From contig OZ001293.3 in the NCBI GenBank assembly GCA_963921275.4, positions 3,968,001-4,032,000 of the forward strand: a DNA stretch of 64,000 bases. The letters run 5' to 3'. Below the pieces are notes generated by a model, which was given only the letters and a program-made list of their open reading frames with translations, was not told where the DNA came from and did not search any database. How positions within the stretch are numbered: the first letter of the stretch is position 1; the number at the start of each line of letters is the position of its first letter. The DNA comes from an uncultured Hormoscilla sp. Lineage in GTDB: Bacteria; Cyanobacteriota; Cyanobacteriia; Cyanobacteriales; Desertifilaceae. The translations under genes and the position numbers were made by a program. Shown one piece after another: positions 1-64,000 of the stretch.

Positions 1-1071
1 GTCCATTGGGGACTGTCATTGCTAGGGGCCCTGGGATGCATTGCTATCATGTTCTTAATCAATGCAGTTGCTACAGTAGTGGCCGCCTTGATTGTCTTGG
101 CGATCTACATTTGGTTGCAACGGCGGGAGTTAGAAACGACTTGGGGGGATGCCCGACAGGGAATATGGATGGCCCTGTTGCGGGAAGGCATTTTTCAGAT
201 CTCTCATGCGGAAGACACGAAGAACTGGCGACCCCATATTCTGGTGCTTTCTGGCATCCCGCGAAAACGCTGGTCTTTAATTGAATTAGCAGATGCTCTC
301 ACCCACAACCGAGGTTTGATTACGGTTTCTAGCGTACTGCCCAGCGGGGCCCGGGATATGGGTCAGCAGGCGGAGAGTGAAGAAAAAATCCGCGATTATC
401 TGGAAAGGCGTGGGGTACAGGCCCTGGTGCGCTTGGTGACGGCCTCGGACCCCTTTGAGGGGGCCTTGCGACTGGTGGAAACCTATGGGTTGGGCCTCCT
501 GGTCCCGAACACGATTTTGCTGGGTGATAGCGAGGCACCCGAAAGGCGCGATCGATACTGTCAGCTAATTGCCCAGATCCATCGAGCGAAGCGGAATGTG
601 GTCATTTTCCGGGAAAATCCCGATCGGGGTTTTGGTCGTCGCCGCCGCATTGATGTCTGGTGGGGAGGTTTGCAAGCCAATGGCGGTTTAATGCTCATCC
701 TAGCCTATCTGCTGCGGACTGACATTGATTGGCATAATGCCCAGATTTATCTTAAGCTTGTGGTTCCCGACCAGACTGCTGCCCAAGCAGCAGAGATAAA
801 TGTAAATAATCTGATGAAACAGCTACGCATTGGGGCTGTGTCGCAAGTCCTAGTGGCAGACGATCGTCCTTTTAATGCGATCCTGCACGAGTCGTCAGGG
901 AATGCTGACTTGGTATTTCTAGGGATGGCGAAGCCGAGGGATAATTACACCCAATATTATGAAGGCTTGCAAGCCCGTACTGCTGGTCTGCCTCCGACGG
1001 TGTTTGTGCTGGCGGCCCCTGGTTTTGCCTTTGAGGAGGTTCTCACCGAGAGTACCCCGAGTCAAAAGTAA
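1..1071 (+). CDS. Amino acid permease / SLC12-type cation-chloride cotransporter, C-terminal part (5' end lies outside the window)
   Basis: Last TM helices, then KNWRPHILVL and IDVWWGG...NGGLMLILAYLL motifs typical of the SLC12 C-terminal domain. Confidence 0.85.
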   Translation, partial: VHWGLSLLGALGCIAIMFLINAVATVVAALIVLAIYIWLQRRELETTWGDARQGIWMALLREGIFQISHAEDTKNWRPHILVLSGIPRKRWSLIELADALTHNRGLITVSSVLPSGARDMGQQAESEEKIRDYLERRGVQALVRLVTASDPFEGALRLVETYGLGLLVPNTILLGDSEAPERRDRYCQLIAQIHRAKRNVVIFRENPDRGFGRRRRIDVWWGGLQANGGLMLILAYLLRTDIDWHNAQIYLKLVVPDQTAAQAAEINVNNLMKQLRIGAVSQVLVADDRPFNAILHESSGNADLVFLGMAKPRDNYTQYYEGLQARTAGLPPTVFVLAAPGFAFEEVLTESTPSQK

Positions 1072-1072
1072 G

Positions 1073-1336
1073 GGTTTGTAGTAAGCACGAAGCGTGCTTA
1101 CCTCGCGCAAGGACTAAGTCCTTACTACGAACTATAGCGAATCTAAATCATTTGTGCAAATATCTCGGGGGGAGCGCCTGCAGCTCAAACCCTTGCAGGA
1201 CAAGTATTTGAGCACAAAAATGATTATTGCACAACTCATTTAGGCTTGCTATATGGCCGAGTCAAAAGTAAAGGTTTGTAGTAAGCACGAAGCGTGCTTA
1301 CCTCGCGCAAGGATTAAAGTCCTTACTACGAACTAT
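1073..1336. repeat. Two copies of a ~63-bp palindromic repeat (1073-1135, 1273-1336)
   Basis: GGTTTGTAGTAAGCACGAAGCGTGCTTACCTCGCGCAAGGA(C/T)TAA(A)GTCCTTACTACGAACTAT occurs twice and contains internal hairpins. Confidence 0.85.
1133..1253. mobile_element. MITE-like element inserted at a TA at the end of the first repeat copy
   Basis: Imperfect terminal inverted repeats TATAGCGAATCTAAATCATTTGTGCAA / TTGCACAACTCATTTAGGCTTGCTATA; the second repeat copy lacks the insert. Confidence 0.65.
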
Positions 1337-1362
1337 GGTTTTACGAAAAATGGCGAATGGTC

Positions 1363-2058
1363 CTAGATGCTGCCATAAACGGGGATGAGGGCACCTCGGA
1401 CATCTGCTGCTGCTTCCGAGGCGAGAAAGCAGATAACTTGCGCTAATGATTCAGGTTTTACCCAGTTCTCAGCATTTTCCACACCCATAGCTTCCCGGTT
1501 AGTGGGAGTATCAAATATGCTGGGGAGCACGACATTGGCAGTGATGTTGGTGCCCTTGGTTTCGTCGGCGATCGCTTGTGTCAGGGCGATTACTGCCGCC
1601 TTTGAGGCCCCATAGGATGCCATCTGTGCTGCGGGTTGCACGGCCCCCCGCGATCCGATAGTGACAATGCGACCATAGCCATGTGCGAGCATTTTCCGCA
1701 AGCTGTGCTTGGAGGTCAAGAATGTAGTATGCAAGTTTAAGTCAAAGTCTTGTTTCCAAAGTTGATAACTGTATTCGTGGGTTTTGCCCATGGAAAAGCC
1801 CCCCACCAGATGCAGTAAAACATCTACTCGTCCCATATCGTTCACCAGTTGTTCTACCGCTGGTTCCTGGGTGAGATCGAGGTCTACAAATCGGATCTTC
1901 GCGAAGTCGGCGGCTGGTAGAATGCTTTTGAGGCGATCGACATGTTTTTGAGTGCGATAGGGAATGGTTACCTGGGCACCTCGGGCGAGGGCGAGGGGGA
2001 CCACGCCGATGCCTAAACCGCCCGTACCGCCTGGGATTAAAACTTGTTTGTCTTTCAT
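1363..2058 (-). CDS. Short-chain dehydrogenase/reductase (FabG-like)
   Basis: GGTGGLG Rossmann motif, YGASK catalytic motif, ITANVVLPS. Confidence 0.9.
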   Translation of the reverse strand: MKDKQVLIPGGTGGLGIGVVPLALARGAQVTIPYRTQKHVDRLKSILPAADFAKIRFVDLDLTQEPAVEQLVNDMGRVDVLLHLVGGFSMGKTHEYSYQLWKQDFDLNLHTTFLTSKHSLRKMLAHGYGRIVTIGSRGAVQPAAQMASYGASKAAVIALTQAIADETKGTNITANVVLPSIFDTPTNREAMGVENAENWVKPESLAQVICFLASEAAADVRGALIPVYGSI

Positions 2059-2117
2059 AGTCTTATCTGTGTTAAGTCCTTAAGATATACTGACATTAAA
2101 GGGTTAATTTAATCAAG

Positions 2118-2480
2118 ATGCAAATTACTCAATGTCTGCATGCAGCTATCCTCGTGTCTGACCTGGAACGGGCAGAACAGTTTTATGGTAATGTGCTGGG
2201 ATTGCCCAAAGTGGATCGTCAGCTCAAATTCACGGGTGCCTGGTATCAAATCGGCAATTTCCAGATTCACCTAATTGAGAACCGAAATCTCGCGAATGCG
2301 CTGTTGAACTCAGAAAAATGGGGACAGAACCAGCACCTGGCCTTTTCTGTTGCTTGCTTGGATGAGACGAAACAGCAGCTTCTAGCTAACGGTTGTCCGA
2401 TGCAGATGAGTGCATCGGGTCGGGCCGCCCTGTTTACCCAAGACCCCGATGGCAATATCATTGAACTAAGTGAGGTCTAA
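2118..2480 (+). CDS. VOC/glyoxalase family protein
   Basis: HAAILVSDLERAEQFY...QHLAF...DPDGNIIEL. Confidence 0.9.
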   Translation: MQITQCLHAAILVSDLERAEQFYGNVLGLPKVDRQLKFTGAWYQIGNFQIHLIENRNLANALLNSEKWGQNQHLAFSVACLDETKQQLLANGCPMQMSASGRAALFTQDPDGNIIELSEV

Positions 2481-2481
2481 T

Positions 2482-3105
2482 ATGATAACAATTCAAGCCA
2501 GTAAAGTAACTCTAGCCTACCTCAGAGAAAAATTAAATCTGCAACGGACGGCGGACGAGCATTTTTTTACCGAGTGGTTAACGGACTTGCCAGAATTATC
2601 CGATGCGGAAAAGCAAGCATTAGACCAGGTAAAAAGCAATTATATTTACTTGGCAGAACTCCGTCCGATGATGGAAGACATTGTCAAGATGGTGGTGGTA
2701 TCCCGGTTGCTAGAATTGGCAGGTTTTTTCCAACCGCCTTTTGAAATTGATGGCGAACCATCGATCGAGATATTTGTTGAGGACTCCGATGATGTGATTA
2801 AAGGAAATATCGATGTCTTGGTGTTGCACGAGCAATTATGGGTTATCGTCATCGAGTCTAAACGGAATGCGTTATCCTTGGAAGCAGGAAAACCACAGAT
2901 ATTAGCTGAAATGCTGGATAACCCTCATCCTGAAAAACCTTCCTTTGGATTAATTACCAATGGGAATTACTTCAGTTTTTTCAAGTTGATGAAGCAAGCA
3001 ACTACTGTATACGCAACCTCCCATGATTTCGCGATCGGACGCGGCAATGACTTGTACATTGTTCTCAGGATCCTTAAGCGTCTCGGTCAGTTGGCTTTGC
3101 AATGA
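2482..3105 (+). CDS. Type I restriction HsdR N-terminal-like PD-(D/E)xK protein
   Basis: GNIDVLV...VIESK...Q...YGLITNG-like pattern (here FGLITNG) typical of this cyanobacterial family; ATG start at 2482 assumed. Confidence 0.75.
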   Translation: MITIQASKVTLAYLREKLNLQRTADEHFFTEWLTDLPELSDAEKQALDQVKSNYIYLAELRPMMEDIVKMVVVSRLLELAGFFQPPFEIDGEPSIEIFVEDSDDVIKGNIDVLVLHEQLWVIVIESKRNALSLEAGKPQILAEMLDNPHPEKPSFGLITNGNYFSFFKLMKQATTVYATSHDFAIGRGNDLYIVLRILKRLGQLALQ

Positions 3106-3332
3106 TAAGGTAAAGAGAGAAGATGGGAAGAGGGGCGATCGCCTTTGATTTGAGTAAGCACCCGATCGTTTCACCAATTCTTTATAATTGCCATTTATGC
3201 AGTTAAAATGCTGTCTATTCAGCTAAATCCAGAAAAGCATTAATTTCTCCAACTAGCCATTCTTTCTCAGCTTGGGTAAAAAAGAAACCAAAACTATCAA
3301 TATGCGTCTTAACTCTACCAGATATAACGCGA

Positions 3333-3900
3333 TCATATGAGTGCGATATTACTACACATACTGTCTACTGTATATTTTTTTTTATTTTTTAGCTCTTTAA
3401 TCCCTTGCAATTCTATCCGCTCTATTTTATTTGTACTCGTGTATGATTCCTTATTTAGTAAACCTAGAAAACTCTGCTGTAACCTAAAATTATCTTTGTC
3501 AATCCCTATTGCGATCGCCAGTGGCGATCGCAAACTATCCCTCATACCTACTATTAAATACATTGAGGATACTATCCATATTCCAAACATTATAATCATG
3601 ATTATACAACCCACTAGCATTTTTACAATAAAATCAGTTATTTCCTTAACAATACTCCGGACCGTTTTGGGTGTACGACGCTGTAAGGCTTACAGCGTCA
3701 GCCTTTGGGAGAGCGAGCCATTTTTTACAAGTTAGCCCTGGGGCTGACCTTGAAAAAAATGATGCCAGTATGCCGTAACCCTTGCTATATCGTGATTCTG
3801 GGGTATAAAAACTGTCCGGACTATTGAATTCGCCGATCTGTATGGGTCTACCGGAAATGGATGGCCAGTAACGTTTTTGGTTGGGTGTGATGCTCTCCAC
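3333..3900 (-). pseudogene. Fragmented hypothetical membrane protein
   Basis: Short broken minus-strand ORFs (3333-3620, 3646-3900), one with a TM segment; no recognisable family. Confidence 0.3.
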
Positions 3901-4134
3901 GATCGCGCTCTTTGCGATCGTGGAATGGTTGGCAGGGTATTTAAGCCATAGCTTGGCCCTGCGATCGAATGCCTGGGTTGCAGATGCGGGCGCAATTTTG
4001 CTGGCGAAGAAGTGCGAGTTGGTTGACGGCTAATGTCGGCCGTCTAGATGCGATCGCCGCTAACCACAGTATTAAACTAAGCCAGTACGTCACCGTACCG
4101 ACTCGTCTTCAGAACCGGACGTGAAACTTTCATC

Positions 4135-6377
4135 TCATCCTGGCTCCTCAGTTTCGTCATCCTTGTCATGGATACGACCTTTGCTGCCATCTCTGGCAGA
4201 CTTATAATCATGGCAATAATCGTGTAGCAACTGTAGGTTAGAGTACCAGTCCTTTCCTCCTTGCGAGACTGGTAGAATGTGGTCAACCTCCCATTTGTCG
4301 CCGTCCTTAAACATTAGTCCGCAATGTTGACATTTGCCCTTCTGTCTCTTGAGTAGGTTAATAACTCTCGTACTTACGTCCGGGCTTTTTCTTAGTCTCT
4401 GGCTCCAGTAGACTAGGTTACCGTCAAACGGGCTAGCTGTCCCCTTAACCTTTACGTGTCTGTGCGATTCGTTCTAGCCTAACGTGGTCAAACACGGAAC
4501 GCTAGCCCGGTTTCATTAGCCGGGAACTCTGACCGCATGGGGGTTAAATTCCCCTCCCCCCAGGTACGGGGGTGACACCGGTCCTCGGTGCTACGAAGCG
4601 ACATCATCGTGGTGCTAAGCGAGGACTCAAATGTAGGATAACTGGCAGCCTAAGCCGGTGACGCCGCTAGGAAAGATATCCAAGGTTAGAGCAGGCAAAC
4701 ATGTGCAAGCCTCGTTATAAGGAACCAGCGAAATAAGGCTATATGCGCTGGCCTAAAAAGGAAATGGTAGCTAGTATTAGTTTTAGACTCTGGCTAATAT
4801 AGTACTCAAATAGCTCCCGGGGTATAGTGTGGACCTAAAGGTATCGCGAAATGTTGTTAGGGAACGAAGTAACCTCTCGTGTGCTGTCCATCAGGACAAG
4901 TTAGATGTTAAGCGCAAGCCACGGGGGGAGGGATGGCCCAAGAAGCGAATGCCCGGGGTAATTCCTGGGATAACATCTACAGTAATGTAGATGATGCTGG
5001 GTAGCCAGCGCTGACGTGGGTCGGTGATACTAGGAAGCTGCTGGAATGAGTAATCCTAAAAAGCCACAGAACTAATCCGAACGCAAGTGGAGGATAAGGT
5101 ATGGATAACTGGTAAAACTGACTTGAAAATGGTGATACTAACGGTTATCAGAACAACCACTCGCTAAACCAGGAAAGGGAAGAAAAGACAGGCGGCAAGG
5201 GCTAACGGAAGTAATTCCTATTAAGTCTACCTATGAAAAGGGCCTAGTACCCAGTAGCCGGATGCGGTGAAAATCGCAAGTCCGGTTCCTCAAGGGAGGG
5301 TCGGGAAGCGATTCCCGGCTCGACCCCATCCGATTATCTCAGTTTCCGAGTGCCGGTTTAGCTTTATTTCTCCATTTTCTTTTGATTTGCCAGTGAACCT
5401 CCACCGGTCCTTCCCGGTTACGGTCCAATATTTTCCGGCAATCCATCCGCCCGACTTGTTGGGATGCCTTCTCTTTCCCCATTGCCACAGCAGCTTCCAT
5501 AGGTATTCGTCCATGTCATTGTAAGTTTCCTTACTTACCACCGTCTTGAAGTAGTTGCTCCATCCCCTTATCATTGGGTTTAGTTTGGCTATCAAGACTG
5601 TCTGTGGCGCCGATTTATGGCGGCGAACTATCTGCGATAGCTGCTCTTTATGATTCCTAATGGACTTATCGCTAGGCTTGATTACGGTCTTGAATCCTAG
5701 GAGGGTTCCGTCGCCGGATTTGCCGCTTCTGTATTTCCCTACTTTAAACTGTCGGATATTGAACCCTAGGAAGTCAAATCCTGGGCTTTCTCCTTCCAGT
5801 GTGTGGGATATCCTGGTTTTTTCGGCTTTCAACTCTAGTCCCACCCCCTTCAACCACTCTTTAATCACTCCTTGCGCTCGCTCAATCGTTGACCGGTCAT
5901 CGTGCATCACCACAAAATCATCGGCGTATCTAACTACCGTTAGCCTCCTTTCCTCTTTCTTTGTGCGGGCAAGATTCATTACTAATCTTTCCAGCCCATG
6001 CAGGGCTATATTGGCTAGCAATGGTGATATTACTCCGCCTTGAGGAGTTCCGGCTTCTGTGGTCTGCCATATCCCCTGGTCCATCACCCCCGGCTTTTAG
6101 CCATACCCGTATCTGTCTACGGATTAGCGATGTAGTATTCAATTTCTTTAGGAGTGTGGAGTGGTCGATTCTGTCGAAACATTTCGCAATATCCGCATCT
6201 AACACCCATTTTGGTTTTTGTCTGATGCTATTGAATATCGCTGCGAACTTTTTGCTTATTGCCTTCCTGTGCCGCTCTGTAAATTCGTTTTTGCAGCTTA
6301 AAAACTACCCTTTCCAGCTTTCGCCAAGGGGCCGCCTTCCATTCATACTCTTGCCTTTTGACTGAGTTCCGTGACAT
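4135..6377 (-). pseudogene. ltrA: Group II intron reverse transcriptase/maturase/HNH (LtrA-like), inactivated
   Basis: N-terminal WRKLERVVFKLQKRIY joins directly to AIFNSIRQKPKWVLDADIAKCFD (internal deletion). Frameshift near 6087. GTPQGGVISPLLANI and YADD are present. HNH domain (CQHCG...EVDHILP...NLQLLHDYCH) at 4135-4461 is separated by the inner intron. Confidence 0.92.
4462..5331 (+). mobile_element. ORF-less group II intron inserted antisense into the host intron's RT gene
   Basis: Starts GTGCGATTCG; domain V AGCCGGATGCGGTGAAAATCGCAAGTCCGGTT and a domain VI hairpin. Removing 4462-5331 restores HSETEII-RHVKVKG in frame. The exact 3' end is uncertain (5329-5331). Confidence 0.9.
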
Positions 6378-7004
6378 GTGTACTACTACTTACAACTTTA
6401 CAATTGACGAAACCGTGAGGGCGTCAGCCTATCCCATCCATTACAGACGGGCATTTGCTTCTCCACTCAATCTCCCAGTTGCGACCTGCCAAATGAAAGC
6501 AGATTTTTCGCCTGCGGTGGCTACTCCATCTATCGACCGGTGATGGAGAGTCTACAACCGGTTTACTTCGTTCCTACAGATGATTGGTTGTAACTTTAGA
6601 TGGGTTCTATACGCCGGGTTTATTGTCAGTGCTTACTGGTCGGGATAACATCCGCCAGTGACCATTATCCTTTCCCTTTTGGGGCCAGTGTGTCAGCCTT
6701 ATTTCACTGGTTTAATGTAACGACGCTGCAAACCTTTGCTTTATGCTCATCATAGCTACTTGCACGCTGCGCGAAAAATCGGCGATAACCGGTTTAGGCT
6801 CCCAGTTAGTACGCCTTTCATCCCCGCTTTACGGATTGATGCCATCTCTACCGTAGGGGAAGTGCTGTCACTTCTGCACCTTAAGGGGTGGACTTTCACC
6901 ACCATCATCTGTAAGTTATCAGGGCAAATGAAACCCTGTTAGCAGTCCCCCACCAGTTATTACTGGCGGTTTATGCTAAACGAATCGCACGAAATCATCA
7001 TTAA

Positions 7005-10000
7005 TCAGGTCTCATCAATCCCCTGCAGGGTGGCCATGGTTTTCGATTCAAAGTTAATCCAGGTATCGAGGCCCTGAGAACCTCCTGCTAGCGCATTCGC
7101 ATCCATATAATCTTCAAAGTCTATGATAGTATCCCAGCCCATGCCCGACTCCAAGACAAAAATATCGGCGTCCTCTCCTCCGTGGAGGGTATCGCTTCCC
7201 TCCCCGCCGATCAGAGTGTCCTCCTCCTCCTTCTCAAAGAGTGATAAAGTTAGGGGTTGGGGGTTGAAAGTTAGGGGTTGACGAGTATTGCTGAAGTTAA
7301 GGTCAGTAGGAGACTCGGCAACATTGTTCACATTAATAATCAAAGCCTCCGAGTAACTGGCCCCAGTAACGTCAATAGTCTGAACGCGGATACTGTAACT
7401 CGACCTCATCTCCAAAGCCGGAGAACTATTAATTAGCAATTGGTCCCCTACTATAGTGAAAGCAGCGTTATCATCCTCACCAAAACCAGAGATTAACCCG
7501 TAGGTAAAAGTATTTCCCCCGTCCGGATCGCTAGTTCCGAAAGTCCCCACGATCGCACCCACACGGGAATTAGAATTAATGCTGCCATTACTAAGAACTA
7601 TATCAGTAGGAGACTCAGCAACATTGTTCACATTAATAATCAAAGCCTCCAAGTAACTGTTCCCAGTCGAGTCGGTAGTCTGAACGAATATCCTGTAAAT
7701 CTCCTGAGTCTCAAAATCCGGAGAACTGTTAATTCGCAGTTGGTCCCCCACTATAGTGAAAGCAGCATTATCATCGTCACCGTCGCCCGAGACTAACTGG
7801 TAAGTAAAAGTATCTCCATTATCGAGATCGGTAGTAGACAAAGTCCCCACAACTGCACCCTCAGGAGAATCTTCATTGATGCTGCTGCTGCTAAGGACTA
7901 GGTCGGTAGGAGACTCGCCGACATCGTTGACGTTAATAATCAAGACCTCCGAGTAACTGGCCCCAGTCGAGTCGGTAGTCTGGACGCGGAGGCTGTAACT
8001 GGACTGAGTCTCAAAGTCAGGGGAATTGTTAATTCGCAGTTGGTTACCTACTATGGTGAAGGCATTGTTGCCGGAGACAAGCATGTAGGTAAAGCTATCT
8101 CCCTCGTCGGGGTCAGTAGTTCCGAAAGTCCCCACGACAGTATTGGCTGGGGAGTTTTCGTTGATATTGATGCTGCTGCTAAGAATTATATCAGTAGGAG
8201 AAGAATTCTCTGCTTCATCAATAACATTAATAGTCAAGACCTCCTCAAAACTATTACTAGCAGAGTCAGTAGTCTGGACGCGGAGGCTGTAACTGGACTG
8301 AGTCTCAAAGTCCAAAGAACTGTTAGTTAGCAGTTGGTCCCCTACTATAGTAAAGTTGGTCCCCTACTATAGTAAAAGCATTGTTGCCGAAGACTAACTC
8401 GTAGGTAAAGCTATTTCCATCGTCAGGATCGCTAGTAGACAAAGTCCCCACAACTGCACCCAATGGAGAGTTTTCGTTGATGCTGCTGCTGCTAAGGACT
8501 ATGGAGGTAGGAAAAGAATTCTCTGCAATATCATTCACATTAATAGTCAAGACCTCCTCAAAACTATTATTAGCAGAGTCAGTAGTCTGGACGCGGAGGC
8601 TGTAACTGGACTGAGTCTCAAAGTCCAAAGAACTGTTAGTTAGCAGTTGGTCCCCTACTATAGTAAAGGCATTGTTGCCGGAGACAAGCATGTAGGTAAA
8701 GCTATCTCCCTCGTCGGGGTCGGTAGTTGAGAAAGTCCCCACAACTGCACCCAATGGAGAGTTTTCGTTGATGCTGCTGCTGCTAAGGACTATGGAGGTA
8801 GGAGAAGAATTCTCTGCAATATCATTCACATTAATAGTCAAAACCTCCTCAAAACTATTATTAGCAGAGTCAGTAGTCTGGACGCGGAGACTGTAACTGG
8901 ACTGAGTCTCAAAGTCCAAAGAACTGTTAGTTAGCAGTTGGTCCCCTACTATAGTAAAGGCATTGTTGCCGGAGACAAGCATGTAGGTAAAGCTATCTCC
9001 CTCGTCGGGATCGCTAGTAGACAAAGTCCCCACAACTGCACCCAATGGAGAGTTTTCGTTGATGCTGCTGCTGCTAAGGACTATGGAGGTAGGAGAAGAA
9101 TTCTCTGCAATATCATTCACATTAATAGTCAAGACCTTCTCAAAACTATTATTAGCAGAGTCAGTAGTCTGGACGCGGAGACTGTAACTGGACTGAGTCT
9201 CAAAGTCCAAAGAACTGTTAGTTAGCAGTTGGTCCCCTACTATAGTAAAGGCATTGTTGCCGGAGACAAGCATGTAGGTAAAGCTATCTCCCTCGTCGGG
9301 GTCGGTAGTTGAGAAAGTCCCTACGACTGCATTATCAGGAGAGTTTTCATCAATGCTGCTGTTGCTAAGGACTAGGTCGGTAGGAGAGGAGTTGACATTG
9401 TTGACATTAATAGTAAAAGCCTCCGAGTAACTAAGCCCACCAGCATCAGTAGTCTGGACGCGGATGCTGTAACTGGACTGGGTCTCAAAGTCAGAGGAAC
9501 TGTTAATTTGCAGTGAGTTCCCTTCTATGGTGAAGGCGTCGTTATTATCGTCACCGTCGCCTGTGACTAACTGGTAGGTAAAGGGATCGGAAGAGTCAGG
9601 ATCGGTAGTTGAGAAAGTCCCTACGACTGCATTATCAGGGGAGTTAGAATCAATGCTATTCTTGCTAAGGACTATGGAGGTCGGAGGTTCGGGAATATCG
9701 TTGACGCTAATAGTCAAGGCTTCTGAGTAACTAAGCCCACCAGCATCAGTAGTCTGGACGCGGATGCTGTAACTGGACTGGGTCTCAAAGTCAGGGGAAC
9801 TGTTAATTTGCAGTGAGTTCCCTTCTATGGTGAAGGCGTCGTTATTATTGTCACCGTCGCCTGTGACTAACTGGTAGGTAAAGGGATCGGAAAAGTCAGG
9901 ATCGGTAGTTGAGAAAGTCCCTACGACTGCATTATCAGGGGAGTTAGAATCAATGCTATTCTTGCTAAGGACTAGGTCGGTCGGAGAGGAGTTGACATTG

Positions 10001-12860
10001 TTGACGCTAATAGTCAAGGCTTCTGAGTAACTAAGCCCACCAGCATCAGTAGTCTGGACGCGGATGCTGTAACTGGACTGGGTCTCAAAGTCAGAGGAAC
10101 TGTTAATTTGCAGTGAGTTCCCTTCTATGGTGAAGGCGTCGTTATTATCGTCACCGTCGCCTGTGACTAACTGGTAGGTAAAGGGATCGGAAGAGTCAGG
10201 ATCGGTAGTTGAGAAAGTCCCTACGACTGCATTATCAGGGGAGTTAGAATCAATGCTATTCTTGCTAAGGACTATGGAGGTCGGAGGTTCGGGAATATCG
10301 TTGACGCTAATAGTCAAGGCTTCTGAGTAACTAAGCCCACCAGCATCAGTAGTCTGGACGCGGATGCTGTAACTGGACTGGGTTTCAAAGTCAGGGGAAC
10401 TGTTAATTTGCAGTGAGTTCCCTTCTATGGTGAAGGCGTCGTTATTATTGTCACCGTCGCCTGTGACTAACTGGTAGGTAAAGGGATCGGAAAAGTCAGG
10501 ATCGGTAGTTGAGAAAGTCCCTACGACTGCATTATCAGGGGAGTTAGAATCAATGCTGCTGTTGCTGAGTTCTAGATCGGTAGGAGAAGTGTTGACATTA
10601 ATAGTAAAAGCCTCCGAGTAACTAAGCCCACCAGCATCAGTAGTCTGGACGCGGATGCTGTAACTGGACTGGGTCTCAAAGTCAGGGGAACTGTTAATTT
10701 GCAGTGAGTTCCCTTCTATGGTGAAGGCGGTGAAGGCGTCGTTATTATCGTCACCAGCGCCTCCGACTAACTGGTAGGTAAAGGTATCTCCATTATCTTC
10801 GTCGGTAGTTGAGAAAGTCCCTACGACTGCATTATCAGGAGAGTTTTCATCAATGCTGCTGTTGCTAAGGACTAGGTCGTTAGGAGACTCGTTGACATTG
10901 TTGACATTAATAGTAAAAGCCTACGAGTAACTAAGCCCACCAGCATCAGTAGTCTGGACGCGGATGCTGTAACTGGACTGGGTCTCAAAGTCCAAAGAAC
11001 TGTTAATTTGCAGTGAGTTCCCTTCTATGGTGAAGGCGTCGTTATTATCGTCACCAGCGCCTCCGACTAACTGGTAGGTAAAGGTATCTCCATTATTTTG
11101 GTCGGTATTTGAGAAAGTCGCTACGACTGCATTATCAGGGGAGTTTTCATCAATGCTGCTGTTGCTGAGTTCTAGATCGGTAGGAGGGGAGTTCTCTATA
11201 ACAATGTCAAAGGTATCTGTCCCTCGATTTCTCGCTCCGTCGATGGCGGTTACCGTCACGGTAAAGGTGTCTGCGGTAGTAGGGGTACCGCTGATAACTC
11301 CCCGACTGTTGATCGTTACGCCCCCTGGTAAACCGGTAGCTGTGTAATTGTCGATGTTGTTATTGATGTCGCCGAAATTTGCGCTAATGTCTATGTTGAG
11401 GTTATTACCTAGCAAGAGTTGGACGTCGGGAATCTCGGTTAAAACATAAGGGGGGTTTTCCAATCGCTTGAAGGCACTCAAATCTAGAACCTCTTGGGGG
11501 ATGCTGCCAGTCAGTTGGTTCTCTTCCAGAAAGAGAGATAGCAAATTGGAAAGATTCCCTAACTCCGTCGGGATGCTGCCAGTCAGTTGGTTGGAGAACA
11601 GCTGGAGATCCTCCAAATTGGAAAGATTCCCTAACTCCGTCGGGATGCTGCCAGTCAGTTGGTTGGAGTGCAGCAAGAGACGAATCAAATTGGAAAGATT
11701 CCCTAACTCCGTCGGGATGCTGCCAGTCAGTTGGTTGGAGTACAGCAAGAGATCATCCAAATTAAAAAGATTCTCTAACTCCGTCGGGATGCTGCCAGTC
11801 AGTTGGTTGGAGAACAGCTGGAGATCATCCAAATTGGAAAGATTCCCTAACTCCGTCGGGATGCTGCCAGTCAGTTGGTTGGAGTACAGCAAGAGATCAT
11901 CCAAATTGGAAAGATTCTCTAACTCCGTCGGGATGCTGCCAGTCAGTTGGTTGGAGTACAGCAAGAGATCATCCAAATTGGAAAGATTCCCTAACTCCGT
12001 CGGGATGCTGCCAGTCAGTTGGTTGGAGAACAGCTGGAGATCCTCCAAATTGGAAAGATTCCCTAACTCCGTCGGGATGCTGCCAGTCAGTTGGTTGGAA
12101 AACAGCTGGAGAAACTTCAAATTGGAAAAATTCCCTAACTCCGTCGGGATGCTGCCAGTCAGTTGGTTGGAGAACAGCAAGAGCCTAGTCACCCGGGAGT
12201 TAGCTACCGTCACTCCATGCCAACCATTAACAACAGAAGCATCGGGGAGAGTTGGGCTGTTGAAATTCCAGTCCCGCCAGCCTGTATTGTTCGTCCAAGA
12301 AGCCCCATTGGTGCTTTGATAGAGAGCCCTTAAGGCCTGATACTCCTGCTGGGGGATCAATATGCCCCCATAGGCCATCTGAGCTTCTGCGGACAATGCT
12401 AAGGGAGTTTTCATCCCCGGAGTTCGCCACTCCAACTTCCAATTTCCGCCCCGGGCTGCTGCCCCTGTCCGGGTAGTAGAGCCGGCGAGGGATGCCCCGG
12501 TTAGGGCCTGTAGCTTAGTCATCAACTTTTCTCCTGCATCTCCGGCGGCGACGTTACAGCCGTAGAGTAGGAGTTGTTTTACCTTCCACTTCTGCAGGGT
12601 AGAGGCGTAATCTCCTAGAGGATCTAAACTCAGTTGAGAGTTTCCCAGATACAGACAGCCAGGGCTGCCGTGGGAGAGTAGGTGCAGAACCTCTGTTTCT
12701 TTATGCTGTCGGAGAAGTTCGCTGATCTGTTCGATGCCATCGGACCGAAGGTCTAAGAGGAAAGATTTGGCCCCAGGCCGGATGCCGTCTATAAGCTGCT
12801 GGTAGTTTTCTAGGGAGGCATCCACTACTACGATGGTGTTGGTAAAAGATTTATGCTTCA
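7005..12860 (-). pseudogene. Large secreted adhesin-like protein: DUF4347 + 10 plant-type LRRs + Ig-like (He_PIG) + about a dozen cadherin repeats + RTX-type tail; disrupted
   Basis: LHLLSHGSPG/YGCNVAAG (DUF4347), LTGSIPTELGNLSNL repeats, DFETQSSYSIRVQTTD repeats, GGEGSDTLHGG. In-frame TAG at 10921-10923 (GAG in sister repeats). A 22-bp duplication at 8332-8375 shifts the frame. The start codon could be as far up as 12978. Confidence 0.88.
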
Positions 12861-13010
12861 TTTTTTGGTTGCTGAATTGATTTTGAGGTGCTGGTGTAAT
12901 ACTAGCCCGACTATCGTCATATTTCTGACTTACGCCGGAACGAGTCGCAGTCGCACCGAAGTCTATCATATTTAACAAATCTTAACAAATATGGATTACC
13001 TACTTAGACT

Positions 13011-13457
13011 TTACGGATCTTTAGGTTTTTTTCGTCTCTGATACATAAAATTATTTTTTATGCTATACCGAGAGTTGGTCATTCTGACAATCCCGTTAAA
13101 GACAAACAGGGCACCATAGAGGTGATCCTTTCCCGAGCCACCAATGAGGGTGTTCCCTAACTCCGTCGGGATGCTGCCAGTCAGTTGGTTGCCGTCCAGC
13201 CGGAGAGACTCCAAATTGGTCAGGTCATTGAAATTGACTGTACCGCTTCTGACAAAGAACAGCCGGTATTGGTCGTTGCCATCAATGGTGTTGTCGTTCC
13301 CATTTATCGTGAGTTGGACGTCTTCTTCAATAAGGGGTAGCAACCCGGTCAGGGTAATATCTCCTGTGATGTTAATGGTATCTGCCTGACCGTTATTCGC
13401 GGAATTGGTAATGGCATCGGATAGTTCTGCTGGTGTATCTACGTTAAATGTAGCCAT
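13011..13457 (-). pseudogene. Mosaic remnant of a paralogous secreted protein
   Basis: N-terminal beta-solenoid-like segment, one LRR unit with DNA matching the downstream gene's LRRs, an RTX nonapeptide fragment, then GALFVFNG. Confidence 0.6.
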
Positions 13458-13584
13458 AATATCTTCTGTAAGGGATAGATTTTTTAAAGGTTGGTCTTCT
13501 TTATTTAGGATACACGGCTTGGTGGAAAGTTAGGGGTTGGGGGTGAAGACTTTGAATAAATCGATTCTGATCCAGAAGAGCGCT

Positions 13585-14272
13585 ATTAAACTAAGCCAGC
13601 GGGTCGCCCCGCCGACTCGTCTTCAAAACCGGACGTGACACTTTCGCTTCATCCGGCTCCTCAGTTTCGCCATCCTTGTCATGGATACGGCCTTTGACGA
13701 GACCGTGAGGGCGTCAGCTTATCCTATCCATTACAGACAGGCGTTTGCTTCTCCACTCAATCTCCCCCTGTTGCGTCCTGCCTTCCGGAGAGCAGATGTT
13801 ACGCCTGTGGTGGCTACTCCATCTATCGACCGGTGATGGAGAGTACTGCAACCGGGTTATTTCGTTCCTACAGATGATTGTTAGTAACTTTAGATAGATT
13901 CTATACGCCGGGTTTATTGTCAGTGCTTATTGGTCGGCAAAACAACCGTTAACGACTATTATCCTTTCCCTTTTGGGCCAGTGTGTAAGCCTTATTACAC
14001 TGGTTTTTAGTTACGACGCTTACGAATCTTCGCTTTCGCTCATCATGGTTACTTGCTCGACGATAACCGGTCTAGGCTTCCAGTTAGTGCGCCTTTCATT
14101 CCCGCTTTACGGATTGATGCCATCTCTACCGTAGGCAATGTGCTGTCACTTCTGCACCTGAAGGGGTGAACTTTCATCACCATCATCTGTAAGTTCTCAG
14201 GGCAAATGGAACCCTGGTAGCGGTACTCTTTTTTTACCCGTTTCAAGTCAGTTTACGCTAAACAAATCGCAC
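13585..14272 (-). mobile_element. ORF-less group II intron, same family as 4071-6990
   Basis: GTGCGATTTG at 14272; domains V/VI end ...TTAGTTTAAT at 13585. Colinear with 6400-6990 and 4071-4185, with the ORF cleanly missing. Confidence 0.92.
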
Positions 14273-14420
14273 ATTCTGACCTATAATAAGTCTATTCCGA
14301 CCTATTATAGCGCTATTCCGACCGAAATAAGTATATTCTGACCGAGAATATACCTATTCTGACCTCTTATAGCTCATTCTGACCTATAAGAGCGCTATTC
14401 TGACCTATTATAGAGCTATA
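14273..14420. repeat. ~21-bp degenerate tandem array (consensus ATTCTGACCTATTATAGCGCT)
   Basis: Seven units here plus one more (ATTCTGATCCAGAAGAGCGCT, 13564-13584) on the other side of the intron. Confidence 0.85.
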
Positions 14421-14814
14421 ATAGCCAAAAATCAGCAGATTCTTGGCGCGAATAGGTCAATTCTCTCTCATATTAAGCTTACTTTTGCCAAAAATAAGTC
14501 AATTTCACATATTTGAGCAAGATTACTCAATATTTCTAACCTCTCGTGGCCTAAAGTGCTCTCGGTCACCGTGACCGTTCCGTCAAAGACAAACAGGGCA
14601 CCGCCCATGCCTACCCCGCCGCTGCCCCCTTAGATCCCGTCGATCCGATAGCGCTGGCCGATCGTCTTTCTTTCCTGGTGTAGCAGTTCCATGCTCTCTT
14701 TTAAGACTATAATTGATTCTATGCAATTTTTTCGATCGTTGTCTCCGATTTTAATATTTCTTAACATTACCACCGAATGCAGCTAGCTTACCAATAACCT
14801 CTGACCTTTCACAT

Positions 14815-16092
14815 ATGAAAATCATTGCCTATTCCTACTGCGACCCTCTGTTAGAACCGCCCCTGGACCCTGGGGTTTGGGGTTGGGAGGTCGATCGGGT
14901 CTATAGAGATGCGGGCGGGCGTCAACAGTTGCAACAAATGTTGAGTGACTGTCGGACGACACCCGCGACTTATCTGTTAATTCGACGCTGGGAAGAATTG
15001 GGGGACTTGGTGGAGGAAGTAAATTCACATCTAGAGGAACTAGAATCTCTCGGCATTAATATTATTACCACAGAGTCAGAAGTTAACCGCAAAGATGTTC
15101 TGCAACTGCTACGGGAAATACAATATTACCAGCGCAGTCGCCGCATTCGTCAAGGACATGCCCGCAACCGCCTGCAAGGTAAACCGCCACCGGGTAAAGT
15201 ACCCTACGGATACAAGCGGGGTAAAAATAGCTATGCGATCGATCGGGCGGCGGCGCCAGTAGTGAAGGATTTTTTTGCACAATTTCTGCTGTATGGTTCT
15301 TTGCGGGGTGCGGTGCGCTATTTGGAGAAGAGATATGGCAAGAAGATATCGGTTTCTACAGGACGGCGGTGGCTGACTAACCCCGTGTATCGGGGGGATA
15401 CGGCTTTCCGAGATGGTGAGATTATCTCGGATACCCATGTAGCAATTATTTTACGAGAAGAGGCGGCCCAGGTAGACAGAATCTTGCGTCGCAACCGCCT
15501 CCTGCCACCTCGGACTGCTAGTGTACCCCGTTCTTTGGCGGGTTTGGTGGTCTGCGGGACGTGCCATTCCCAGATGACGGTTACGAGAGTCGCGCAGTAT
15601 CGAAAAAAACAGGAATATCTCTATTTGTGTCCCCTTAACTGTCTTAAACAGCCTCAGTGCAAATACCTGCATTATGAGTTAGTATTGCAAGAGACTATTG
15701 CGGCGATTTGTCGGGATTTACAAGGGGCGATCGGAGGTTTACAAATGCTGGATATGTCCCAAGTTAAGTCAGAAATTAAAGGGGCGATCGGGCGTCAAGA
15801 AGAGATCCTCAAGCAGTTGCCAAATCTGATCGAAAATGGCATATTAGATGCAGAAACAGCGGCGATCCGGGCTTACAAACTCCGCACGGAAATTGCGGAA
15901 CTGCAAGGGCGGATGGCGGAGTTACCGCCAGTAAATTTGCGATCGGTGGCGGAGGCAGTTTCCATCCCGCAATTTTGGTTAGACTTGTCGGAGTCAGAGA
16001 GGAGATTTTACTTTCGGGAATTCCTGCGTCAGATTGAAATTGTCAGAAAAGAATTAAATATCTGGGAGGTACGGCTGATTTTTATTTTTTAG
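14815..16092 (+). CDS. Large serine recombinase-like protein (resolvase-like N-terminus, Recombinase domain, zinc ribbon)
   Basis: PYGYK, WLTNPVYRG, HVAIILREE, LAGLVVCGTC, coiled coil, ERRFYFREF...IEI. Confidence 0.8.
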   Translation: MKIIAYSYCDPLLEPPLDPGVWGWEVDRVYRDAGGRQQLQQMLSDCRTTPATYLLIRRWEELGDLVEEVNSHLEELESLGINIITTESEVNRKDVLQLLREIQYYQRSRRIRQGHARNRLQGKPPPGKVPYGYKRGKNSYAIDRAAAPVVKDFFAQFLLYGSLRGAVRYLEKRYGKKISVSTGRRWLTNPVYRGDTAFRDGEIISDTHVAIILREEAAQVDRILRRNRLLPPRTASVPRSLAGLVVCGTCHSQMTVTRVAQYRKKQEYLYLCPLNCLKQPQCKYLHYELVLQETIAAICRDLQGAIGGLQMLDMSQVKSEIKGAIGRQEEILKQLPNLIENGILDAETAAIRAYKLRTEIAELQGRMAELPPVNLRSVAEAVSIPQFWLDLSESERRFYFREFLRQIEIVRKELNIWEVRLIFIF

Positions 16093-16127
16093 ATAATCGG
16101 GCGATCGGGGATCTCGATCTGCTTAAA

Positions 16128-16310
16128 TTAAGAAACCGGGTTTTTTGGAAAAAACCGGTTTCTAGCATACGTGCGATCGCCCCCCGAAGCGAAGATTAAG
16201 AAACCGGGTTTCTGCAATAATTTGGGATACTGGCGACAGATAAAGAAACCCGGTTTCTGGCCTACGCGCGATCGCCATCGTTCGGGACCAGAAAAAAAAC
16301 AGGGTTTCAG
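16128..16310. repeat. Cluster of AAGAAACCGGGTTTCT-type palindromic repeats
   Basis: Several AGAAACC(C/G)GGTTT(C/T)T copies; related copies near 33228-33293 and 47460-47492. Confidence 0.75.
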
Positions 16311-16764
16311 GAGATCATTTTGGCGAAGAAACCAGATTTGGTAGATGCGGTAATCATCCCAATTCGTCATGAAAGTCAACGGTAATCAAGGTCTTCAGTG
16401 TAATATAAACTGGCAAAGAAATATTGTAACAATTCCCGAACTCTGTCTTTGAATTACCCCGATCGCTACTTGGCTGATATAGTGATTACCGAGTGCGCTG
16501 TCATAATTAGTCAGAACGCACAGTTTAGTAATAACATCCATAGGTGGCGGAATTTTATCTGATTCTTCTTCATCAAAGCCGCCATTGGAGATTTCCTTCT
16601 GACTGACTGACACATCTCGGTGGGAAGTAGTCATGAAGAGCAATAGAAAGACTGAATGCGAGAGAAAGTAAACTGAGCAAAGAAGTCTTCACGAGCTTTA
16701 GCAGAAGCAAAACAAGGAGCAGGGTCATGATAGAGCAAGTGATCTAGAGACAAAAGTAGAAGAG

Positions 16765-17019
16765 TTGTTTGCACAACGCCTGGATCAACAAGGTAAGAGT
16801 TTCGACCTTGCTTTATCACTCATAAAAGTAAGCGCCTTGATGACTTTTGTCGGTGTCGTACTCTTGCTTTCGGGTAAGGTTTCCGAAGGTTCAGCTATAA
16901 CTGCTGGAGGACTCACTGGTAATGTTTTCAGCGCGAGATTCCTCAAGTTTACTGAGAATGCCAACGATCGCCTCGATCGACTGCTGGACGAACAATTGCT
17001 GAATGGCATTAACCGCTAG
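16765..17019 (+). CDS. Small 2-TM protein resembling the cyanobacterial TRADD-N-associated membrane domain; probably 5'-truncated
   Basis: RLxQ..SFDLAL...TM-GKVSEGSAITAGGL-TM...ANDRLDRL pattern. Confidence 0.55.
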   Translation: MFAQRLDQQGKSFDLALSLIKVSALMTFVGVVLLLSGKVSEGSAITAGGLTGNVFSARFLKFTENANDRLDRLLDEQLLNGINR

Positions 17020-17259
17020 AACTCCCCATTGTCCCCAAACAGGGTAATACTTTTCTCCCCCCTCGTTCCCTGGCAGAGCCAGGGAACACCAGGCATGCTA
17101 TTATAGCATATAGTTCGTTAGCGGTCACGGCCCTGTCGGGAGACAGGGAAATTCTTGTTTGACTACCCGATCGCCCTTTGCCTCGGTAAAATAAAGTATA
17201 GTATAGGACATGGCAATAACCTGTCCCATGTGCTATGCTCCATACCCAGTATCCTATAG

Positions 17260-18930
17260 TTGTCTATGTATAGTGAAATTTTCCACCAAGAAGCCGATCG
17301 ACTAACTTGGTCTCGTCCCATAAACAAGCGCACTGACAGATTAATTCTGTTAGCTTTGCTACTAGCAGCCCTACTTTTATTTACCATTAATCTGGGTGAA
17401 TTGCCCTTACGGGATTGGGATGAAGGCACAGTTGCCCAAGTTGCTCGCAACATCAGCAGAGAACCTTTTGCCTCTAGTGGCTGGCTTTATCCCACCCTAG
17501 CCGATAAACCCTATCTGAATAAACTCCCCTTAGTCCATTGGTTAATTGCCTGCGCCTACCTTCTCGGTGGCGTGAATGAATGGACCTCTCGGTTGCCATC
17601 GGCATTGTTGAGTGCATTGACAGTACCACTCCTCTACTGTATAGGTCTAGAAATTTTTCCCAAACGGACGCCAGCAATTTTCTCCAGCTTAATTTTCCTC
17701 ACTTTGTTGCCAGTGGTCCGGCACGGACGACTGGCAATGCTAGATGGTCCAGTCCTCTGCTTTTTCTTGTTGACTATCCTATGTACCTTGAGGGCGCGCC
17801 GCGACTTGCGCTATGGACTGGGTGTGGGCATTGCCTTGGGGCTGATTTGCCTGACTAAGAGTATTTTAGGATTATTACTCGGCGCGATCGCCCTGCTGTT
17901 CCTCTTCTCGGATACTCCGCGACTGCTCAGTTCCGTATATCTTTGGAGTGGTATTTTTCTCGGCCTGCTGCCCGTTACCCTCTGGTATATCGGCCTTGAT
18001 TTACAAGATAATGGCCACAATTTTATTCAGACCAGCATTGTCGAACAATCCTTCAGTCGCATTTGGCAACCCGTAGAGAATCACCCTGGACCTGTTTGGT
18101 ACTATTTGCTAGAAATACTTAAATATGCATGGCCGTGGCCGATCTTCTTTCCTCGGGCTTACCGCCTCGCTTGGTCCCATCGGAATATGAGCTGGGCCAA
18201 ATTGGTATTAATCTGGAGTAGCGTTTATCTGATTACTATTTCCGTGATGGCAACCAAACTCCTCTGGTATATCTTGCCCCTTTACCCAGCTTTAGCTCTT
18301 GCCAGCGGTGCTATGCTCACAGAAATCTGGCACGATCTTCCCCTATGGCACCAAGTCCCTAGGAAAATAGGTTCAACTGCAACCATGCAACCCCTGTTGA
18401 TTGCCAGTTTGATCCTGCTAGCATTGGTAGGTTGGGCTGGTTTTATTTATTTTGGCGGATTCCAAACCCCTGCTGACTGGAACTTAGCTATAATTATGGC
18501 CGCAACTGCCTTAACAATGACCGCTGCTGCCGTCAAGGTCGCACAAGCTTCCCGACAATTTTTGGTAATACTGTTCTGGGGTAGCTATGTTGGACTGCTG
18601 CTATTTTTCCTCTCCGGTCACTGGATCTGGGAACTGGCCGAAGCCTATCCGGTTAAACCCGTGGCTGAGATGATCCAGAAAGAGACGCCTCCGGGTCAGA
18701 AAATTTTCACTAACTATAACTATGGGCGTCCCTCCTTGGATTTTTATAGCTCCCGCCAGGTCATCCCCCTGGAACCCAAGCAACTCCAGGATCGCTGGGA
18801 TGATGAAAACTCCCAACCCTATTTACTGATCGATGGAGACGCCCAAAAGCCCCCGCAGCTCAAAGGCGTCAAAGTTCTCGACACTGCTGGCACTCGTTGG
18901 CAATTAATTACCCGGGATGCCCAGGAGTGA
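17260..18930 (+). CDS. ArnT/PMT family (GT39/GT83) glycosyltransferase
   Basis: LRDWDEG...YLNKLPL...EWTSRLPSAL, many TMs, HPGPVWYYL. Confidence 0.88.
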   Translation: MSMYSEIFHQEADRLTWSRPINKRTDRLILLALLLAALLLFTINLGELPLRDWDEGTVAQVARNISREPFASSGWLYPTLADKPYLNKLPLVHWLIACAYLLGGVNEWTSRLPSALLSALTVPLLYCIGLEIFPKRTPAIFSSLIFLTLLPVVRHGRLAMLDGPVLCFFLLTILCTLRARRDLRYGLGVGIALGLICLTKSILGLLLGAIALLFLFSDTPRLLSSVYLWSGIFLGLLPVTLWYIGLDLQDNGHNFIQTSIVEQSFSRIWQPVENHPGPVWYYLLEILKYAWPWPIFFPRAYRLAWSHRNMSWAKLVLIWSSVYLITISVMATKLLWYILPLYPALALASGAMLTEIWHDLPLWHQVPRKIGSTATMQPLLIASLILLALVGWAGFIYFGGFQTPADWNLAIIMAATALTMTAAAVKVAQASRQFLVILFWGSYVGLLLFFLSGHWIWELAEAYPVKPVAEMIQKETPPGQKIFTNYNYGRPSLDFYSSRQVIPLEPKQLQDRWDDENSQPYLLIDGDAQKPPQLKGVKVLDTAGTRWQLITRDAQE

Positions 18931-19326
18931 GTTTATTCTTTAATTGACTCGTGAGTCTTCGGAACTCCTTCGAGCAGTCTGGGCACGGGATTTTCTGCCA
19001 CCCGAAAGACTGTTACCAGGGTAAAGCTCAACAACACCACGCTAGGGACAACATCCAACCGTTGTATTCTGGTTCTGCTCCTTCGATGCACTCTGCGTGC
19101 TCGATGTCCCACCGTTCCGGAAAAATCGGGAGCGCTATTCGCACTACCCGAGGGACATCGTATTCGCACTGCGCGGAGCACATTAATCGCACATCGATGA
19201 TTCAAAGCATCTAGTAGCGACCTTGTCCTCTATACCTATAGTAGGGATCACCCACCCCGGCGCGAGCTAGCTAGGGGGTGGGGGCTAGGCAACATTTCCC
19301 ATAGGGGGACAACTAGCCTGCACTGT

Positions 19327-19758
19327 TCAGGATGCAGATGGTACTGCTTCTGGCTCTTCACCTTCTATTTCATCGTCTGCTTCCTCAATAAGTTGCTTCA
19401 GATGAATGTGCTTGCGACCCAGGGTGATTTCAAACTCATCTCCTGGTTCCAGGCTCATCTTCTTCGTGTAGGACGATCCAATCAGCAAGTTACCGTTAGA
19501 CTGGACGCTGATTCGGTAGCTAGCACTGCGTCCTCCCCGTCCATGATCACCGTCTTTGTCGCCGTCTAACTTAATCCCCTCCGCATCGATCAGAGCGTTG
19601 AGGAACTTCATCATGTTCACCCGCTCTATACCATTTTTGGTCACGGTGTAGTAGCCGCAGATTCGGGCTTTCTCTTCCCTAGTCTTGTTTCCTAGCTCTT
19701 TAACTTTCTTGAGTAGCACTTCGCCTGTTAGAGCTTTGTCTTGTTTTGTTTGACTCAT
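19327..19758 (-). CDS. Cyanobacterial AbrB-like transcriptional regulator (cyAbrB)
   Basis: GRGGRSASYRISVQSNGNLLIGSSYTK...PGDEFEITLGRKHIHL. Confidence 0.92.
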   Translation of the reverse strand: MSQTKQDKALTGEVLLKKVKELGNKTREEKARICGYYTVTKNGIERVNMMKFLNALIDAEGIKLDGDKDGDHGRGGRSASYRISVQSNGNLLIGSSYTKKMSLEPGDEFEITLGRKHIHLKQLIEEADDEIEGEEPEAVPSAS

Positions 19759-20040
19759 CAGCTTATCTCTTGAACAACTTCGACATCGATACTATATTAA
19801 TCTTAGCTGAGTGGGTGGCGAGCAATTACACCCTCCATCAGGATATGTCAGCTAATAAAGATATCTTACACCAACTTTTCACCATGTCTACAATTTTTTT
19901 TTGCGATCTCCATCAAGTTCCTCTCCCCCGACAGCAAGAGGCACAGTTAGGGAGTGCCAGACCGCCCAGCCCATGGTCGCCCTGGCAGTCTGGCTGGGGG
20001 TTAGGTTGCCCCTTGTTTAATACAATAGGAGTTGATAGCC

Positions 20041-20484
20041 ATGTTGCTAACCACCAGAGGACATTACAGCGTTAAGGCATTGCTGGATCTGACTCTGCAA
20101 CCAGGGGGAGGTCCAGCAACGGTTAGATCGATCGCCCTTCGGCAAAACTTACCAGCCCCCTATCTAGAGAAGCTGCTGATGGAAATGCGCCGTGCGGGTT
20201 TAGTTGTCTCTGTGCGGGGGGCCAGAGGAGGCTATCGCTTGGCCCGATCGCCTAAGACAATTTCTTTAGGACAGATACTTGTTGCAGTTGGAGAAACCAT
20301 TGAACCAGTGCCCAAGCTTCCCGACGATGCCCAGAGAGCTTCTGACTGGGTAACTTTGACATTGTGGAACCGGTTACACCACAAGCTGAAAAAAGCTCTA
20401 GACAGTATATCCTTGGAAGACCTCTACTTCGATGCCCGCAGTTGGCAAGCGAACCAAGGAGAACAAACCAGTTTTATTGTTTAG
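20041..20484 (+). CDS. Rrf2 family transcriptional regulator
   Basis: LTTRGHYSVKALLDL...YLEKLL...SVRGARGGYRLA. Confidence 0.92.
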   Translation: MLLTTRGHYSVKALLDLTLQPGGGPATVRSIALRQNLPAPYLEKLLMEMRRAGLVVSVRGARGGYRLARSPKTISLGQILVAVGETIEPVPKLPDDAQRASDWVTLTLWNRLHHKLKKALDSISLEDLYFDARSWQANQGEQTSFIV

Positions 20485-20745
20485 TTGTCAGTTGTTGCTT
20501 GTCAGTTGTTGCTTGCGTAGGGCGGGCGACACGAGAGCCAGTCAGTTGTCAGCACCATCTCCTATAACAGGTAATTAGCTATTTAAGTAAAAATACTTAT
20601 AAAAATATCTGGACATGCTCCCTATAGTATCCTGAAGACAATCCCCTGGGAAACCTTTCTCTCATATTCTTGAGGCTAAGATATAGTATTGTCTCATAGC
20701 CTCAAGGGATAAGACAGACCAACTGATGGCTCTGGGAGGTTCTGC

Positions 20746-21810
20746 TTGGAGATGACGTTAAACCACTCAGCAACTATAATGGTTTTCGCCTCAGCGATCG
20801 ACTACTTGCTTGGCGATCCGTGGGGTTGGTTACATCCAGTCCAGGTAATGGGTTGGGTTATCTCTGGCTATACCCAACTGGCTCTCAAACTGGACAACAG
20901 TCTGCATATCCTGGGAGCTTTCGGTGTCCCCCGGGACACCGAACTCGCACTACCCAGGATATGCAGCCCTAAGATACAACGTCTGGCGGGAGTTGTTTTG
21001 ACAATTGTACTCATCGGCGGGAGTGCTTTGGTGGGTTGGTTAATTATTGCCGCTGCCAGATGGGTACATCCTATACTATATATAGTTGTAGAAAGCATTC
21101 TCTTAGCCAGTTGTTTTGCCGGGAGGAGTTTAAGGGCAGCAGCGGACTCGGCGATCCAACCCCTAGCAGTTGGTGACTTAGATCGTACTCGCCAACAATT
21201 GAGCCTGTATGTAGGACGCGATACAGAAAATCTCTCGGAGTCGGAAATTTTGCGGGCCTTGTTGGAGACAGTCACGGAAAATGCTGTTGATGGGGTAACA
21301 GCACCGCTATTCTTTGCCATTGTCGGGGCAATTATACCAGTGGGGGGAATCGCGCCCTTCGCTTTAGCTTACAAAGCGGCTAGCACTCTCGATTCAATGG
21401 TAGGCTACAAGGAAGCTCCTTACACAGATTTGGGCATGTTTAGTGCCAAGCTAGAGGATCTGCTGACCTGGTTGCCTTGCCGTTTGACCGTAATTACTCT
21501 ATGCTTACTCTCAGGGAAACCAGGGTATGTTTGGCGCATCTGTCAGCGAGATGGGCTTCTTGACCCCAGTCCGAATGCTGGTTGGAGTGAATGTGCTTAT
21601 GCAGCAATTCTCGGCGTGCAGCTGGGAGGACTTAACTATTATCGTGGGGTGGCCAAATATAAACCCCTGTTAGCAGATCCAATTCATCCTATTACGACTG
21701 AGAAAGTTTATGAGGCAATGCAGCTGACTCGCTATTGTTTTCTGATTTGGCTGGGACTGGCAATTGGATTGATTCTTCTGACTGGTGATTGGGGATTGGT
21801 GTCTGTCTAG
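20746..21810 (+). CDS. cbiB: Adenosylcobinamide-phosphate synthase CbiB (CobD/CbiB)
   Basis: GDPWGWLHPV, VGRDT, ENAVDG..APLF, STLDSMVGYK, SPNAGWSE; carries an extra ~21-aa palindrome-encoded insert. Confidence 0.93.
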   Translation: MEMTLNHSATIMVFASAIDYLLGDPWGWLHPVQVMGWVISGYTQLALKLDNSLHILGAFGVPRDTELALPRICSPKIQRLAGVVLTIVLIGGSALVGWLIIAAARWVHPILYIVVESILLASCFAGRSLRAAADSAIQPLAVGDLDRTRQQLSLYVGRDTENLSESEILRALLETVTENAVDGVTAPLFFAIVGAIIPVGGIAPFALAYKAASTLDSMVGYKEAPYTDLGMFSAKLEDLLTWLPCRLTVITLCLLSGKPGYVWRICQRDGLLDPSPNAGWSECAYAAILGVQLGGLNYYRGVAKYKPLLADPIHPITTEKVYEAMQLTRYCFLIWLGLAIGLILLTGDWGLVSV

Positions 21811-21871
21811 GCGGGGAGTGAAAACCCAAGGACCAAGTATGAGCCAGCGGACCCAAGCCAAATGGTCTCCA

Positions 21872-22390
21872 CTATCCCTTACCTGACTTCCAAGCTTCCC
21901 CACCCGGTAATTGCACTATATGCTCCTTAACGATCGCAGGTAAATTCTTGACTGAATGCTCATAAGTCAGATCCAGCAATTTTTGGGCCGTTAAGATTAC
22001 CTGTGTCTTGTCTAGCATTTCTGAGAGTTGATAGGGAGTATAGGCACCGGACATTACTTCCGCACTAGCAGTATCGATCGCCGCTTCCCATTCCTCCTCC
22101 AGCATTAACTCCCAGGCATCTGCTTTGACGTAATAAGCTTTTTTGTTATCTTGGAGATTCAGTCTTTTGATTTGGCGGATAGAATCAGAAATTGAAGCTA
22201 CCCAGGAAGTTGTTAAGCGCTGTTCGACTTGGTTTTTAATCAAATGAATCAGCAACCGGAGCAAGAATGATTGGATATTTCGCAGGATAGCTTGTCTGCT
22301 CATGCCCTCTAGATCCTCTACAATTGCCAAAGCATCCTCATAGCGTCCCTCTAGGATGCTGGTTCTTAAGTCGATCAATTCCTGAGTCAT
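21872..22390 (-). CDS. DUF29 family protein
   Basis: MTQELIDLRTSILEGRY...LEGMSRQAILRNIQSFLLRLLIHLIK. Confidence 0.85.
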   Translation of the reverse strand: MTQELIDLRTSILEGRYEDALAIVEDLEGMSRQAILRNIQSFLLRLLIHLIKNQVEQRLTTSWVASISDSIRQIKRLNLQDNKKAYYVKADAWELMLEEEWEAAIDTASAEVMSGAYTPYQLSEMLDKTQVILTAQKLLDLTYEHSVKNLPAIVKEHIVQLPGGEAWKSGKG

Positions 22391-22527
22391 ATTACTGCTT
22401 ATCCTTGTGATTTGCAAGATTTATAGGATAACATAAAACTGAAATTTGGCAGCGATATAAAAAAAAGCTGTTGGGTTTCGTGCGGAAACCCAACCTACAG
22501 TTGCTACAGTTATACGAACATTACCGC

Positions 22528-23041
22528 CTACCTACCTGACTTCCAAGCTTCTCCGCCATCAAGCTGAGTTAACTCATTATTGATGACTGTGGTTAAGTCT
22601 TTAACCGAGTGATTGTATGTCAGATTAAAAAGAGCGATCGCCCGGTTCGTTACCAGTTCTCGATCGACCAACTCAGCTAGTTGAAAAGGACTGTAGGCAC
22701 CATCCATGACTTCCATACTTGCGGTAGCAATGGCTTCGTCAAACTCTTCTGCAAGCATTGAGAACCATTCAGCAGACTGGACATAATAAGATGTTTTATT
22801 ATCCTTGAGGTTCAGCTTGGCAATTTCTCGGAGAACCTCGAATGGAAGCTGCCCAGGAGTTGGTTAAACGCTGCTCGACTTGATTTTTAATCAAATGAAT
22901 TAGCATTCTGAGTAAAAAGTATTGGATGTTACGCAGGATAGCTTGTTTGCTCATTCCCTCTAGATCGTCTACAATTGCTAAAGCATCCTCATAGCGTTCA
23001 TCCAGGATGCTGGTTCTTAAGTCGATTAGTTCCTGAGTCAT
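22528..23041 (-). pseudogene. DUF29 family paralogue, frameshifted
   Basis: Two ORFs (22799-23041, 22528-22758) are colinear with the neighbouring DUF29 gene; frameshift near 22830. Confidence 0.82.
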
Positions 23042-23134
23042 ATTGCCGCTTCTCCCTTGTGGCTTAATATGATAACATAATGAGGTAACGGCCTGCCTTG
23101 CTCGCCATCTTCATCCATTAACCATCAGAAGGCC

Positions 23135-23671
23135 ATGACAGCAAAAATAGTACCAATTCTCGACTCGGAAGAAATTCGTCGCACTCTCACTCGCCTCGCT
23201 TCCCAGATTATCGAAAAAGCGGGAGACTTGTCCGGGCTGGCACTCCTGGGCATTTATACTAGAGGTGTCTACCTCGCTCAGGCGATCGCGGACCAAATTG
23301 CAGTACTGGAAAACATCTCTGTACCAGTGGGGGCTTTAGACGTGACCTTCCATCAGGACGACCTAGACCAGATCGGACTCCGGACGCCCGCCAAAACAGA
23401 AATTTCCTTTGACTTGACGGGCAAAATCGTGGTACTTGTAGATGATGTCATATATAAGGGTCGGACGGTGCGAGCAGCCCTAAATGCCGTTAACGATTAT
23501 GGTAGACCCGCTGCCATTTGGTTAACGGTACTGGTAGATAGGGGTCATCGGGAATTGCCCATTCACCCAAATTTCACTGGCAAAAAATTACCGACGGCCA
23601 AGGAAGAAAAAGTTAAAGTTTATCTTCAGGATGTGGATGGACGGGACGCTGTAGAGTTAATATCTCGGTAG
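23135..23671 (+). CDS. pyrR: Bifunctional pyrimidine regulatory protein / uracil phosphoribosyltransferase PyrR
   Basis: [37 protein letters not shown]. Confidence 0.93.
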
Positions 23672-23766
23672 AACTATAGCAAGTATAAATCAGCCATCAG
23701 CTTTTTCAATCCATTGGAGGCAGAGCCTCTAGACATGATATAATAAGATAACTGCACCTGGATAAA

Positions 23767-24822
23767 TTGATGGGAAAAACACCTGTGAACCAAGAATCAA
23801 GTCAAACCCAGACGCGCAAGGCAGATCATTTGCGGATCTGCCTGGAAGAAGATGTACAATTCCATCAGACGACGAATGGATTGGAACGCTATCGCTTTAC
23901 TCACTGCTGTTTGCCGGAACTAGACTACAGTGAGATTGATGTAACAACCAGTTTTCTGGGAAAAAAACTGGGTGCGCCGCTGCTGATTTCTTCGATGACG
24001 GGGGGAACGGAACGCGCTAAGACGATCAATTATCGTCTGGCGGAGGTGGCGCAGCAGTATAAATTGGCAATGGGAGTGGGTTCCCAGCGGGTGGCGGTGG
24101 AAAATCCCCAAGTTGCTGATACTTTTGCGGTCAGAAAGCTGACTCCTGATATTCTCCTATTTGCTAATCTGGGTGCAGTGCAGCTAAACTATAGCTATGG
24201 GATCGATGAATGTCTGCGGGTGGTCGATTTGCTGGCAGCAGATGCTCTGATTTTACATATTAATCCGCTGCAAGAGTGCATTCAAGCTAATGGAGATACT
24301 GATTTCCGAGGCTTACTTGGCTCAATTGCTAAAGTTTGCTCCTATTTGCCTGTACCCGCGATCGCTAAGGAGGTGGGTAATGGAATTTCGGCCTCAATGG
24401 CAGAGAAATTAATTGATGCCGGGATTAGCGCTATAGATGTTGCGGGTGCGGGGGGCACTTCTTGGGCAAAGGTGGAAAGCGATCGGGCCAACAATGCCTT
24501 GCAGCGCCGCTTGGGAAAAACCTTTGGAGACTGGGGAATACCGACAGCGGAATGCATTACCAGTATTCGCGCGGTGGCACCAGAAATTCCTTTGATTGCT
24601 TCTGGGGGATTGCGCAACGGACTAGAGGTGGCCAAGGCGATCGCTCTGGGTGCGGACCTGGCTGGTTTAGCCTGGCCATTCCTGCAAGCGGCGACAGAAT
24701 CAGAAGCTGCTTTGGGTGAATTAGCAGAAGTCCTGATGGCGGAGATCGCTACTGTGCTGTTTTGCACTGGCAACGCCACATTATCCGATCTCAAACAGTC
24801 TCATGCCCTACAAAGATTATGA
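23767..24822 (+). CDS. fni: Type 2 isopentenyl-diphosphate delta-isomerase
   Basis: [40 protein letters not shown]. Confidence 0.95.
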
Positions 24823-24854
24823 TATACTTTGAAAGGGAGCGACGAGCGCAAAAT

Positions 24855-25012
24855 GGCGATTGCTTCGGGGGGATACCTTCCGCAGTAACTGTGGTATGCC
24901 AAACTATCAGACCCCCCGAAGCAATCTCCTAAAGGGCGCGCGGAGATTGCTTCGGGGGGTGTTATTGCGAAGGGACTTGGATCTCTCAATTATTCCCCCC
25001 CCTCGCAATGAC
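24855..25012. repeat. GAAGCAATCTC/GAGATTGCTTCG...CTCGCAATGAC palindromic repeat family
   Basis: Related copies at about 47541-47613, 49488-49602 and 52777-52938. Confidence 0.75.
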
Positions 25013-25130
25013 ATATTGGCTGCTATAATAAGCGCAGTTAATGACCGTTAGCAGTATAGTTGGTGAATGGTGATTGTTGAAGTTTCAATTTTCAATTTTC
25101 AATTCTCGATTCTCAAAAAAGGACTAACAA

Positions 25131-26933
25131 ATGCGTCAATTTCTCAAATATACCTTCGCTAGCTTGATCGGAAACCTGTTAGCAGCCATGCTGGTATTGG
25201 GTCTGGGGACTGGCGGACTGATTTTTCTGGTGGTTGCGGCAGCATCCAAAGATACGGAACCGCAAGTTAAGGATGAGTCGGTACTGGTTTTCGATCTGGG
25301 CTTGAATATCAGCGATACTAATCCGGAATCTACTACCAGTGAGGCAATCAGTCAAGTCATCTCAGGATCCGATAGCAAGACAATTACCCTGAGATCGGTC
25401 TTGGATAGTCTGGAAAAGGCAACAACAGACGATCGCATTGTAGGTTTGTACCTGGATGGCAGTGCCCGGGGTGCTGACACGGGGTTGGCCAATCTGAAAG
25501 AAGTGCGATCGGCCCTAGAGAAGTTCCGAGAATCAGGGAAACCGATCTTTGCTTATGATGTTAACTGGGGGGAACGGGAATATTACCTCGGTTCTGTAGC
25601 TGACACGGTGTTTCTCAACCCCCTGGGGGCGATGGAATTCAATGGTTTGAGTTCAAAAATTATGTTTTATGCGGGTGCTTTCCAGAAATATGGGATTGGC
25701 ATCCAAGTGATTCGGGTGGGTAAGTATAAGTCGGCAGTGGAACCGTTTATACAGACGAAACTCAGTCCGGAAAACCGGGAACAGATGCAACAGTTGTTGA
25801 ACGACCTCTGGGGCGAGTTTCTCACAACTGTGGGGCGTCACCGGGAGTTGGACTCAAGGCAATTGCAGGCGATCGCGGACAGTCAGGGAATATTAAAGCC
25901 TCGGTCAGCCCAGTCGAAGGGCTTGGTGGATAAGCTAGCATACTTTGACGAGGTGGTGCAGGAATTGAAGCAACTGACTGGCAACGATGAGGAAGATAAA
26001 ACTTTCAATCAGATCGATCTGACTGCCTATGCTAGAGTTGCGGCATCTAATGCTGAGAGTCGATCGAAGAATCAGATTGCCTTGGTTTATGCTGAAGGTA
26101 CTATTGTAGATGGTCAAGGTGCTGTCCGGGAAATAGGAGGCGATCGCTTCTCGGCCCTGATGCGCAAATTGCGAGAAGATGATAAAATAAAGGCGGTAGT
26201 GTTGCGGGTGAATAGTCCTGGGGGGAGTGCCACAGCTTCTGAGGTAATTGGGCGGGAAGTTGAATTGACAAGTCACCGAAAACCCGTTATTGTCTCCATG
26301 GGAGATTATGCTGCTTCTGGAGGCTACTGGATCTCTGCCTATGGCGATCGCATTTTTGCCGAACCGAATACGATCACCGGTTCCATTGGGGTTTACGGCA
26401 TCCTGACCAATATTCAAGAGTTAGCTAATAACAATGGCATTACCTGGGATGTGGTGAAAACCGGTCGCTATGCCGACATGCAAACCATTGCCCGCCCCAA
26501 GACTGATGCTGAATTGCAATTGTATCAGAATTCAGTCAATCGGGTTTACCAGCTATTCTTGAACAAGGTAGCAGAGGGGCGGAACCTGCCTCAGCAAAAG
26601 GTAGCGGAAATTGCCCAAGGGCGGGTTTGGTCCGGTCTAGCAGCAAAGAATATCGGTCTAGTGGATGAAATTGGCGGCCTGGAAGCGGCGATCGCCTTTG
26701 CTGCGGAAAAAGCCGAGTTAGGAGAAAATTGGCGACTGCAAGAGTATCCCAAAACTCGCAGCTTAGAACAAAGAATTATCCGCAAGCTAGTGGGTACCAA
26801 TATTGATGCTGCCCAACCCGACCTGCTAACCCGGGAATTACAAAAATTACAAACAGAGTTGGCAATTTTGACAACTCTCAACGACCCCCTGGGCGTCTAT
26901 GCCCGCCTCCCTTTTCATCTGCTGATTGATTGA
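25131..26933 (+). CDS. sppA: Signal peptide peptidase SppA (67-kDa type)
   Basis: RVGKYKSAVEP, LRVNSPGGSA, SMGDYAASGGYWI, TITGSIGV, AQGRVWSG. Confidence 0.95.
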   Translation: MRQFLKYTFASLIGNLLAAMLVLGLGTGGLIFLVVAAASKDTEPQVKDESVLVFDLGLNISDTNPESTTSEAISQVISGSDSKTITLRSVLDSLEKATTDDRIVGLYLDGSARGADTGLANLKEVRSALEKFRESGKPIFAYDVNWGEREYYLGSVADTVFLNPLGAMEFNGLSSKIMFYAGAFQKYGIGIQVIRVGKYKSAVEPFIQTKLSPENREQMQQLLNDLWGEFLTTVGRHRELDSRQLQAIADSQGILKPRSAQSKGLVDKLAYFDEVVQELKQLTGNDEEDKTFNQIDLTAYARVAASNAESRSKNQIALVYAEGTIVDGQGAVREIGGDRFSALMRKLREDDKIKAVVLRVNSPGGSATASEVIGREVELTSHRKPVIVSMGDYAASGGYWISAYGDRIFAEPNTITGSIGVYGILTNIQELANNNGITWDVVKTGRYADMQTIARPKTDAELQLYQNSVNRVYQLFLNKVAEGRNLPQQKVAEIAQGRVWSGLAAKNIGLVDEIGGLEAAIAFAAEKAELGENWRLQEYPKTRSLEQRIIRKLVGTNIDAAQPDLLTRELQKLQTELAILTTLNDPLGVYARLPFHLLID

Positions 26934-26943
26934 TAAAATATTT

Positions 26944-27144
26944 CTCGTTCCCAGCGGGAACGCTGGGAACGCTGGGAACGCTGGGAACGCTGGGAACGCT
27001 GGGAACGCTGGGAACGCTGGGAACGCTGGGAACGCTGGGAACGCTGGGAACGCTGGGAACGCTGGGAACGCTGGGAACGCTGGGAACGCTGGGAACGCTG
27101 GGAACGCTGGGAACGCTGGGAACGCTGGGAACGCTGGGAACGAG
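26944..27144. repeat. Perfect 9-bp tandem repeat (GGGAACGCT)x20 inside a CTCGTTCCCAG...CTGGGAACGAG palindrome
   Basis: Direct count of units at 26956-27135. Confidence 0.97.
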
Positions 27145-27231
27145 CGCCCTGTAAAATGTTTGTGGTTGTAGGTTGGGTTTCGTGCCTCAACCCAACGATC
27201 GCGTACCCGCTAGAAACGATCGCTCTGTAAA

Positions 27232-27612
27232 ATGTTTGTAGTAAGGACTAAAGTACTTTCCGGGTTGATAACAGAGGTAAATAGGATAAAAGTCAAGAAC
27301 ATCTCCATAGCGAAGGAGAAGATAGCCGAATTCTGCGATCGCTGGCAAATCATAGAATTTACCTTATTTGGTTCAGTGCTGCGAGATGACTTTCGCCCAG
27401 ACAGCGACATTGATGTTTTGGTGACTTTTGCCCCAGATTCTCATTGGACTTTGTTTAACATAATTCGCGAGGAATTAGAAGCCATCTTTGAACGAAAGGT
27501 AGATTTGGTCAGCAAACTGGCAATTCAGAAAAGCCTAAACTACCTGCGTCGTAAAGCAATTCTGAGTTCATCTGAGGTGATTTATGCGAGAAAGCGATCT
27601 TCCTTTACTTAG
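27232..27612 (+). CDS. MNT-type nucleotidyltransferase (antitoxin of MNT-HEPN pairs); the HEPN partner appears lost
   Basis: LFGSVLRDDFRPDSDIDVLV...RKVDLV; start codon uncertain. Confidence 0.82.
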   Translation: MFVVRTKVLSGLITEVNRIKVKNISIAKEKIAEFCDRWQIIEFTLFGSVLRDDFRPDSDIDVLVTFAPDSHWTLFNIIREELEAIFERKVDLVSKLAIQKSLNYLRRKAILSSSEVIYARKRSSFT

Positions 27613-27979
27613 AGGATCGCTTTTCCTTCACTCTTGAACTACTAATGAACGATGATTGTACTGCGATTCATTTCTATCAACGAATATTGTTGGAACAGTT
27701 CAGCTAACTGTGGCATGTTATTTATAAATAACGCTACCAGTTCTGTGTTATTGATATTGCCTGTAGTCAAGAACAACAGCTTATAGGGTTCTTGGTGAAT
27801 CATAACGACTCAAAAAAATCTCGGTCTTTGGAGATAACAATCCGGTTTTGCTGGATTGATATAGCGCTAATTTCTACATGTGAGGTTGTGTTTTGCAAGG
27901 GTAAATCTTTGCCGTGGCAGATATTCGGATCGATCGTGATGCGCTGCAAAAGCTGGTTTTCCATAGCTATTATCGCCTA

Positions 27980-28452
27980 CTGTACGGTGATTGATAATTA
28001 TAACTCAAAAATGCCGATTGGGTATGCATCCTGGTTATGCAACTTCCGCCTGGAGCCTTCAGTTGTGCATGTTATGAGAGCCATACAGCAGGTTCGCGCC
28101 CTGGATGAGTCTATTAAATGGACGCATTTAACTCCTCAGCAAATCGCCGATAAATTGTTGCGCTGGAATTTCAGTCAGCGTAACGGTTGTGGATAAATTG
28201 TTAGAAAAATACAAATTTCGTCGTCGCCAGGCTTTCAAAACCAAAGCTACTGGCGAGAACAAAGAGCGTAACCAGCAATTTGAGAATATAGACTCTCTTG
28301 TCGAAAGCTCTCAAAATGCTGGAAATCCCGTGATAAGTATGGACACAAAAAAAAAGAGTTTATCGGTCAACTGTATCGTGATGGACAGACCTATACTCAA
28401 GATAGAATCAAGGTTTACGACCATGATTGGCCATCTCTGGCTCAAGGCCGGA
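27980..28452 (+). mobile_element. ISAzo13-family transposase fragment (pseudogene)
   Basis: KWTHLT..QIADKL, RRRQAFK...RNQQFENI...GNPVISMDTKKK, with frameshifts. Confidence 0.7.
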
Positions 28453-29293
28453 TCATATAGCATCTACTAGGGCCCGATAAGTTCTAGCTTCCAGCTTCTT
28501 GAGATAACTCTTCAGCTTTGACCAAAGATTTTCAATAGGGGAGAAGTCTGACGAATAAGGAGGAAGATAGACTAACCGTGCCCCCACTTTTTCAATTGCT
28601 TGCCGGATTACATCTCCTTGATGAATTTTACAGTTGTCCATCACAACGCCGGCTCCTTTCCACAGTTTGGGAACTAAGTGGCGAATTACAAATGCTAATA
28701 ATGTTAAGCTATCATAAGCACCTAATATATTAAATGAACTCACTATCCCATTGAGACTAACTAACAATTGAAACATTTTGTCCGCGCTTACTGGGTTTAC
28801 TTCCATAGGCTCTCAGACCACATGCGGGCATACATCGGTGTTAGAGCCAGGTTACAGCCGGATTTATCCAGGAAAATGAGGTCTTTAGCCTCTATACCTT
28901 CTATCTCTTTCCAGTAGTCAAACCTTAACTGTTGCACTCGCTCGCCTTTTTTTTTGTCGGATGTAATGCCTTTTTTTTGATGGTCAAACCGCTTAGTCAT
29001 CCTATCTAGAACGGCTGACTTTTACCCCTGTCTGTTTTTCTAATTATAACTGATATTCTTCCAATGTCCAATCATTATTTTATTCTACTAAAACTTTGAG
29101 CTTTTCCTGTTGTGTTGAGGAGGAAACGACCGCTACTTTTTCCCGGGTCGCCGGTTTCTCGGTACTGCTTGAGGATTTTGATGACGAAACTGAATGCTAC
29201 CCGGAATCTTTTGGCTAGTTGTCTTTGTGATATCACCTCATTTTCATAGGTTTCTATGATTTTCTGGCGGAGAGCAATTGAGTAGGGCTTCAT
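28453..29293 (-). mobile_element. IS630-family transposase, fragmented
   Basis: MKPYSIALRQKI...SQRQLAKRF, LIFLDKSG, VVMDN..IH, YLPPYSSDFSPIENLWSKLK spread over three broken ORFs. Confidence 0.85.
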
Positions 29294-29682
29294 AGTTTTT
29301 GAGGGTGACTGGCGAAAACTCATCGCCCCCTGTCTGGCGAATAGACGAAAACCGCATCCTAAACTATACTGCTTTTATTATCTCTCCAGAGTGATAAAAG
29401 AGCGCTATGAATCTAAAAAACCCGGGTTTCGCTCCCCACTCCCCACAAATACTAGGAAATATTAGCCGTACCCGGACGCATTATTAAGGAAAAGGCAGAA
29501 GAGAATGACAAGCTCAAATAATAGCTCGATGATGATTGCGTTTGTCGATCTGTAAGGGAACAGCTAATTTGGCAGACACTAACTTCTCTATTATAGTAGA
29601 TATTATAGTAGATAACAAATCTACATGGGATGGCATGAGGTTGGGTCGATCGCCAGTGTGACCCAACCTACCTTTGCACTCA

Positions 29683-30432
29683 TTAACCGATCGGGCTTAG
29701 CATTAAAGTGATTAAGGAGTGATGCATGTGATGATGCATAGCACCCGTGCGCAGCAGGGTGAGAAGGCCGACGATCAGAGTTAGCCAACCGCCGAGACGA
29801 TAGAGTTGCGATCGCCTCCAAGCGCTCAACTTAGACGTTGACACTCCCACTGTCAGCATCATCGGGAAAGTCCCCAACCCAAAGGCCAGCATCGTCCCTG
29901 CCCCCATCATCATACTACCGGTTTCGGCAGCTTTAATCTGTGCCGCATATAGGAACCCGCAGGGTATTAAACCCCAGACCATCCCCAGGGCGATCGGCGT
30001 CCACCAGTGGGAGTTAGCTGATAGTTTCATCATGGCAGCATTCAGGCGATCGTGCCAATTTCCTGGCAGCAGAGGATGTAATATGGGCAGAGGAGGAAGA
30101 AAACCGGGCTTGATCTGAACTAAGCCAAACCAAATCAACATCAAACCCGTAACAATAGCGAAACCCCGACGCATGGTGCTATCAACCCCTGCCAAAGCAC
30201 CACCTGCAATCAAAACCGAACCGACAGCCCCAATAGCAGCACCCACCATCACATAGCTGAAAATCCGTCCCAGATTTAGCATGGCGTGAAAATAGAAAGG
30301 TTGCCACTTTTTGGCAGATGTTTGCTTCTGTTGCAAAAGGGAAAATGCCACTGTCAGCGGACCGCACATGCCCGCACAGTGACCGAAACTCCCCAGAAAT
30401 CCCACTGATGCGATTAGATATAACTCCAGCAT
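29683..30432 (-). CDS. Sulfite exporter TauE/SafE / DsbD_2-type membrane protein
   Basis: GSFGHCAGMCGPL, NLGRIFSY, GLIPCGFLY, AFGLGTFP. Confidence 0.85.
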   Translation of the reverse strand: MLELYLIASVGFLGSFGHCAGMCGPLTVAFSLLQQKQTSAKKWQPFYFHAMLNLGRIFSYVMVGAAIGAVGSVLIAGGALAGVDSTMRRGFAIVTGLMLIWFGLVQIKPGFLPPLPILHPLLPGNWHDRLNAAMMKLSANSHWWTPIALGMVWGLIPCGFLYAAQIKAAETGSMMMGAGTMLAFGLGTFPMMLTVGVSTSKLSAWRRSQLYRLGGWLTLIVGLLTLLRTGAMHHHMHHSLITLMLSPIG

Positions 30433-30751
30433 GATATCGATCTATGAATTATTCTCTTTAATTTTGACTCAATCCGCCATCTTTGTCAAAAGACAACCTG
30501 TCATACTCCTGTAACAGTAATTGGTGATTTCGTTCTGTAGGGTGGGCACCGCCCACCAGACGCTACTGATACCTACTATTCCGACCACTTGCTGAAGGGA
30601 TGCTGGGCTAAATAAGAATTAAAGTATCGGCGCTCGTCCGAAACTTCTTTCCCTTGTAACAGTAATTTTTGATTTGGTTCTGTAGGGTGGGCATCGCCCA
30701 CCAGACGCTACCGGTACTGTAGAATGATTTAATTTACTCCATTTTCGATAC

Positions 30752-31225
30752 CTACTCTTCCGACCACTTGCTGAAGGGATGCTGGGCTAAATAAGAATTA
30801 AAGTATCGGCGCTCGCCCGAAACTTCTTTCCCTATCCAGTCTGGCAGTTCAACGGTCTGATTTTCGTCCGTAAGTTCTACTTCTGCCATAATTAATCCTT
30901 GATTTTCCCCTGCAAACTCGTCTACTTCCCAGATTACACCATCCCTGGAAATCTTGTATCTGGTTTTTTCTATTTGGGGCCGATCGCATAGCTTTTCCAG
31001 CATTTCTCTAGCATCCTCTCCTGGAATATCATACTCATACTCTGTCCGAGAAATTCCCACCGTTGTGCTTTTCAGCGTCAAGTAACCCCGATCTCCTACC
31101 AGACGCACCCTGACAGTGCAGCCATTTTGAGTAGCAATGTAACCTTGGCGATAGACGACACCCTTAGCGAGCGCTCGCCACTCATCACCCTTTACTAAAA
31201 ATTTCCGCTCTATTTCAGTTGCCAT
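30752..31225 (-). CDS. CYTH domain protein
   Basis: EIERKFLV, TVRVR, EYEY, IEKTRY, WEVDEF, AEVEL. Confidence 0.93.
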   Translation of the reverse strand: MATEIERKFLVKGDEWRALAKGVVYRQGYIATQNGCTVRVRLVGDRGYLTLKSTTVGISRTEYEYDIPGEDAREMLEKLCDRPQIEKTRYKISRDGVIWEVDEFAGENQGLIMAEVELTDENQTVELPDWIGKEVSGERRYFNSYLAQHPFSKWSEE

Positions 31226-31871
31226 CTTTACTATTTAGTTGCTCTCTCACCCAATTTCGGAATGCTCTCATTGTAGCATTCCTCCCCACTATTTTACTTT
31301 GTTCCAGATACTTATGCATCACCTCAACTATCGGGAGGCTGGGAAAATGGGGGCTAACTTCCGACTCAATATACTCAGATCCTTGCAGCACATTTATCTC
31401 CAGCCTGCGCCCGTTATATCGCCAGATTTCCGGCACCCTTAACCATTCGTAATTATCAAACCTAGTGCGGGAGATGATGTCAATTTCAATCGCCAAGTCT
31501 GGAGGTGGATCTACATTTAAGTCGATCCGCTTCTTCCCTCTGATCTGGGCTTCGTTCTCGATATAGAAACATGCGTCCGCTTCTATCGCCTGGGCCATGT
31601 TTTCGTTTTTGAAGGTGGTAGAACCCAGAGCCCGAAATTCAATATCCAGTTCTTCCAGAAGAACCTTAACCAAGTCGCCTATAATTTCTTTATCATCTTC
31701 ATGTTCTGGCAGGGGGGTCATGATTGACAACATTCCTTTGCTATAGGACAATCGAGCTGCACGAGTTTCGCCCAACTCATCTAAAATGGTTTCCAACATC
31801 GGCTAGGGGACATTTTTCAGCAACAACTCCTGACCTGGTGGTATAATCAATTGATTCAGTTCCAGTTGCAT
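31215..31871 (-). pseudogene. Uma2 family endonuclease with an in-frame TAG near the 5' end
   Basis: EADACFYI, PPPDLAIEID, VPEIWRY. Upstream ATG at 31871 is in frame but interrupted by TAG (NVP*PMLE, where Trp is expected). Confidence 0.75.
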
Positions 31872-31943
31872 TGTCTCACCTTTGGTAACAGTCAACCGGT
31901 CATTATCAGACCAAAACTAGCAAAATTAAGATTAGTATAGCAT

Positions 31944-33281
31944 ATGCTAGAGCCGATCGCCCTATTCAACGAAAATTTTTACCTCGCCCAGAACCAGGAT
32001 GTAGCCTCAGCTATAGGTCAAAGTGGTTTCAGTAGCGGATTTGACCATTTCACCCAGTTCGGTCAATTTGAAGGACGAGATCCCAGTGCCATTTTCGATA
32101 CTAGCTATTATCTGGATACCTACCAAGATGTAGCTGACGCTGTTGAACAAAACATCATTACGGCTTTTGCACATTTTATCGAGTTCGGTCAATTTGAAGG
32201 ACGGGATCCCAGTGCCGCTTTCGATACTGGGTATTATCTGGACCTTCACCAGGACGTAGCTAATGCGATCGCCCGAGACGAACTGACAGGAATTGAACAT
32301 TTTCTCAACTTCGGGATCGAAAAAGAACGCCAATTTTCGCCCTTTGTTGACCTGAATTTATATCGTGCGGTTAACCCGGACTTGGCTATTTTTAATTATT
32401 CTCAGGCTTTTGACCATCTGGTGAGTTTTGGCATTGACGAAGGACGCCAATTTACCCCAACTTTATTCGACACCGTGGATAGCTTCAGCACAATTATTAC
32501 CACCAATGGCAATCCTGCTGATGTCTACTATCCTAACTCATCGTCACAGGATCAGGTCAGGGCAGAGTTCCCACTCGCCTTGCTGTTGCCAGGGGGATTG
32601 GTGGATAAATCGCAATATGAAAAATTTGTCAACATTGTGGCCAGCTATGGATTTGTGGTAGTCGTGCCCAATAACGAGCGATCGCTCCCACAATTCGACT
32701 TTGAAGGATTCCTGTCGGAGGCATCAGAAATCAACGACACCCTGGAGTACATAGTAGCAGAAAACGCCAACCCCGCTTCGCCCATCGCGGGGATTGTCGA
32801 TACCCAAAAACTAGTCTTGCAGGGTCATTCTAATGGGGGTGCTGTAGGTCTCACTGCCATTGGCGGTTTGTGCAATTTTCCCTTGTGTTCTGGCGATTTT
32901 ACCCTCCCGAATGAAGTTGTAGCCTCCGCCTTCTATGGCACCAATTCATTAAACCCGGAAACTGGAGAGTTCTTGGAGATATCCAATGGGGGAATTCCCA
33001 TTGCCCTGGTGTCGGGAAGTCTGGAGGGGGTGGCGACTCCCGAGGAAGCCCAAGACACATTTGCACAGATATCTGATCCGCCCAAAGCATTGATTACCAT
33101 TTTTGGTGCTAATCACTTTGGCATTACCGATGAGAATAACCCTCGGGGTGCCAGACCAGATCTGAATCAAGCAACTCTGGCACAAGATCAATGCCAGTGC
33201 GATCACTCAACCCTAGAACCTCGGTCCAGAAACCGGGTTTCTCTGGTCACAGGGAAAATATCTCGTCGATCACTACAGTAG
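31944..33281 (+). CDS. Alpha/beta hydrolase (chlorophyllase-like) with N-terminal cyanobacterial repeats; C-terminus overwritten by a palindromic repeat
   Basis: FNENFYLAQNQDVA / HFxxFGQFEGRDPS repeats; VASYGFVVVVP, GHSNGG nucleophile elbow, GANHFG. Confidence 0.75.
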   Translation: MLEPIALFNENFYLAQNQDVASAIGQSGFSSGFDHFTQFGQFEGRDPSAIFDTSYYLDTYQDVADAVEQNIITAFAHFIEFGQFEGRDPSAAFDTGYYLDLHQDVANAIARDELTGIEHFLNFGIEKERQFSPFVDLNLYRAVNPDLAIFNYSQAFDHLVSFGIDEGRQFTPTLFDTVDSFSTIITTNGNPADVYYPNSSSQDQVRAEFPLALLLPGGLVDKSQYEKFVNIVASYGFVVVVPNNERSLPQFDFEGFLSEASEINDTLEYIVAENANPASPIAGIVDTQKLVLQGHSNGGAVGLTAIGGLCNFPLCSGDFTLPNEVVASAFYGTNSLNPETGEFLEISNGGIPIALVSGSLEGVATPEEAQDTFAQISDPPKALITIFGANHFGITDENNPRGARPDLNQATLAQDQCQCDHSTLEPRSRNRVSLVTGKISRRSLQ

Positions 33282-33315
33282 AAACCCAGTTTCTAGCTTC
33301 TACTTTACCGATGTC

Positions 33316-34299
33316 TTAGGATGCACTAACATAATTAGCCAGAAAAGCTTCTACCTCAGCAGCCGTGGGCTGAGATGCGATCGCCCCCGGCTGCATGGCA
33401 GTCAAGACCCCCACAGCGCAGGCATAGGTAATCACATCGGATGCAGTCTGGGAGTCCTTTAAGCATTGAATGCCCCGGAGACACAGTTGATGAATGAAAC
33501 CTGCCGTAAAACCATCCCCCGCCCCCGTCGTATCTCGAACATCCACAGAGAAAACAGATACCTTCCCTTCATTTCCTCCCAGACAGTAGGAAACATCCCG
33601 ATCGCCCGCCGTCACTACAACTCCATCAACATTATCAAGCTTATATTCGATCGCACCCGCATCCTGGGTGCCAAAGAGGAAGTCCGCTTCTTCATCAGAT
33701 ATTTTCAGAAAATCAACTTTCTTTAACAATGCTTTAATCCGTTGTTTGGCATCTTCATAGTTAGACCAAAACACGGGACGCCAATTTACATCTACCATAA
33801 TCTTAACATCGTACTGTTCTGCTAGCCCAATTGCTTTTTCAATGGCTGCCCGCGTTTCCGGATAGGCAAGTTCAAGGGTCCCTAATACCAGAAAATCAGC
33901 ATCAGCAAATAAAGATACGGGAATGTCGTTGGCCTGCAAGTAGGCGTCGGCAAAATCAGTAGTCGGGATCTCCCCAAACTCCGCAAAGGTGCGATCGCTC
34001 GACTCCGAACGCACCACATAAACCTGGCGCGTGGGTGCTGTCGGATGGCGCTGCACCCCTGTAACATCCACTCCCACATCTTGTAATAGTTGCACCAGAG
34101 AATTTCCTGGTTCGTCTACGCCTACAGAACCAATAAACCCAGATGATGTCCCCAACTTTACCAACGCACAGGCCACATTAGCTGGTGCGCCTCCGGGATA
34201 AGGAATCCAAGACTGCACCTGTTCTAGGGGCAGTCCGAGTCGATCCGCTAACAGATCGAATAATATTTCACCCAAACACAGAACACGGGGATTCGTCAT
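33316..34299 (-). CDS. PfkB family carbohydrate kinase (fructokinase-like)
   Basis: GGAPANVACAL, DVNWRP, DTTGAGDGF. Confidence 0.92.
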   Translation of the reverse strand: MTNPRVLCLGEILFDLLADRLGLPLEQVQSWIPYPGGAPANVACALVKLGTSSGFIGSVGVDEPGNSLVQLLQDVGVDVTGVQRHPTAPTRQVYVVRSESSDRTFAEFGEIPTTDFADAYLQANDIPVSLFADADFLVLGTLELAYPETRAAIEKAIGLAEQYDVKIMVDVNWRPVFWSNYEDAKQRIKALLKKVDFLKISDEEADFLFGTQDAGAIEYKLDNVDGVVVTAGDRDVSYCLGGNEGKVSVFSVDVRDTTGAGDGFTAGFIHQLCLRGIQCLKDSQTASDVITYACAVGVLTAMQPGAIASQPTAAEVEAFLANYVSAS

Positions 34300-34651
34300 A
34301 GCACCATTTGCTGAGGTTACCAACTTTACATTATCAAGCATGGATCATTTGTGGCATCATTATTTATTGGATAGCCAGTCAAATTTCGCCTCCATTACTA
34401 CCCCTGCTATATATTTTACCGCTCCCTTAATATCATGTCGGTTTAGTTAATCCTAATTCACCTCAGTCTTTTCCCCTTGATAGCCTTAAAGCAACTCTGT
34501 TCGGTGACGGAACTACTCAATTATACCGTGGAATAACTCAGTTCCGTCTTATAATATTTTGCTACCGCCTGGGGGTAACTTTATCCCGCCAAAGATAGAT
34601 TTAATTTTGCTTTGAGCAAATTTTTTATCTTAAAAGCGAAACTGCCTCTGG

Positions 34652-34780
34652 CCACAGAATGACTGAGTCCCTCCCGGGAATGACTCAGCTACTCCAAGGA
34701 ATGACTGAGTCACTCCACCGAATAACTCAGTTACTTTGGAATAACTGAGTTACTCCACGGAATGACTGAGTCACTCCAGG
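34652..34780. repeat. ~21-bp degenerate tandem array (consensus CCACGGAATGACTGAGTCACT)
   Basis: Six units with a palindromic (G/A)ACT(C/G)AGT core; two related units near 34504-34545. Confidence 0.8.
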
Positions 34781-35018
34781 ACATGAATTATTCTAGATTA
34801 CTAAATATTTGCTACCGATGTAGAGCCAGAAACTCTCTGCCAGAGGGAGTTTCCGAATTATTTAATCTAAAACTCAAATCCTGGCATGGGCAGGAATTAG
34901 CCGGCGCTTAACTGCATTCCCTGCCGCCAGAGCAGTTTCATTGCATTTTACTTCCCACTGCGAACCTGGCCATTTTGGAACTAGACCAGCAGGCTGCATT
35001 GGCAGGGAAAGCGGCACT

Positions 35019-35200
35019 CTAGGCAGTTGCCGCGACCACCCGATCGCGTCCTGCCTTTTTGGCCCGATAAAGGGCCGGCTGCCCGGAGCAGCGCCTCTGC
35101 CGTCAAACCATGTTCTGGAAAACAAGCTACTCCCATAGACACTGTAATCTTACCGAGAGGCTGACCGAGATGGCCTCGAGTACCGGAGTGGATGGGGCCA
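35019..35200 (-). pseudogene. GGDEF (diguanylate cyclase) C-terminal remnant
   Basis: Broken frames give ISVSL...FPEHGLTAEALLRAA...ALYRAKKAGRDRVV. Confidence 0.6.
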
Positions 35201-35291
35201 CCGTCAGGGGATGAGCGTCAATGGCAGCTTGTAAGGATAGGGAAGAAATGGGCGGGTAGTTGCATAGCCAAGCCTAGCCTGATATTATCTA

Positions 35292-36303
35292 ACCTAAGTT
35301 GCGACCTATTAAAAAAAATATGAATTACCCACTTAGACTTTACAGATATTTGGAATATTTCGTAGCTTTTGATACAAAATTATATTTTTTTTGTGCTACA
35401 CGGCGGGTTGGCTGTTTACAGGTTATAATGTACTAAAATAATAGTTAATTGCTGGGGGATGTAGATGATGGAAGATATGATTACAACAATTTTTGTTCTT
35501 TGTGACGAGCTACTAAAAGCGTTAAATATAAAAGAAGATCCACAAGTAAAAATGAACAATGCCGAAGTGATGACAGTCGGATTAGTTGCTGCATATTTTT
35601 TCGGAGGACACCACGATCGCTCTTGTCAATTTATGGTCCAACACAAGTATATAAAAAATCTGTTAAGTAAAAGTAGGTTCAATCGTCGATTACACAATAT
35701 TGAGGAACCAATTTGGATGTTTTTCTTCCAAGTTATAGCTCAAACATTTAAAGAGCTCAATCCGGGTCAAGAATATATTCTTGATAGTTTCCCGGTGCCA
35801 GTATGTGATAATATTAGGATTGATAGATGCCAAATTTATAACAAGGAAGAATATCGAGGGTATATTGCCAGTAAAAAACGTTATTTTTATGGATTAAGAG
35901 TTCATATGTTGGTAAACAAAAATGGAAAGCCAATAGAATTTTATCTAGATCCTGGTAGTTATAATGATTTTAAAGTTTTGCAATCTTTTGGCTTTGACTT
36001 ACCATCAAATTCAATAGTTTATGGAGATAAAGCTTATAATGATTATCAATTAGAGGATTTACTAAAAGAGTCGTCAAGTATAATGTTAAAACCTTTGCGA
36101 AAAAAGAACTCAAAAAGAAAAGAATATTCTTGTTTTGAATATATACAAAAAGTAACAAGAAAACAAGTTGAAACCTGTTTTAGTCGAATCACCAATTTGT
36201 TTCCCAAGTCAATTCATGCTGTTACATCTAAGGGATTAGAGTTGAAAATAATTCTCTTTATCATAGCTTTTTGTATCCAATTTTTATAGGTCGCAACTTG
36301 AGT
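35292..36303 (+). mobile_element. IS982-family insertion sequence, intact
   Basis: TIRs ACCTAAGTTGCGACCTAT / ATAGGTCGCAACTTGAGT, 6-bp target duplication TATCTA, low GC. Confidence 0.95.
35465..36289 (+). CDS. IS982 family transposase
   Basis: LSKSRFNRR, ILDSFPVPVC, YFYGLRVH, YGDKAY, RKQVETCFS. Confidence 0.93.
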   Translation: MMEDMITTIFVLCDELLKALNIKEDPQVKMNNAEVMTVGLVAAYFFGGHHDRSCQFMVQHKYIKNLLSKSRFNRRLHNIEEPIWMFFFQVIAQTFKELNPGQEYILDSFPVPVCDNIRIDRCQIYNKEEYRGYIASKKRYFYGLRVHMLVNKNGKPIEFYLDPGSYNDFKVLQSFGFDLPSNSIVYGDKAYNDYQLEDLLKESSSIMLKPLRKKNSKRKEYSCFEYIQKVTRKQVETCFSRITNLFPKSIHAVTSKGLELKIILFIIAFCIQFL

Positions 36304-36534
36304 TATCTATCTACATTATCTCTTGCACCCGGACCCTACAGGATGTGGCGATCCCCATTGGCACGATCTTCAACCTATAGCACATGTCTGATATCACCCC
36401 CACCGCCGCGATCGCCCCGGTCAAATCAGCTCAAGAATTTGCAAAATTGGACAATAGCTGCAAAAAACAGATCCAATTAAATATAATTGCCTATAGAATG
36501 TAAGATAGGTAGATATACAGAGATGAGAAGTAAT

Positions 36535-36813
36535 ATGGCTGGTGGCAGGAAAAAACCAGTGTCTCTCTCAGAAATAGAACTGCAAGTGCTCGAACTGGTG
36601 GCAGCGGGCTTGACAAATCAGAATGTTGCGGAAAAATTGGAAATCAGCAAACGGACTGTGGATAACCATGTCAGCAATATTTTGACGAAGACAGCGACGG
36701 GAAACCGGGTGGAGTTGGTGCGATGGGCAATGAAATGGGGTAAAGTATGCATTGATGAGGTAAATTGCTGTAGCATACAACCTCAATCAACTGATGAGGA
36801 GGTGGTAACATGA
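36535..36813 (+). CDS. pedR: Stand-alone LuxR-type HTH regulator (PedR-like)
   Basis: LSEIELQVLELVAAGLTNQ...ISKRTVDNHVSNILTK...WGKVCIDEVNCC. Confidence 0.78.
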   Translation: MAGGRKKPVSLSEIELQVLELVAAGLTNQNVAEKLEISKRTVDNHVSNILTKTATGNRVELVRWAMKWGKVCIDEVNCCSIQPQSTDEEVVT

Positions 36814-37112
36814 GTCAGGTGAGCAAACAGAGAATAGCGATTGCGCTGCGCGCACGCTACGCAAATGGCTGCCCTTCGATGCCATTGGCAGTATACCGGG
36901 AAGTAGCCGCTCACTTGCGACAAGTAAAAGGGGTGTATGCTGGCGAAATAGGGCAGCAGTCGAGAGAATTTGATTATAGCAACTCTCAAGTGGGGGGCTT
37001 GTTAATTGAGTATGCTCCTCAAGCTGACCGGAAGAGTAAGGTAGAATTGGAGCAAATTCTGGCATACTATAGCGATCGCTATGGTGCCTGGGAAGTAAGG
37101 CCAGCGGAATAA
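36810..37112 (+). CDS. Conserved cyanobacterial hypothetical protein
   Basis: PLAVYREVAAHLRQV...FDYSNSQVGGL; overlaps both neighbours, indicating an operon. Confidence 0.75.
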   Translation: MSQVSKQRIAIALRARYANGCPSMPLAVYREVAAHLRQVKGVYAGEIGQQSREFDYSNSQVGGLLIEYAPQADRKSKVELEQILAYYSDRYGAWEVRPAE

Positions 37113-38434
37113 TGGGAGAAATACAAGCGTTACGGGGAACCAGGGATATTCTACCGGATGAGGTAGGCTATTGGCAGCTAGTAGAAGCAAGGGCACGAGA
37201 AATTCTAGATCGATCGGCCTATAGGGAAATCCGGACGCCGATTTTCGAGCAGACGGAACTATTCGCACGGGGTATCGGAGAAGCGACGGATGTGGTCGGA
37301 AAGGAAATGTATAGCTTCCCCGATAGAAAAGGGCGATCGATTACCCTGCGCCCGGAAAATACGGCTGGGGTAGTCCGGGCTTTGATAGAACAGAAGCTTT
37401 ATGCCTCCGGTGGGGTCCAGCGTCTGTGGTACATAGGCCCGATGTTCCGCTACGAACGCCCCCAAGCAGGACGACAGCGACAATTTCATCAGCTGGGATT
37501 AGAAGCGATCGGGAGTTCGGACCCCAGGGCGGATGCCGAGGCGATCGCGATCGCCTCGGAAATCCTGCAAAGTTTGGGTCTGGTGCAACTGCGTTTGGAG
37601 ATTAACTCGGTCGGGAATATAAAAGATAGACAGGGATATCGCCAAGCCTTGGTAGAGTATTTGACGCCTTACTTCGATGAGTTAGACCCAGACTCCCAAG
37701 ATCGATTGACCCGCAATCCCCTGCGGATCCTGGATAGTAAGGATAAACGCACTCAAGAAATTGCTGCTGATGCGCCGAGTATCTTGGACTATCTGGGACC
37801 GGAGTCTCAGGGGCATTTTGAGATGGTGCAGCAGTTGTTGAGCAGCTTAAACATTAGCTACCAGCTTAATCCGCGCTTGGTGCGGGGCCTAGACTACTAT
37901 ACTCACACCGCTTTTGAAATTATATCGGATGATTTGGGCGCTCAAGCAACAGTCTGTGGAGGCGGGCGCTATGATGGATTGGTAGCAGAACTGTCGGGTC
38001 CCCAGACGCCAGCGGTGGGGTGGGCGATGGGTCTAGAACGTCTGATCGTCCTCTTGCAGCAGTTGCAAACATCTCCCCGAATAGCCTCGCTGGATTTTTA
38101 TCTAGTTTCCCGAGGCGATCGGGCCCAGATGCAATCGCTCAAACTGGCTCAAACTCTGCGAAAAGCCGGGTTTGCAGTCGAGTTAGACTTGAGTGGATCG
38201 GCCTTTAAGAAGCAGTTTGCACGGGCGGACAGGAGTGAGGCAGTGGCCTGCTTGATTCTGGGAGAGACAGAGGCCGAAGGTGAAAGGGTGCAGTTAAAGT
38301 GGATGGCATCTACGGAGCAGGAGGAACTCAATCAAGCAGATTTGCTATCGGAAAAGTTGCGCGACCAGATTGACGCAATCAAAGCATCTGTGTCCCCCGG
38401 GACACAGCGGGAACAACATCAACTGGGTAAGTGA
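37112..38434 (+). CDS. hisS: Histidine--tRNA ligase
   Basis: RGTRDILP, LRPENTA, FRYERPQAGRQRQFHQ, LVRGLDYYTHTAFE, GGGRYDGL. Confidence 0.97.
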   Translation: MGEIQALRGTRDILPDEVGYWQLVEARAREILDRSAYREIRTPIFEQTELFARGIGEATDVVGKEMYSFPDRKGRSITLRPENTAGVVRALIEQKLYASGGVQRLWYIGPMFRYERPQAGRQRQFHQLGLEAIGSSDPRADAEAIAIASEILQSLGLVQLRLEINSVGNIKDRQGYRQALVEYLTPYFDELDPDSQDRLTRNPLRILDSKDKRTQEIAADAPSILDYLGPESQGHFEMVQQLLSSLNISYQLNPRLVRGLDYYTHTAFEIISDDLGAQATVCGGGRYDGLVAELSGPQTPAVGWAMGLERLIVLLQQLQTSPRIASLDFYLVSRGDRAQMQSLKLAQTLRKAGFAVELDLSGSAFKKQFARADRSEAVACLILGETEAEGERVQLKWMASTEQEELNQADLLSEKLRDQIDAIKASVSPGTQREQHQLGK

Positions 38435-38487
38435 CATTAACTCTTGCCTCAGGGAGATTTTACCATTAGAAAAGTAGGGCTAGAATC

Positions 38488-39972
38488 ATGCCGCTAATAC
38501 CAGGTTACTTAATTGTGCTGACGATCGTCCTGGTGGTATTGCCATCAGTAGCGGCGATCTTCTTGCGTTTGGGTCTTTATGCTCATCTGGGAAGCCAAGG
38601 CAGACAGGTGAGAAGGCTACTGCACGGCCAGTCAAATGGAAAAAAACCAAGAATTATAGAATATCTGGAAAAAAGGTTTGCTGATGCAGTGGTCAAATTG
38701 GACCAGGTGAATACGGGGGCGTTGATAGATCAAGTATACAGCCGCGAGAAGGTAGGTTTTCTATCCTGCGAAAAAATTGAAAACATCTGCCGGATCCTGC
38801 CCAACTTACTGCTATCCTTCGGCTTGCTGGGGACTTTTATCGGGATCACGATTAATCTCTGGTCCCTAAGTGAAACGGTCAGTCAAACTCAGGCGATCGA
38901 TGTGGGGAGTTTGCTGCGAGAATTACAAACGCCGCTACAAGGAATGGGCATTGCTTTCACGACAAGCTTGGCGGCAATATTCTTCAGTGCGCTGTTAAGG
39001 ATAGTGAACATGCTGTTGAATACGATCCTAGCTAAGTACCGCCTGATCAGTGCTGTAGAGGATTATCTAGATAATGTCTATCTGCCGACATTAGAGGGTG
39101 AAACGAGGCTGGATAAAATAGTTAAGGGGATGACAACATCATTTGATGGCTTCTTAATGAGATTTGGTCAAGCGGTGCGGGAGGCGGTGCAATCTTCTCT
39201 GCAAGACAAGCTGCAAGAAATTTTTGATGCCAATAGAAAAGCGAGTCAGTTGGCGGAACTGGTCTACGCGAGATTGGCCCAAAGTTCGGGCACGATCGCT
39301 AAAAGTGCCGATGAATTTCAAAGGGCGGCAGACCGGTTTATAGAAGTGGCTCAAACCTTGGAGAACAGCCAGTTTCCCCGGAAGTTAGCAAGTGTAACAT
39401 CGGACTTGGCGAGCACGCAAAGGAATTTTTCCCAGTCGGCGTCGGTGTTGGTGGAATCAGTGCAAGTGATTGAAACGGCAGTGGCGGAAATGCATAGTTA
39501 TAGTAAAAACTTGGCTAAGCTGGGAGAACAAATTAACAGTAGCAATCAAATGTCAGGACAACTGCTAGAGTCCCATCAAAGGAATCAGCAATCTTTTGGT
39601 GAGATGATTCCGGAACTTCAGGAAGGAACTCGTGGCTTCCAGTCGGCGGTGAAAGCATTTGAAAGGCTACAAAAACAGGCGAGCGCGCGAGAAGAGACGG
39701 TTTCGGAGGTGCAAGCAGAACTGACGAAGTTGGTGGAGAATCTGAATAACTATACAGAGGGTGTAAATAGAGGCATTCAGAATTTGGGCGAACGGTTTGC
39801 CGAAAGCCTGAGTAACCAAACCTACAATAACGATGCCCAGTTTAAGTTGGTGGTGAAAAATCTGCAACAATCTATCAATTATCTGAATGAAGCGAAACAT
39901 GAAATGACGCGGATGCGGCAGGTGCTAGAAAAGCAGAAAGGGGGTGAGATAGCAGATAAGGTAAACCAGTGA
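38488..39972 (+). CDS. MotA/TolQ/ExbB-type channel protein with long coiled-coil tail (ZorA-like)
   Basis: N-terminal TM; LPNLLLSFGLLGTFIGI and LQGMGIAFTTSL TM motifs; about 300-aa helical tail. Confidence 0.8.
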   Translation: MPLIPGYLIVLTIVLVVLPSVAAIFLRLGLYAHLGSQGRQVRRLLHGQSNGKKPRIIEYLEKRFADAVVKLDQVNTGALIDQVYSREKVGFLSCEKIENICRILPNLLLSFGLLGTFIGITINLWSLSETVSQTQAIDVGSLLRELQTPLQGMGIAFTTSLAAIFFSALLRIVNMLLNTILAKYRLISAVEDYLDNVYLPTLEGETRLDKIVKGMTTSFDGFLMRFGQAVREAVQSSLQDKLQEIFDANRKASQLAELVYARLAQSSGTIAKSADEFQRAADRFIEVAQTLENSQFPRKLASVTSDLASTQRNFSQSASVLVESVQVIETAVAEMHSYSKNLAKLGEQINSSNQMSGQLLESHQRNQQSFGEMIPELQEGTRGFQSAVKAFERLQKQASAREETVSEVQAELTKLVENLNNYTEGVNRGIQNLGERFAESLSNQTYNNDAQFKLVVKNLQQSINYLNEAKHEMTRMRQVLEKQKGGEIADKVNQ

Positions 39973-40008
39973 GGATGGTAGAAGTAGCGTCATAAGGGGT
40001 TGTGGAAT

Positions 40009-40836
40009 ATGCGTCGTCGATCGCAAGTGATAGAATCGTCGGAGGAGCTAAACATATGGCCAGCGTTCACAGACTTGATGTCTAACGCCTTCATGATTCT
40101 GAGTCTGCTATTGCTGCTGGCCCTAGTGAAATCGGTGTTCTTGAAGTCAGTCTCGGAGGCGACGGCAAGTCGTTCGAGAGAGTTAGAGGAACAGATTGTC
40201 AAGTTAGAGGAGGAGTTGCGACAACGGTCAAATATAATTACGGGACTAGAGGAGGAGGTAACGGGACTAGAGGGAACGGTTGCCAGTTTACAGAATGACT
40301 TGGGGAAAAAGACAACTATAATTACAGAACTAGAGGGGGATGTGGAACGGTTAAAATCGCCGCCCGTAATCGTGATTAGAGATTCCAAGGAACGGAAATT
40401 TGAATCGGGGAGTGCAGAATTATCTTCAGGGTTAGTTAGCTTTATCAAGCAGGATTTGGTCAAGCAAATTGAATCTGAGGCCAAGAACTATCAAGGCTAT
40501 GTGGTCGAGGTGATTGGTCATACGGATGGTCAGGTGAATCAAGGGCGATCGAGCAATCTGGATCTAATCTTAGAAAAGGTAGCTACGGGCAGTCAACCGG
40601 TAAGCAATCTCAGACCGGGTTCTAATGCGGATTTGGGTTTGATGCGGGCCTTGGCAGTGGTGCAGGAACTTCAGAAAGATGAGCGTTTAAAGAAAATGGG
40701 GTTAAAGTTTCGGGCTTATTCGGCGGCACAATTGTACCTGCCCCAGAATAAAGGCTACTCCCCAACGAATCGGAATCCAGATCAAAGCAGGCGCAGGATT
40801 GAAATTCGCTTCTCTCCAGCAGCTGTGGAAAGGTAA
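40009..40836 (+). CDS. MotB/OmpA-like peptidoglycan-binding protein (ZorB-like)
   Basis: WPAFTDLMS TM with the conserved Asp; FESGSAEL, VIGHTDG, NADLGLMRALAV, RRRIEIRF. Confidence 0.85.
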   Translation: MRRRSQVIESSEELNIWPAFTDLMSNAFMILSLLLLLALVKSVFLKSVSEATASRSRELEEQIVKLEEELRQRSNIITGLEEEVTGLEGTVASLQNDLGKKTTIITELEGDVERLKSPPVIVIRDSKERKFESGSAELSSGLVSFIKQDLVKQIESEAKNYQGYVVEVIGHTDGQVNQGRSSNLDLILEKVATGSQPVSNLRPGSNADLGLMRALAVVQELQKDERLKKMGLKFRAYSAAQLYLPQNKGYSPTNRNPDQSRRRIEIRFSPAAVER

Positions 40837-40971
40837 AGCGCAGCGTGTAGGGCAGGCGGATCGCCTGCCCGAGATAGACGTGGGGCCAATACCTCTCGGT
40901 TAAACCAGGACGTGAGATCGGAATTTTGTGAATATAGAATAGGTGAAAATAGTTGTTGAAGAGGCTGTTAG

Positions 40972-43182
40972 ATGGATAGAGCCGCACGCATTGCTAGCAT
41001 AATTGATACGCGCCGCCCCCTGGCTCAGAAAATTGAAGCCGTGGAAGGGAATCTTAACGAGCTGGCCTCATTACTTCGCCAGCTCGAAGATCAGCAAAAT
41101 CGGCTGAGGGCACAGTTGGATGAGGAAAATGCCGCTGAACGCCTCAAGGAAATCGATTTTTCCACTATTGGGCTGAGTATTGTCACTGAGTTGTCAGCCC
41201 TCAGTAAGTTCTGCGCTCGCTTCTCCCGTCAAAATCTTAATCTGGGAGTAGTGGGGATAGCTCGCCAAGGAAAGAGTCGCCTGCTGCGGAGCTTAACCGG
41301 ACTCTCAGCAGGGGAGATTCCTGATGGTGACAAAGGACATTGCACTGGGGTTCGCAGTACAATCTACCAGATGCCCAGCAGTGGTACCTTCGGTATGGTC
41401 GGGTTCTATACAGAGCAATCATTTCTGGATGAGATGATCGCCCCGTATTATGAGAAGCTGAGTTTGGGGGAAAAGCCTCGGACCGTCGAACATTTCGCTC
41501 AACAGCTTCCTCCCCTGCCCAGCAACCTTGCCAGCAACCCTACTTACCAAGCGATGTATGACTACCTGGGCAAGTATCACCAGAATCTGCCCAAGTATCG
41601 CCACCTGCTGGGGGCGACATCGCCCATGAGGATTTCACAAAATCAAATTCGAGAATATGTTGCTCAGGATAACCTGACAGGCGATCGGATCTATTTCAAC
41701 TATCTGGCAGTCCAAAAAGTCAGCATATTTTGCACCTTCCCCAACTCAGATGTCGGCAAGATTGCCTTGGTGGATATGCCGGGTTTGGGGGATACAGGGG
41801 TGGGTGCAGAAGAAAGGCTGATAGAACTTCTGGGGCAAGATGTGGATGTTGTTCTGTTTGTCCGGATGCCGAAGCCCGCTGGAGATGACTGGTTGAAATA
41901 CGATATCGACCTGTACGGAACCGCTAAGAATGCTCTGAAAGACCGTCTGACAATAGACAAGTGGTCTTTCATGATTCTCAATCGCATAGATCCTAGCTCG
42001 GGTAAGGGAGACAATTATCAACAATGCCAATTCTTGGAGGGTAGACTGGCTCAAACACCTATTAAAGTTGTTGAACCTGTAATCATTGCTAACTGCGCCG
42101 ACCCGCAAGAGGCAAACGCAAAGATTCTCGATCGGGTGCTCGACTACCTGGCGACTAACATTGAGGCTTTGGACAAGGAATACGCATCGTCCTGCAAGCA
42201 GGAACTACTGCAACTTCACAATCAGATTACTGTAGAGTTAGACAAAGCGGGTAATGCCTGGAGTCAAATGAGGGCAACTGCCAGTGGTTCGGTAGCAGAA
42301 TTTCGTAGGCTATTCAATCCCTTTTGGGAAGAGATCGCCCTAGAGTTGCTCAACCTGCTTAATGCTTTAAGGAAGGAGAGTGACACCAAAATAGATACGA
42401 TTGTTGCAGAAAAGGTCAATTCTGCGATCCAAGATTGTAAAGACGATCCAGGAATTCCGTCGATTGAAGAGATTGAAAATATGAGGCGGAAGAATAAGGG
42501 ACAAGCAGCTTATGAAAACGTCTTCAACATATACTTGAATCAGATGCGCACCCACCTGTCAAAGAAATTTGCATCAATAGATAGTGGGCTAAAGCAATTG
42601 ATAGAGCAAACAAAATCTCGGGTTACAGAGGTACTGGTTGAAAATGGGCGTCTGGGAGAAATAACAGAAAAACGCGGGTCTGAGTTTATCAACTTCATGG
42701 CAGAGAAAGTGCCGGATGACCAACAGAGATTAAAAAGTGGGTTTCAAATATTATCGAAATTTGACCTTTCATATAGTGTTCTGATTCAGCACCGGATTCG
42801 GCGAGAACTTGATGAGATCACGCCTGACAAAAAAACCCTTAAGCTTGAAAAGGATCCCACGGCAGAGGAAGTCCTAGAGAAGCTTAAGATACTGCATGCA
42901 GAAGTTGTTTATAAATGCGAGCAAGTATTGCAAGGGTTACTCTGGGAGCCGAGTCTAGCTGCCTTTGCCATGGTGGAAGAGTTTGTAGATCAGGTACTTC
43001 TTTCGGAAGATGTAAATGAAGAATGGCAAGACTTTCTAGAGCAGGAGAAAGAAAAGGTATGGCCTGAAAAATACAATCCACATAACGAGCGCAATCAGCT
43101 CCGAACCGAGTGGCTAAACTTAGTGGAAAGAGCCAAGAGTGCTAAGCAAAAATTATTAGAATCAATTCAATTTATGAACTAA
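40972..43182 (+). CDS. Dynamin-like large GTPase
   Basis: G1 GIARQGKS, G2 CTG, G3 DMPG, G4 NRID; N-terminal coiled coil and long helical C-terminal stalk. Confidence 0.75.
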   Translation: MDRAARIASIIDTRRPLAQKIEAVEGNLNELASLLRQLEDQQNRLRAQLDEENAAERLKEIDFSTIGLSIVTELSALSKFCARFSRQNLNLGVVGIARQGKSRLLRSLTGLSAGEIPDGDKGHCTGVRSTIYQMPSSGTFGMVGFYTEQSFLDEMIAPYYEKLSLGEKPRTVEHFAQQLPPLPSNLASNPTYQAMYDYLGKYHQNLPKYRHLLGATSPMRISQNQIREYVAQDNLTGDRIYFNYLAVQKVSIFCTFPNSDVGKIALVDMPGLGDTGVGAEERLIELLGQDVDVVLFVRMPKPAGDDWLKYDIDLYGTAKNALKDRLTIDKWSFMILNRIDPSSGKGDNYQQCQFLEGRLAQTPIKVVEPVIIANCADPQEANAKILDRVLDYLATNIEALDKEYASSCKQELLQLHNQITVELDKAGNAWSQMRATASGSVAEFRRLFNPFWEEIALELLNLLNALRKESDTKIDTIVAEKVNSAIQDCKDDPGIPSIEEIENMRRKNKGQAAYENVFNIYLNQMRTHLSKKFASIDSGLKQLIEQTKSRVTEVLVENGRLGEITEKRGSEFINFMAEKVPDDQQRLKSGFQILSKFDLSYSVLIQHRIRRELDEITPDKKTLKLEKDPTAEEVLEKLKILHAEVVYKCEQVLQGLLWEPSLAAFAMVEEFVDQVLLSEDVNEEWQDFLEQEKEKVWPEKYNPHNERNQLRTEWLNLVERAKSAKQKLLESIQFMN

Positions 43183-43196
43183 CCAAAGCTGAGGAG

Positions 43197-44186
43197 TTGT
43201 TGATGCCAGAACCAGAACTAAAAATAACCATGCTTGGCCCAAGCGGTGTCGGCAAGACCAGTCTCTTGACAGTTATGTACGATCGGTTTGAGACCACCAT
43301 TGATGAGACCAACCTTAGCCTCGATCCCGATATGGAAACTTTAGGCATCCTTCAAAACTGCCTTGGAGACCTGAAAAGCCTTGTCAGGCAGGGGAATTTT
43401 CAGGCAACAGGAGGTATTCGCGGTACAGAAGAACCAAGAACATTCAAATTTGGTATTGGTAAGCCCGGTCACGATCCAGCTTTTCAACTTTGCTTTCAAG
43501 ATTACCCAGGGGGATGGATCGAGTCTAATCCTCAGAAAAAAGAGTCTGTTCTAGCTTTTATCAAGGAATCTGATGCAGTCGTAATTACGATCGATGCTCC
43601 GGGCCTGATGGAGCCTTATCAACCTTACGAACAAGATAAGTGGAAAAGTAGATGGCATGAGAAAATTAATAAACCCTTAACAATCACAACCTTGTTGAAG
43701 AATGCCTACAGAGGACTAGAGCAGCCCAAGCTAGTGATATTCGCTCTAGTGAGGTGTGAAAAATACATCATGGAAGGAAATTCAGCCGCACTATTGAATC
43801 GCGTCCAGCAGGGATATAAGACATTATTAGTGTTTTTGGGAGCTGAAGCTCTGCGTCAGAATGTAGCTGTAGTAGTTACGCCCGTTCAAACTGTGGGGAG
43901 TGTGATTTTCTCTCGTGTGGAGGTTAGGGATGGTCAGCCTTTTTTCTGGTTTCGCCAAACCGCAAATCCTCAATACAATCCCATCGATAGCGAACAGCCA
44001 CTTCGATACATTTTACGATTTGTGTTAAAAAAATACACGGAGCGCAAGGGATTCTGGGCGTGGCTAGGAAGACTGTTTCGTAAAGATACGCCATTTAAAC
44101 AGGCGGTTGCTGAGATGGCAAAGGGTTGCAAAAATGGTGACGGGTTTGTAGTTCTACAGGGTCAAAACTTACTAAACATTAGATAG
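43197..44186 (+). CDS. Small TRAFAC-class P-loop GTPase
   Basis: G1 GPSGVGKT, G2 GT, G3 DYPG, degenerate G4 (RCE); amphipathic C-terminal GFWAWLGRLF. Confidence 0.78.
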   Translation: MLMPEPELKITMLGPSGVGKTSLLTVMYDRFETTIDETNLSLDPDMETLGILQNCLGDLKSLVRQGNFQATGGIRGTEEPRTFKFGIGKPGHDPAFQLCFQDYPGGWIESNPQKKESVLAFIKESDAVVITIDAPGLMEPYQPYEQDKWKSRWHEKINKPLTITTLLKNAYRGLEQPKLVIFALVRCEKYIMEGNSAALLNRVQQGYKTLLVFLGAEALRQNVAVVVTPVQTVGSVIFSRVEVRDGQPFFWFRQTANPQYNPIDSEQPLRYILRFVLKKYTERKGFWAWLGRLFRKDTPFKQAVAEMAKGCKNGDGFVVLQGQNLLNIR

Positions 44187-44199
44187 CAAGGAGTTAACT

Positions 44200-44946
44200 A
44201 TGAAGATTTACGTTCGCAGTCGCGGGGAATCTCAGGACTACTGCTGGTTGAGCATTACTGAGGAAGGTCAACAACGGGAAGAACATCCCCTAATTGGTCA
44301 AGTGAAGGATTTAATCCAGAGTGAAGCTCATTCAGTGGTTCTAGCAAGGTTTATGGGTAAATTACTGTTGCTGGTTACTGGTGAAGAAAGTTCGCGCACC
44401 GATTCTCGCACTCGTCAGATCCGTAATTCGGTAGCATGGGTGGGAGAAAACTCTGATGAGTCTGTGCTGCGGATGCTGGCAGTACGTGCGTTACGAGGGG
44501 ACTTGAGAGCAGAACTTGACCGCGCCGTGACCTTTGGCGGTGAGGAGGGGTTTCAGGTTTCTTTGCCAGATATTGAGCAATTAGCTTTGACGGACAAACT
44601 AGCAAACTCGCGTCCAGACAGGACGAAGAAGATCGGACGTACTTCACAAGAGTTGAGAGACGAACTAGCGGAGGAACTGGAGAAATACAGGTTGCCGTCA
44701 TCAGAGGGACCGCTGGTGGTTGTCACGGGAATTAAGAAGGCAGAAGTTCTGGAAAATGCTGGAGTTTGGCGAGGTCTATCCAGTTTAGTGGAGGCAGAGG
44801 ATTGGGAAACAATACCGGAGACTGAGACTGAGGCTTTGTCTGGCTACTTGAAGAATCCTCAAAAACTCATCCTATACTTGTTGATGGCTAGTGGCCTGTA
44901 TTTTATATTGTCTGAACTACTGTCTTTTATGCAGAAGCTACAATAA
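44200..44946 (+). CDS. GTPase-associated hypothetical protein with C-terminal TM, paralogue 1
   Basis: Strong RBS AAGGAG; about 205-aa globular domain shared with 45103-46443; C-terminal hydrophobic helix. Confidence 0.75.
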   Translation: MKIYVRSRGESQDYCWLSITEEGQQREEHPLIGQVKDLIQSEAHSVVLARFMGKLLLLVTGEESSRTDSRTRQIRNSVAWVGENSDESVLRMLAVRALRGDLRAELDRAVTFGGEEGFQVSLPDIEQLALTDKLANSRPDRTKKIGRTSQELRDELAEELEKYRLPSSEGPLVVVTGIKKAEVLENAGVWRGLSSLVEAEDWETIPETETEALSGYLKNPQKLILYLLMASGLYFILSELLSFMQKLQ

Positions 44947-45102
44947 CGCCAATGGTCTATAGAATAACCGCTTCTAGAGCTAAAACAATCATAGACGATC
45001 GCCCAAAAGCGGTTGGTGAGTTTGTTTTCTGGGAACATTATGACTTCTAGCAAGTTCAAAAAGTATATCAATCCTTAATGATTAGATAGGAAGGAGTTAA
45101 CT

Positions 45103-46443
45103 ATGAAGATTTACGTTCGCAGTCGCGGAGAATCTCAGGACTACTGCTGGTTGAGCATCACTGAGGGCGGTCAACAACGGGAAGAGCATCCTATGATCGG
45201 TCAAGTGAGGGATTTAATCCAGAGTGAAGTTCCCTCAGTGGTTCTGGCAAGGTTTAATGGTCAATTGCTGTTGCTGGTTACTGGTGAAGAAAGTTCGCGC
45301 ACGGATTTTCGCACCCGTCAGATCCGTAATTCGGTAGCATGGGTGGGTCAAGAATCTGACGAGTCTGTGCTGCGCGCGATCGCGGTGCGTGCCTTAAAGG
45401 GTTCGTTGAGAGAAGAAATTGACCGGGCTGTGAGGTTTGGCGGTTCCGAAGGGTTTCAGGTTTCTTATAAGGATATTAAGCGATTGGCTGAAACAGGTCA
45501 CGCGGGAAATGCAATTCCCGATACAACTCCAAAAATAGCACTGATTTCGCCAACGATGAAAAATCTGTTAGCTGATGAACTCGCTGAATATCGCTTGCCT
45601 CCACATCCAGAAGAAGGATCCCTAGTGGTTGTCACGGGAATTAAGAATAGAGAAACTCTTGAAGCTGCTGGAGTCTGGCGGAGTCTATCAAGTGACGAGA
45701 GGCTTCCAGAGGACTGGGAAGTGATACGCCATTCCAGGTTTCTGAAGTTAAGCAGTTTAATGGATATTGCCAAGCAGGAGAGCTTCAAAAAAATATGTAT
45801 TGGTATTGGTGTATTGGTTTTGATTGTGGGATGGCAATTTGATAACATCAATTCACTATTTTACAAATTTTTATCCAATTCAAATGTTCCCGATACTCCA
45901 ACTCCTGCGCCGACTCCAACTCCTGCGCCGACTCCAACTCCTGCGCCGACTCCAACTCCTGCGCCGACTCCAATCCCTACACTTGATGATATTGGAACGG
46001 TAGATGGCAAAAATAATGATGGCGATATAGCTAAAATAACAATTAGCGAAGATTCAGGAAAAATAAAAGTAATTTTTGAATTAGGGAAAAATACTTCGGC
46101 TTTTGATGAGAATGATTATAAAAATACACGAGACAATCTGATAAATGCGACAGAAGCAGCTAGCAAAAAAGTGGCCGAAGAAATCAGGAAGAGAAATAAT
46201 AAAATTAAACTTCCTATTCAAGGACGTTCCGATCGGAAAGAAGTCCCCGGATTTAAAGCAAATAAATGTGGCGATCTAGTCGAAATAAACTTAGACTTAG
46301 AACCTAAAGTGTTTTTTAATATCGCGCCTCCAAGTGACGCCTGTCCCAGTAGTCAGCCAGAAGATATTAAAGAAAGTTTTGAGAATGCCACGGCGAATGC
46401 CATCAAAGATATTGTGAATCAAATAAAGAAGCAAAAACAATAG
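45103..46443 (+). CDS. GTPase-associated hypothetical protein, paralogue 2: shared N-domain, TM, (PTPAPT)n linker, AT-rich C-terminal domain
   Basis: Same RBS/start context and near-identical N-terminus as 44200; 18-bp repeats at about 45895-45975. Confidence 0.75.
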   Translation: MKIYVRSRGESQDYCWLSITEGGQQREEHPMIGQVRDLIQSEVPSVVLARFNGQLLLLVTGEESSRTDFRTRQIRNSVAWVGQESDESVLRAIAVRALKGSLREEIDRAVRFGGSEGFQVSYKDIKRLAETGHAGNAIPDTTPKIALISPTMKNLLADELAEYRLPPHPEEGSLVVVTGIKNRETLEAAGVWRSLSSDERLPEDWEVIRHSRFLKLSSLMDIAKQESFKKICIGIGVLVLIVGWQFDNINSLFYKFLSNSNVPDTPTPAPTPTPAPTPTPAPTPTPAPTPIPTLDDIGTVDGKNNDGDIAKITISEDSGKIKVIFELGKNTSAFDENDYKNTRDNLINATEAASKKVAEEIRKRNNKIKLPIQGRSDRKEVPGFKANKCGDLVEINLDLEPKVFFNIAPPSDACPSSQPEDIKESFENATANAIKDIVNQIKKQKQ

Positions 46444-46809
46444 TAATTGCCAGTAGCGGGTGTGGTCACGGGCTGAAATAAGGCTAAACGAATTGCGATC
46501 GCAGTATGGAATACTTTTACTAAAATCATCGAGCCTTGGCGTTGTGAGGTGTCGGGAGAACCGGTGACGGAGTTCTATTTAGGGGATAAGGATGCTAAAA
46601 TTATTTCACCTAATTGCTGGGATAATAAGTAAGACTATTTGTCAAAAAGCCCGCGTTCACAACTCCTTCACTTCGCTGTCAGCCCGCCGGGGGTTCAAAC
46701 CCCCGGCTAATAGCTAAAGTCGGTTAAAACCGACTAAAAACATTGTCTGTTAAGCTTTCAGTCTATGTTTTGTAAACTTTTTATTAGCCTATGGTCTGCG
46801 ATCGTTCTC

Positions 46810-47090
46810 AGCCAGAGACTGCCCACGAGAAAAAAGGCAGTTTACCTAGTTCCCAGGGTCTCCCTGGGAACGATCCTAGAGGCTGAGCCTCGGGTGCCAG
46901 AAGCTGGAGGCAGAGCCTCCCAAGGTTCGTTCCCAGCCAGAGACTGCCCACGAGAAAAACAATAAAAAAGGCAGTTTACCTAGTTCCCAGGGTCTCCCAA
47001 CGCTCCTAGAGGCTGAGCCTCGGGTGCCAGAAGCTGGAGGCAGAGCCTCCCAAGGTTCGTTCCCAGCCAGAGACTGCCCACGAGAAAAAA
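46810..47090. repeat. Tandem duplication of a ~130-bp REP-like element
   Basis: GTTCCCAGGGTCTCC...GAGGCTGAGCCTC...GAGGCAGAGCCTC...GTTCCCAGCCAGAGACTGCCCACGAG occurs twice; relative at 53025-53145. Confidence 0.85.
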
Positions 47091-47119
47091 GTTTTTATTG
47101 AAGAGAAAGTAGTAGAATT

Positions 47120-47443
47120 ATGAGAAAAGTAGAAATCACCGAAGCTGAGGCTCCTTGGGCAGAGTATGTACAAGATAGAGAGCCGATTGTTTTAATCCGT
47201 GATGGTCAGCCGGTTGCGGCATTGGTTCCCATCGAAGGCATCGATTTGGAGACGCTTATGGTGAGGCGGTTAAAGCCGTTGGGGTTAAAATTTCGAGCCT
47301 ATTCCGCTGCACAATTGTACTGTCCCTCTTCCACTGCACCATCGTACTGTCCCTCAGGAAGCTACGCTCCCATGAATCGTAATCCCGATCAAAGCAGGCG
47401 CAGGATAGAGATTCGCTTCGTTCCCCCCGCCTCAGAAAAATAG
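47120..47443 (+). pseudogene. Chimera of a Phd/YefM-like antitoxin N-terminus and the C-terminal end of a second ZorB/MotB-like gene
   Basis: EPIVLIRDGQPVAALVPI followed by GLKFRAYSAAQLY...NRNPDQSRRRIEIRF, nearly identical to the end of 40009-40836. Confidence 0.72.
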
Positions 47444-47787
47444 GAGCATCTGTGAATTAAGAAACCCGGTTTTTTGGAAAAACCGGGTTTCTGGGATACT
47501 GGCGAATATAGCAGTTCTCAGATTAGTGTGATATGCTGTCGGAGATTGCTTCGGGGGGGGGGATAAATCATAAAGCATAAGCTGCTCGCCTTACTCCCCC
47601 CCTCGCAATGACAAGTTGGTGATTGTTCTGTACCACATCAATTTGAGAAACTCTATATGTCCGCAGCCAAAATATGGTATTAGTCGGTTGAAAACCGACT
47701 TTAGCCTCGTTCCCTGGCTCCCGCCAACGCGGGGGTTTGAATCCCCGGCGGGCCATGAAACTAATTTTAATATCGGAGGTTTAGATC

Positions 47788-49434
47788 GTGTCTGACTGGT
47801 GGAAGCTGTTCCCGCCCTACCTGCTAGTTTTGACTGTACTGTTGGTAATCCTACTCACTATAGCTGCTATCTGCCTGCGCATCTCCCTTTACAGTCATCT
47901 GATCTTCCTAGAGTCTCGGGTACTGAGACTGATAAATGACTCCAGTCGGGGGATGCAACCGCAAATTGTGGAAAACCTAGAGCAAAGATTTCGGCAAGCT
48001 AGTAGTAACCTCGAACAGGTGAATACATTGGCTCTGATTTCGGGGATATATAGCAAAGAAAAATTTAAGTTTTTGGGCTTTTCCTGGCCCTGCGTGCAGT
48101 GGAATGAATTTTGCCGCTACTTGCCGAATTTGTTGGTCGCCTTGGGACTGCTAGGCACATTTTTGGGCATCACTTTCAACCTTTTTAATCTGAGTCTGAC
48201 CATTACTCAACTTCAGAGAAATAATGTCACGGACGTGGCTGTATTATTCCAGAAATTACAGTCTTCTCTCCAAGGCATGGGCATTGCTTTTATTACCAGT
48301 TTACTGGCCGTAGCTTGCAGTGCCTTGTTGACAGTGGTAAACTTGCGCTGGAATACCCGTTTAGCCAAGTCTCAACTGATTCTCTCTTTAGAAAATTATC
48401 TGGACAACGTGTTACAACCAACCATTGAGGGTCACGGCAGACTGGATAAAGCTGTTAACCGCATAGTAGAGCAGCAGCATGAGTTTTTGACTAGATTTCA
48501 CGATAATGTTACGGCAGCAATGGAGAGATCCTTGGGCAAGGTGGCAGAACAAATTGCTGCTGGTAATAGAGAAGCTACTGAACTGGCTACTCGAGTATAC
48601 GATCGCTTTAGCAGAGCTGCTGGTACGATCGCTAATGCTGCGGATGAGTTCGATCGGGCGGTGGCGGCCATGGAGGCCACTACAGGGGAATTTGCCCGGG
48701 TGGCTCAAATCTTCGAGCAGAGTCAGTTTGCTCAGAAGTTATCAACTGCGACAATGGGTTTGGCCAAAACCCAAGCAAAGTTCGATCGCTCTACTGTAAG
48801 TTTAGCAGAAACAGTGAAATCCATTGAAAGGACGGGGAAGATAATAGGGAGTGCGAGTCAGCAGTTAGTGAAATTGCTCGGAGAAATTAGCAGTGCCAAT
48901 CAAACTACCGTGCAAGTCTTAGAGTTGCATCAGCAGAATCAGCAGTCTCTAAGTAATATTATTCCTGAATTGCAGCAAACTGTGGAGCGTTTTCAGTCAG
49001 GAATTACAATTATTAACAAAATGCAGTCCCAAATTGTGAATAAAGCTGATAGTATGGAAGGGGTGAAGGTAGAGCTTTTAAACTTGGTGACGACGATGAA
49101 TCGCTATACAGACCAGATCAATCTGGCAATTCAGTATTTGGGTCAGCGCCTGACTAATAATGTCGCGGCAGGTACCAGCAACCAGCAACTGCAAGCCGTG
49201 ACCGCCCAGGTAGATCGGGGGATTCATTATTTGGGCGATCGCCTATTAGCCATGGGGAAGGAAACCAATAGCAGCAACCAGCAATTATTGAAACAGTTGG
49301 AGGCATGTGTCCGGCATCTGGTGGAGGCGAAACAGGAAATATACTGGCTGCGGGAAACCCTAGAACAGCCGGTTAACTTTAAGGATGACGCGAATTTTAT
49401 CAACAAGCTGAGAGCCCAATTGGACAGAAAGTAA
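47788..49434 (+). CDS. Second MotA/ExbB-type channel protein with long coiled-coil tail (ZorA-like paralogue)
   Basis: LPNLLVALGLLGTFLGI, LQGMGIAFITSL, LENYLDN...RLDK; colinear with 38488-39972. Confidence 0.8.
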   Translation: MSDWWKLFPPYLLVLTVLLVILLTIAAICLRISLYSHLIFLESRVLRLINDSSRGMQPQIVENLEQRFRQASSNLEQVNTLALISGIYSKEKFKFLGFSWPCVQWNEFCRYLPNLLVALGLLGTFLGITFNLFNLSLTITQLQRNNVTDVAVLFQKLQSSLQGMGIAFITSLLAVACSALLTVVNLRWNTRLAKSQLILSLENYLDNVLQPTIEGHGRLDKAVNRIVEQQHEFLTRFHDNVTAAMERSLGKVAEQIAAGNREATELATRVYDRFSRAAGTIANAADEFDRAVAAMEATTGEFARVAQIFEQSQFAQKLSTATMGLAKTQAKFDRSTVSLAETVKSIERTGKIIGSASQQLVKLLGEISSANQTTVQVLELHQQNQQSLSNIIPELQQTVERFQSGITIINKMQSQIVNKADSMEGVKVELLNLVTTMNRYTDQINLAIQYLGQRLTNNVAAGTSNQQLQAVTAQVDRGIHYLGDRLLAMGKETNSSNQQLLKQLEACVRHLVEAKQEIYWLRETLEQPVNFKDDANFINKLRAQLDRK

Positions 49435-49700
49435 ACAATAATTTTCGGGTATAATGGTACTGAATTAAGTAAAAAAAACTCTAATTTGTCATTGCGAGGG
49501 GGGCTCAGAGGGTTTAACTTGTGTTATATATGAGTTAACCTCGGCGATCGCCACAAGGTCGGTTTGGACTTCCCCCACGCTGCGCGAAAAATCGCAATGA
49601 CAGCTTAAGTCAGTGCCATTCATTGTAAAATAGAATGAACGAGCCCCTTGACAATTGCTAGATCTTCTGGCAGAGTAAGAGCAGGCGATGGGATGGAGCA

Positions 49701-51620
49701 ATGGAAGACTGGGAATTTCTGATCCAAAAAGAGGGCCTGAGGACATGGTTGCCCCTAAAACCCCCGATCGCGCAACTAAAGTCGGGTCGCTATCGAGTAG
49801 TGGCGCGATCGAACCGTATCAATACGGAAGTGGAAGTGCGTCTGACTTATCAGTCACAAGTGCAGCGGTTGCAAAAATGGATTCGTCATACTAACGAGAA
49901 AGGTTCGATGCCAGTGTTTCCCTACATCCACCTGCAACCGGGTCTGTGGGAAATTAGCTGTTCTGGTAACCTGATGTCTGAACTGGTAGGAGATAGCTGG
50001 AAGCATACAGTGCAGTTGCAAGTTTTGCCTGTAAAATCAGAGGTCGAACAAGAGGACGAACATCCCGGAATAGATCTAGAAGATAGCGGTAATGTGGAAG
50101 CTTGGCCTGTCAACTCGGAGTCGGAAGTTGACCAACCGGAAGTTGAACCGCCAGATGAAGATCTGATACCAGAGTTAGTAGAAGCATCGGTAGCAGTCCC
50201 GATCGGGCTATCACTTGACCAACGAACTTACATAGCGTTTCCAGGTGAGTCGATCGCCCTTGTGGGACAAGTGGATCTGGCTTCAGAAAACGATCGAACA
50301 TCTGAGTCGCAAATAGAACAAAGAGTCAATACTTACGAATTACTTATTCTTCTGCGCGACCCAGAGAACTCCCAGACCATCAAGGAAATTCGTCAATTAT
50401 TGTCCTTTGAGATCCTGCCGGGACTTTTTGAATATTCCTTTGACCTGCCCCGAGAGTGCCAAACTCGCGTAATTTTGGGAGAACTGCAACTGTTTGATGT
50501 GACATCAGGTTCGTCAATGGTAACTCTTGAGTTTACGATCGCACTGGTGGTGCATGAGTCGATCGAGACGATCTCCCAGCAGGGGAACTCTGTGGGAACT
50601 ATTTTTCCCGAACAGTTGGCCTTAGGTAAAATTAAATCAAAAGCAGACTCCCGGAAGTCCCAACCGCAGGTCAAACCTTCAGTTAATCTCTCTTTCTTTA
50701 ACTTGGCGAAGGATCCTCCACAGCAAGAACATCATCAGAGCAATTTTCAACCCGCACCCTACAGCCCCATACCCGATCGCATTTACCAACCAGACCTGGA
50801 AAAGTCAACCCGCAAGTCTCCCCAACTTCCCCCGATCGGAAATAAGTCCGATCGCCCGCAGGTAGAGTCGGAAGCCAAAGATGCCAACCATGACGATCGG
50901 CAACCGAAAAAACCTCTCAGTTTGCCCCCCATCAAAAAGCCTGATCGCCCAATAGTATCTAGTATGGAGTCGGAAGTAGTGGCTGAAGCACAAGAGGGCG
51001 ATCGCTCAGTTTTGTCACCCAGAGAATTTCTGGGATTAAAATTTCAAGATCGTTTTTCCGAAAGGCTGAAAATCTTGGCTGAAGATCCCGAACCCTTAGA
51101 AATACTGGATCCCAACCCATTGGCCGACTCTTCAGAAGGGGAAGAAAGTAATGAGTCCGAGGATAAATTAGTAGCTGACGAAAGGTTTGTCTATGAAGAA
51201 ATGAGAGGCGATCGGGAGGAATTAGTTGCTCCTACTCAGGGGGTGATCGAGCTTTACGATCGGCCACCAGTGCCTAAACCTGAGTTGCAGGTGCCAGAGG
51301 GTGAATTAGTAGCTGGAGAGTCCATCATCATATTGGTAAAACTGCCTAATTTATTATCCCGCCTTTATGTTAAATTCTGGGTATTAGATCCGCAAACCCG
51401 CACCCTCTTAGAACCGCCGCACTGGTTGACTAAATTTCAGCCTCACCTCTATCAGGACGGGATGGAAACTAATACAGAGTTGACAGTACCTTTTGGCTGC
51501 ATGGAAATTCAAATAGAGGCGATCTCTGTTGAGGTGGCCACCGAACAGGAAAGCCACCAAGTGACAGTTAACCGCATGGTAGTACCGCCTAATTTACCGG
51601 ATTTGAGAATTGAAAATTGA
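49701..51620 (+). CDS. Conserved cyanobacterial hypothetical protein
   Basis: 639-aa ORF with MEDWEFLIQKEG..WLPL N-terminus and acidic/proline-rich middle. Confidence 0.65.
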   Translation: MEDWEFLIQKEGLRTWLPLKPPIAQLKSGRYRVVARSNRINTEVEVRLTYQSQVQRLQKWIRHTNEKGSMPVFPYIHLQPGLWEISCSGNLMSELVGDSWKHTVQLQVLPVKSEVEQEDEHPGIDLEDSGNVEAWPVNSESEVDQPEVEPPDEDLIPELVEASVAVPIGLSLDQRTYIAFPGESIALVGQVDLASENDRTSESQIEQRVNTYELLILLRDPENSQTIKEIRQLLSFEILPGLFEYSFDLPRECQTRVILGELQLFDVTSGSSMVTLEFTIALVVHESIETISQQGNSVGTIFPEQLALGKIKSKADSRKSQPQVKPSVNLSFFNLAKDPPQQEHHQSNFQPAPYSPIPDRIYQPDLEKSTRKSPQLPPIGNKSDRPQVESEAKDANHDDRQPKKPLSLPPIKKPDRPIVSSMESEVVAEAQEGDRSVLSPREFLGLKFQDRFSERLKILAEDPEPLEILDPNPLADSSEGEESNESEDKLVADERFVYEEMRGDREELVAPTQGVIELYDRPPVPKPELQVPEGELVAGESIIILVKLPNLLSRLYVKFWVLDPQTRTLLEPPHWLTKFQPHLYQDGMETNTELTVPFGCMEIQIEAISVEVATEQESHQVTVNRMVVPPNLPDLRIEN

Positions 51621-51797
51621 GAATTGAAAATTGAGAAAATATATAAGCTGTCGCGCATTTAAATTGCATAGGCCGATCTTCTGAAAGTATTGCTCTCAAT
51701 TTGTTTTCCCCTGCATGAATTTTGAATGAGAGAATGAGCGAATTGCTTAGTGGTGATCGCCCACCAGACTACTGCTACCGTGTTACCCTAAAGGAGG

Positions 51798-52719
51798 ATG
51801 CGCAATCACTGCACTGTCGGTAAAGGCCCTTCCATCTGGACCGATATCGTCCAATCTTTTGTGGTCATGTTCGTTTGCTTTGGCATGCTTGCTGTGGCAA
51901 TTAGAGCTGGAGGAGGGGTTTGGGAAATTATTTCTCAACTTCATCAGATCGATCCTCAACTGATGAATATCACTGCCGAATTTAGCGGGTGGACTTTGGT
52001 CGCCTACCTGGTAGGATTTTTCTTTTTTGGCATCGGATTTGATTCAGCCTCAATTTCTAGTCAGGTTGCTCGCTGGACGGAGTCCGACAGAAGCTGCCCG
52101 AGGTCGATGGATTTACTTAGCTTATGTCTATTCTACCTGGAGTTATATGGTTGCCTTCGGTATCATTTGTCGGGTGTTAATCCCCGATCTTGAAGACCCC
52201 GAACAAGCTTTGTCCTTGTATGCTATACAAAACTTCAATCCCGGGTTGGTGGGAATAGTCCTCGCTGGCATCTTTTCCGTTATTGCCTCCACTGCTGATT
52301 CCCAACTCCTGGTTTGTTCCAGTGCCCTGGGTAGAGATATTTTCCCTTATTTGGAGAGCAAAATGTCTAAAATATATGGGATAAAATATCAGCAGTTTAT
52401 TACCTTGTTGGTGGGAATATTAGCGGCGATCGCGACGATATATCTATCGGCTACAGTTTTTTCCTTGAGTCTGTTTGCGGTGGGGGCCTTGGCGGGTTCC
52501 ATCGGACCGGCAATGCTGATTGCGATCTTGAAAAGCCGCACTCATGCTCTGGCTTTTATCAGTACGATGTTGGTGGGATTAATGACTGCTTTAGCCTGGG
52601 AAGCTTGGGTAGATAATCAAATACGAGATTTTTCCCAGCTTCTTAATGGCTTTGTTCGTCCACGAACTGTTAATGAAGACTGTTTTCAAGAAGGTATTTG
52701 GAGAATTTTAGATTGTTAG
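51798..52719 (+). pseudogene. Sodium:solute (proline) symporter fragment
   Basis: SIWTDIVQS, QPQFLVR, DPEQAL, LAGIFSVIASTADSQLLVCSS; 5'-truncated and frameshifted near 52025. Confidence 0.8.
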
Positions 52720-53163
52720 ATCGCATGTAGTGAGCGATCGCCCACCACAATACTTCTCGGTTAATAACAATAACGTATCATTGCAAGGGGGGGGGAGCCC
52801 AAACCAACATCTTCCGGGAGTGTCGCCAGGATCCCCCCCGAAGCAATCTCATACCTTATAGGGGAGGGGGAGATTGCTTCGGGGGGGTTAATTCAATTGA
52901 GCATAAATTAATCGCTACATACCCCCCTCGCAATGACAAATGTCAGCCGTCGTGCTTAACCGAAAAGTATTGTCGCCGACCAGACTGCCGGAGCGATCGC
53001 GCTTTTGCCAAGCAAACCAAAAACCTCGTTCCCTGACTCCGGCAGGGAACGAAATTTAGAGGCTCTGCCTCCTGGGAAGACGCGAGGCAGAGCCTCTGGG
53101 CAACGTTGCTAGCTGGAAACTAGCAACGAGGGGAAACGAGGGGAAATGCTTCGCCCCGAAGTC

Positions 53164-54156
53164 TTAAGGATCTTCCGTCTCTTCTTCTACTGATGTATCC
53201 TCAACTGGGATCCGAGCGACGAACCGATCTAACTGTTCTACTGTCAGGGCTACATCCACAAGTTCCTCTAGTTGCTCGACAGTACAAGAGGTGAGGCGAG
53301 TCTGTACCGACTCTGACACCAAGCCAAACCGATGTTGCAGAACTCGCAACAACTGCCGCAGAGCACCTTGATGAATGCCCAGATCGAGACCTTTCTCAAT
53401 GCCAATTCTTTCCACACTGGTGATGTATTGCATCTGTTTTTCCTCCTGGAATTGATTTACTTCTTGCCAAAACTCTTTTTCTAGTTCTTGGGGCAGTTGC
53501 ATGACCCAGTCAATGAACTTAAAGATATTGACAATTTCTTCCCGTTCATAGCCTTTCTGATACAACCGCCTGATTAAAGACAATTTCCAGCGTTTGCGTT
53601 CCTGCTGTTGTCCTCGTGTTTCTTGAGCTTTCAGATGGGCCATCACGACCGTAGCAAAAGGATTCCGGCTTTCTTCTAACTCTTGCCACCTGTCCTTATA
53701 GTCTAGCAACTTCGCGATCGGGAAATTAAATGCTATTCCACATCCTAGCAGTTGCTCGCTAAATTCACTTGGCCTCCATCCAGCATCGGCGTCGGTAAGG
53801 ATGGCAAAACTGGCTACTTTGCAGTTGAAAAGATCTCTGATACGATAGTTGTAGGTGTACATCCGTTCAGCAAAGCCGGTTTTGCGCTGATTCTGGACTT
53901 CTATATGCACCATTACCCACAGTTCGTCGCCATTTTTCAGCCAAACTTTTGCAAGTTTGTCTGCGATGCGCTTTCCGATCTCCGCCGTCGGTCGCACCTG
54001 CTGGAGTTCTGTCTCCTGAAATTCGTATTTTCTCGACCAGTCTATCTCTCCATATGCCAAAGGGAAAAAGAATTCCATAAATTCGGGAAAAAAGTTTCCT
54101 ATGATATCCTTCCAGGGACTATCATAGTCTGCTGTTGGTTCATTCTGAGTTGACAT
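53164..54156 (-). CDS. Rpn/YhgA-like (transposase_31-type) PD-(D/E)xK protein with DUF4351-like C-terminus
   Basis: DYDSPWK, RIADKLAKV, HIEVQ, FAERMYTYNYRI, NPFATVVMAHL, YITSVERIG. Confidence 0.8.
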   Translation of the reverse strand: MSTQNEPTADYDSPWKDIIGNFFPEFMEFFFPLAYGEIDWSRKYEFQETELQQVRPTAEIGKRIADKLAKVWLKNGDELWVMVHIEVQNQRKTGFAERMYTYNYRIRDLFNCKVASFAILTDADAGWRPSEFSEQLLGCGIAFNFPIAKLLDYKDRWQELEESRNPFATVVMAHLKAQETRGQQQERKRWKLSLIRRLYQKGYEREEIVNIFKFIDWVMQLPQELEKEFWQEVNQFQEEKQMQYITSVERIGIEKGLDLGIHQGALRQLLRVLQHRFGLVSESVQTRLTSCTVEQLEELVDVALTVEQLDRFVARIPVEDTSVEEETEDP

Positions 54157-54462
54157 AAATCTACTATCTTCATCCTTACTCTCTATTATACATTATTTTC
54201 ACGGGCAATATTTTTCTCCTTTGCTGATGGTGCATTTCAATTCTATTCTATCCGATATTACCGTAGCGGGACGATCGCAAAAAAAACCTCCTTCCCTGAC
54301 GATCGCATTACCAAAAACAAGGTTGAGGAGATTTCTTGCTCATGGATGCACTACAGCGCAGCTTGAATAATGAAATTGCTTCTATGGCTGTGGTGATGGA
54401 TGCTGGCTTAACCTGCTATAATCAAGTATATCTTATCCAAAAGGCGATCGCGAAGTGCAACT

Positions 54463-54789
54463 ATGACATTGGCAGAATTAGAAACGCAACTCCTGGCCTT
54501 GACTCCCGCTGAAAAAGCGTCAGCCATAGGTATTTTAACTCAAAATTTAAGCAATGGTTCCCCAGGAATTACCAAGACTCCTGGGGTCTGTGGCGGTGAA
54601 GCTTGCATCGCGAGGACTCGCATCCCTGTTTGGTTGCTGGTGAGTTTTCGTCGTCAAGGTGCAACAGATGCTTATATCCTAGAAGGCTATCCCCATCTTA
54701 GTGCTGCCGATCTGGTGAATGTCTGGGCTTATGCTGATGCACACCCAGAGGAAATTGAAGAGGCGATCGTAAAGAATAGGGAAGCCTGA
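54463..54789 (+). CDS. DUF433 family antitoxin
   Basis: ITKTPGVCGGEACIARTRIPVW...YPHLSAADL. Confidence 0.9.
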   Translation: MTLAELETQLLALTPAEKASAIGILTQNLSNGSPGITKTPGVCGGEACIARTRIPVWLLVSFRRQGATDAYILEGYPHLSAADLVNVWAYADAHPEEIEEAIVKNREA

Positions 54790-54792
54790 TCT

Positions 54793-55977
<1,185 letters not shown>

Positions 55978-56207
55978 CGGTCAAAAAGGGTCAGCCATGT
56001 AAACATCCTTCCCTGACGACCGTAATAAACGCGCATCTAGAGGATCTCCTCCTGAGAAGAAGCTCCTGCGGAGTCTATGGGGAACGTTGCATCGCGGTGA
56101 AATAGGTTGACAGTGGCAGAGCAGGCATGGCAAAATTAGTTCTGTGACTTTTGACTAAATAGCCGCAGGTGTTACAAAAGCAGTATGCTATAGGCAAGGC
56201 AGTTTAA

Positions 56208-56555
56208 ATGGCAGAGCAACAGACTAGAGCAAAAACACCGCTCGATTTATATCGACAGGGTAATGCCAGTTCCCCTAGAATGGATAACGTGCGCACAAAG
56301 GATATTGAAATTTATGAGCAAGAGGGGCAAATCTGGGTTAATCCTAGTTTAGAAGGAGGCATATCCACATTCGCTGCTCCCCGATCGGGGAAAAATTGGT
56401 GGAAATTAGAACAGGGTACGGAAATTCCTCCTCAACTCACCTTAGTTAATGACTATGGCAACCATTGGTTGTGGAAACCAAGGGAGGTGATGCCTTTGGA
56501 GGAATACAAAGCAGCGCTGCGAGAGATTGGCGACCATTTTGCAAAAGTGAATTAA
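56208..56555 (+). CDS. Tse2-like ADP-ribosyltransferase-fold toxin (putative)
   Basis: LYR..N, GGISTF, WWKL..GTEIPPQL.LVND..NHW..KP..MPLEEYKAAL match my recollection of the Tse2-like ART family. Confidence 0.62.
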   Translation: MAEQQTRAKTPLDLYRQGNASSPRMDNVRTKDIEIYEQEGQIWVNPSLEGGISTFAAPRSGKNWWKLEQGTEIPPQLTLVNDYGNHWLWKPREVMPLEEYKAALREIGDHFAKVN

Positions 56556-56599
56556 ATTCAACTCTTGAGGAGAAAATGAAGTCGTAAAAGGAGTCTAAC

Positions 56600-57007
56600 A
56601 TGAATCTATCATACAAAGCGATACAGTTTCTTATTGAAGCTATTGACTATCGGATCGAAGCTTACGAGGAAAGGTTGAAGTTAATAGAGGACATTGATGA
56701 AGATGAAGCTTCTGACATTGGCAATGATTGTGGTTTTTTAGAAGCCCTGAGGCACGATTTAACGCAGACATTGCAAAATCGCGAGACTGTTCTACTCTCA
56801 GCAGATAGAACTGTCCGAAAAGATGAAGCTGTATCAGAGGGCTTATCTTTGCCAGAATTATTTCAGCCAGTTTTACAGTTATCAATGAGCGATCGCCTCT
56901 TGCTGGTAGATGCGATCGCCGAATCTCTTCGTCAGGAAACGATCGCCTCTGGCAAATCAGAGACTGCATCAGAGGAGACTTTCTCTAGTAAAGTCTCCTC
57001 TGTTTGA
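56600..57007 (+). CDS. Acidic hypothetical protein, possible antitoxin/immunity partner
   Basis: RBS AAGGAG, directly downstream of the putative toxin; C-terminal VLQLSMSDRLLLVDAIAESL resembles addiction-module helices. Confidence 0.55.
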   Translation: MNLSYKAIQFLIEAIDYRIEAYEERLKLIEDIDEDEASDIGNDCGFLEALRHDLTQTLQNRETVLLSADRTVRKDEAVSEGLSLPELFQPVLQLSMSDRLLLVDAIAESLRQETIASGKSETASEETFSSKVSSV

Positions 57008-57089
57008 GACCGATCGCCCACCATCCTGCCTACGCGATCGCCTCCAACAAGCCAAAAACAGCTCTCAGTTGAGAGCTGTATTCTGAGTT

Positions 57090-57280
57090 TAACGGGAAGT
57101 TAAGCTCTTTAATCTGAGCAGGAGTTTTCTGGGAGACTCTCAGAATTTCAATACCTACTACATTCCTCGATCGTCAAAGTCATAAACTATCCCAGGAGCA
57201 ACCTCTTCTGATTCGATAATTGGGGAGTCATTAAGGCGCAAATAAGCTGCATCTGCTTGTCCATCGAATTCTAATTTCAT
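57090..57280 (-). pseudogene. DUF2283 family protein, frameshifted
   Basis: MKLEFDGQADAAYLRL...ESEEVAPGIVYDFD, then a 1-nt loss before VVGIEIL. Confidence 0.7.
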
Positions 57281-57288
57281 AATTTACC

Positions 57289-57579
57289 CTATCGATCCTG
57301 ATGGGCATATTCCTGCTCGAACATCTTCTGTCGATTCTGACGCAAACGCACGATCGTCTCTTTTTGGATGTCGCTTAGCTGCAAATCCTCCAAATCCTCA
57401 TCATTTTTAATAAACGGAGCCAAGGCATTCAGGTTTTCGATCCCGCGTTTCATTTTGTAGGCATCTGTTACCAACTCACCGATGAAACTGACTACATCTG
57501 TTTCCTTTGCGGTTGCTAGTGCTTGCAGTTGCTCGTACAGTGGGCCTGGCAATTCCAGGGTGACATGTTCTGTATTCAT
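57289..57579 (-). CDS. Antitoxin-like protein (RHH-like N-terminus), orphan paralogue
   Basis: MNTEHVTLELPGPLYEQLQALATA is almost identical to the start of 58131-58412. Confidence 0.6.
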   Translation of the reverse strand: MNTEHVTLELPGPLYEQLQALATAKETDVVSFIGELVTDAYKMKRGIENLNALAPFIKNDEDLEDLQLSDIQKETIVRLRQNRQKMFEQEYAHQDR

Positions 57580-57730
57580 AGACCAATTTACTCTGTTGAA
57601 CTGACATCTCAATCTAATTTTAGCATACACCACCCATCAAGTGACCATGTTGGAGGCTGAAACCAACATGGTGCTTTCTTGGAGGTATTGGCGAGTATAC
57701 CACTGTTCTAATTACTAGAGCGATTGCCCA

Positions 57731-58150
57731 CTACGCATCATCTTCCAACAACTTGATAAATTCAGCAGCATTTAAAATTTGAAAAGCTGTGGTGTCCAAA
57801 TCGCGGATAAAATGGCGATTCTCAGAGATTAGGTGGCTGACGTTCATCCATTCGGCAAATGCACCAATGAAGGCATCGGCTTTAGCAGGTAAACCCAAAT
57901 TGATATATTTCTCAACTAAAGCCGATGGGATTGGTTCGTCAATAATCTGACCGAATTTACGATCCTGAAACAATCTGTAAAATTCTCGCAGCTGTTCTGC
58001 GACCACTAAATTGCGGGTAACTTCTTTGGCAATTAAGCGGGGGATAGTTATGTGGATTTTACTCCTCACCAATATTAACAGCTTGACCTTGTCTGGATCA
58101 CTCTTCTGTAACCCTGGGATAAAGGTACTACTATCGATACAGATGCGCAT
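57731..58150 (-). CDS. PIN-domain (VapC-like) toxin
   Basis: ICIDSSTFI, EV.RNL, ADAFI, LISENRHF. Confidence 0.75.
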   Translation of the reverse strand: MRICIDSSTFIPGLQKSDPDKVKLLILVRSKIHITIPRLIAKEVTRNLVVAEQLREFYRLFQDRKFGQIIDEPIPSALVEKYINLGLPAKADAFIGAFAEWMNVSHLISENRHFIRDLDTTAFQILNAAEFIKLLEDDA

Positions 58151-58412
58151 ATTCCTCCTCGAAAATCTCCTGTCGAGTCTGACGCAAACGCTCGTTTATC
58201 TCTTCTTGGGTGTCGCCTAGCTGCAAACCCCCATGAGCTTGAATTAGCTGATACAAATTATCCAGGGTTTTTAGCCAACGTTCTCCTTCGTAGGCATCTG
58301 TGACCAACTGTTCGAGGTAGCTGACGACATCGGTTTCCTCTGCAGTTGCTAGTGCTTGCAGTTGCTCGTGCAGTGGGCCAGGCAATTCCAGGGTGACATG
58401 TTCTGTATTCAT
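58131..58412 (-). CDS. Antitoxin upstream of the PIN toxin
   Basis: Small protein overlapping the PIN gene start; VTLELP beta-strand followed by helices. Confidence 0.68.
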   Translation of the reverse strand: MNTEHVTLELPGPLHEQLQALATAEETDVVSYLEQLVTDAYEGERWLKTLDNLYQLIQAHGGLQLGDTQEEINERLRQTRQEIFEEEYAHLYR

Positions 58413-58674
58413 ATACTAATTTACTCCGTTGCAGAGATTTGACATTTCAATCTAATTTTAGTATACACTACTGAACCTATTGTTGGTGCGTAAGCGCCTC
58501 ATACCATCAGCTATACTCTAGGCTTTGCCTTATATATTTTTATGGTATGAAACTGTATTTCCTGGAAAAAATATCCAGTAGATGTCATACAATAAAATAG
58601 AAGTGCTAAACAACCTGTCGGGGGCATCTCACCCCGATGATGGGGCAATGGGATCTAAAAAATCAGGAGGTTAG

Positions 58675-61600
58675 ATGGTGGCAGATAAGCAAAAACTAAA
58701 CAAACCGCTATTTTCACAGCATTATCTGGATCTTCGGCTTCAGAAATGCCCGGAGTGGCAGGTGGATGTGAACGTAGGGTATGAGCAGTTAAAAGGGCTT
58801 TATATGTTAAAAAAAGATTTGTTGCCCACCCTCAATGAGGCGCAAACTGAGGAAGTATTTATTAAACCGGTGTTGGATATTCTGGGATTTAGCCACATTC
58901 CCCAGGTAACGACTCGCGGGAAAGGTCGAGCCCAACGACCGGACTATGCCCTATTTAACAGTGAAAGCGATCGGGATGCTGCTTATCCTCTACAAAATGA
59001 CGAACCGGCTTTTTATGCCAAAGTCCCTTGCGTCGCGGAAGCTAAATACTGGGAACGCCCCTTAAGCCAGGTTTCTGCTAATGACGAACGGGATACTTAT
59101 AGCAACAAAAATCCATCCTTTCAAATTACTAGCTATCTAGACGGGACGAGGGTTGATTGGGGTATTTTAACCAATGGCAAAGAGTGGCGACTGTATTATC
59201 GGCAAGCCTCTTCAACGGCAACGGAGTTCTATCAAGTCGATTTGGTAGAACTTCTGGAAGGAGAAGATCGGGATCGGTTTAAATATTTTTGGCTATTCTT
59301 TCGCCAGGAAGCGTTCCGGAAAGACCCCCAAGGACGCAACTTTTTAGAACGAGTGCGAGAGGGGAGTACCACCTATGCCACCCGAGCCGGAAATGAGTTA
59401 AAGGCGTTGGTATTCGATCGCCTGTTTCCCGACCTGGCAGGTGGGTTTGTGGCAGATGGGACGCGACGGGGAAAGCAGGTGGAACCAGAGCAGGTGTATG
59501 AGGCTACCCTATCGTTTCTTTATAAGCTGTTATTTTTGCTCTATGCTGAAGCCAGAAATCTGCTGCCCATTGATAGCGATTATCGAGATTATAGTTTAAT
59601 TCAGTTAACCCAGGAAGTCGCCCAAAGTATCGATGTTCGCAAGAACTTGAGCCAGACTTCTACGGGAATGTACGATCGCCTTCTAAATTTATTTCAAATC
59701 GTAGATCGCAAAGATGCCGGGTTAGGAATACCTCGCTACAATGGCGGGTTATTTCACTTTGACTTTACTCGGCCTGAAGATTGTATTGAGGATCGCCCCA
59801 ATTATTTTTTGTCTCAATTTAAGCTAACGGATGCGGTGCTAGCTCCCGCTTTAGACAAATTGGCGCGATTTGAAGGACAGCCCATCGATTATAGCTTTTT
59901 GGGGGTGCGACAATTAGGCTCAATTTACGAAGGATTGTTGGAATATCGAGTAGTCATTGAGGATGCTGCTACTGGCAAGGTACATCTAGAAAATGACAAG
60001 GGAGAGCGCAAAGCAACCGGGTCTTATTATACCCCGGAATATATTGTCAAGTACATTGTCAGCCATGCAGTTAAGCCAGTTTTAGAAGGACGACAAGCCC
60101 GGTTTGACGAACTGATGGCGCAAATACGCTGCGCGAAAAATCGGATGCAAGACAAACGGTTAGGAGAGCAAAGTCTTAACGGGTTGCAAAAAGACTTGCA
60201 ACGATTAGAGCGAGAAGCCCAAAGTACGTTACTGGATATCAAAGTCTGCGATCCGGCAATGGGCAGCGGTCATTTTTTAGTGGAAGCGGTGAATTATTTG
60301 ACCGACGAGTTAATCAGCATTTTAACCGCATATCCCGAAAATCCCGTGCTGGAAATGCTGGAACAAACGCGCCAAAGCATTTTGGAAAATTTAGAACGGC
60401 AGGGAATCGCTATTAACCCCGATCGACTAGAACCCACTCAACTGCTACAGCGGGTGGTGATGAAACGCTGCATTTATGGGGTGGACTTAAACCCGATGGC
60501 AGTGGAACTGGCAAAAGTTAGTTTATAGCTGCATTCCTTTACCATTGGCGCACCCTTGAGTTTTTTAGACCACCATTTGCGCTGCGGTAATTCCCTGATC
60601 GGTACGACGGCGCGAGAAGCGGAAGCAAAGATGGCCCAAGAAGAAAGCGGACAGTTAAATTTGCTAACGGGACCCTTTGTCGGGTTGCTGAGAGCGGCGG
60701 AAATCATGCGGGGCGTGAGCGTTTTGAGCGATGCCACTTTTGCGGAGGTGGAGCAAAGCGAAAGGTTGTTTCGTTCCTTTGATGAGGCGGCTAAACCTTA
60801 CAAGCGGTTGTTAGATATTTACGTTTCTCAGTTTTTTGGGGTAAAACAAGCCAAGAATCTTTTAGAGAGATTTGGTCCTGCGGCAATTACGGCGGATCCG
60901 AACAAGATGAAGAAGGCCGATGCAGCGGTTTACGAGCAGGCCCAAAAACTCAGCCAAGAGAAGCGCTTTTTTCATTGGGATTTGGAGTTTCCAGAGGTCT
61001 TTATCGATTTTGGCACTGCCAGTTGGAAGGAAAATGGGGGGTTTGATGTAGTGGTAGGGAACCCACCTTATTTGAATGCTATTGAACTCAATCAAAGCTT
61101 GTCGAGCTTTGAAAAGCCCTATTGGAAGACTAAGTTTAGTTCTGCTTATGGTGCTTACGATCTCTATCTTATTTTCTTGGAACAAGGAGTTAATCTGGTT
61201 AAGAGTGACGGTAATTCAGGCATGATTACACCCAATAAATTTCTTTCAGCACCTTACGCCAAAGCATTTAGAGAATATATGATTGGTAATACATGCCTGT
61301 TAAGATTACTAGATGTGTTTTCTTTGTCTATTTTTGAAGGTCCGTCAGTTTATCCCGTTGTTTCTATTCTTAAATCTGGCTTACCAACCAAAGAATACAA
61401 TATTGTAGTTGAGTCAAAACACCTTGGCTCTGAAAAAACAGCTATTATTGAGTACAACAGCAGGAACTTAAAAAAATTCCCTGATTTTCTCTTATGGTTT
61501 CTCATTTCAAATTTTTTAGAGCTTGCCTTAAAAGTTGAAAATAAATCAATTACGCTTGATGAAGTTGCTGTTATTCTTGCTTCTAGTACAGCTAGAGAGG

Positions 61601-62610
61601 CCGATGCTTATTCTCAGGCTTTGAGCGATCGCGAAACAGAAGAATGCTTAAAATTTGTTAATACTGGGTTAATTGACAGATGGGCTTTGGTTTGGGGAAC
61701 TGAACCATTAACTCATCAAAGAGTTCAATTTTTAACTCCATATTTACAATTGAACAATGCTGTTCTTTCAGAAAAGCGAATTAACCAGTATATGACTCCT
61801 AAAATTATTTTCTCAAAGATCTCAAAATATCCAGAGAGTTTTTGGGATGTAACGGGAGAATATGCTTCAGCAAACACCAATTTTGTTTATGCCAAGAACT
61901 CAAACTATTCCCTTGGATATTTATCTGCTATTTTAAATAGCTGCTTAACCGCTCTGATTTATAAAGTTTATTTTGGAAGTCTTGTTATGAGTGGGGGTTA
62001 TTTCCAGTTTCAATCTCCTCAATTAAAAGTGATTCCTATCCGAAAAATCGACTTCGTTACGCCAAATCCTCGCCGCCAACAAGCCCTAGAAAGCGCGATC
62101 GCCCTCTACAACCAATACCAAACCAACGGCAACCCCGAGCCAGTGTTAGCCGAAGTCCGCGATCGCCTCAGCCAACAGCCAGAAGAAGCGGACGTTATCC
62201 ACGATCTGCTAGCCTACCTAGCGGAACAAATGCTCGAACTCAACAAGCAAAAGCAAGGGGAAATTAAAGGCTTCTTGCAATGGCTAGAACGCTTTATCGG
62301 TTGCCCTATTGACCAACTCGCCAAGAAAACCGAAATTCAGAATTACCTAGGGGACTATTATAAAGACGAAGCCCATCTCCGCTTTGATGATTTAATCGCA
62401 GTGCTGAAGAGAAATAAGAGGCAACTCACAATTGATCCTGTTGCCCGCACGGAACAAGAAACCTTAGCAAAAGAATATCAAGCCACCTTAGATACATTGC
62501 TGCCGCTGAAAATGCAACTGAAGCAGTGCGATAACCTAATAGATGCCATTGTTTATCAGCTTTATGGATTAACAGAGGAAGAAATTGCTATTGTCAACCG
62601 AAAAAAGTAA
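58675..62610 (+). pseudogene. Type IIG/IIL (Eco57I-like) fused restriction endonuclease-N6 methyltransferase with one in-frame TAG
   Basis: PDY...AEAK nuclease motif, ILTNG..WRLY, GSYYTP, CDPAMGSGHFL, YGVDLNP, FDVVVGNPPY. Both ORFs are in the same frame, separated by TAG at 60526-60528 (KVSL*LH, where Trp is expected). Confidence 0.88.
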
Positions 62611-62636
62611 TGTAGGACTTTTTGCTATACTACATA

Positions 62637-63648
62637 ACTCAAGTTGCGACCTATAAAAATTGGATACAAAAAGCTATGATAAAGAGAATTATTTTCAACT
62701 CTAATCCCTTAGATGTAACAGCATGAATTGACTTGAGAAACAAATTTGTGATTCGACTAAAACAGGTTTCAACTTGTTTTCTTGTTACTTTTTGTATATA
62801 TTCAAAACAAGAATATTCTTTTCTTTTTGAGTTCTTTTTTCGCAAAGGTTTTAACATTATACTTTACGACTCTTTTAGTAAATACTCTAATTGATAATCA
62901 TTATAAGCTTTATCTCCATAAACTATTGAATTTGATGGTAAGTCAAAGCCAAAAGATTGCAAAACTTTAACATCATTATAACTACCAGGATCTAGATAAA
63001 ATTTTATTGGCTTTCCATTTTTGTTTACCAACATATGAACTCTTAATCCATAAAAATAACGTTTTTTACTGGCAATATAGCCTCGATATTCTTCCTTGTT
63101 ATAAATTTGGCATCTATCAATCCTAATATTATCACATACTGGCACCGGGAAACTATCAAGAATATATTCTTGACCCGGATTGAGCTCTTTAAATGTTTGA
63201 GCTATAACTTGGAAGAAAAACATCCAAATTAATTCGTCAATATTGTGTAATCGACGATTGAACCTACTTTTACTTAACAGATTTTTTATATACTTGTGTT
63301 CGACCATAAATTGACAAGAGCGATCGTGGTGTCCTCCGAAAAAATATGCAGCAACTAATCCGACTGTCATCACTTCGGCATTGTTCATTTTTACTTGTGG
63401 ATCTTCTTTTATATTTAACGCTTTTAGTAGCTCGTCACAAAGAACAAAAATTGTTGTAATCATATCTTCCATCATCTACATCCCCCAGCAATTAACTATT
63501 ATTTTAGTACATTATAACCTATAAACAGCCAACCCGCCGTCTAGCACAAAAAAAATATAATTTTGTATTAAAAGCTACGAAATATCCCAAATATCTGTAA
63601 AGTCTAAGTGGGTAATTCATATTTTTTTTAATAGGTCGCAACTTAGGT
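62637..63648 (-). mobile_element. IS982-family insertion sequence, second copy; transposase (62651-63475) has a nonsense mutation
   Basis: Same TIRs as 35292-36303, target duplication TACATA, TCA-to-TAA change at 62864-62866. Confidence 0.95.
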
Positions 63649-63845
63649 TACATAGTGGCGCGTAATACTAATATTACGTGTTACGTGTAATTATTTATAA
63701 TACAAATTCGGGTGGTAGCCGCTTACCAACCGGTGAAATCGTCATAATTTCACCCTTTCTTGACCAACTGGTTTTGACCACACCCGGGAGACTCTATCCC
63801 CCAACCCCCAACTGAAGTGAAGTGCCGCACTCAGTCAGAAAAATG

Positions 63846-63995
63846 CCTGACTGAGTAGGAGTTGTACCTGACTACTGAGGGGAAGTGCCTGACTACTGAG
63901 GGGAAGTGCCTGACTACTGAGGGGAAGCGCCTGACTACTGAGGGGAAGCGCCTGACTACTGAGGGGAGGTACCTGAATCATTCGGAGAAGTCCCT
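63846..63995. repeat. 21-bp tandem array (CCTGACTACTGAGGGGAAG(T/C)G)
   Basis: Five near-perfect units plus degenerate flanking units; may continue past the window end. Confidence 0.9.
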
Positions 63996-64000
63996 AAATC

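Follow-up and report, generated by a model that had tools for sequence, protein, structure and literature searches.

Three co-directional genes at positions 40972-44946 of the window, the 64,000-nucleotide stretch of DNA from an uncultured Hormoscilla sp. that was analysed, form one self-contained, co-inherited unit carried by many cyanobacteria, most of them filamentous, and by at least one actinomycete. The genes encode a soluble dynamin-superfamily GTPase (bigG), a small TRAFAC GTPase assigned to Pfam DO-GTPase2 (smallG) and a tail-anchored membrane protein (g3). Our reading is that the trio represents a variant, with a dynamin-like member, of the computationally predicted double-GTPase/GAP1 systems, and we estimate a probability of about 0.5 that the trio is a membrane-acting GTPase module in conflict or membrane stress.

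Gene layout, conservation and the junction with ZorAB

All three genes are on the + strand, are preceded by Shine-Dalgarno sequences and are separated by gaps of 13-20 nt. The stop codon of bigG (40972-43182, 736 aa) ends at 43182, and the GAGGAG at 43191-43196 directly abuts a TTG at 43197 (329 aa) and lies 6 nt before an ATG at 43203 (327 aa). Given this spacing, smallG (43203-44186) almost certainly starts at the ATG and the TTG is an unlikely start; the smallG homologues also open with M-x-E-L-K-I-T-M-L-G. The bigG-smallG gap is therefore 20 nt and not 14 nt as given in the preliminary description, whose figure of 13 nt between smallG and g3 (44200-44946, 248 aa) was correct. The smallG stop ends at 44186, and AAGGAG is found at 44188-44193, 6 nt before the g3 ATG at 44200, so that clear ribosome-binding sites, as had been claimed, precede both downstream genes.

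Of the 80 loci found via smallG, 72 had the complete trio with its gene order unchanged (62/67 when only loci with enough flanking sequence were counted), an arrangement far beyond chance, and the trio was in order in 15 of the 20 loci found via bigG. Pairwise distances of the three proteins were correlated across 58 loci (r = 0.82, 0.81 and 0.73), and none of 999 permutations gave values as high; this correlation shows co-inheritance only. The flanking genes differed at each locus checked, and with the conserved order this bore out the earlier proposal of a self-contained module.

Upstream of the trio, on the same strand, is a membrane pair consisting of a ZorA-like gene (38488-39972, 494 aa) and a ZorB-like gene (40000-40836, 278 aa). 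PADLOC models ZorA1 and ZorB1 matched the pair (2e-12 and 2.5e-6, respectively), and the NCBIfam ZorA subfamilies matched the ZorA-like protein far under their cut-offs. The pair and the trio could together be a new Zorya-type system, in which a ZorAB-like proton channel would sense envelope perturbation and the trio proteins would replace ZorC/D, ZorE or ZorF/G as soluble or membrane effectors. The PADLOC matches fit this proposal, as do the shared strand, the distance of 135 nt from the ZorB-like gene to bigG and the lack of a + strand terminator-like site between them. So does the composition of the locus: of 15 other cyanobacterial loci with the ZorAB-like pair, 14 have a Tubulin_2 gene and a 380-aa gene ahead of it, and such tubulin-type partners are missing at the window's ZorAB; operons of the tubulin-like FtsZl1, according to the available part of PMC2875224, combine OmpA-family proteins with divergent GTPases. 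A Zorya-type system is nevertheless highly improbable. ZorA/ZorB adjoined the trio in 1/80 smallG-found loci, that of a near-identical relative, and in 0/20 bigG-found loci, and the trio was beside the pair in none of the 15 other cyanobacterial ZorAB loci. Fourteen sampled genomes hold both the pair and the trio, far apart, and a syntenic locus (L080) has unrelated genes behind ZorB.

The junction itself (40837-40971, no strand) varies among close relatives, with the ZorAB block ending at 40852-40911 and the trio block beginning at ~40946. Homology of the near-identical relative L096 to the window ends at 40911 and resumes at 40946, and a 4-kb insert with ParE and SNF2 genes lies between; that of L097 begins at 40946, and relatives' contigs from runs X1 and X6 depart from the window at 40852, 40871 and 40946. 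A promoter-like site is present at 40912-40940, of a kind no commoner than in shuffled sequence. Because just two loci, the window's and that of a near-identical relative, have ZorAB beside the trio, and because the junction is variable, the adjacency is probably incidental, a product of island-like insertion with no functional coupling. The suggestion that the trio had been slotted in behind zorAB agrees with these observations.

A dynamin-like GTPase paired with a DO-GTPase2 protein

bigG opens with a helical segment, which is followed by a G domain at about residues 85-400 and by a predicted helical C-terminal half. The window's protein scored 17.6 bits against Pfam Dynamin_N, under the 27-bit cut-off, and 54/55 of its relatives matched the model at E<=0.01 (best 6.6e-10), in line with the earlier view of a dynamin-like partner. 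An hhalign comparison of the family with a bona fide Dynamin_N neighbour protein aligned the whole G domain over 260 columns (E 5.9e-4), and the Atlas feature neighbours of bigG were 'Dynamin family' clusters (0.99). Invariant residues include G95, Q99, G100, K101, S102, C124, T125, D268, P270, G271 and N337. The motifs GIARQGKS, DMPG and NRID named in the preliminary description are all present; NRID, however, is only partly a conserved G4, since N337 is invariant and D340 is variable (family motif L-N-[RQ]-T), and guanine specificity is consequently not assured.

smallG scored 24.5 bits against DO-GTPase2 (cut-off 27) and is the sole match to this model genome-wide. Of 49 relatives, 48 matched DO-GTPase2 at E<=0.01 (best 1.6e-12) and 15 also matched DO-GTPase1, and many carry the label PF19993 in public sources. 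The profile checks thus placed both proteins in GTPase families, as had been proposed. GPSGVGKT and DYPG were found as described, and the residues G17, K18, D100, G103, N156, C185, E186, P227, T230, G232, Q265, P266 and L267 are invariant. The G4-like motif is the unusual [AP]-V-[KR]-C-E, with C185 and E186 invariant in 49/49 sequences, which substantiates the aberrant G4 noted earlier. The amphipathic C-terminal helix was recovered in part: the helical hydrophobic moment of KGFWAWLGRLFRKD (residues 282-295) is only moderate, ranking 13th among 314 windows, and the segment is not at the very C-terminus. No transmembrane helix was predicted in smallG. A classical double-GTPase layout, with smallG as a bigG paralogue, was rejected, as the two proteins have only the P-loop in common.

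Bacterial dynamin-like proteins (BDLPs) are able to bind membranes and shape them into tubules, and both DynA and Eleos confer protection from phage. As in the Nostoc punctiforme BDLP, DynA, LeoA and Eleos, the G domain of bigG is of the dynamin type and has a long insert separating switch I from G3; further shared features are the helical half, predicted in bigG, behind the G domain and the pairing of the gene in an operon with a second GTPase. Unlike them, the bigG family reaches Dynamin_N scores only about the cut-off, most of its members are without the canonical G4 aspartate, hydropathy indicates no transmembrane or paddle segment in bigG, and the partner GTPase is not dynamin-like. Eleos, in the available text of its preprint (10.1101/2022.12.12.520048), is an anti-phage system of two genes whose products carry dynamin-like domains, and the trio might be its cyanobacterial counterpart (LeoA/LeoBC), with two dynamin-type GTPases protecting the membrane or delaying lysis. 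Two neighbouring GTPase genes, one of them of the dynamin family, and the conflict-type fusions and neighbours described below are what this idea would lead one to expect. It is still quite improbable, in that smallG is a DO-GTPase2 protein sharing only the P-loop with bigG and the obligatory tail-anchored third gene is without counterpart in Eleos; there was also no PADLOC match at E<=0.01 or 0.001, from a model set that may not include LeoA/LeoBC.

A possible precedent for the gene pair is the HSR1 clade of Jilly et al. (2018, Front Plant Sci 9:206, PMC5827413), where a cyanobacterial dynamin-like gene is followed by one for a small GTP-binding protein that is poorly characterised and for which a regulatory function was proposed; the window's smallG likewise weakly matches MMR_HSR1. 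Six genes of the clade are listed by locus tag in the supplementary sheet, and a search of the Anabaena sp. 90 plasmid that carries one of them gave no match, a weak negative. Unlike our description of the trio, the portion of the paper available to us mentions neither a tail-anchored third gene nor a conflict role.

The third protein and the DO-GTPase/GAP1 systems

The sole predicted transmembrane helix of g3 spans residues 223-243 of 248, so the protein is tail-anchored, in accord with the membrane partner proposed earlier. g3 had no match in Pfam, NCBIfam or PADLOC. Its family comprises 603 cluster representatives at E<=0.001, with W16, L57, R72 and W190 invariant. The AlphaFold2 model of the ~200-aa cytoplasmic domain has a mean pLDDT of 94.2. 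In a second-look structural comparison, the top 24 rows were all longin-type GTPase regulators/platforms or TagF, at Z 3.5-5.3: FNIP2 5.3 (rmsd 4.5, 124 residues), a Lokiarchaeal roadblock-longin protein 5.0, DENND10 4.6, GATOR1 4.5 and TagF 4.4. Unmatched models typically reach Z 7-8, and with a maximum Z of 5.3 and a best Foldseek E-value of 0.014 the modelled fold appears to resemble longin-type GTPase regulators weakly.

Longin/roadblock GTPase platforms were reportedly treated by Levine et al. in 2013. In the model, g3 residues 1-135 align best with FLCN-FNIP, GATOR1 Nprl2/3, DENN, MglB, Ragulator and T6SS TagF. As with such platforms, the g3 gene goes together with one for a small GTPase, and tandem or paralogous forms that fit a dimer exist. 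The differences are a Z range too low for proof of homology, no sequence similarity, and a bacterial, tail-anchored protein whose GAP or GEF activity is putative.

Downstream of the trio is a g3 paralogue (g3b, 45103-46443, + strand, 446 aa) that has the same N-terminal domain and a transmembrane helix at 228-249, beyond which are a Pro/Thr-repeat linker and a ~150-aa outside domain without known family. A direct repeat (44173-44472 and 45076-45375, 90% identical) includes the ribosome-binding sites of g3 and g3b, the proteins are 69% identical across 220 residues, and 18-nt tandem units occur inside g3b at 45877-45984. The paralogue was also found in the near relatives L096 and L097. In another g3 relative (P0362), two g3 domains are joined in tandem; this arrangement and the two window paralogues are compatible with a dimeric g3 platform.

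The preliminary description likened the trio to systems of two GTPases and a GTPase-associated protein. Such GTPase-centric DO-GTPase/GAP1 systems were predicted computationally by Kaur, Burroughs, Iyer and Aravind (2020, eLife 9:e52696, PMC7159879), and the Pfam ids tied to them are PF19975, PF19993 and PF20012-14. As far as the available text of that paper goes, the trio shares with them a DO-GTPase2 protein, a partner directly downstream that ends in a transmembrane helix (frequent in GAP1-N2 systems), a preference for filamentous or multicellular bacteria, and variable conflict-type accessory genes (HEPN, AAA_35/STAND-like, CHAT). The second GTPase of the trio, on the other hand, is a 736-aa dynamin-family protein and not a paralogous DO-GTPase, and the main text as available does not use the word 'dynamin' at all (0 occurrences). 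The trio also differs from the systems described there in having no zinc ribbons and no FNIII, GASH or tubulin component, and g3 is a single-domain protein without GAP1-N, GAP1-M or GAP1-C match. The same text describes GAP1-N2 systems mainly outside cyanobacteria and a Glu after DxxG; the window's smallG has Gly104 there, and 20/49 relatives have Glu. An identity of g3 with GAP1 was rejected by sequence, as the GAP1 Pfam models matched 0/58 g3 relatives, hhalign against true GAP1 gave a probability of 0.1%, and there is one ~200-aa domain, not three. The proposed likeness therefore holds for smallG, and not for a paralogous second GTPase or for g3 as a GAP1 protein.

Distribution, gene company and a possible role at the membrane

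The family is patchily distributed, with occurrences in 27/301 genomes and 23/134 genera of the phylum and in none of the sampled large picocyanobacteria-type families. Copies of the trio are on 8 cyanobacterial plasmid records. bigG is fused to AAA_35 and HEPN_Swt1 in one locus (L045) and to AAA_35 in another (L169), and one database relative combines HEPN_Swt1 with Dynamin_N. AAA_35 genes follow g3 in L045, L169 and L172, and 635-aa ORFs in L165 and L174 are likened to them by size, being of the same size and position. A TPR-CHAT protein is upstream of the trio in the actinomycete locus (L177). A 1526-bp deletion in L096 removes parts of both GTPase genes. These plasmid copies, fusions, neighbours and the deletion, together with the ParE/SNF2 insert, are sequence features that favour a conflict flavour, and the AAA_35/HEPN fusions and patchy distribution in particular favour a role in conflict or membrane stress.

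Against a conflict role, the immediate neighbours of the trio are mostly ordinary housekeeping genes (e.g. rhomboid, urease, ThiC, RuvB, ribosomal protein S15), and PADLOC defence models matched neither the three proteins nor their relatives. The trio might then be a housekeeping module without part in conflict that would give shape to, fuse or repair thylakoid membranes, cytoplasmic membranes or septal structures of filamentous cyanobacteria. An identity of about 45-55% over many cyanobacterial genera is in keeping with this, as are the membrane-dynamics roles argued for cyanobacterial dynamin-like proteins in the available parts of Jilly et al. (2018, PMC5827413) and the membrane-related stress predicted for the DO-GTPase family in those of a PSP survey (PMC11237479). 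We regard it as somewhat unlikely, because a sparse family whose genomic position changes at each locus, with plasmid-borne copies, both GTPase genes truncated in a near-identical relative, bigG frameshifted in two non-cyanobacterial genomes, fusions to a HEPN RNase and an AAA_35 NTPase, and a CHAT protease encoded next to one copy, speaks against it.

For a conflict or membrane-stress module, a mechanism can be suggested. The tail anchor of g3 would place the module at the cytoplasmic face of the membrane, where the longin-like domain may set the nucleotide state of smallG, on the model of longin/roadblock platforms acting on Rag, Rab, Arf and MglA GTPases; a catalytic finger might be supplied by the invariant Arg72. 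GTP-bound smallG could then license assembly of the dynamin-like bigG on the membrane, which bigG would remodel, seal or deliberately disrupt. This order of action among bigG, smallG and g3 is purely inferential. The likeliest place of action of the trio is the cell membrane, at times when the cell is attacked or damaged.

Gene arrangement and distribution of the trio

The three genes lie on the + strand of the window, in a cyanobacterial host genome of 7.03 Mb. They comprise an ORF of 736 codons for the large GTPase (40972-43182), one of 327 codons for the small GTPase (43203-44186; 329 codons if read from an upstream TTG at 43197) and one of 248 codons for a third protein, g3 (44200-44946). 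The preliminary description was confirmed with small corrections as an observation and borne out in part as an interpretation. The GTPase motifs quoted in it were all found in these ORFs, as was the gap of 13 nt before g3, where an AAGGAG follows the small-gene stop (44186) ahead of the start at 44200. The gap between the two GTPase genes, described as about 14 nt, was revised to 20 nt: the start of the small gene was placed at ATG 43203 because of the spacing of a GAGGAG (43191-43196) that lies 6 nt ahead of this ATG and abuts TTG 43197. Homologues of the small GTPase share their start position with ATG 43203. The packing of the three genes is operon-like.

No Rfam families or tRNA genes were found near the locus, its GC content did not deviate, and promoter-like and terminator-like sites were no more frequent than in shuffled sequence. 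The one RNA-library run with any of the stretch contained a relative's ZorAB part as assembled contigs and was uninformative on transcription of the trio. The three genes of the window were tested for decay, and this was ruled out, since they deviate no more than other members do (9/181, 2/66 and 0/34 of the columns conserved in ≥90% of sequences in the three trio families).

Relatives of the large GTPase were present in 27 of 301 sampled genomes of the phylum, representing 23 of 134 genera, and in none of the large families at the far end of that sample. The trio genes were called by tblastn (E ≤ 1e-4) in the 20 best of the 29 listed large-GTPase places, the others being eight weaker matches and the window's own. 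The trio was complete and in order at 15 of these 20 loci; one had the two GTPases only, and four had the large GTPase alone. A search of a 185,579-species collection with the small GTPase confirmed 205 relatives, of which 80 loci were kept. The large GTPase lay upstream in 74 and the third gene downstream in 78; both were present in 72 of the 80, and in 62 of the 67 with enough flank. Conservation of the three genes together, on which the preliminary description depended, was thus found. By title, 78 of the 80 records were cyanobacterial, mostly from filamentous or colony-forming genera. The two other records belonged to Binatia and to a Chloroflexaceae genome, and the large gene was broken by frameshifts or stops in both.

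The large GTPase was also found in ten plasmid-collection records, of which eight are cyanobacterial plasmids; on plasmid 3 of Nostoc carneum all three trio genes are annotated 'hypothetical protein'. In the actinomycete Nonomuraea gerenzanensis (L177:108-10095) all three genes stand in order (36%, 37% and 26% identical), with a 1101-aa TPR-CHAT (caspase-like) protein upstream; its 11.85-Mb record, filed as 'plasmid', is presumably the chromosome. Pairwise distances of the three proteins were correlated across 58 loci (r = 0.82, 0.81 and 0.73), and none of 999 permutations reached values as high. The trio is therefore inherited together, although the correlation is not proof of co-evolution, because genes of one genome share history anyway. 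The trio is a real and widespread unit.

The ZorAB-like neighbours and the variable junction

The pair of genes upstream of the trio (ZorA-like, 38488-39972; ZorB-like, 40000-40836; together ZorAB) matched the PADLOC ZorA and ZorB models with E-values of 2e-12 and 2.5e-6, and the ZorA-like protein matched NCBIfam ZorA subfamilies far under their cut-offs. Relatives of the ZorA-like protein occurred in 47 of the 301 genomes. The adjacency in the window could be taken to mean that the trio works in a ZorAB-dependent system. In Zorya, effector genes are conserved beside zorAB, whereas the trio is not: it was near ZorA/ZorB genes at 1 of 80 small-GTPase loci and at none of the 20 large-GTPase loci, and it was absent from all 15 ZorAB-like loci fetched, each of which had a ZorB-like gene. 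Where the large GTPase and a ZorA-like gene occurred in the same sampled genome (14 genomes), they were on different contigs or hundreds of kilobases apart. Together with the variable junction found in close relatives, these counts make a ZorAB-dependent trio very improbable.

At locus L080, synteny with the window covers the upstream region and the ZorAB pair itself, and unrelated genes come after ZorB. A near-identical locus (L096:2218-7003) carries a 4-kb insert between ZorB and the trio, encoding a ParE toxin, an 82-aa ORF, a 565-aa SNF2-family helicase and a 346-aa unknown protein. At the same locus a deletion of 1526 bp has taken out large-GTPase residues 263-736 together with small-GTPase residues 1-27, fusing the 5' third of the large gene to the small gene. 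In a second relative (L097) the trio is intact from 40946 on and the sequence upstream is different, and relatives' contigs in two public runs diverge from the window at 40852, 40871 and 40946. Since the relatives' homology breaks there, the trio block starts about 26 nt before its first ATG, at a variable junction. These junctions support the earlier suggestion that the module was slotted in behind zorAB, and the position of the trio behind ZorAB is best read as incidental.

In 14 of the 15 cyanobacterial ZorAB-like loci (L081-L094, e.g. L083:1529-8336), a 380-aa gene and a gene of about 1080 aa precede the ZorA-like and ZorB-like genes. In the one example scanned, the ~1080-aa product was a Tubulin_2 (FtsZl1-type) protein (E 5e-111); no tubulin gene of that type was found in the window's genome. 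The four-gene array agrees with the FtsZl1 operons of Makarova and Koonin 2010 (PMC2875224), which were reported to include OmpA-family proteins and divergent GTPases. The cyanobacterial 'ZorAB' may thus serve a tubulin-type system as its stator and not be classical Zorya.

Further ZorAB-like sequence lies downstream in the window. A second ZorA-like gene (47788-49434, 548 aa) is 44% identical to the first and has no intact ZorB; upstream of it, the 3' end of ZorB recurs as a copy of 84% identity inside an ORF (47120-47443) whose N-terminus weakly resembles the Phd antitoxin. It is followed by a gene for a 639-aa protein of no family (49701-51620), a homologue of which comes after ZorAB in L087. 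The stretch that separates the g3 paralogue from the ZorB fragment contains three tandem units of about 130 bp (46800-47090; 91-99% identical), and short inverted repeats of the 'CCCCCCTCGCAATGACAA' type bracket the second ZorA-like gene (47597-47627, 49473-49523 and 52902-52941). The tandem units and inverted repeats resemble miniature repeat elements and would mark the region as rearranged; copies of the ~130-bp kind were also present at the L096 and L097 junctions. Upstream of hisS, the region 35465-37112 contains a DDE transposase gene (35465-36289) and a LuxR/GerE-type regulator gene (36487-36813). A 100-aa ORF, also upstream of hisS, is conserved beside ZorA in L080, where hisS is missing from the corresponding position.

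Families of the three proteins

A word-indexed search with the large GTPase gave 669 hits, mostly cyanobacterial and about 50% identical. Against the Pfam Dynamin_N model (PF00350) the window protein scored 17.6 bits, under the 27-bit cut-off. Dynamin_N was matched at E ≤ 0.01 by 54 of the 55 aligned family members (best 6.6e-10), and several relatives were at or over the cut-off (29.2, 27.7, 27.0, 28.1, 39.7 and 29.2 bits). In hhalign, the family profile aligned with a bona fide Dynamin_N protein, encoded adjacent to one of the family members, over 260 G-domain columns (E 5.9e-4). The protein-atlas neighbours were 'Dynamin family' clusters from Planctomycetota, Actinomycetota and Cyanobacteriota (0.99) and included a chordate SLIP-GC-like cluster (0.95). 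The dynamin-like character proposed for the large GTPase thus held as a match at the family level, and by profile comparison its G domain is homologous to Dynamin_N. Comparisons with solved structures yielded nothing above coiled-coil or P-loop-level noise, with vimentin (E 0.07) for the single sequence and IniA (0.18), IRGB10 (0.16) and Drp1 (0.38) for the profile.

The G1 motif, the switch-I Thr125 and the G3 motif D268-x-x-G271 were invariant in the 55 sequences, and a switch-I Cys-Thr pair and D-x-P-G-L-G-D were invariant across the family. In G4, with the family motif L-N-[RQ]-T, N337 alone was invariant. The 'NRID' first proposed as G4 is present in the window copy, but its Asp is shared with few other members and is not conserved across the family, so guanine specificity of the large GTPase is not assured. 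Hydropathy showed no transmembrane segment in either GTPase.

The window's small GTPase scored 24.5 bits against Pfam DO-GTPase2 (PF19993; cut-off 27). This model was matched at E ≤ 0.01 by 48 of 49 relatives (best 1.6e-12), and DO-GTPase1 was also matched by 15 of the 49, in agreement with the double-GTPase affinity suggested earlier. Scores of the relatives on DO-GTPase2 (28-44 bits; 44.3 bits for the Nonomuraea gerenzanensis protein) were similar to that of a canonical DO-GTPase encoded beside a true GAP1 in another genome (31.9 bits), and many relatives already carry the public label 'Double-GTPase 2 domain-containing'. On these profiles the small GTPase belongs with DO-GTPase2, and it was the only DO-GTPase2 match in the window's genome. 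Against solved structures the single sequence matched only the P-loop of Rab6 (E about 0.1), and the profile matched YPT6/Rab6 (E 4e-4) over about 30 residues, which is again the P-loop level.

The canonical DO-GTPase has the Walker B FDTAGE and the G4 SKID. In the small-GTPase family the Walker B is F-x-D-[YF]-P-G, and the residue after DxxG is Gly in 22 of 49 members (the window copy included) and Glu in 20 of 49; the conserved Walker B glutamate of Kaur et al. is taken here as D-x-x-G-E, following FDTAGE. The aberrant G4 noticed in the window copy proved to be family-wide, as [AP]-V-[KR]-C-E with Cys-Glu invariant. One sub-family of the trio (L041, L043, L044, L046 and L176) has a longer small GTPase of about 424 aa, with the Walker B F-T-D-P-[ST]-G-E and a charged, coiled-coil-like insertion of about 100 residues ahead of the conserved C-terminal end.

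Among the DO-GTPase systems of Kaur et al. 2020 (eLife 9:e52696, PMC7159879), 38% are reported to have a second, paralogous DO-GTPase and 60% to have N-terminal zinc ribbons. The trio differs in having a dynamin-family neighbour in place of a paralogous second GTPase. Its two GTPases are not a paralogous pair, because in hhalign their families share only the P-loop (24 columns, probability 5%). There is also no room for an N-terminal zinc ribbon, since the small GTPase begins 8 residues before its P-loop.

By hydropathy, g3 has a single transmembrane helix at residues 223-243; this makes it a tail-anchored protein that is mostly cytoplasmic. Pfam, NCBIfam and PADLOC gave no match to g3 or 58 relatives beyond coiled-coil noise in the tails. 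A profile search of 1.84 billion representatives returned 603 clusters of the g3 family at E ≤ 0.001. In this family a conserved cytoplasmic domain of some 195 residues is joined through a linker to a single transmembrane helix, after which the tail varies (none, coiled coils, or Pro/Thr-rich); residues W16, L57, R72 and W190 are invariant.

An AlphaFold2 model of g3 from the family alignment (mean pLDDT 94.2) showed a single alpha/beta domain (about 200 residues) that a short linker connects to the one transmembrane helix. Foldseek gave no significant match to the model (best TagF, E 0.014). The model was compared by VIA-align with 48,161 representative chains, and the Foldseek top 1000 were given a second look. 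The best match was FNIP2 in the folliculin complex (6nzd_H; Z 5.3, rmsd 4.5, 124 aligned), followed by a Lokiarchaeal roadblock-longin protein (8yqg_B; Z 5.0) and by DENND10, GATOR1, Ykt6, VAMP7, TagF, Lst4, the SEA complex, TRAPP, MON1/CCZ1, Fuzzy-Inturned and Sec22b. In the second look the top 24 rows were all longin-type entries or TagF, every one with Z < 8. The modelled residues 1-135 of g3 may therefore resemble the longin/roadblock fold, a coherent hint and not proof, because each Z is below 7-8, values often reached by unmatched models.

A paralogue of g3, g3b (45103-46443, + strand, 446 aa), is 90% identical to it over the first 300 nt including the ribosome-binding site. In the protein, the domain and transmembrane helix known from g3 are followed by a Pro/Thr-repeat linker and then by an additional outside domain of about 150 residues. 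A database relative of g3 (P0362, 515 aa) has two tandem cytoplasmic domains and no transmembrane helix. This tandem and the two window paralogues fit a dimeric platform.

The preliminary description had likened the third gene to a GTPase-associated protein, and this identity was rejected on sequence. None of 58 g3-family members matched GAP1-N1 (PF20012), GAP1-N2 (PF20013) or GAP1-M (PF20014) at E ≤ 1, and hhalign of the family with a single true GAP1 (GAP1-N2 132 bits) gave a probability of 0.1%. The window's genome had no match to PF20013, and none to PF20012, for which the control genomes likewise gave none. One GAP1 protein was found in 201 genomes of the phylum. GAP1 has three globular domains (N, M and C), whereas g3 has one; like GAP1, g3 lies directly downstream of a DO-GTPase, and like many GAP1 proteins its family has a C-terminal transmembrane helix and variable tails. 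Atlas feature neighbours of g3 with GAP1-N2 (0.87, 0.78 and 0.76) are a lead only.

Of the likeness first drawn to double-GTPase plus GAP systems, the DO-GTPase2 membership and the dynamin-like partner stood, and the paralogous pair and GAP1 did not. The trio falls outside GAP1, Zorya and the classical double-GTPase pairing. By analogy, it could be a variant of the predicted DO-GTPase/GAP1 switch in which a dynamin replaces the second GTPase and a minimal longin-like anchor replaces GAP1.

As to the Eleos system (LeoA/LeoBC), no model of a PADLOC release that may lack LeoA/LeoBC matched the window's proteins of the trio (E ≤ 0.01) or nine relatives' proteins (E ≤ 0.001). In the main text of the founding paper (Kaur et al. 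2020, PMC7159879) the word 'dynamin' occurs 0 times, and later papers naming the family give it, in the portions of text available, passing mention only. No description of the trio was found in the available text of the literature on DO-GTPase1/2, on Zorya with dynamin and on cyanobacterial dynamin-like proteins. What comes closest in print is the 'HSR1 clade' described by Jilly et al. 2018 (PMC5827413), in which cyanobacterial dynamin-like genes are followed by a gene for a small GTP-binding protein; the comparison is by description, and the third gene goes unmentioned there.

Associated genes and possible role

The flanks of the trio differ at every locus and consist mostly of housekeeping genes, with scattered toxin-antitoxin, restriction, Uma2, nSTAND and transposase genes. 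Three loci (L103, L113 and L121) have a small AAA_33 gene inserted between the GTPase genes, and an AAA_35 gene of about 635 aa follows the third gene in three others (L045, L169 and L172); ORFs of 635 aa occupy the same position in L165 and L174, a match of size only. The large GTPase is fused N-terminally to AAA_35 plus HEPN_Swt1 in L045:7986-11888 (- strand, 1300 aa), to AAA_35 alone in L169:1105-3999 (+ strand, 964 aa) and to HEPN_Swt1 in the database relative P0022 (920 aa), and further AAA_35 genes flank the fusion loci. These optional additions and fusion partners are of kinds also found in conflict systems. Among the solo large GTPases, one (54% identical; L030:4548-10199) directly follows tube, VgrG-like spike and PAAR genes of a contractile injection system, which it may serve as cargo or accessory; another (L049) lies among vWA, PP2C and Ser/Thr-kinase-TPR genes.

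We give about even odds (a probability near 0.5) to a role of the trio in a conflict or damage response. A housekeeping role seems rather unlikely; the conflict reading is favoured over it because the trio is patchy, plasmid-borne and easily lost, and because of the HEPN, AAA_35 and CHAT associations. As for the mechanism, the tail anchor of g3 would hold the module at a membrane, on the cytoplasmic side. There g3, like longin/roadblock platforms, might govern the nucleotide state of the small GTPase, with the invariant Arg72 as a candidate finger. The active small GTPase would then recruit or release the dynamin-like protein, which would remodel the membrane. The variable outside tails of the g3 family and the extra outside domain of g3b could sense envelope events.

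A bolder version, which we hold to be speculative and on balance unlikely, is a cascade of small GTPase, longin-type regulator and dynamin, equal in its three-part logic to that running eukaryotic membrane traffic. Here a longin-like protein anchored in the membrane would act as the switch for a Ras-like GTPase, and this GTPase would recruit dynamin to cut, seal or sacrifice membrane. In multicellular bacteria the trio would then serve immunity or the response to damage, and a common origin with eukaryotic longin regulators and with SLIP-GC/dynamin-type immune GTPases is conceivable.

For annotation, the trio can be separated from the neighbouring ZorAB-like genes, and the cyanobacterial ZorAB-like pair can be treated as usually part of a tubulin-type operon. 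If the assignments are true, a 'hypothetical' trio joins two bacterial GTPase fields, the dynamin-like membrane remodellers and the computer-predicted DO-GTPase switches. To our knowledge, recruitment and regulation are unknown for nearly all bacterial dynamins. With three genes, whose products are two soluble proteins and a tail-anchored one, the trio is small and tractable; it could reveal how a bacterial dynamin is recruited and regulated, and it could offer a first experimental handle on DO-GTPase systems. Confirmation that bacteria place a small GTPase and its longin-type regulator upstream of a dynamin would bear on the origin of eukaryotic trafficking and immune GTPases.
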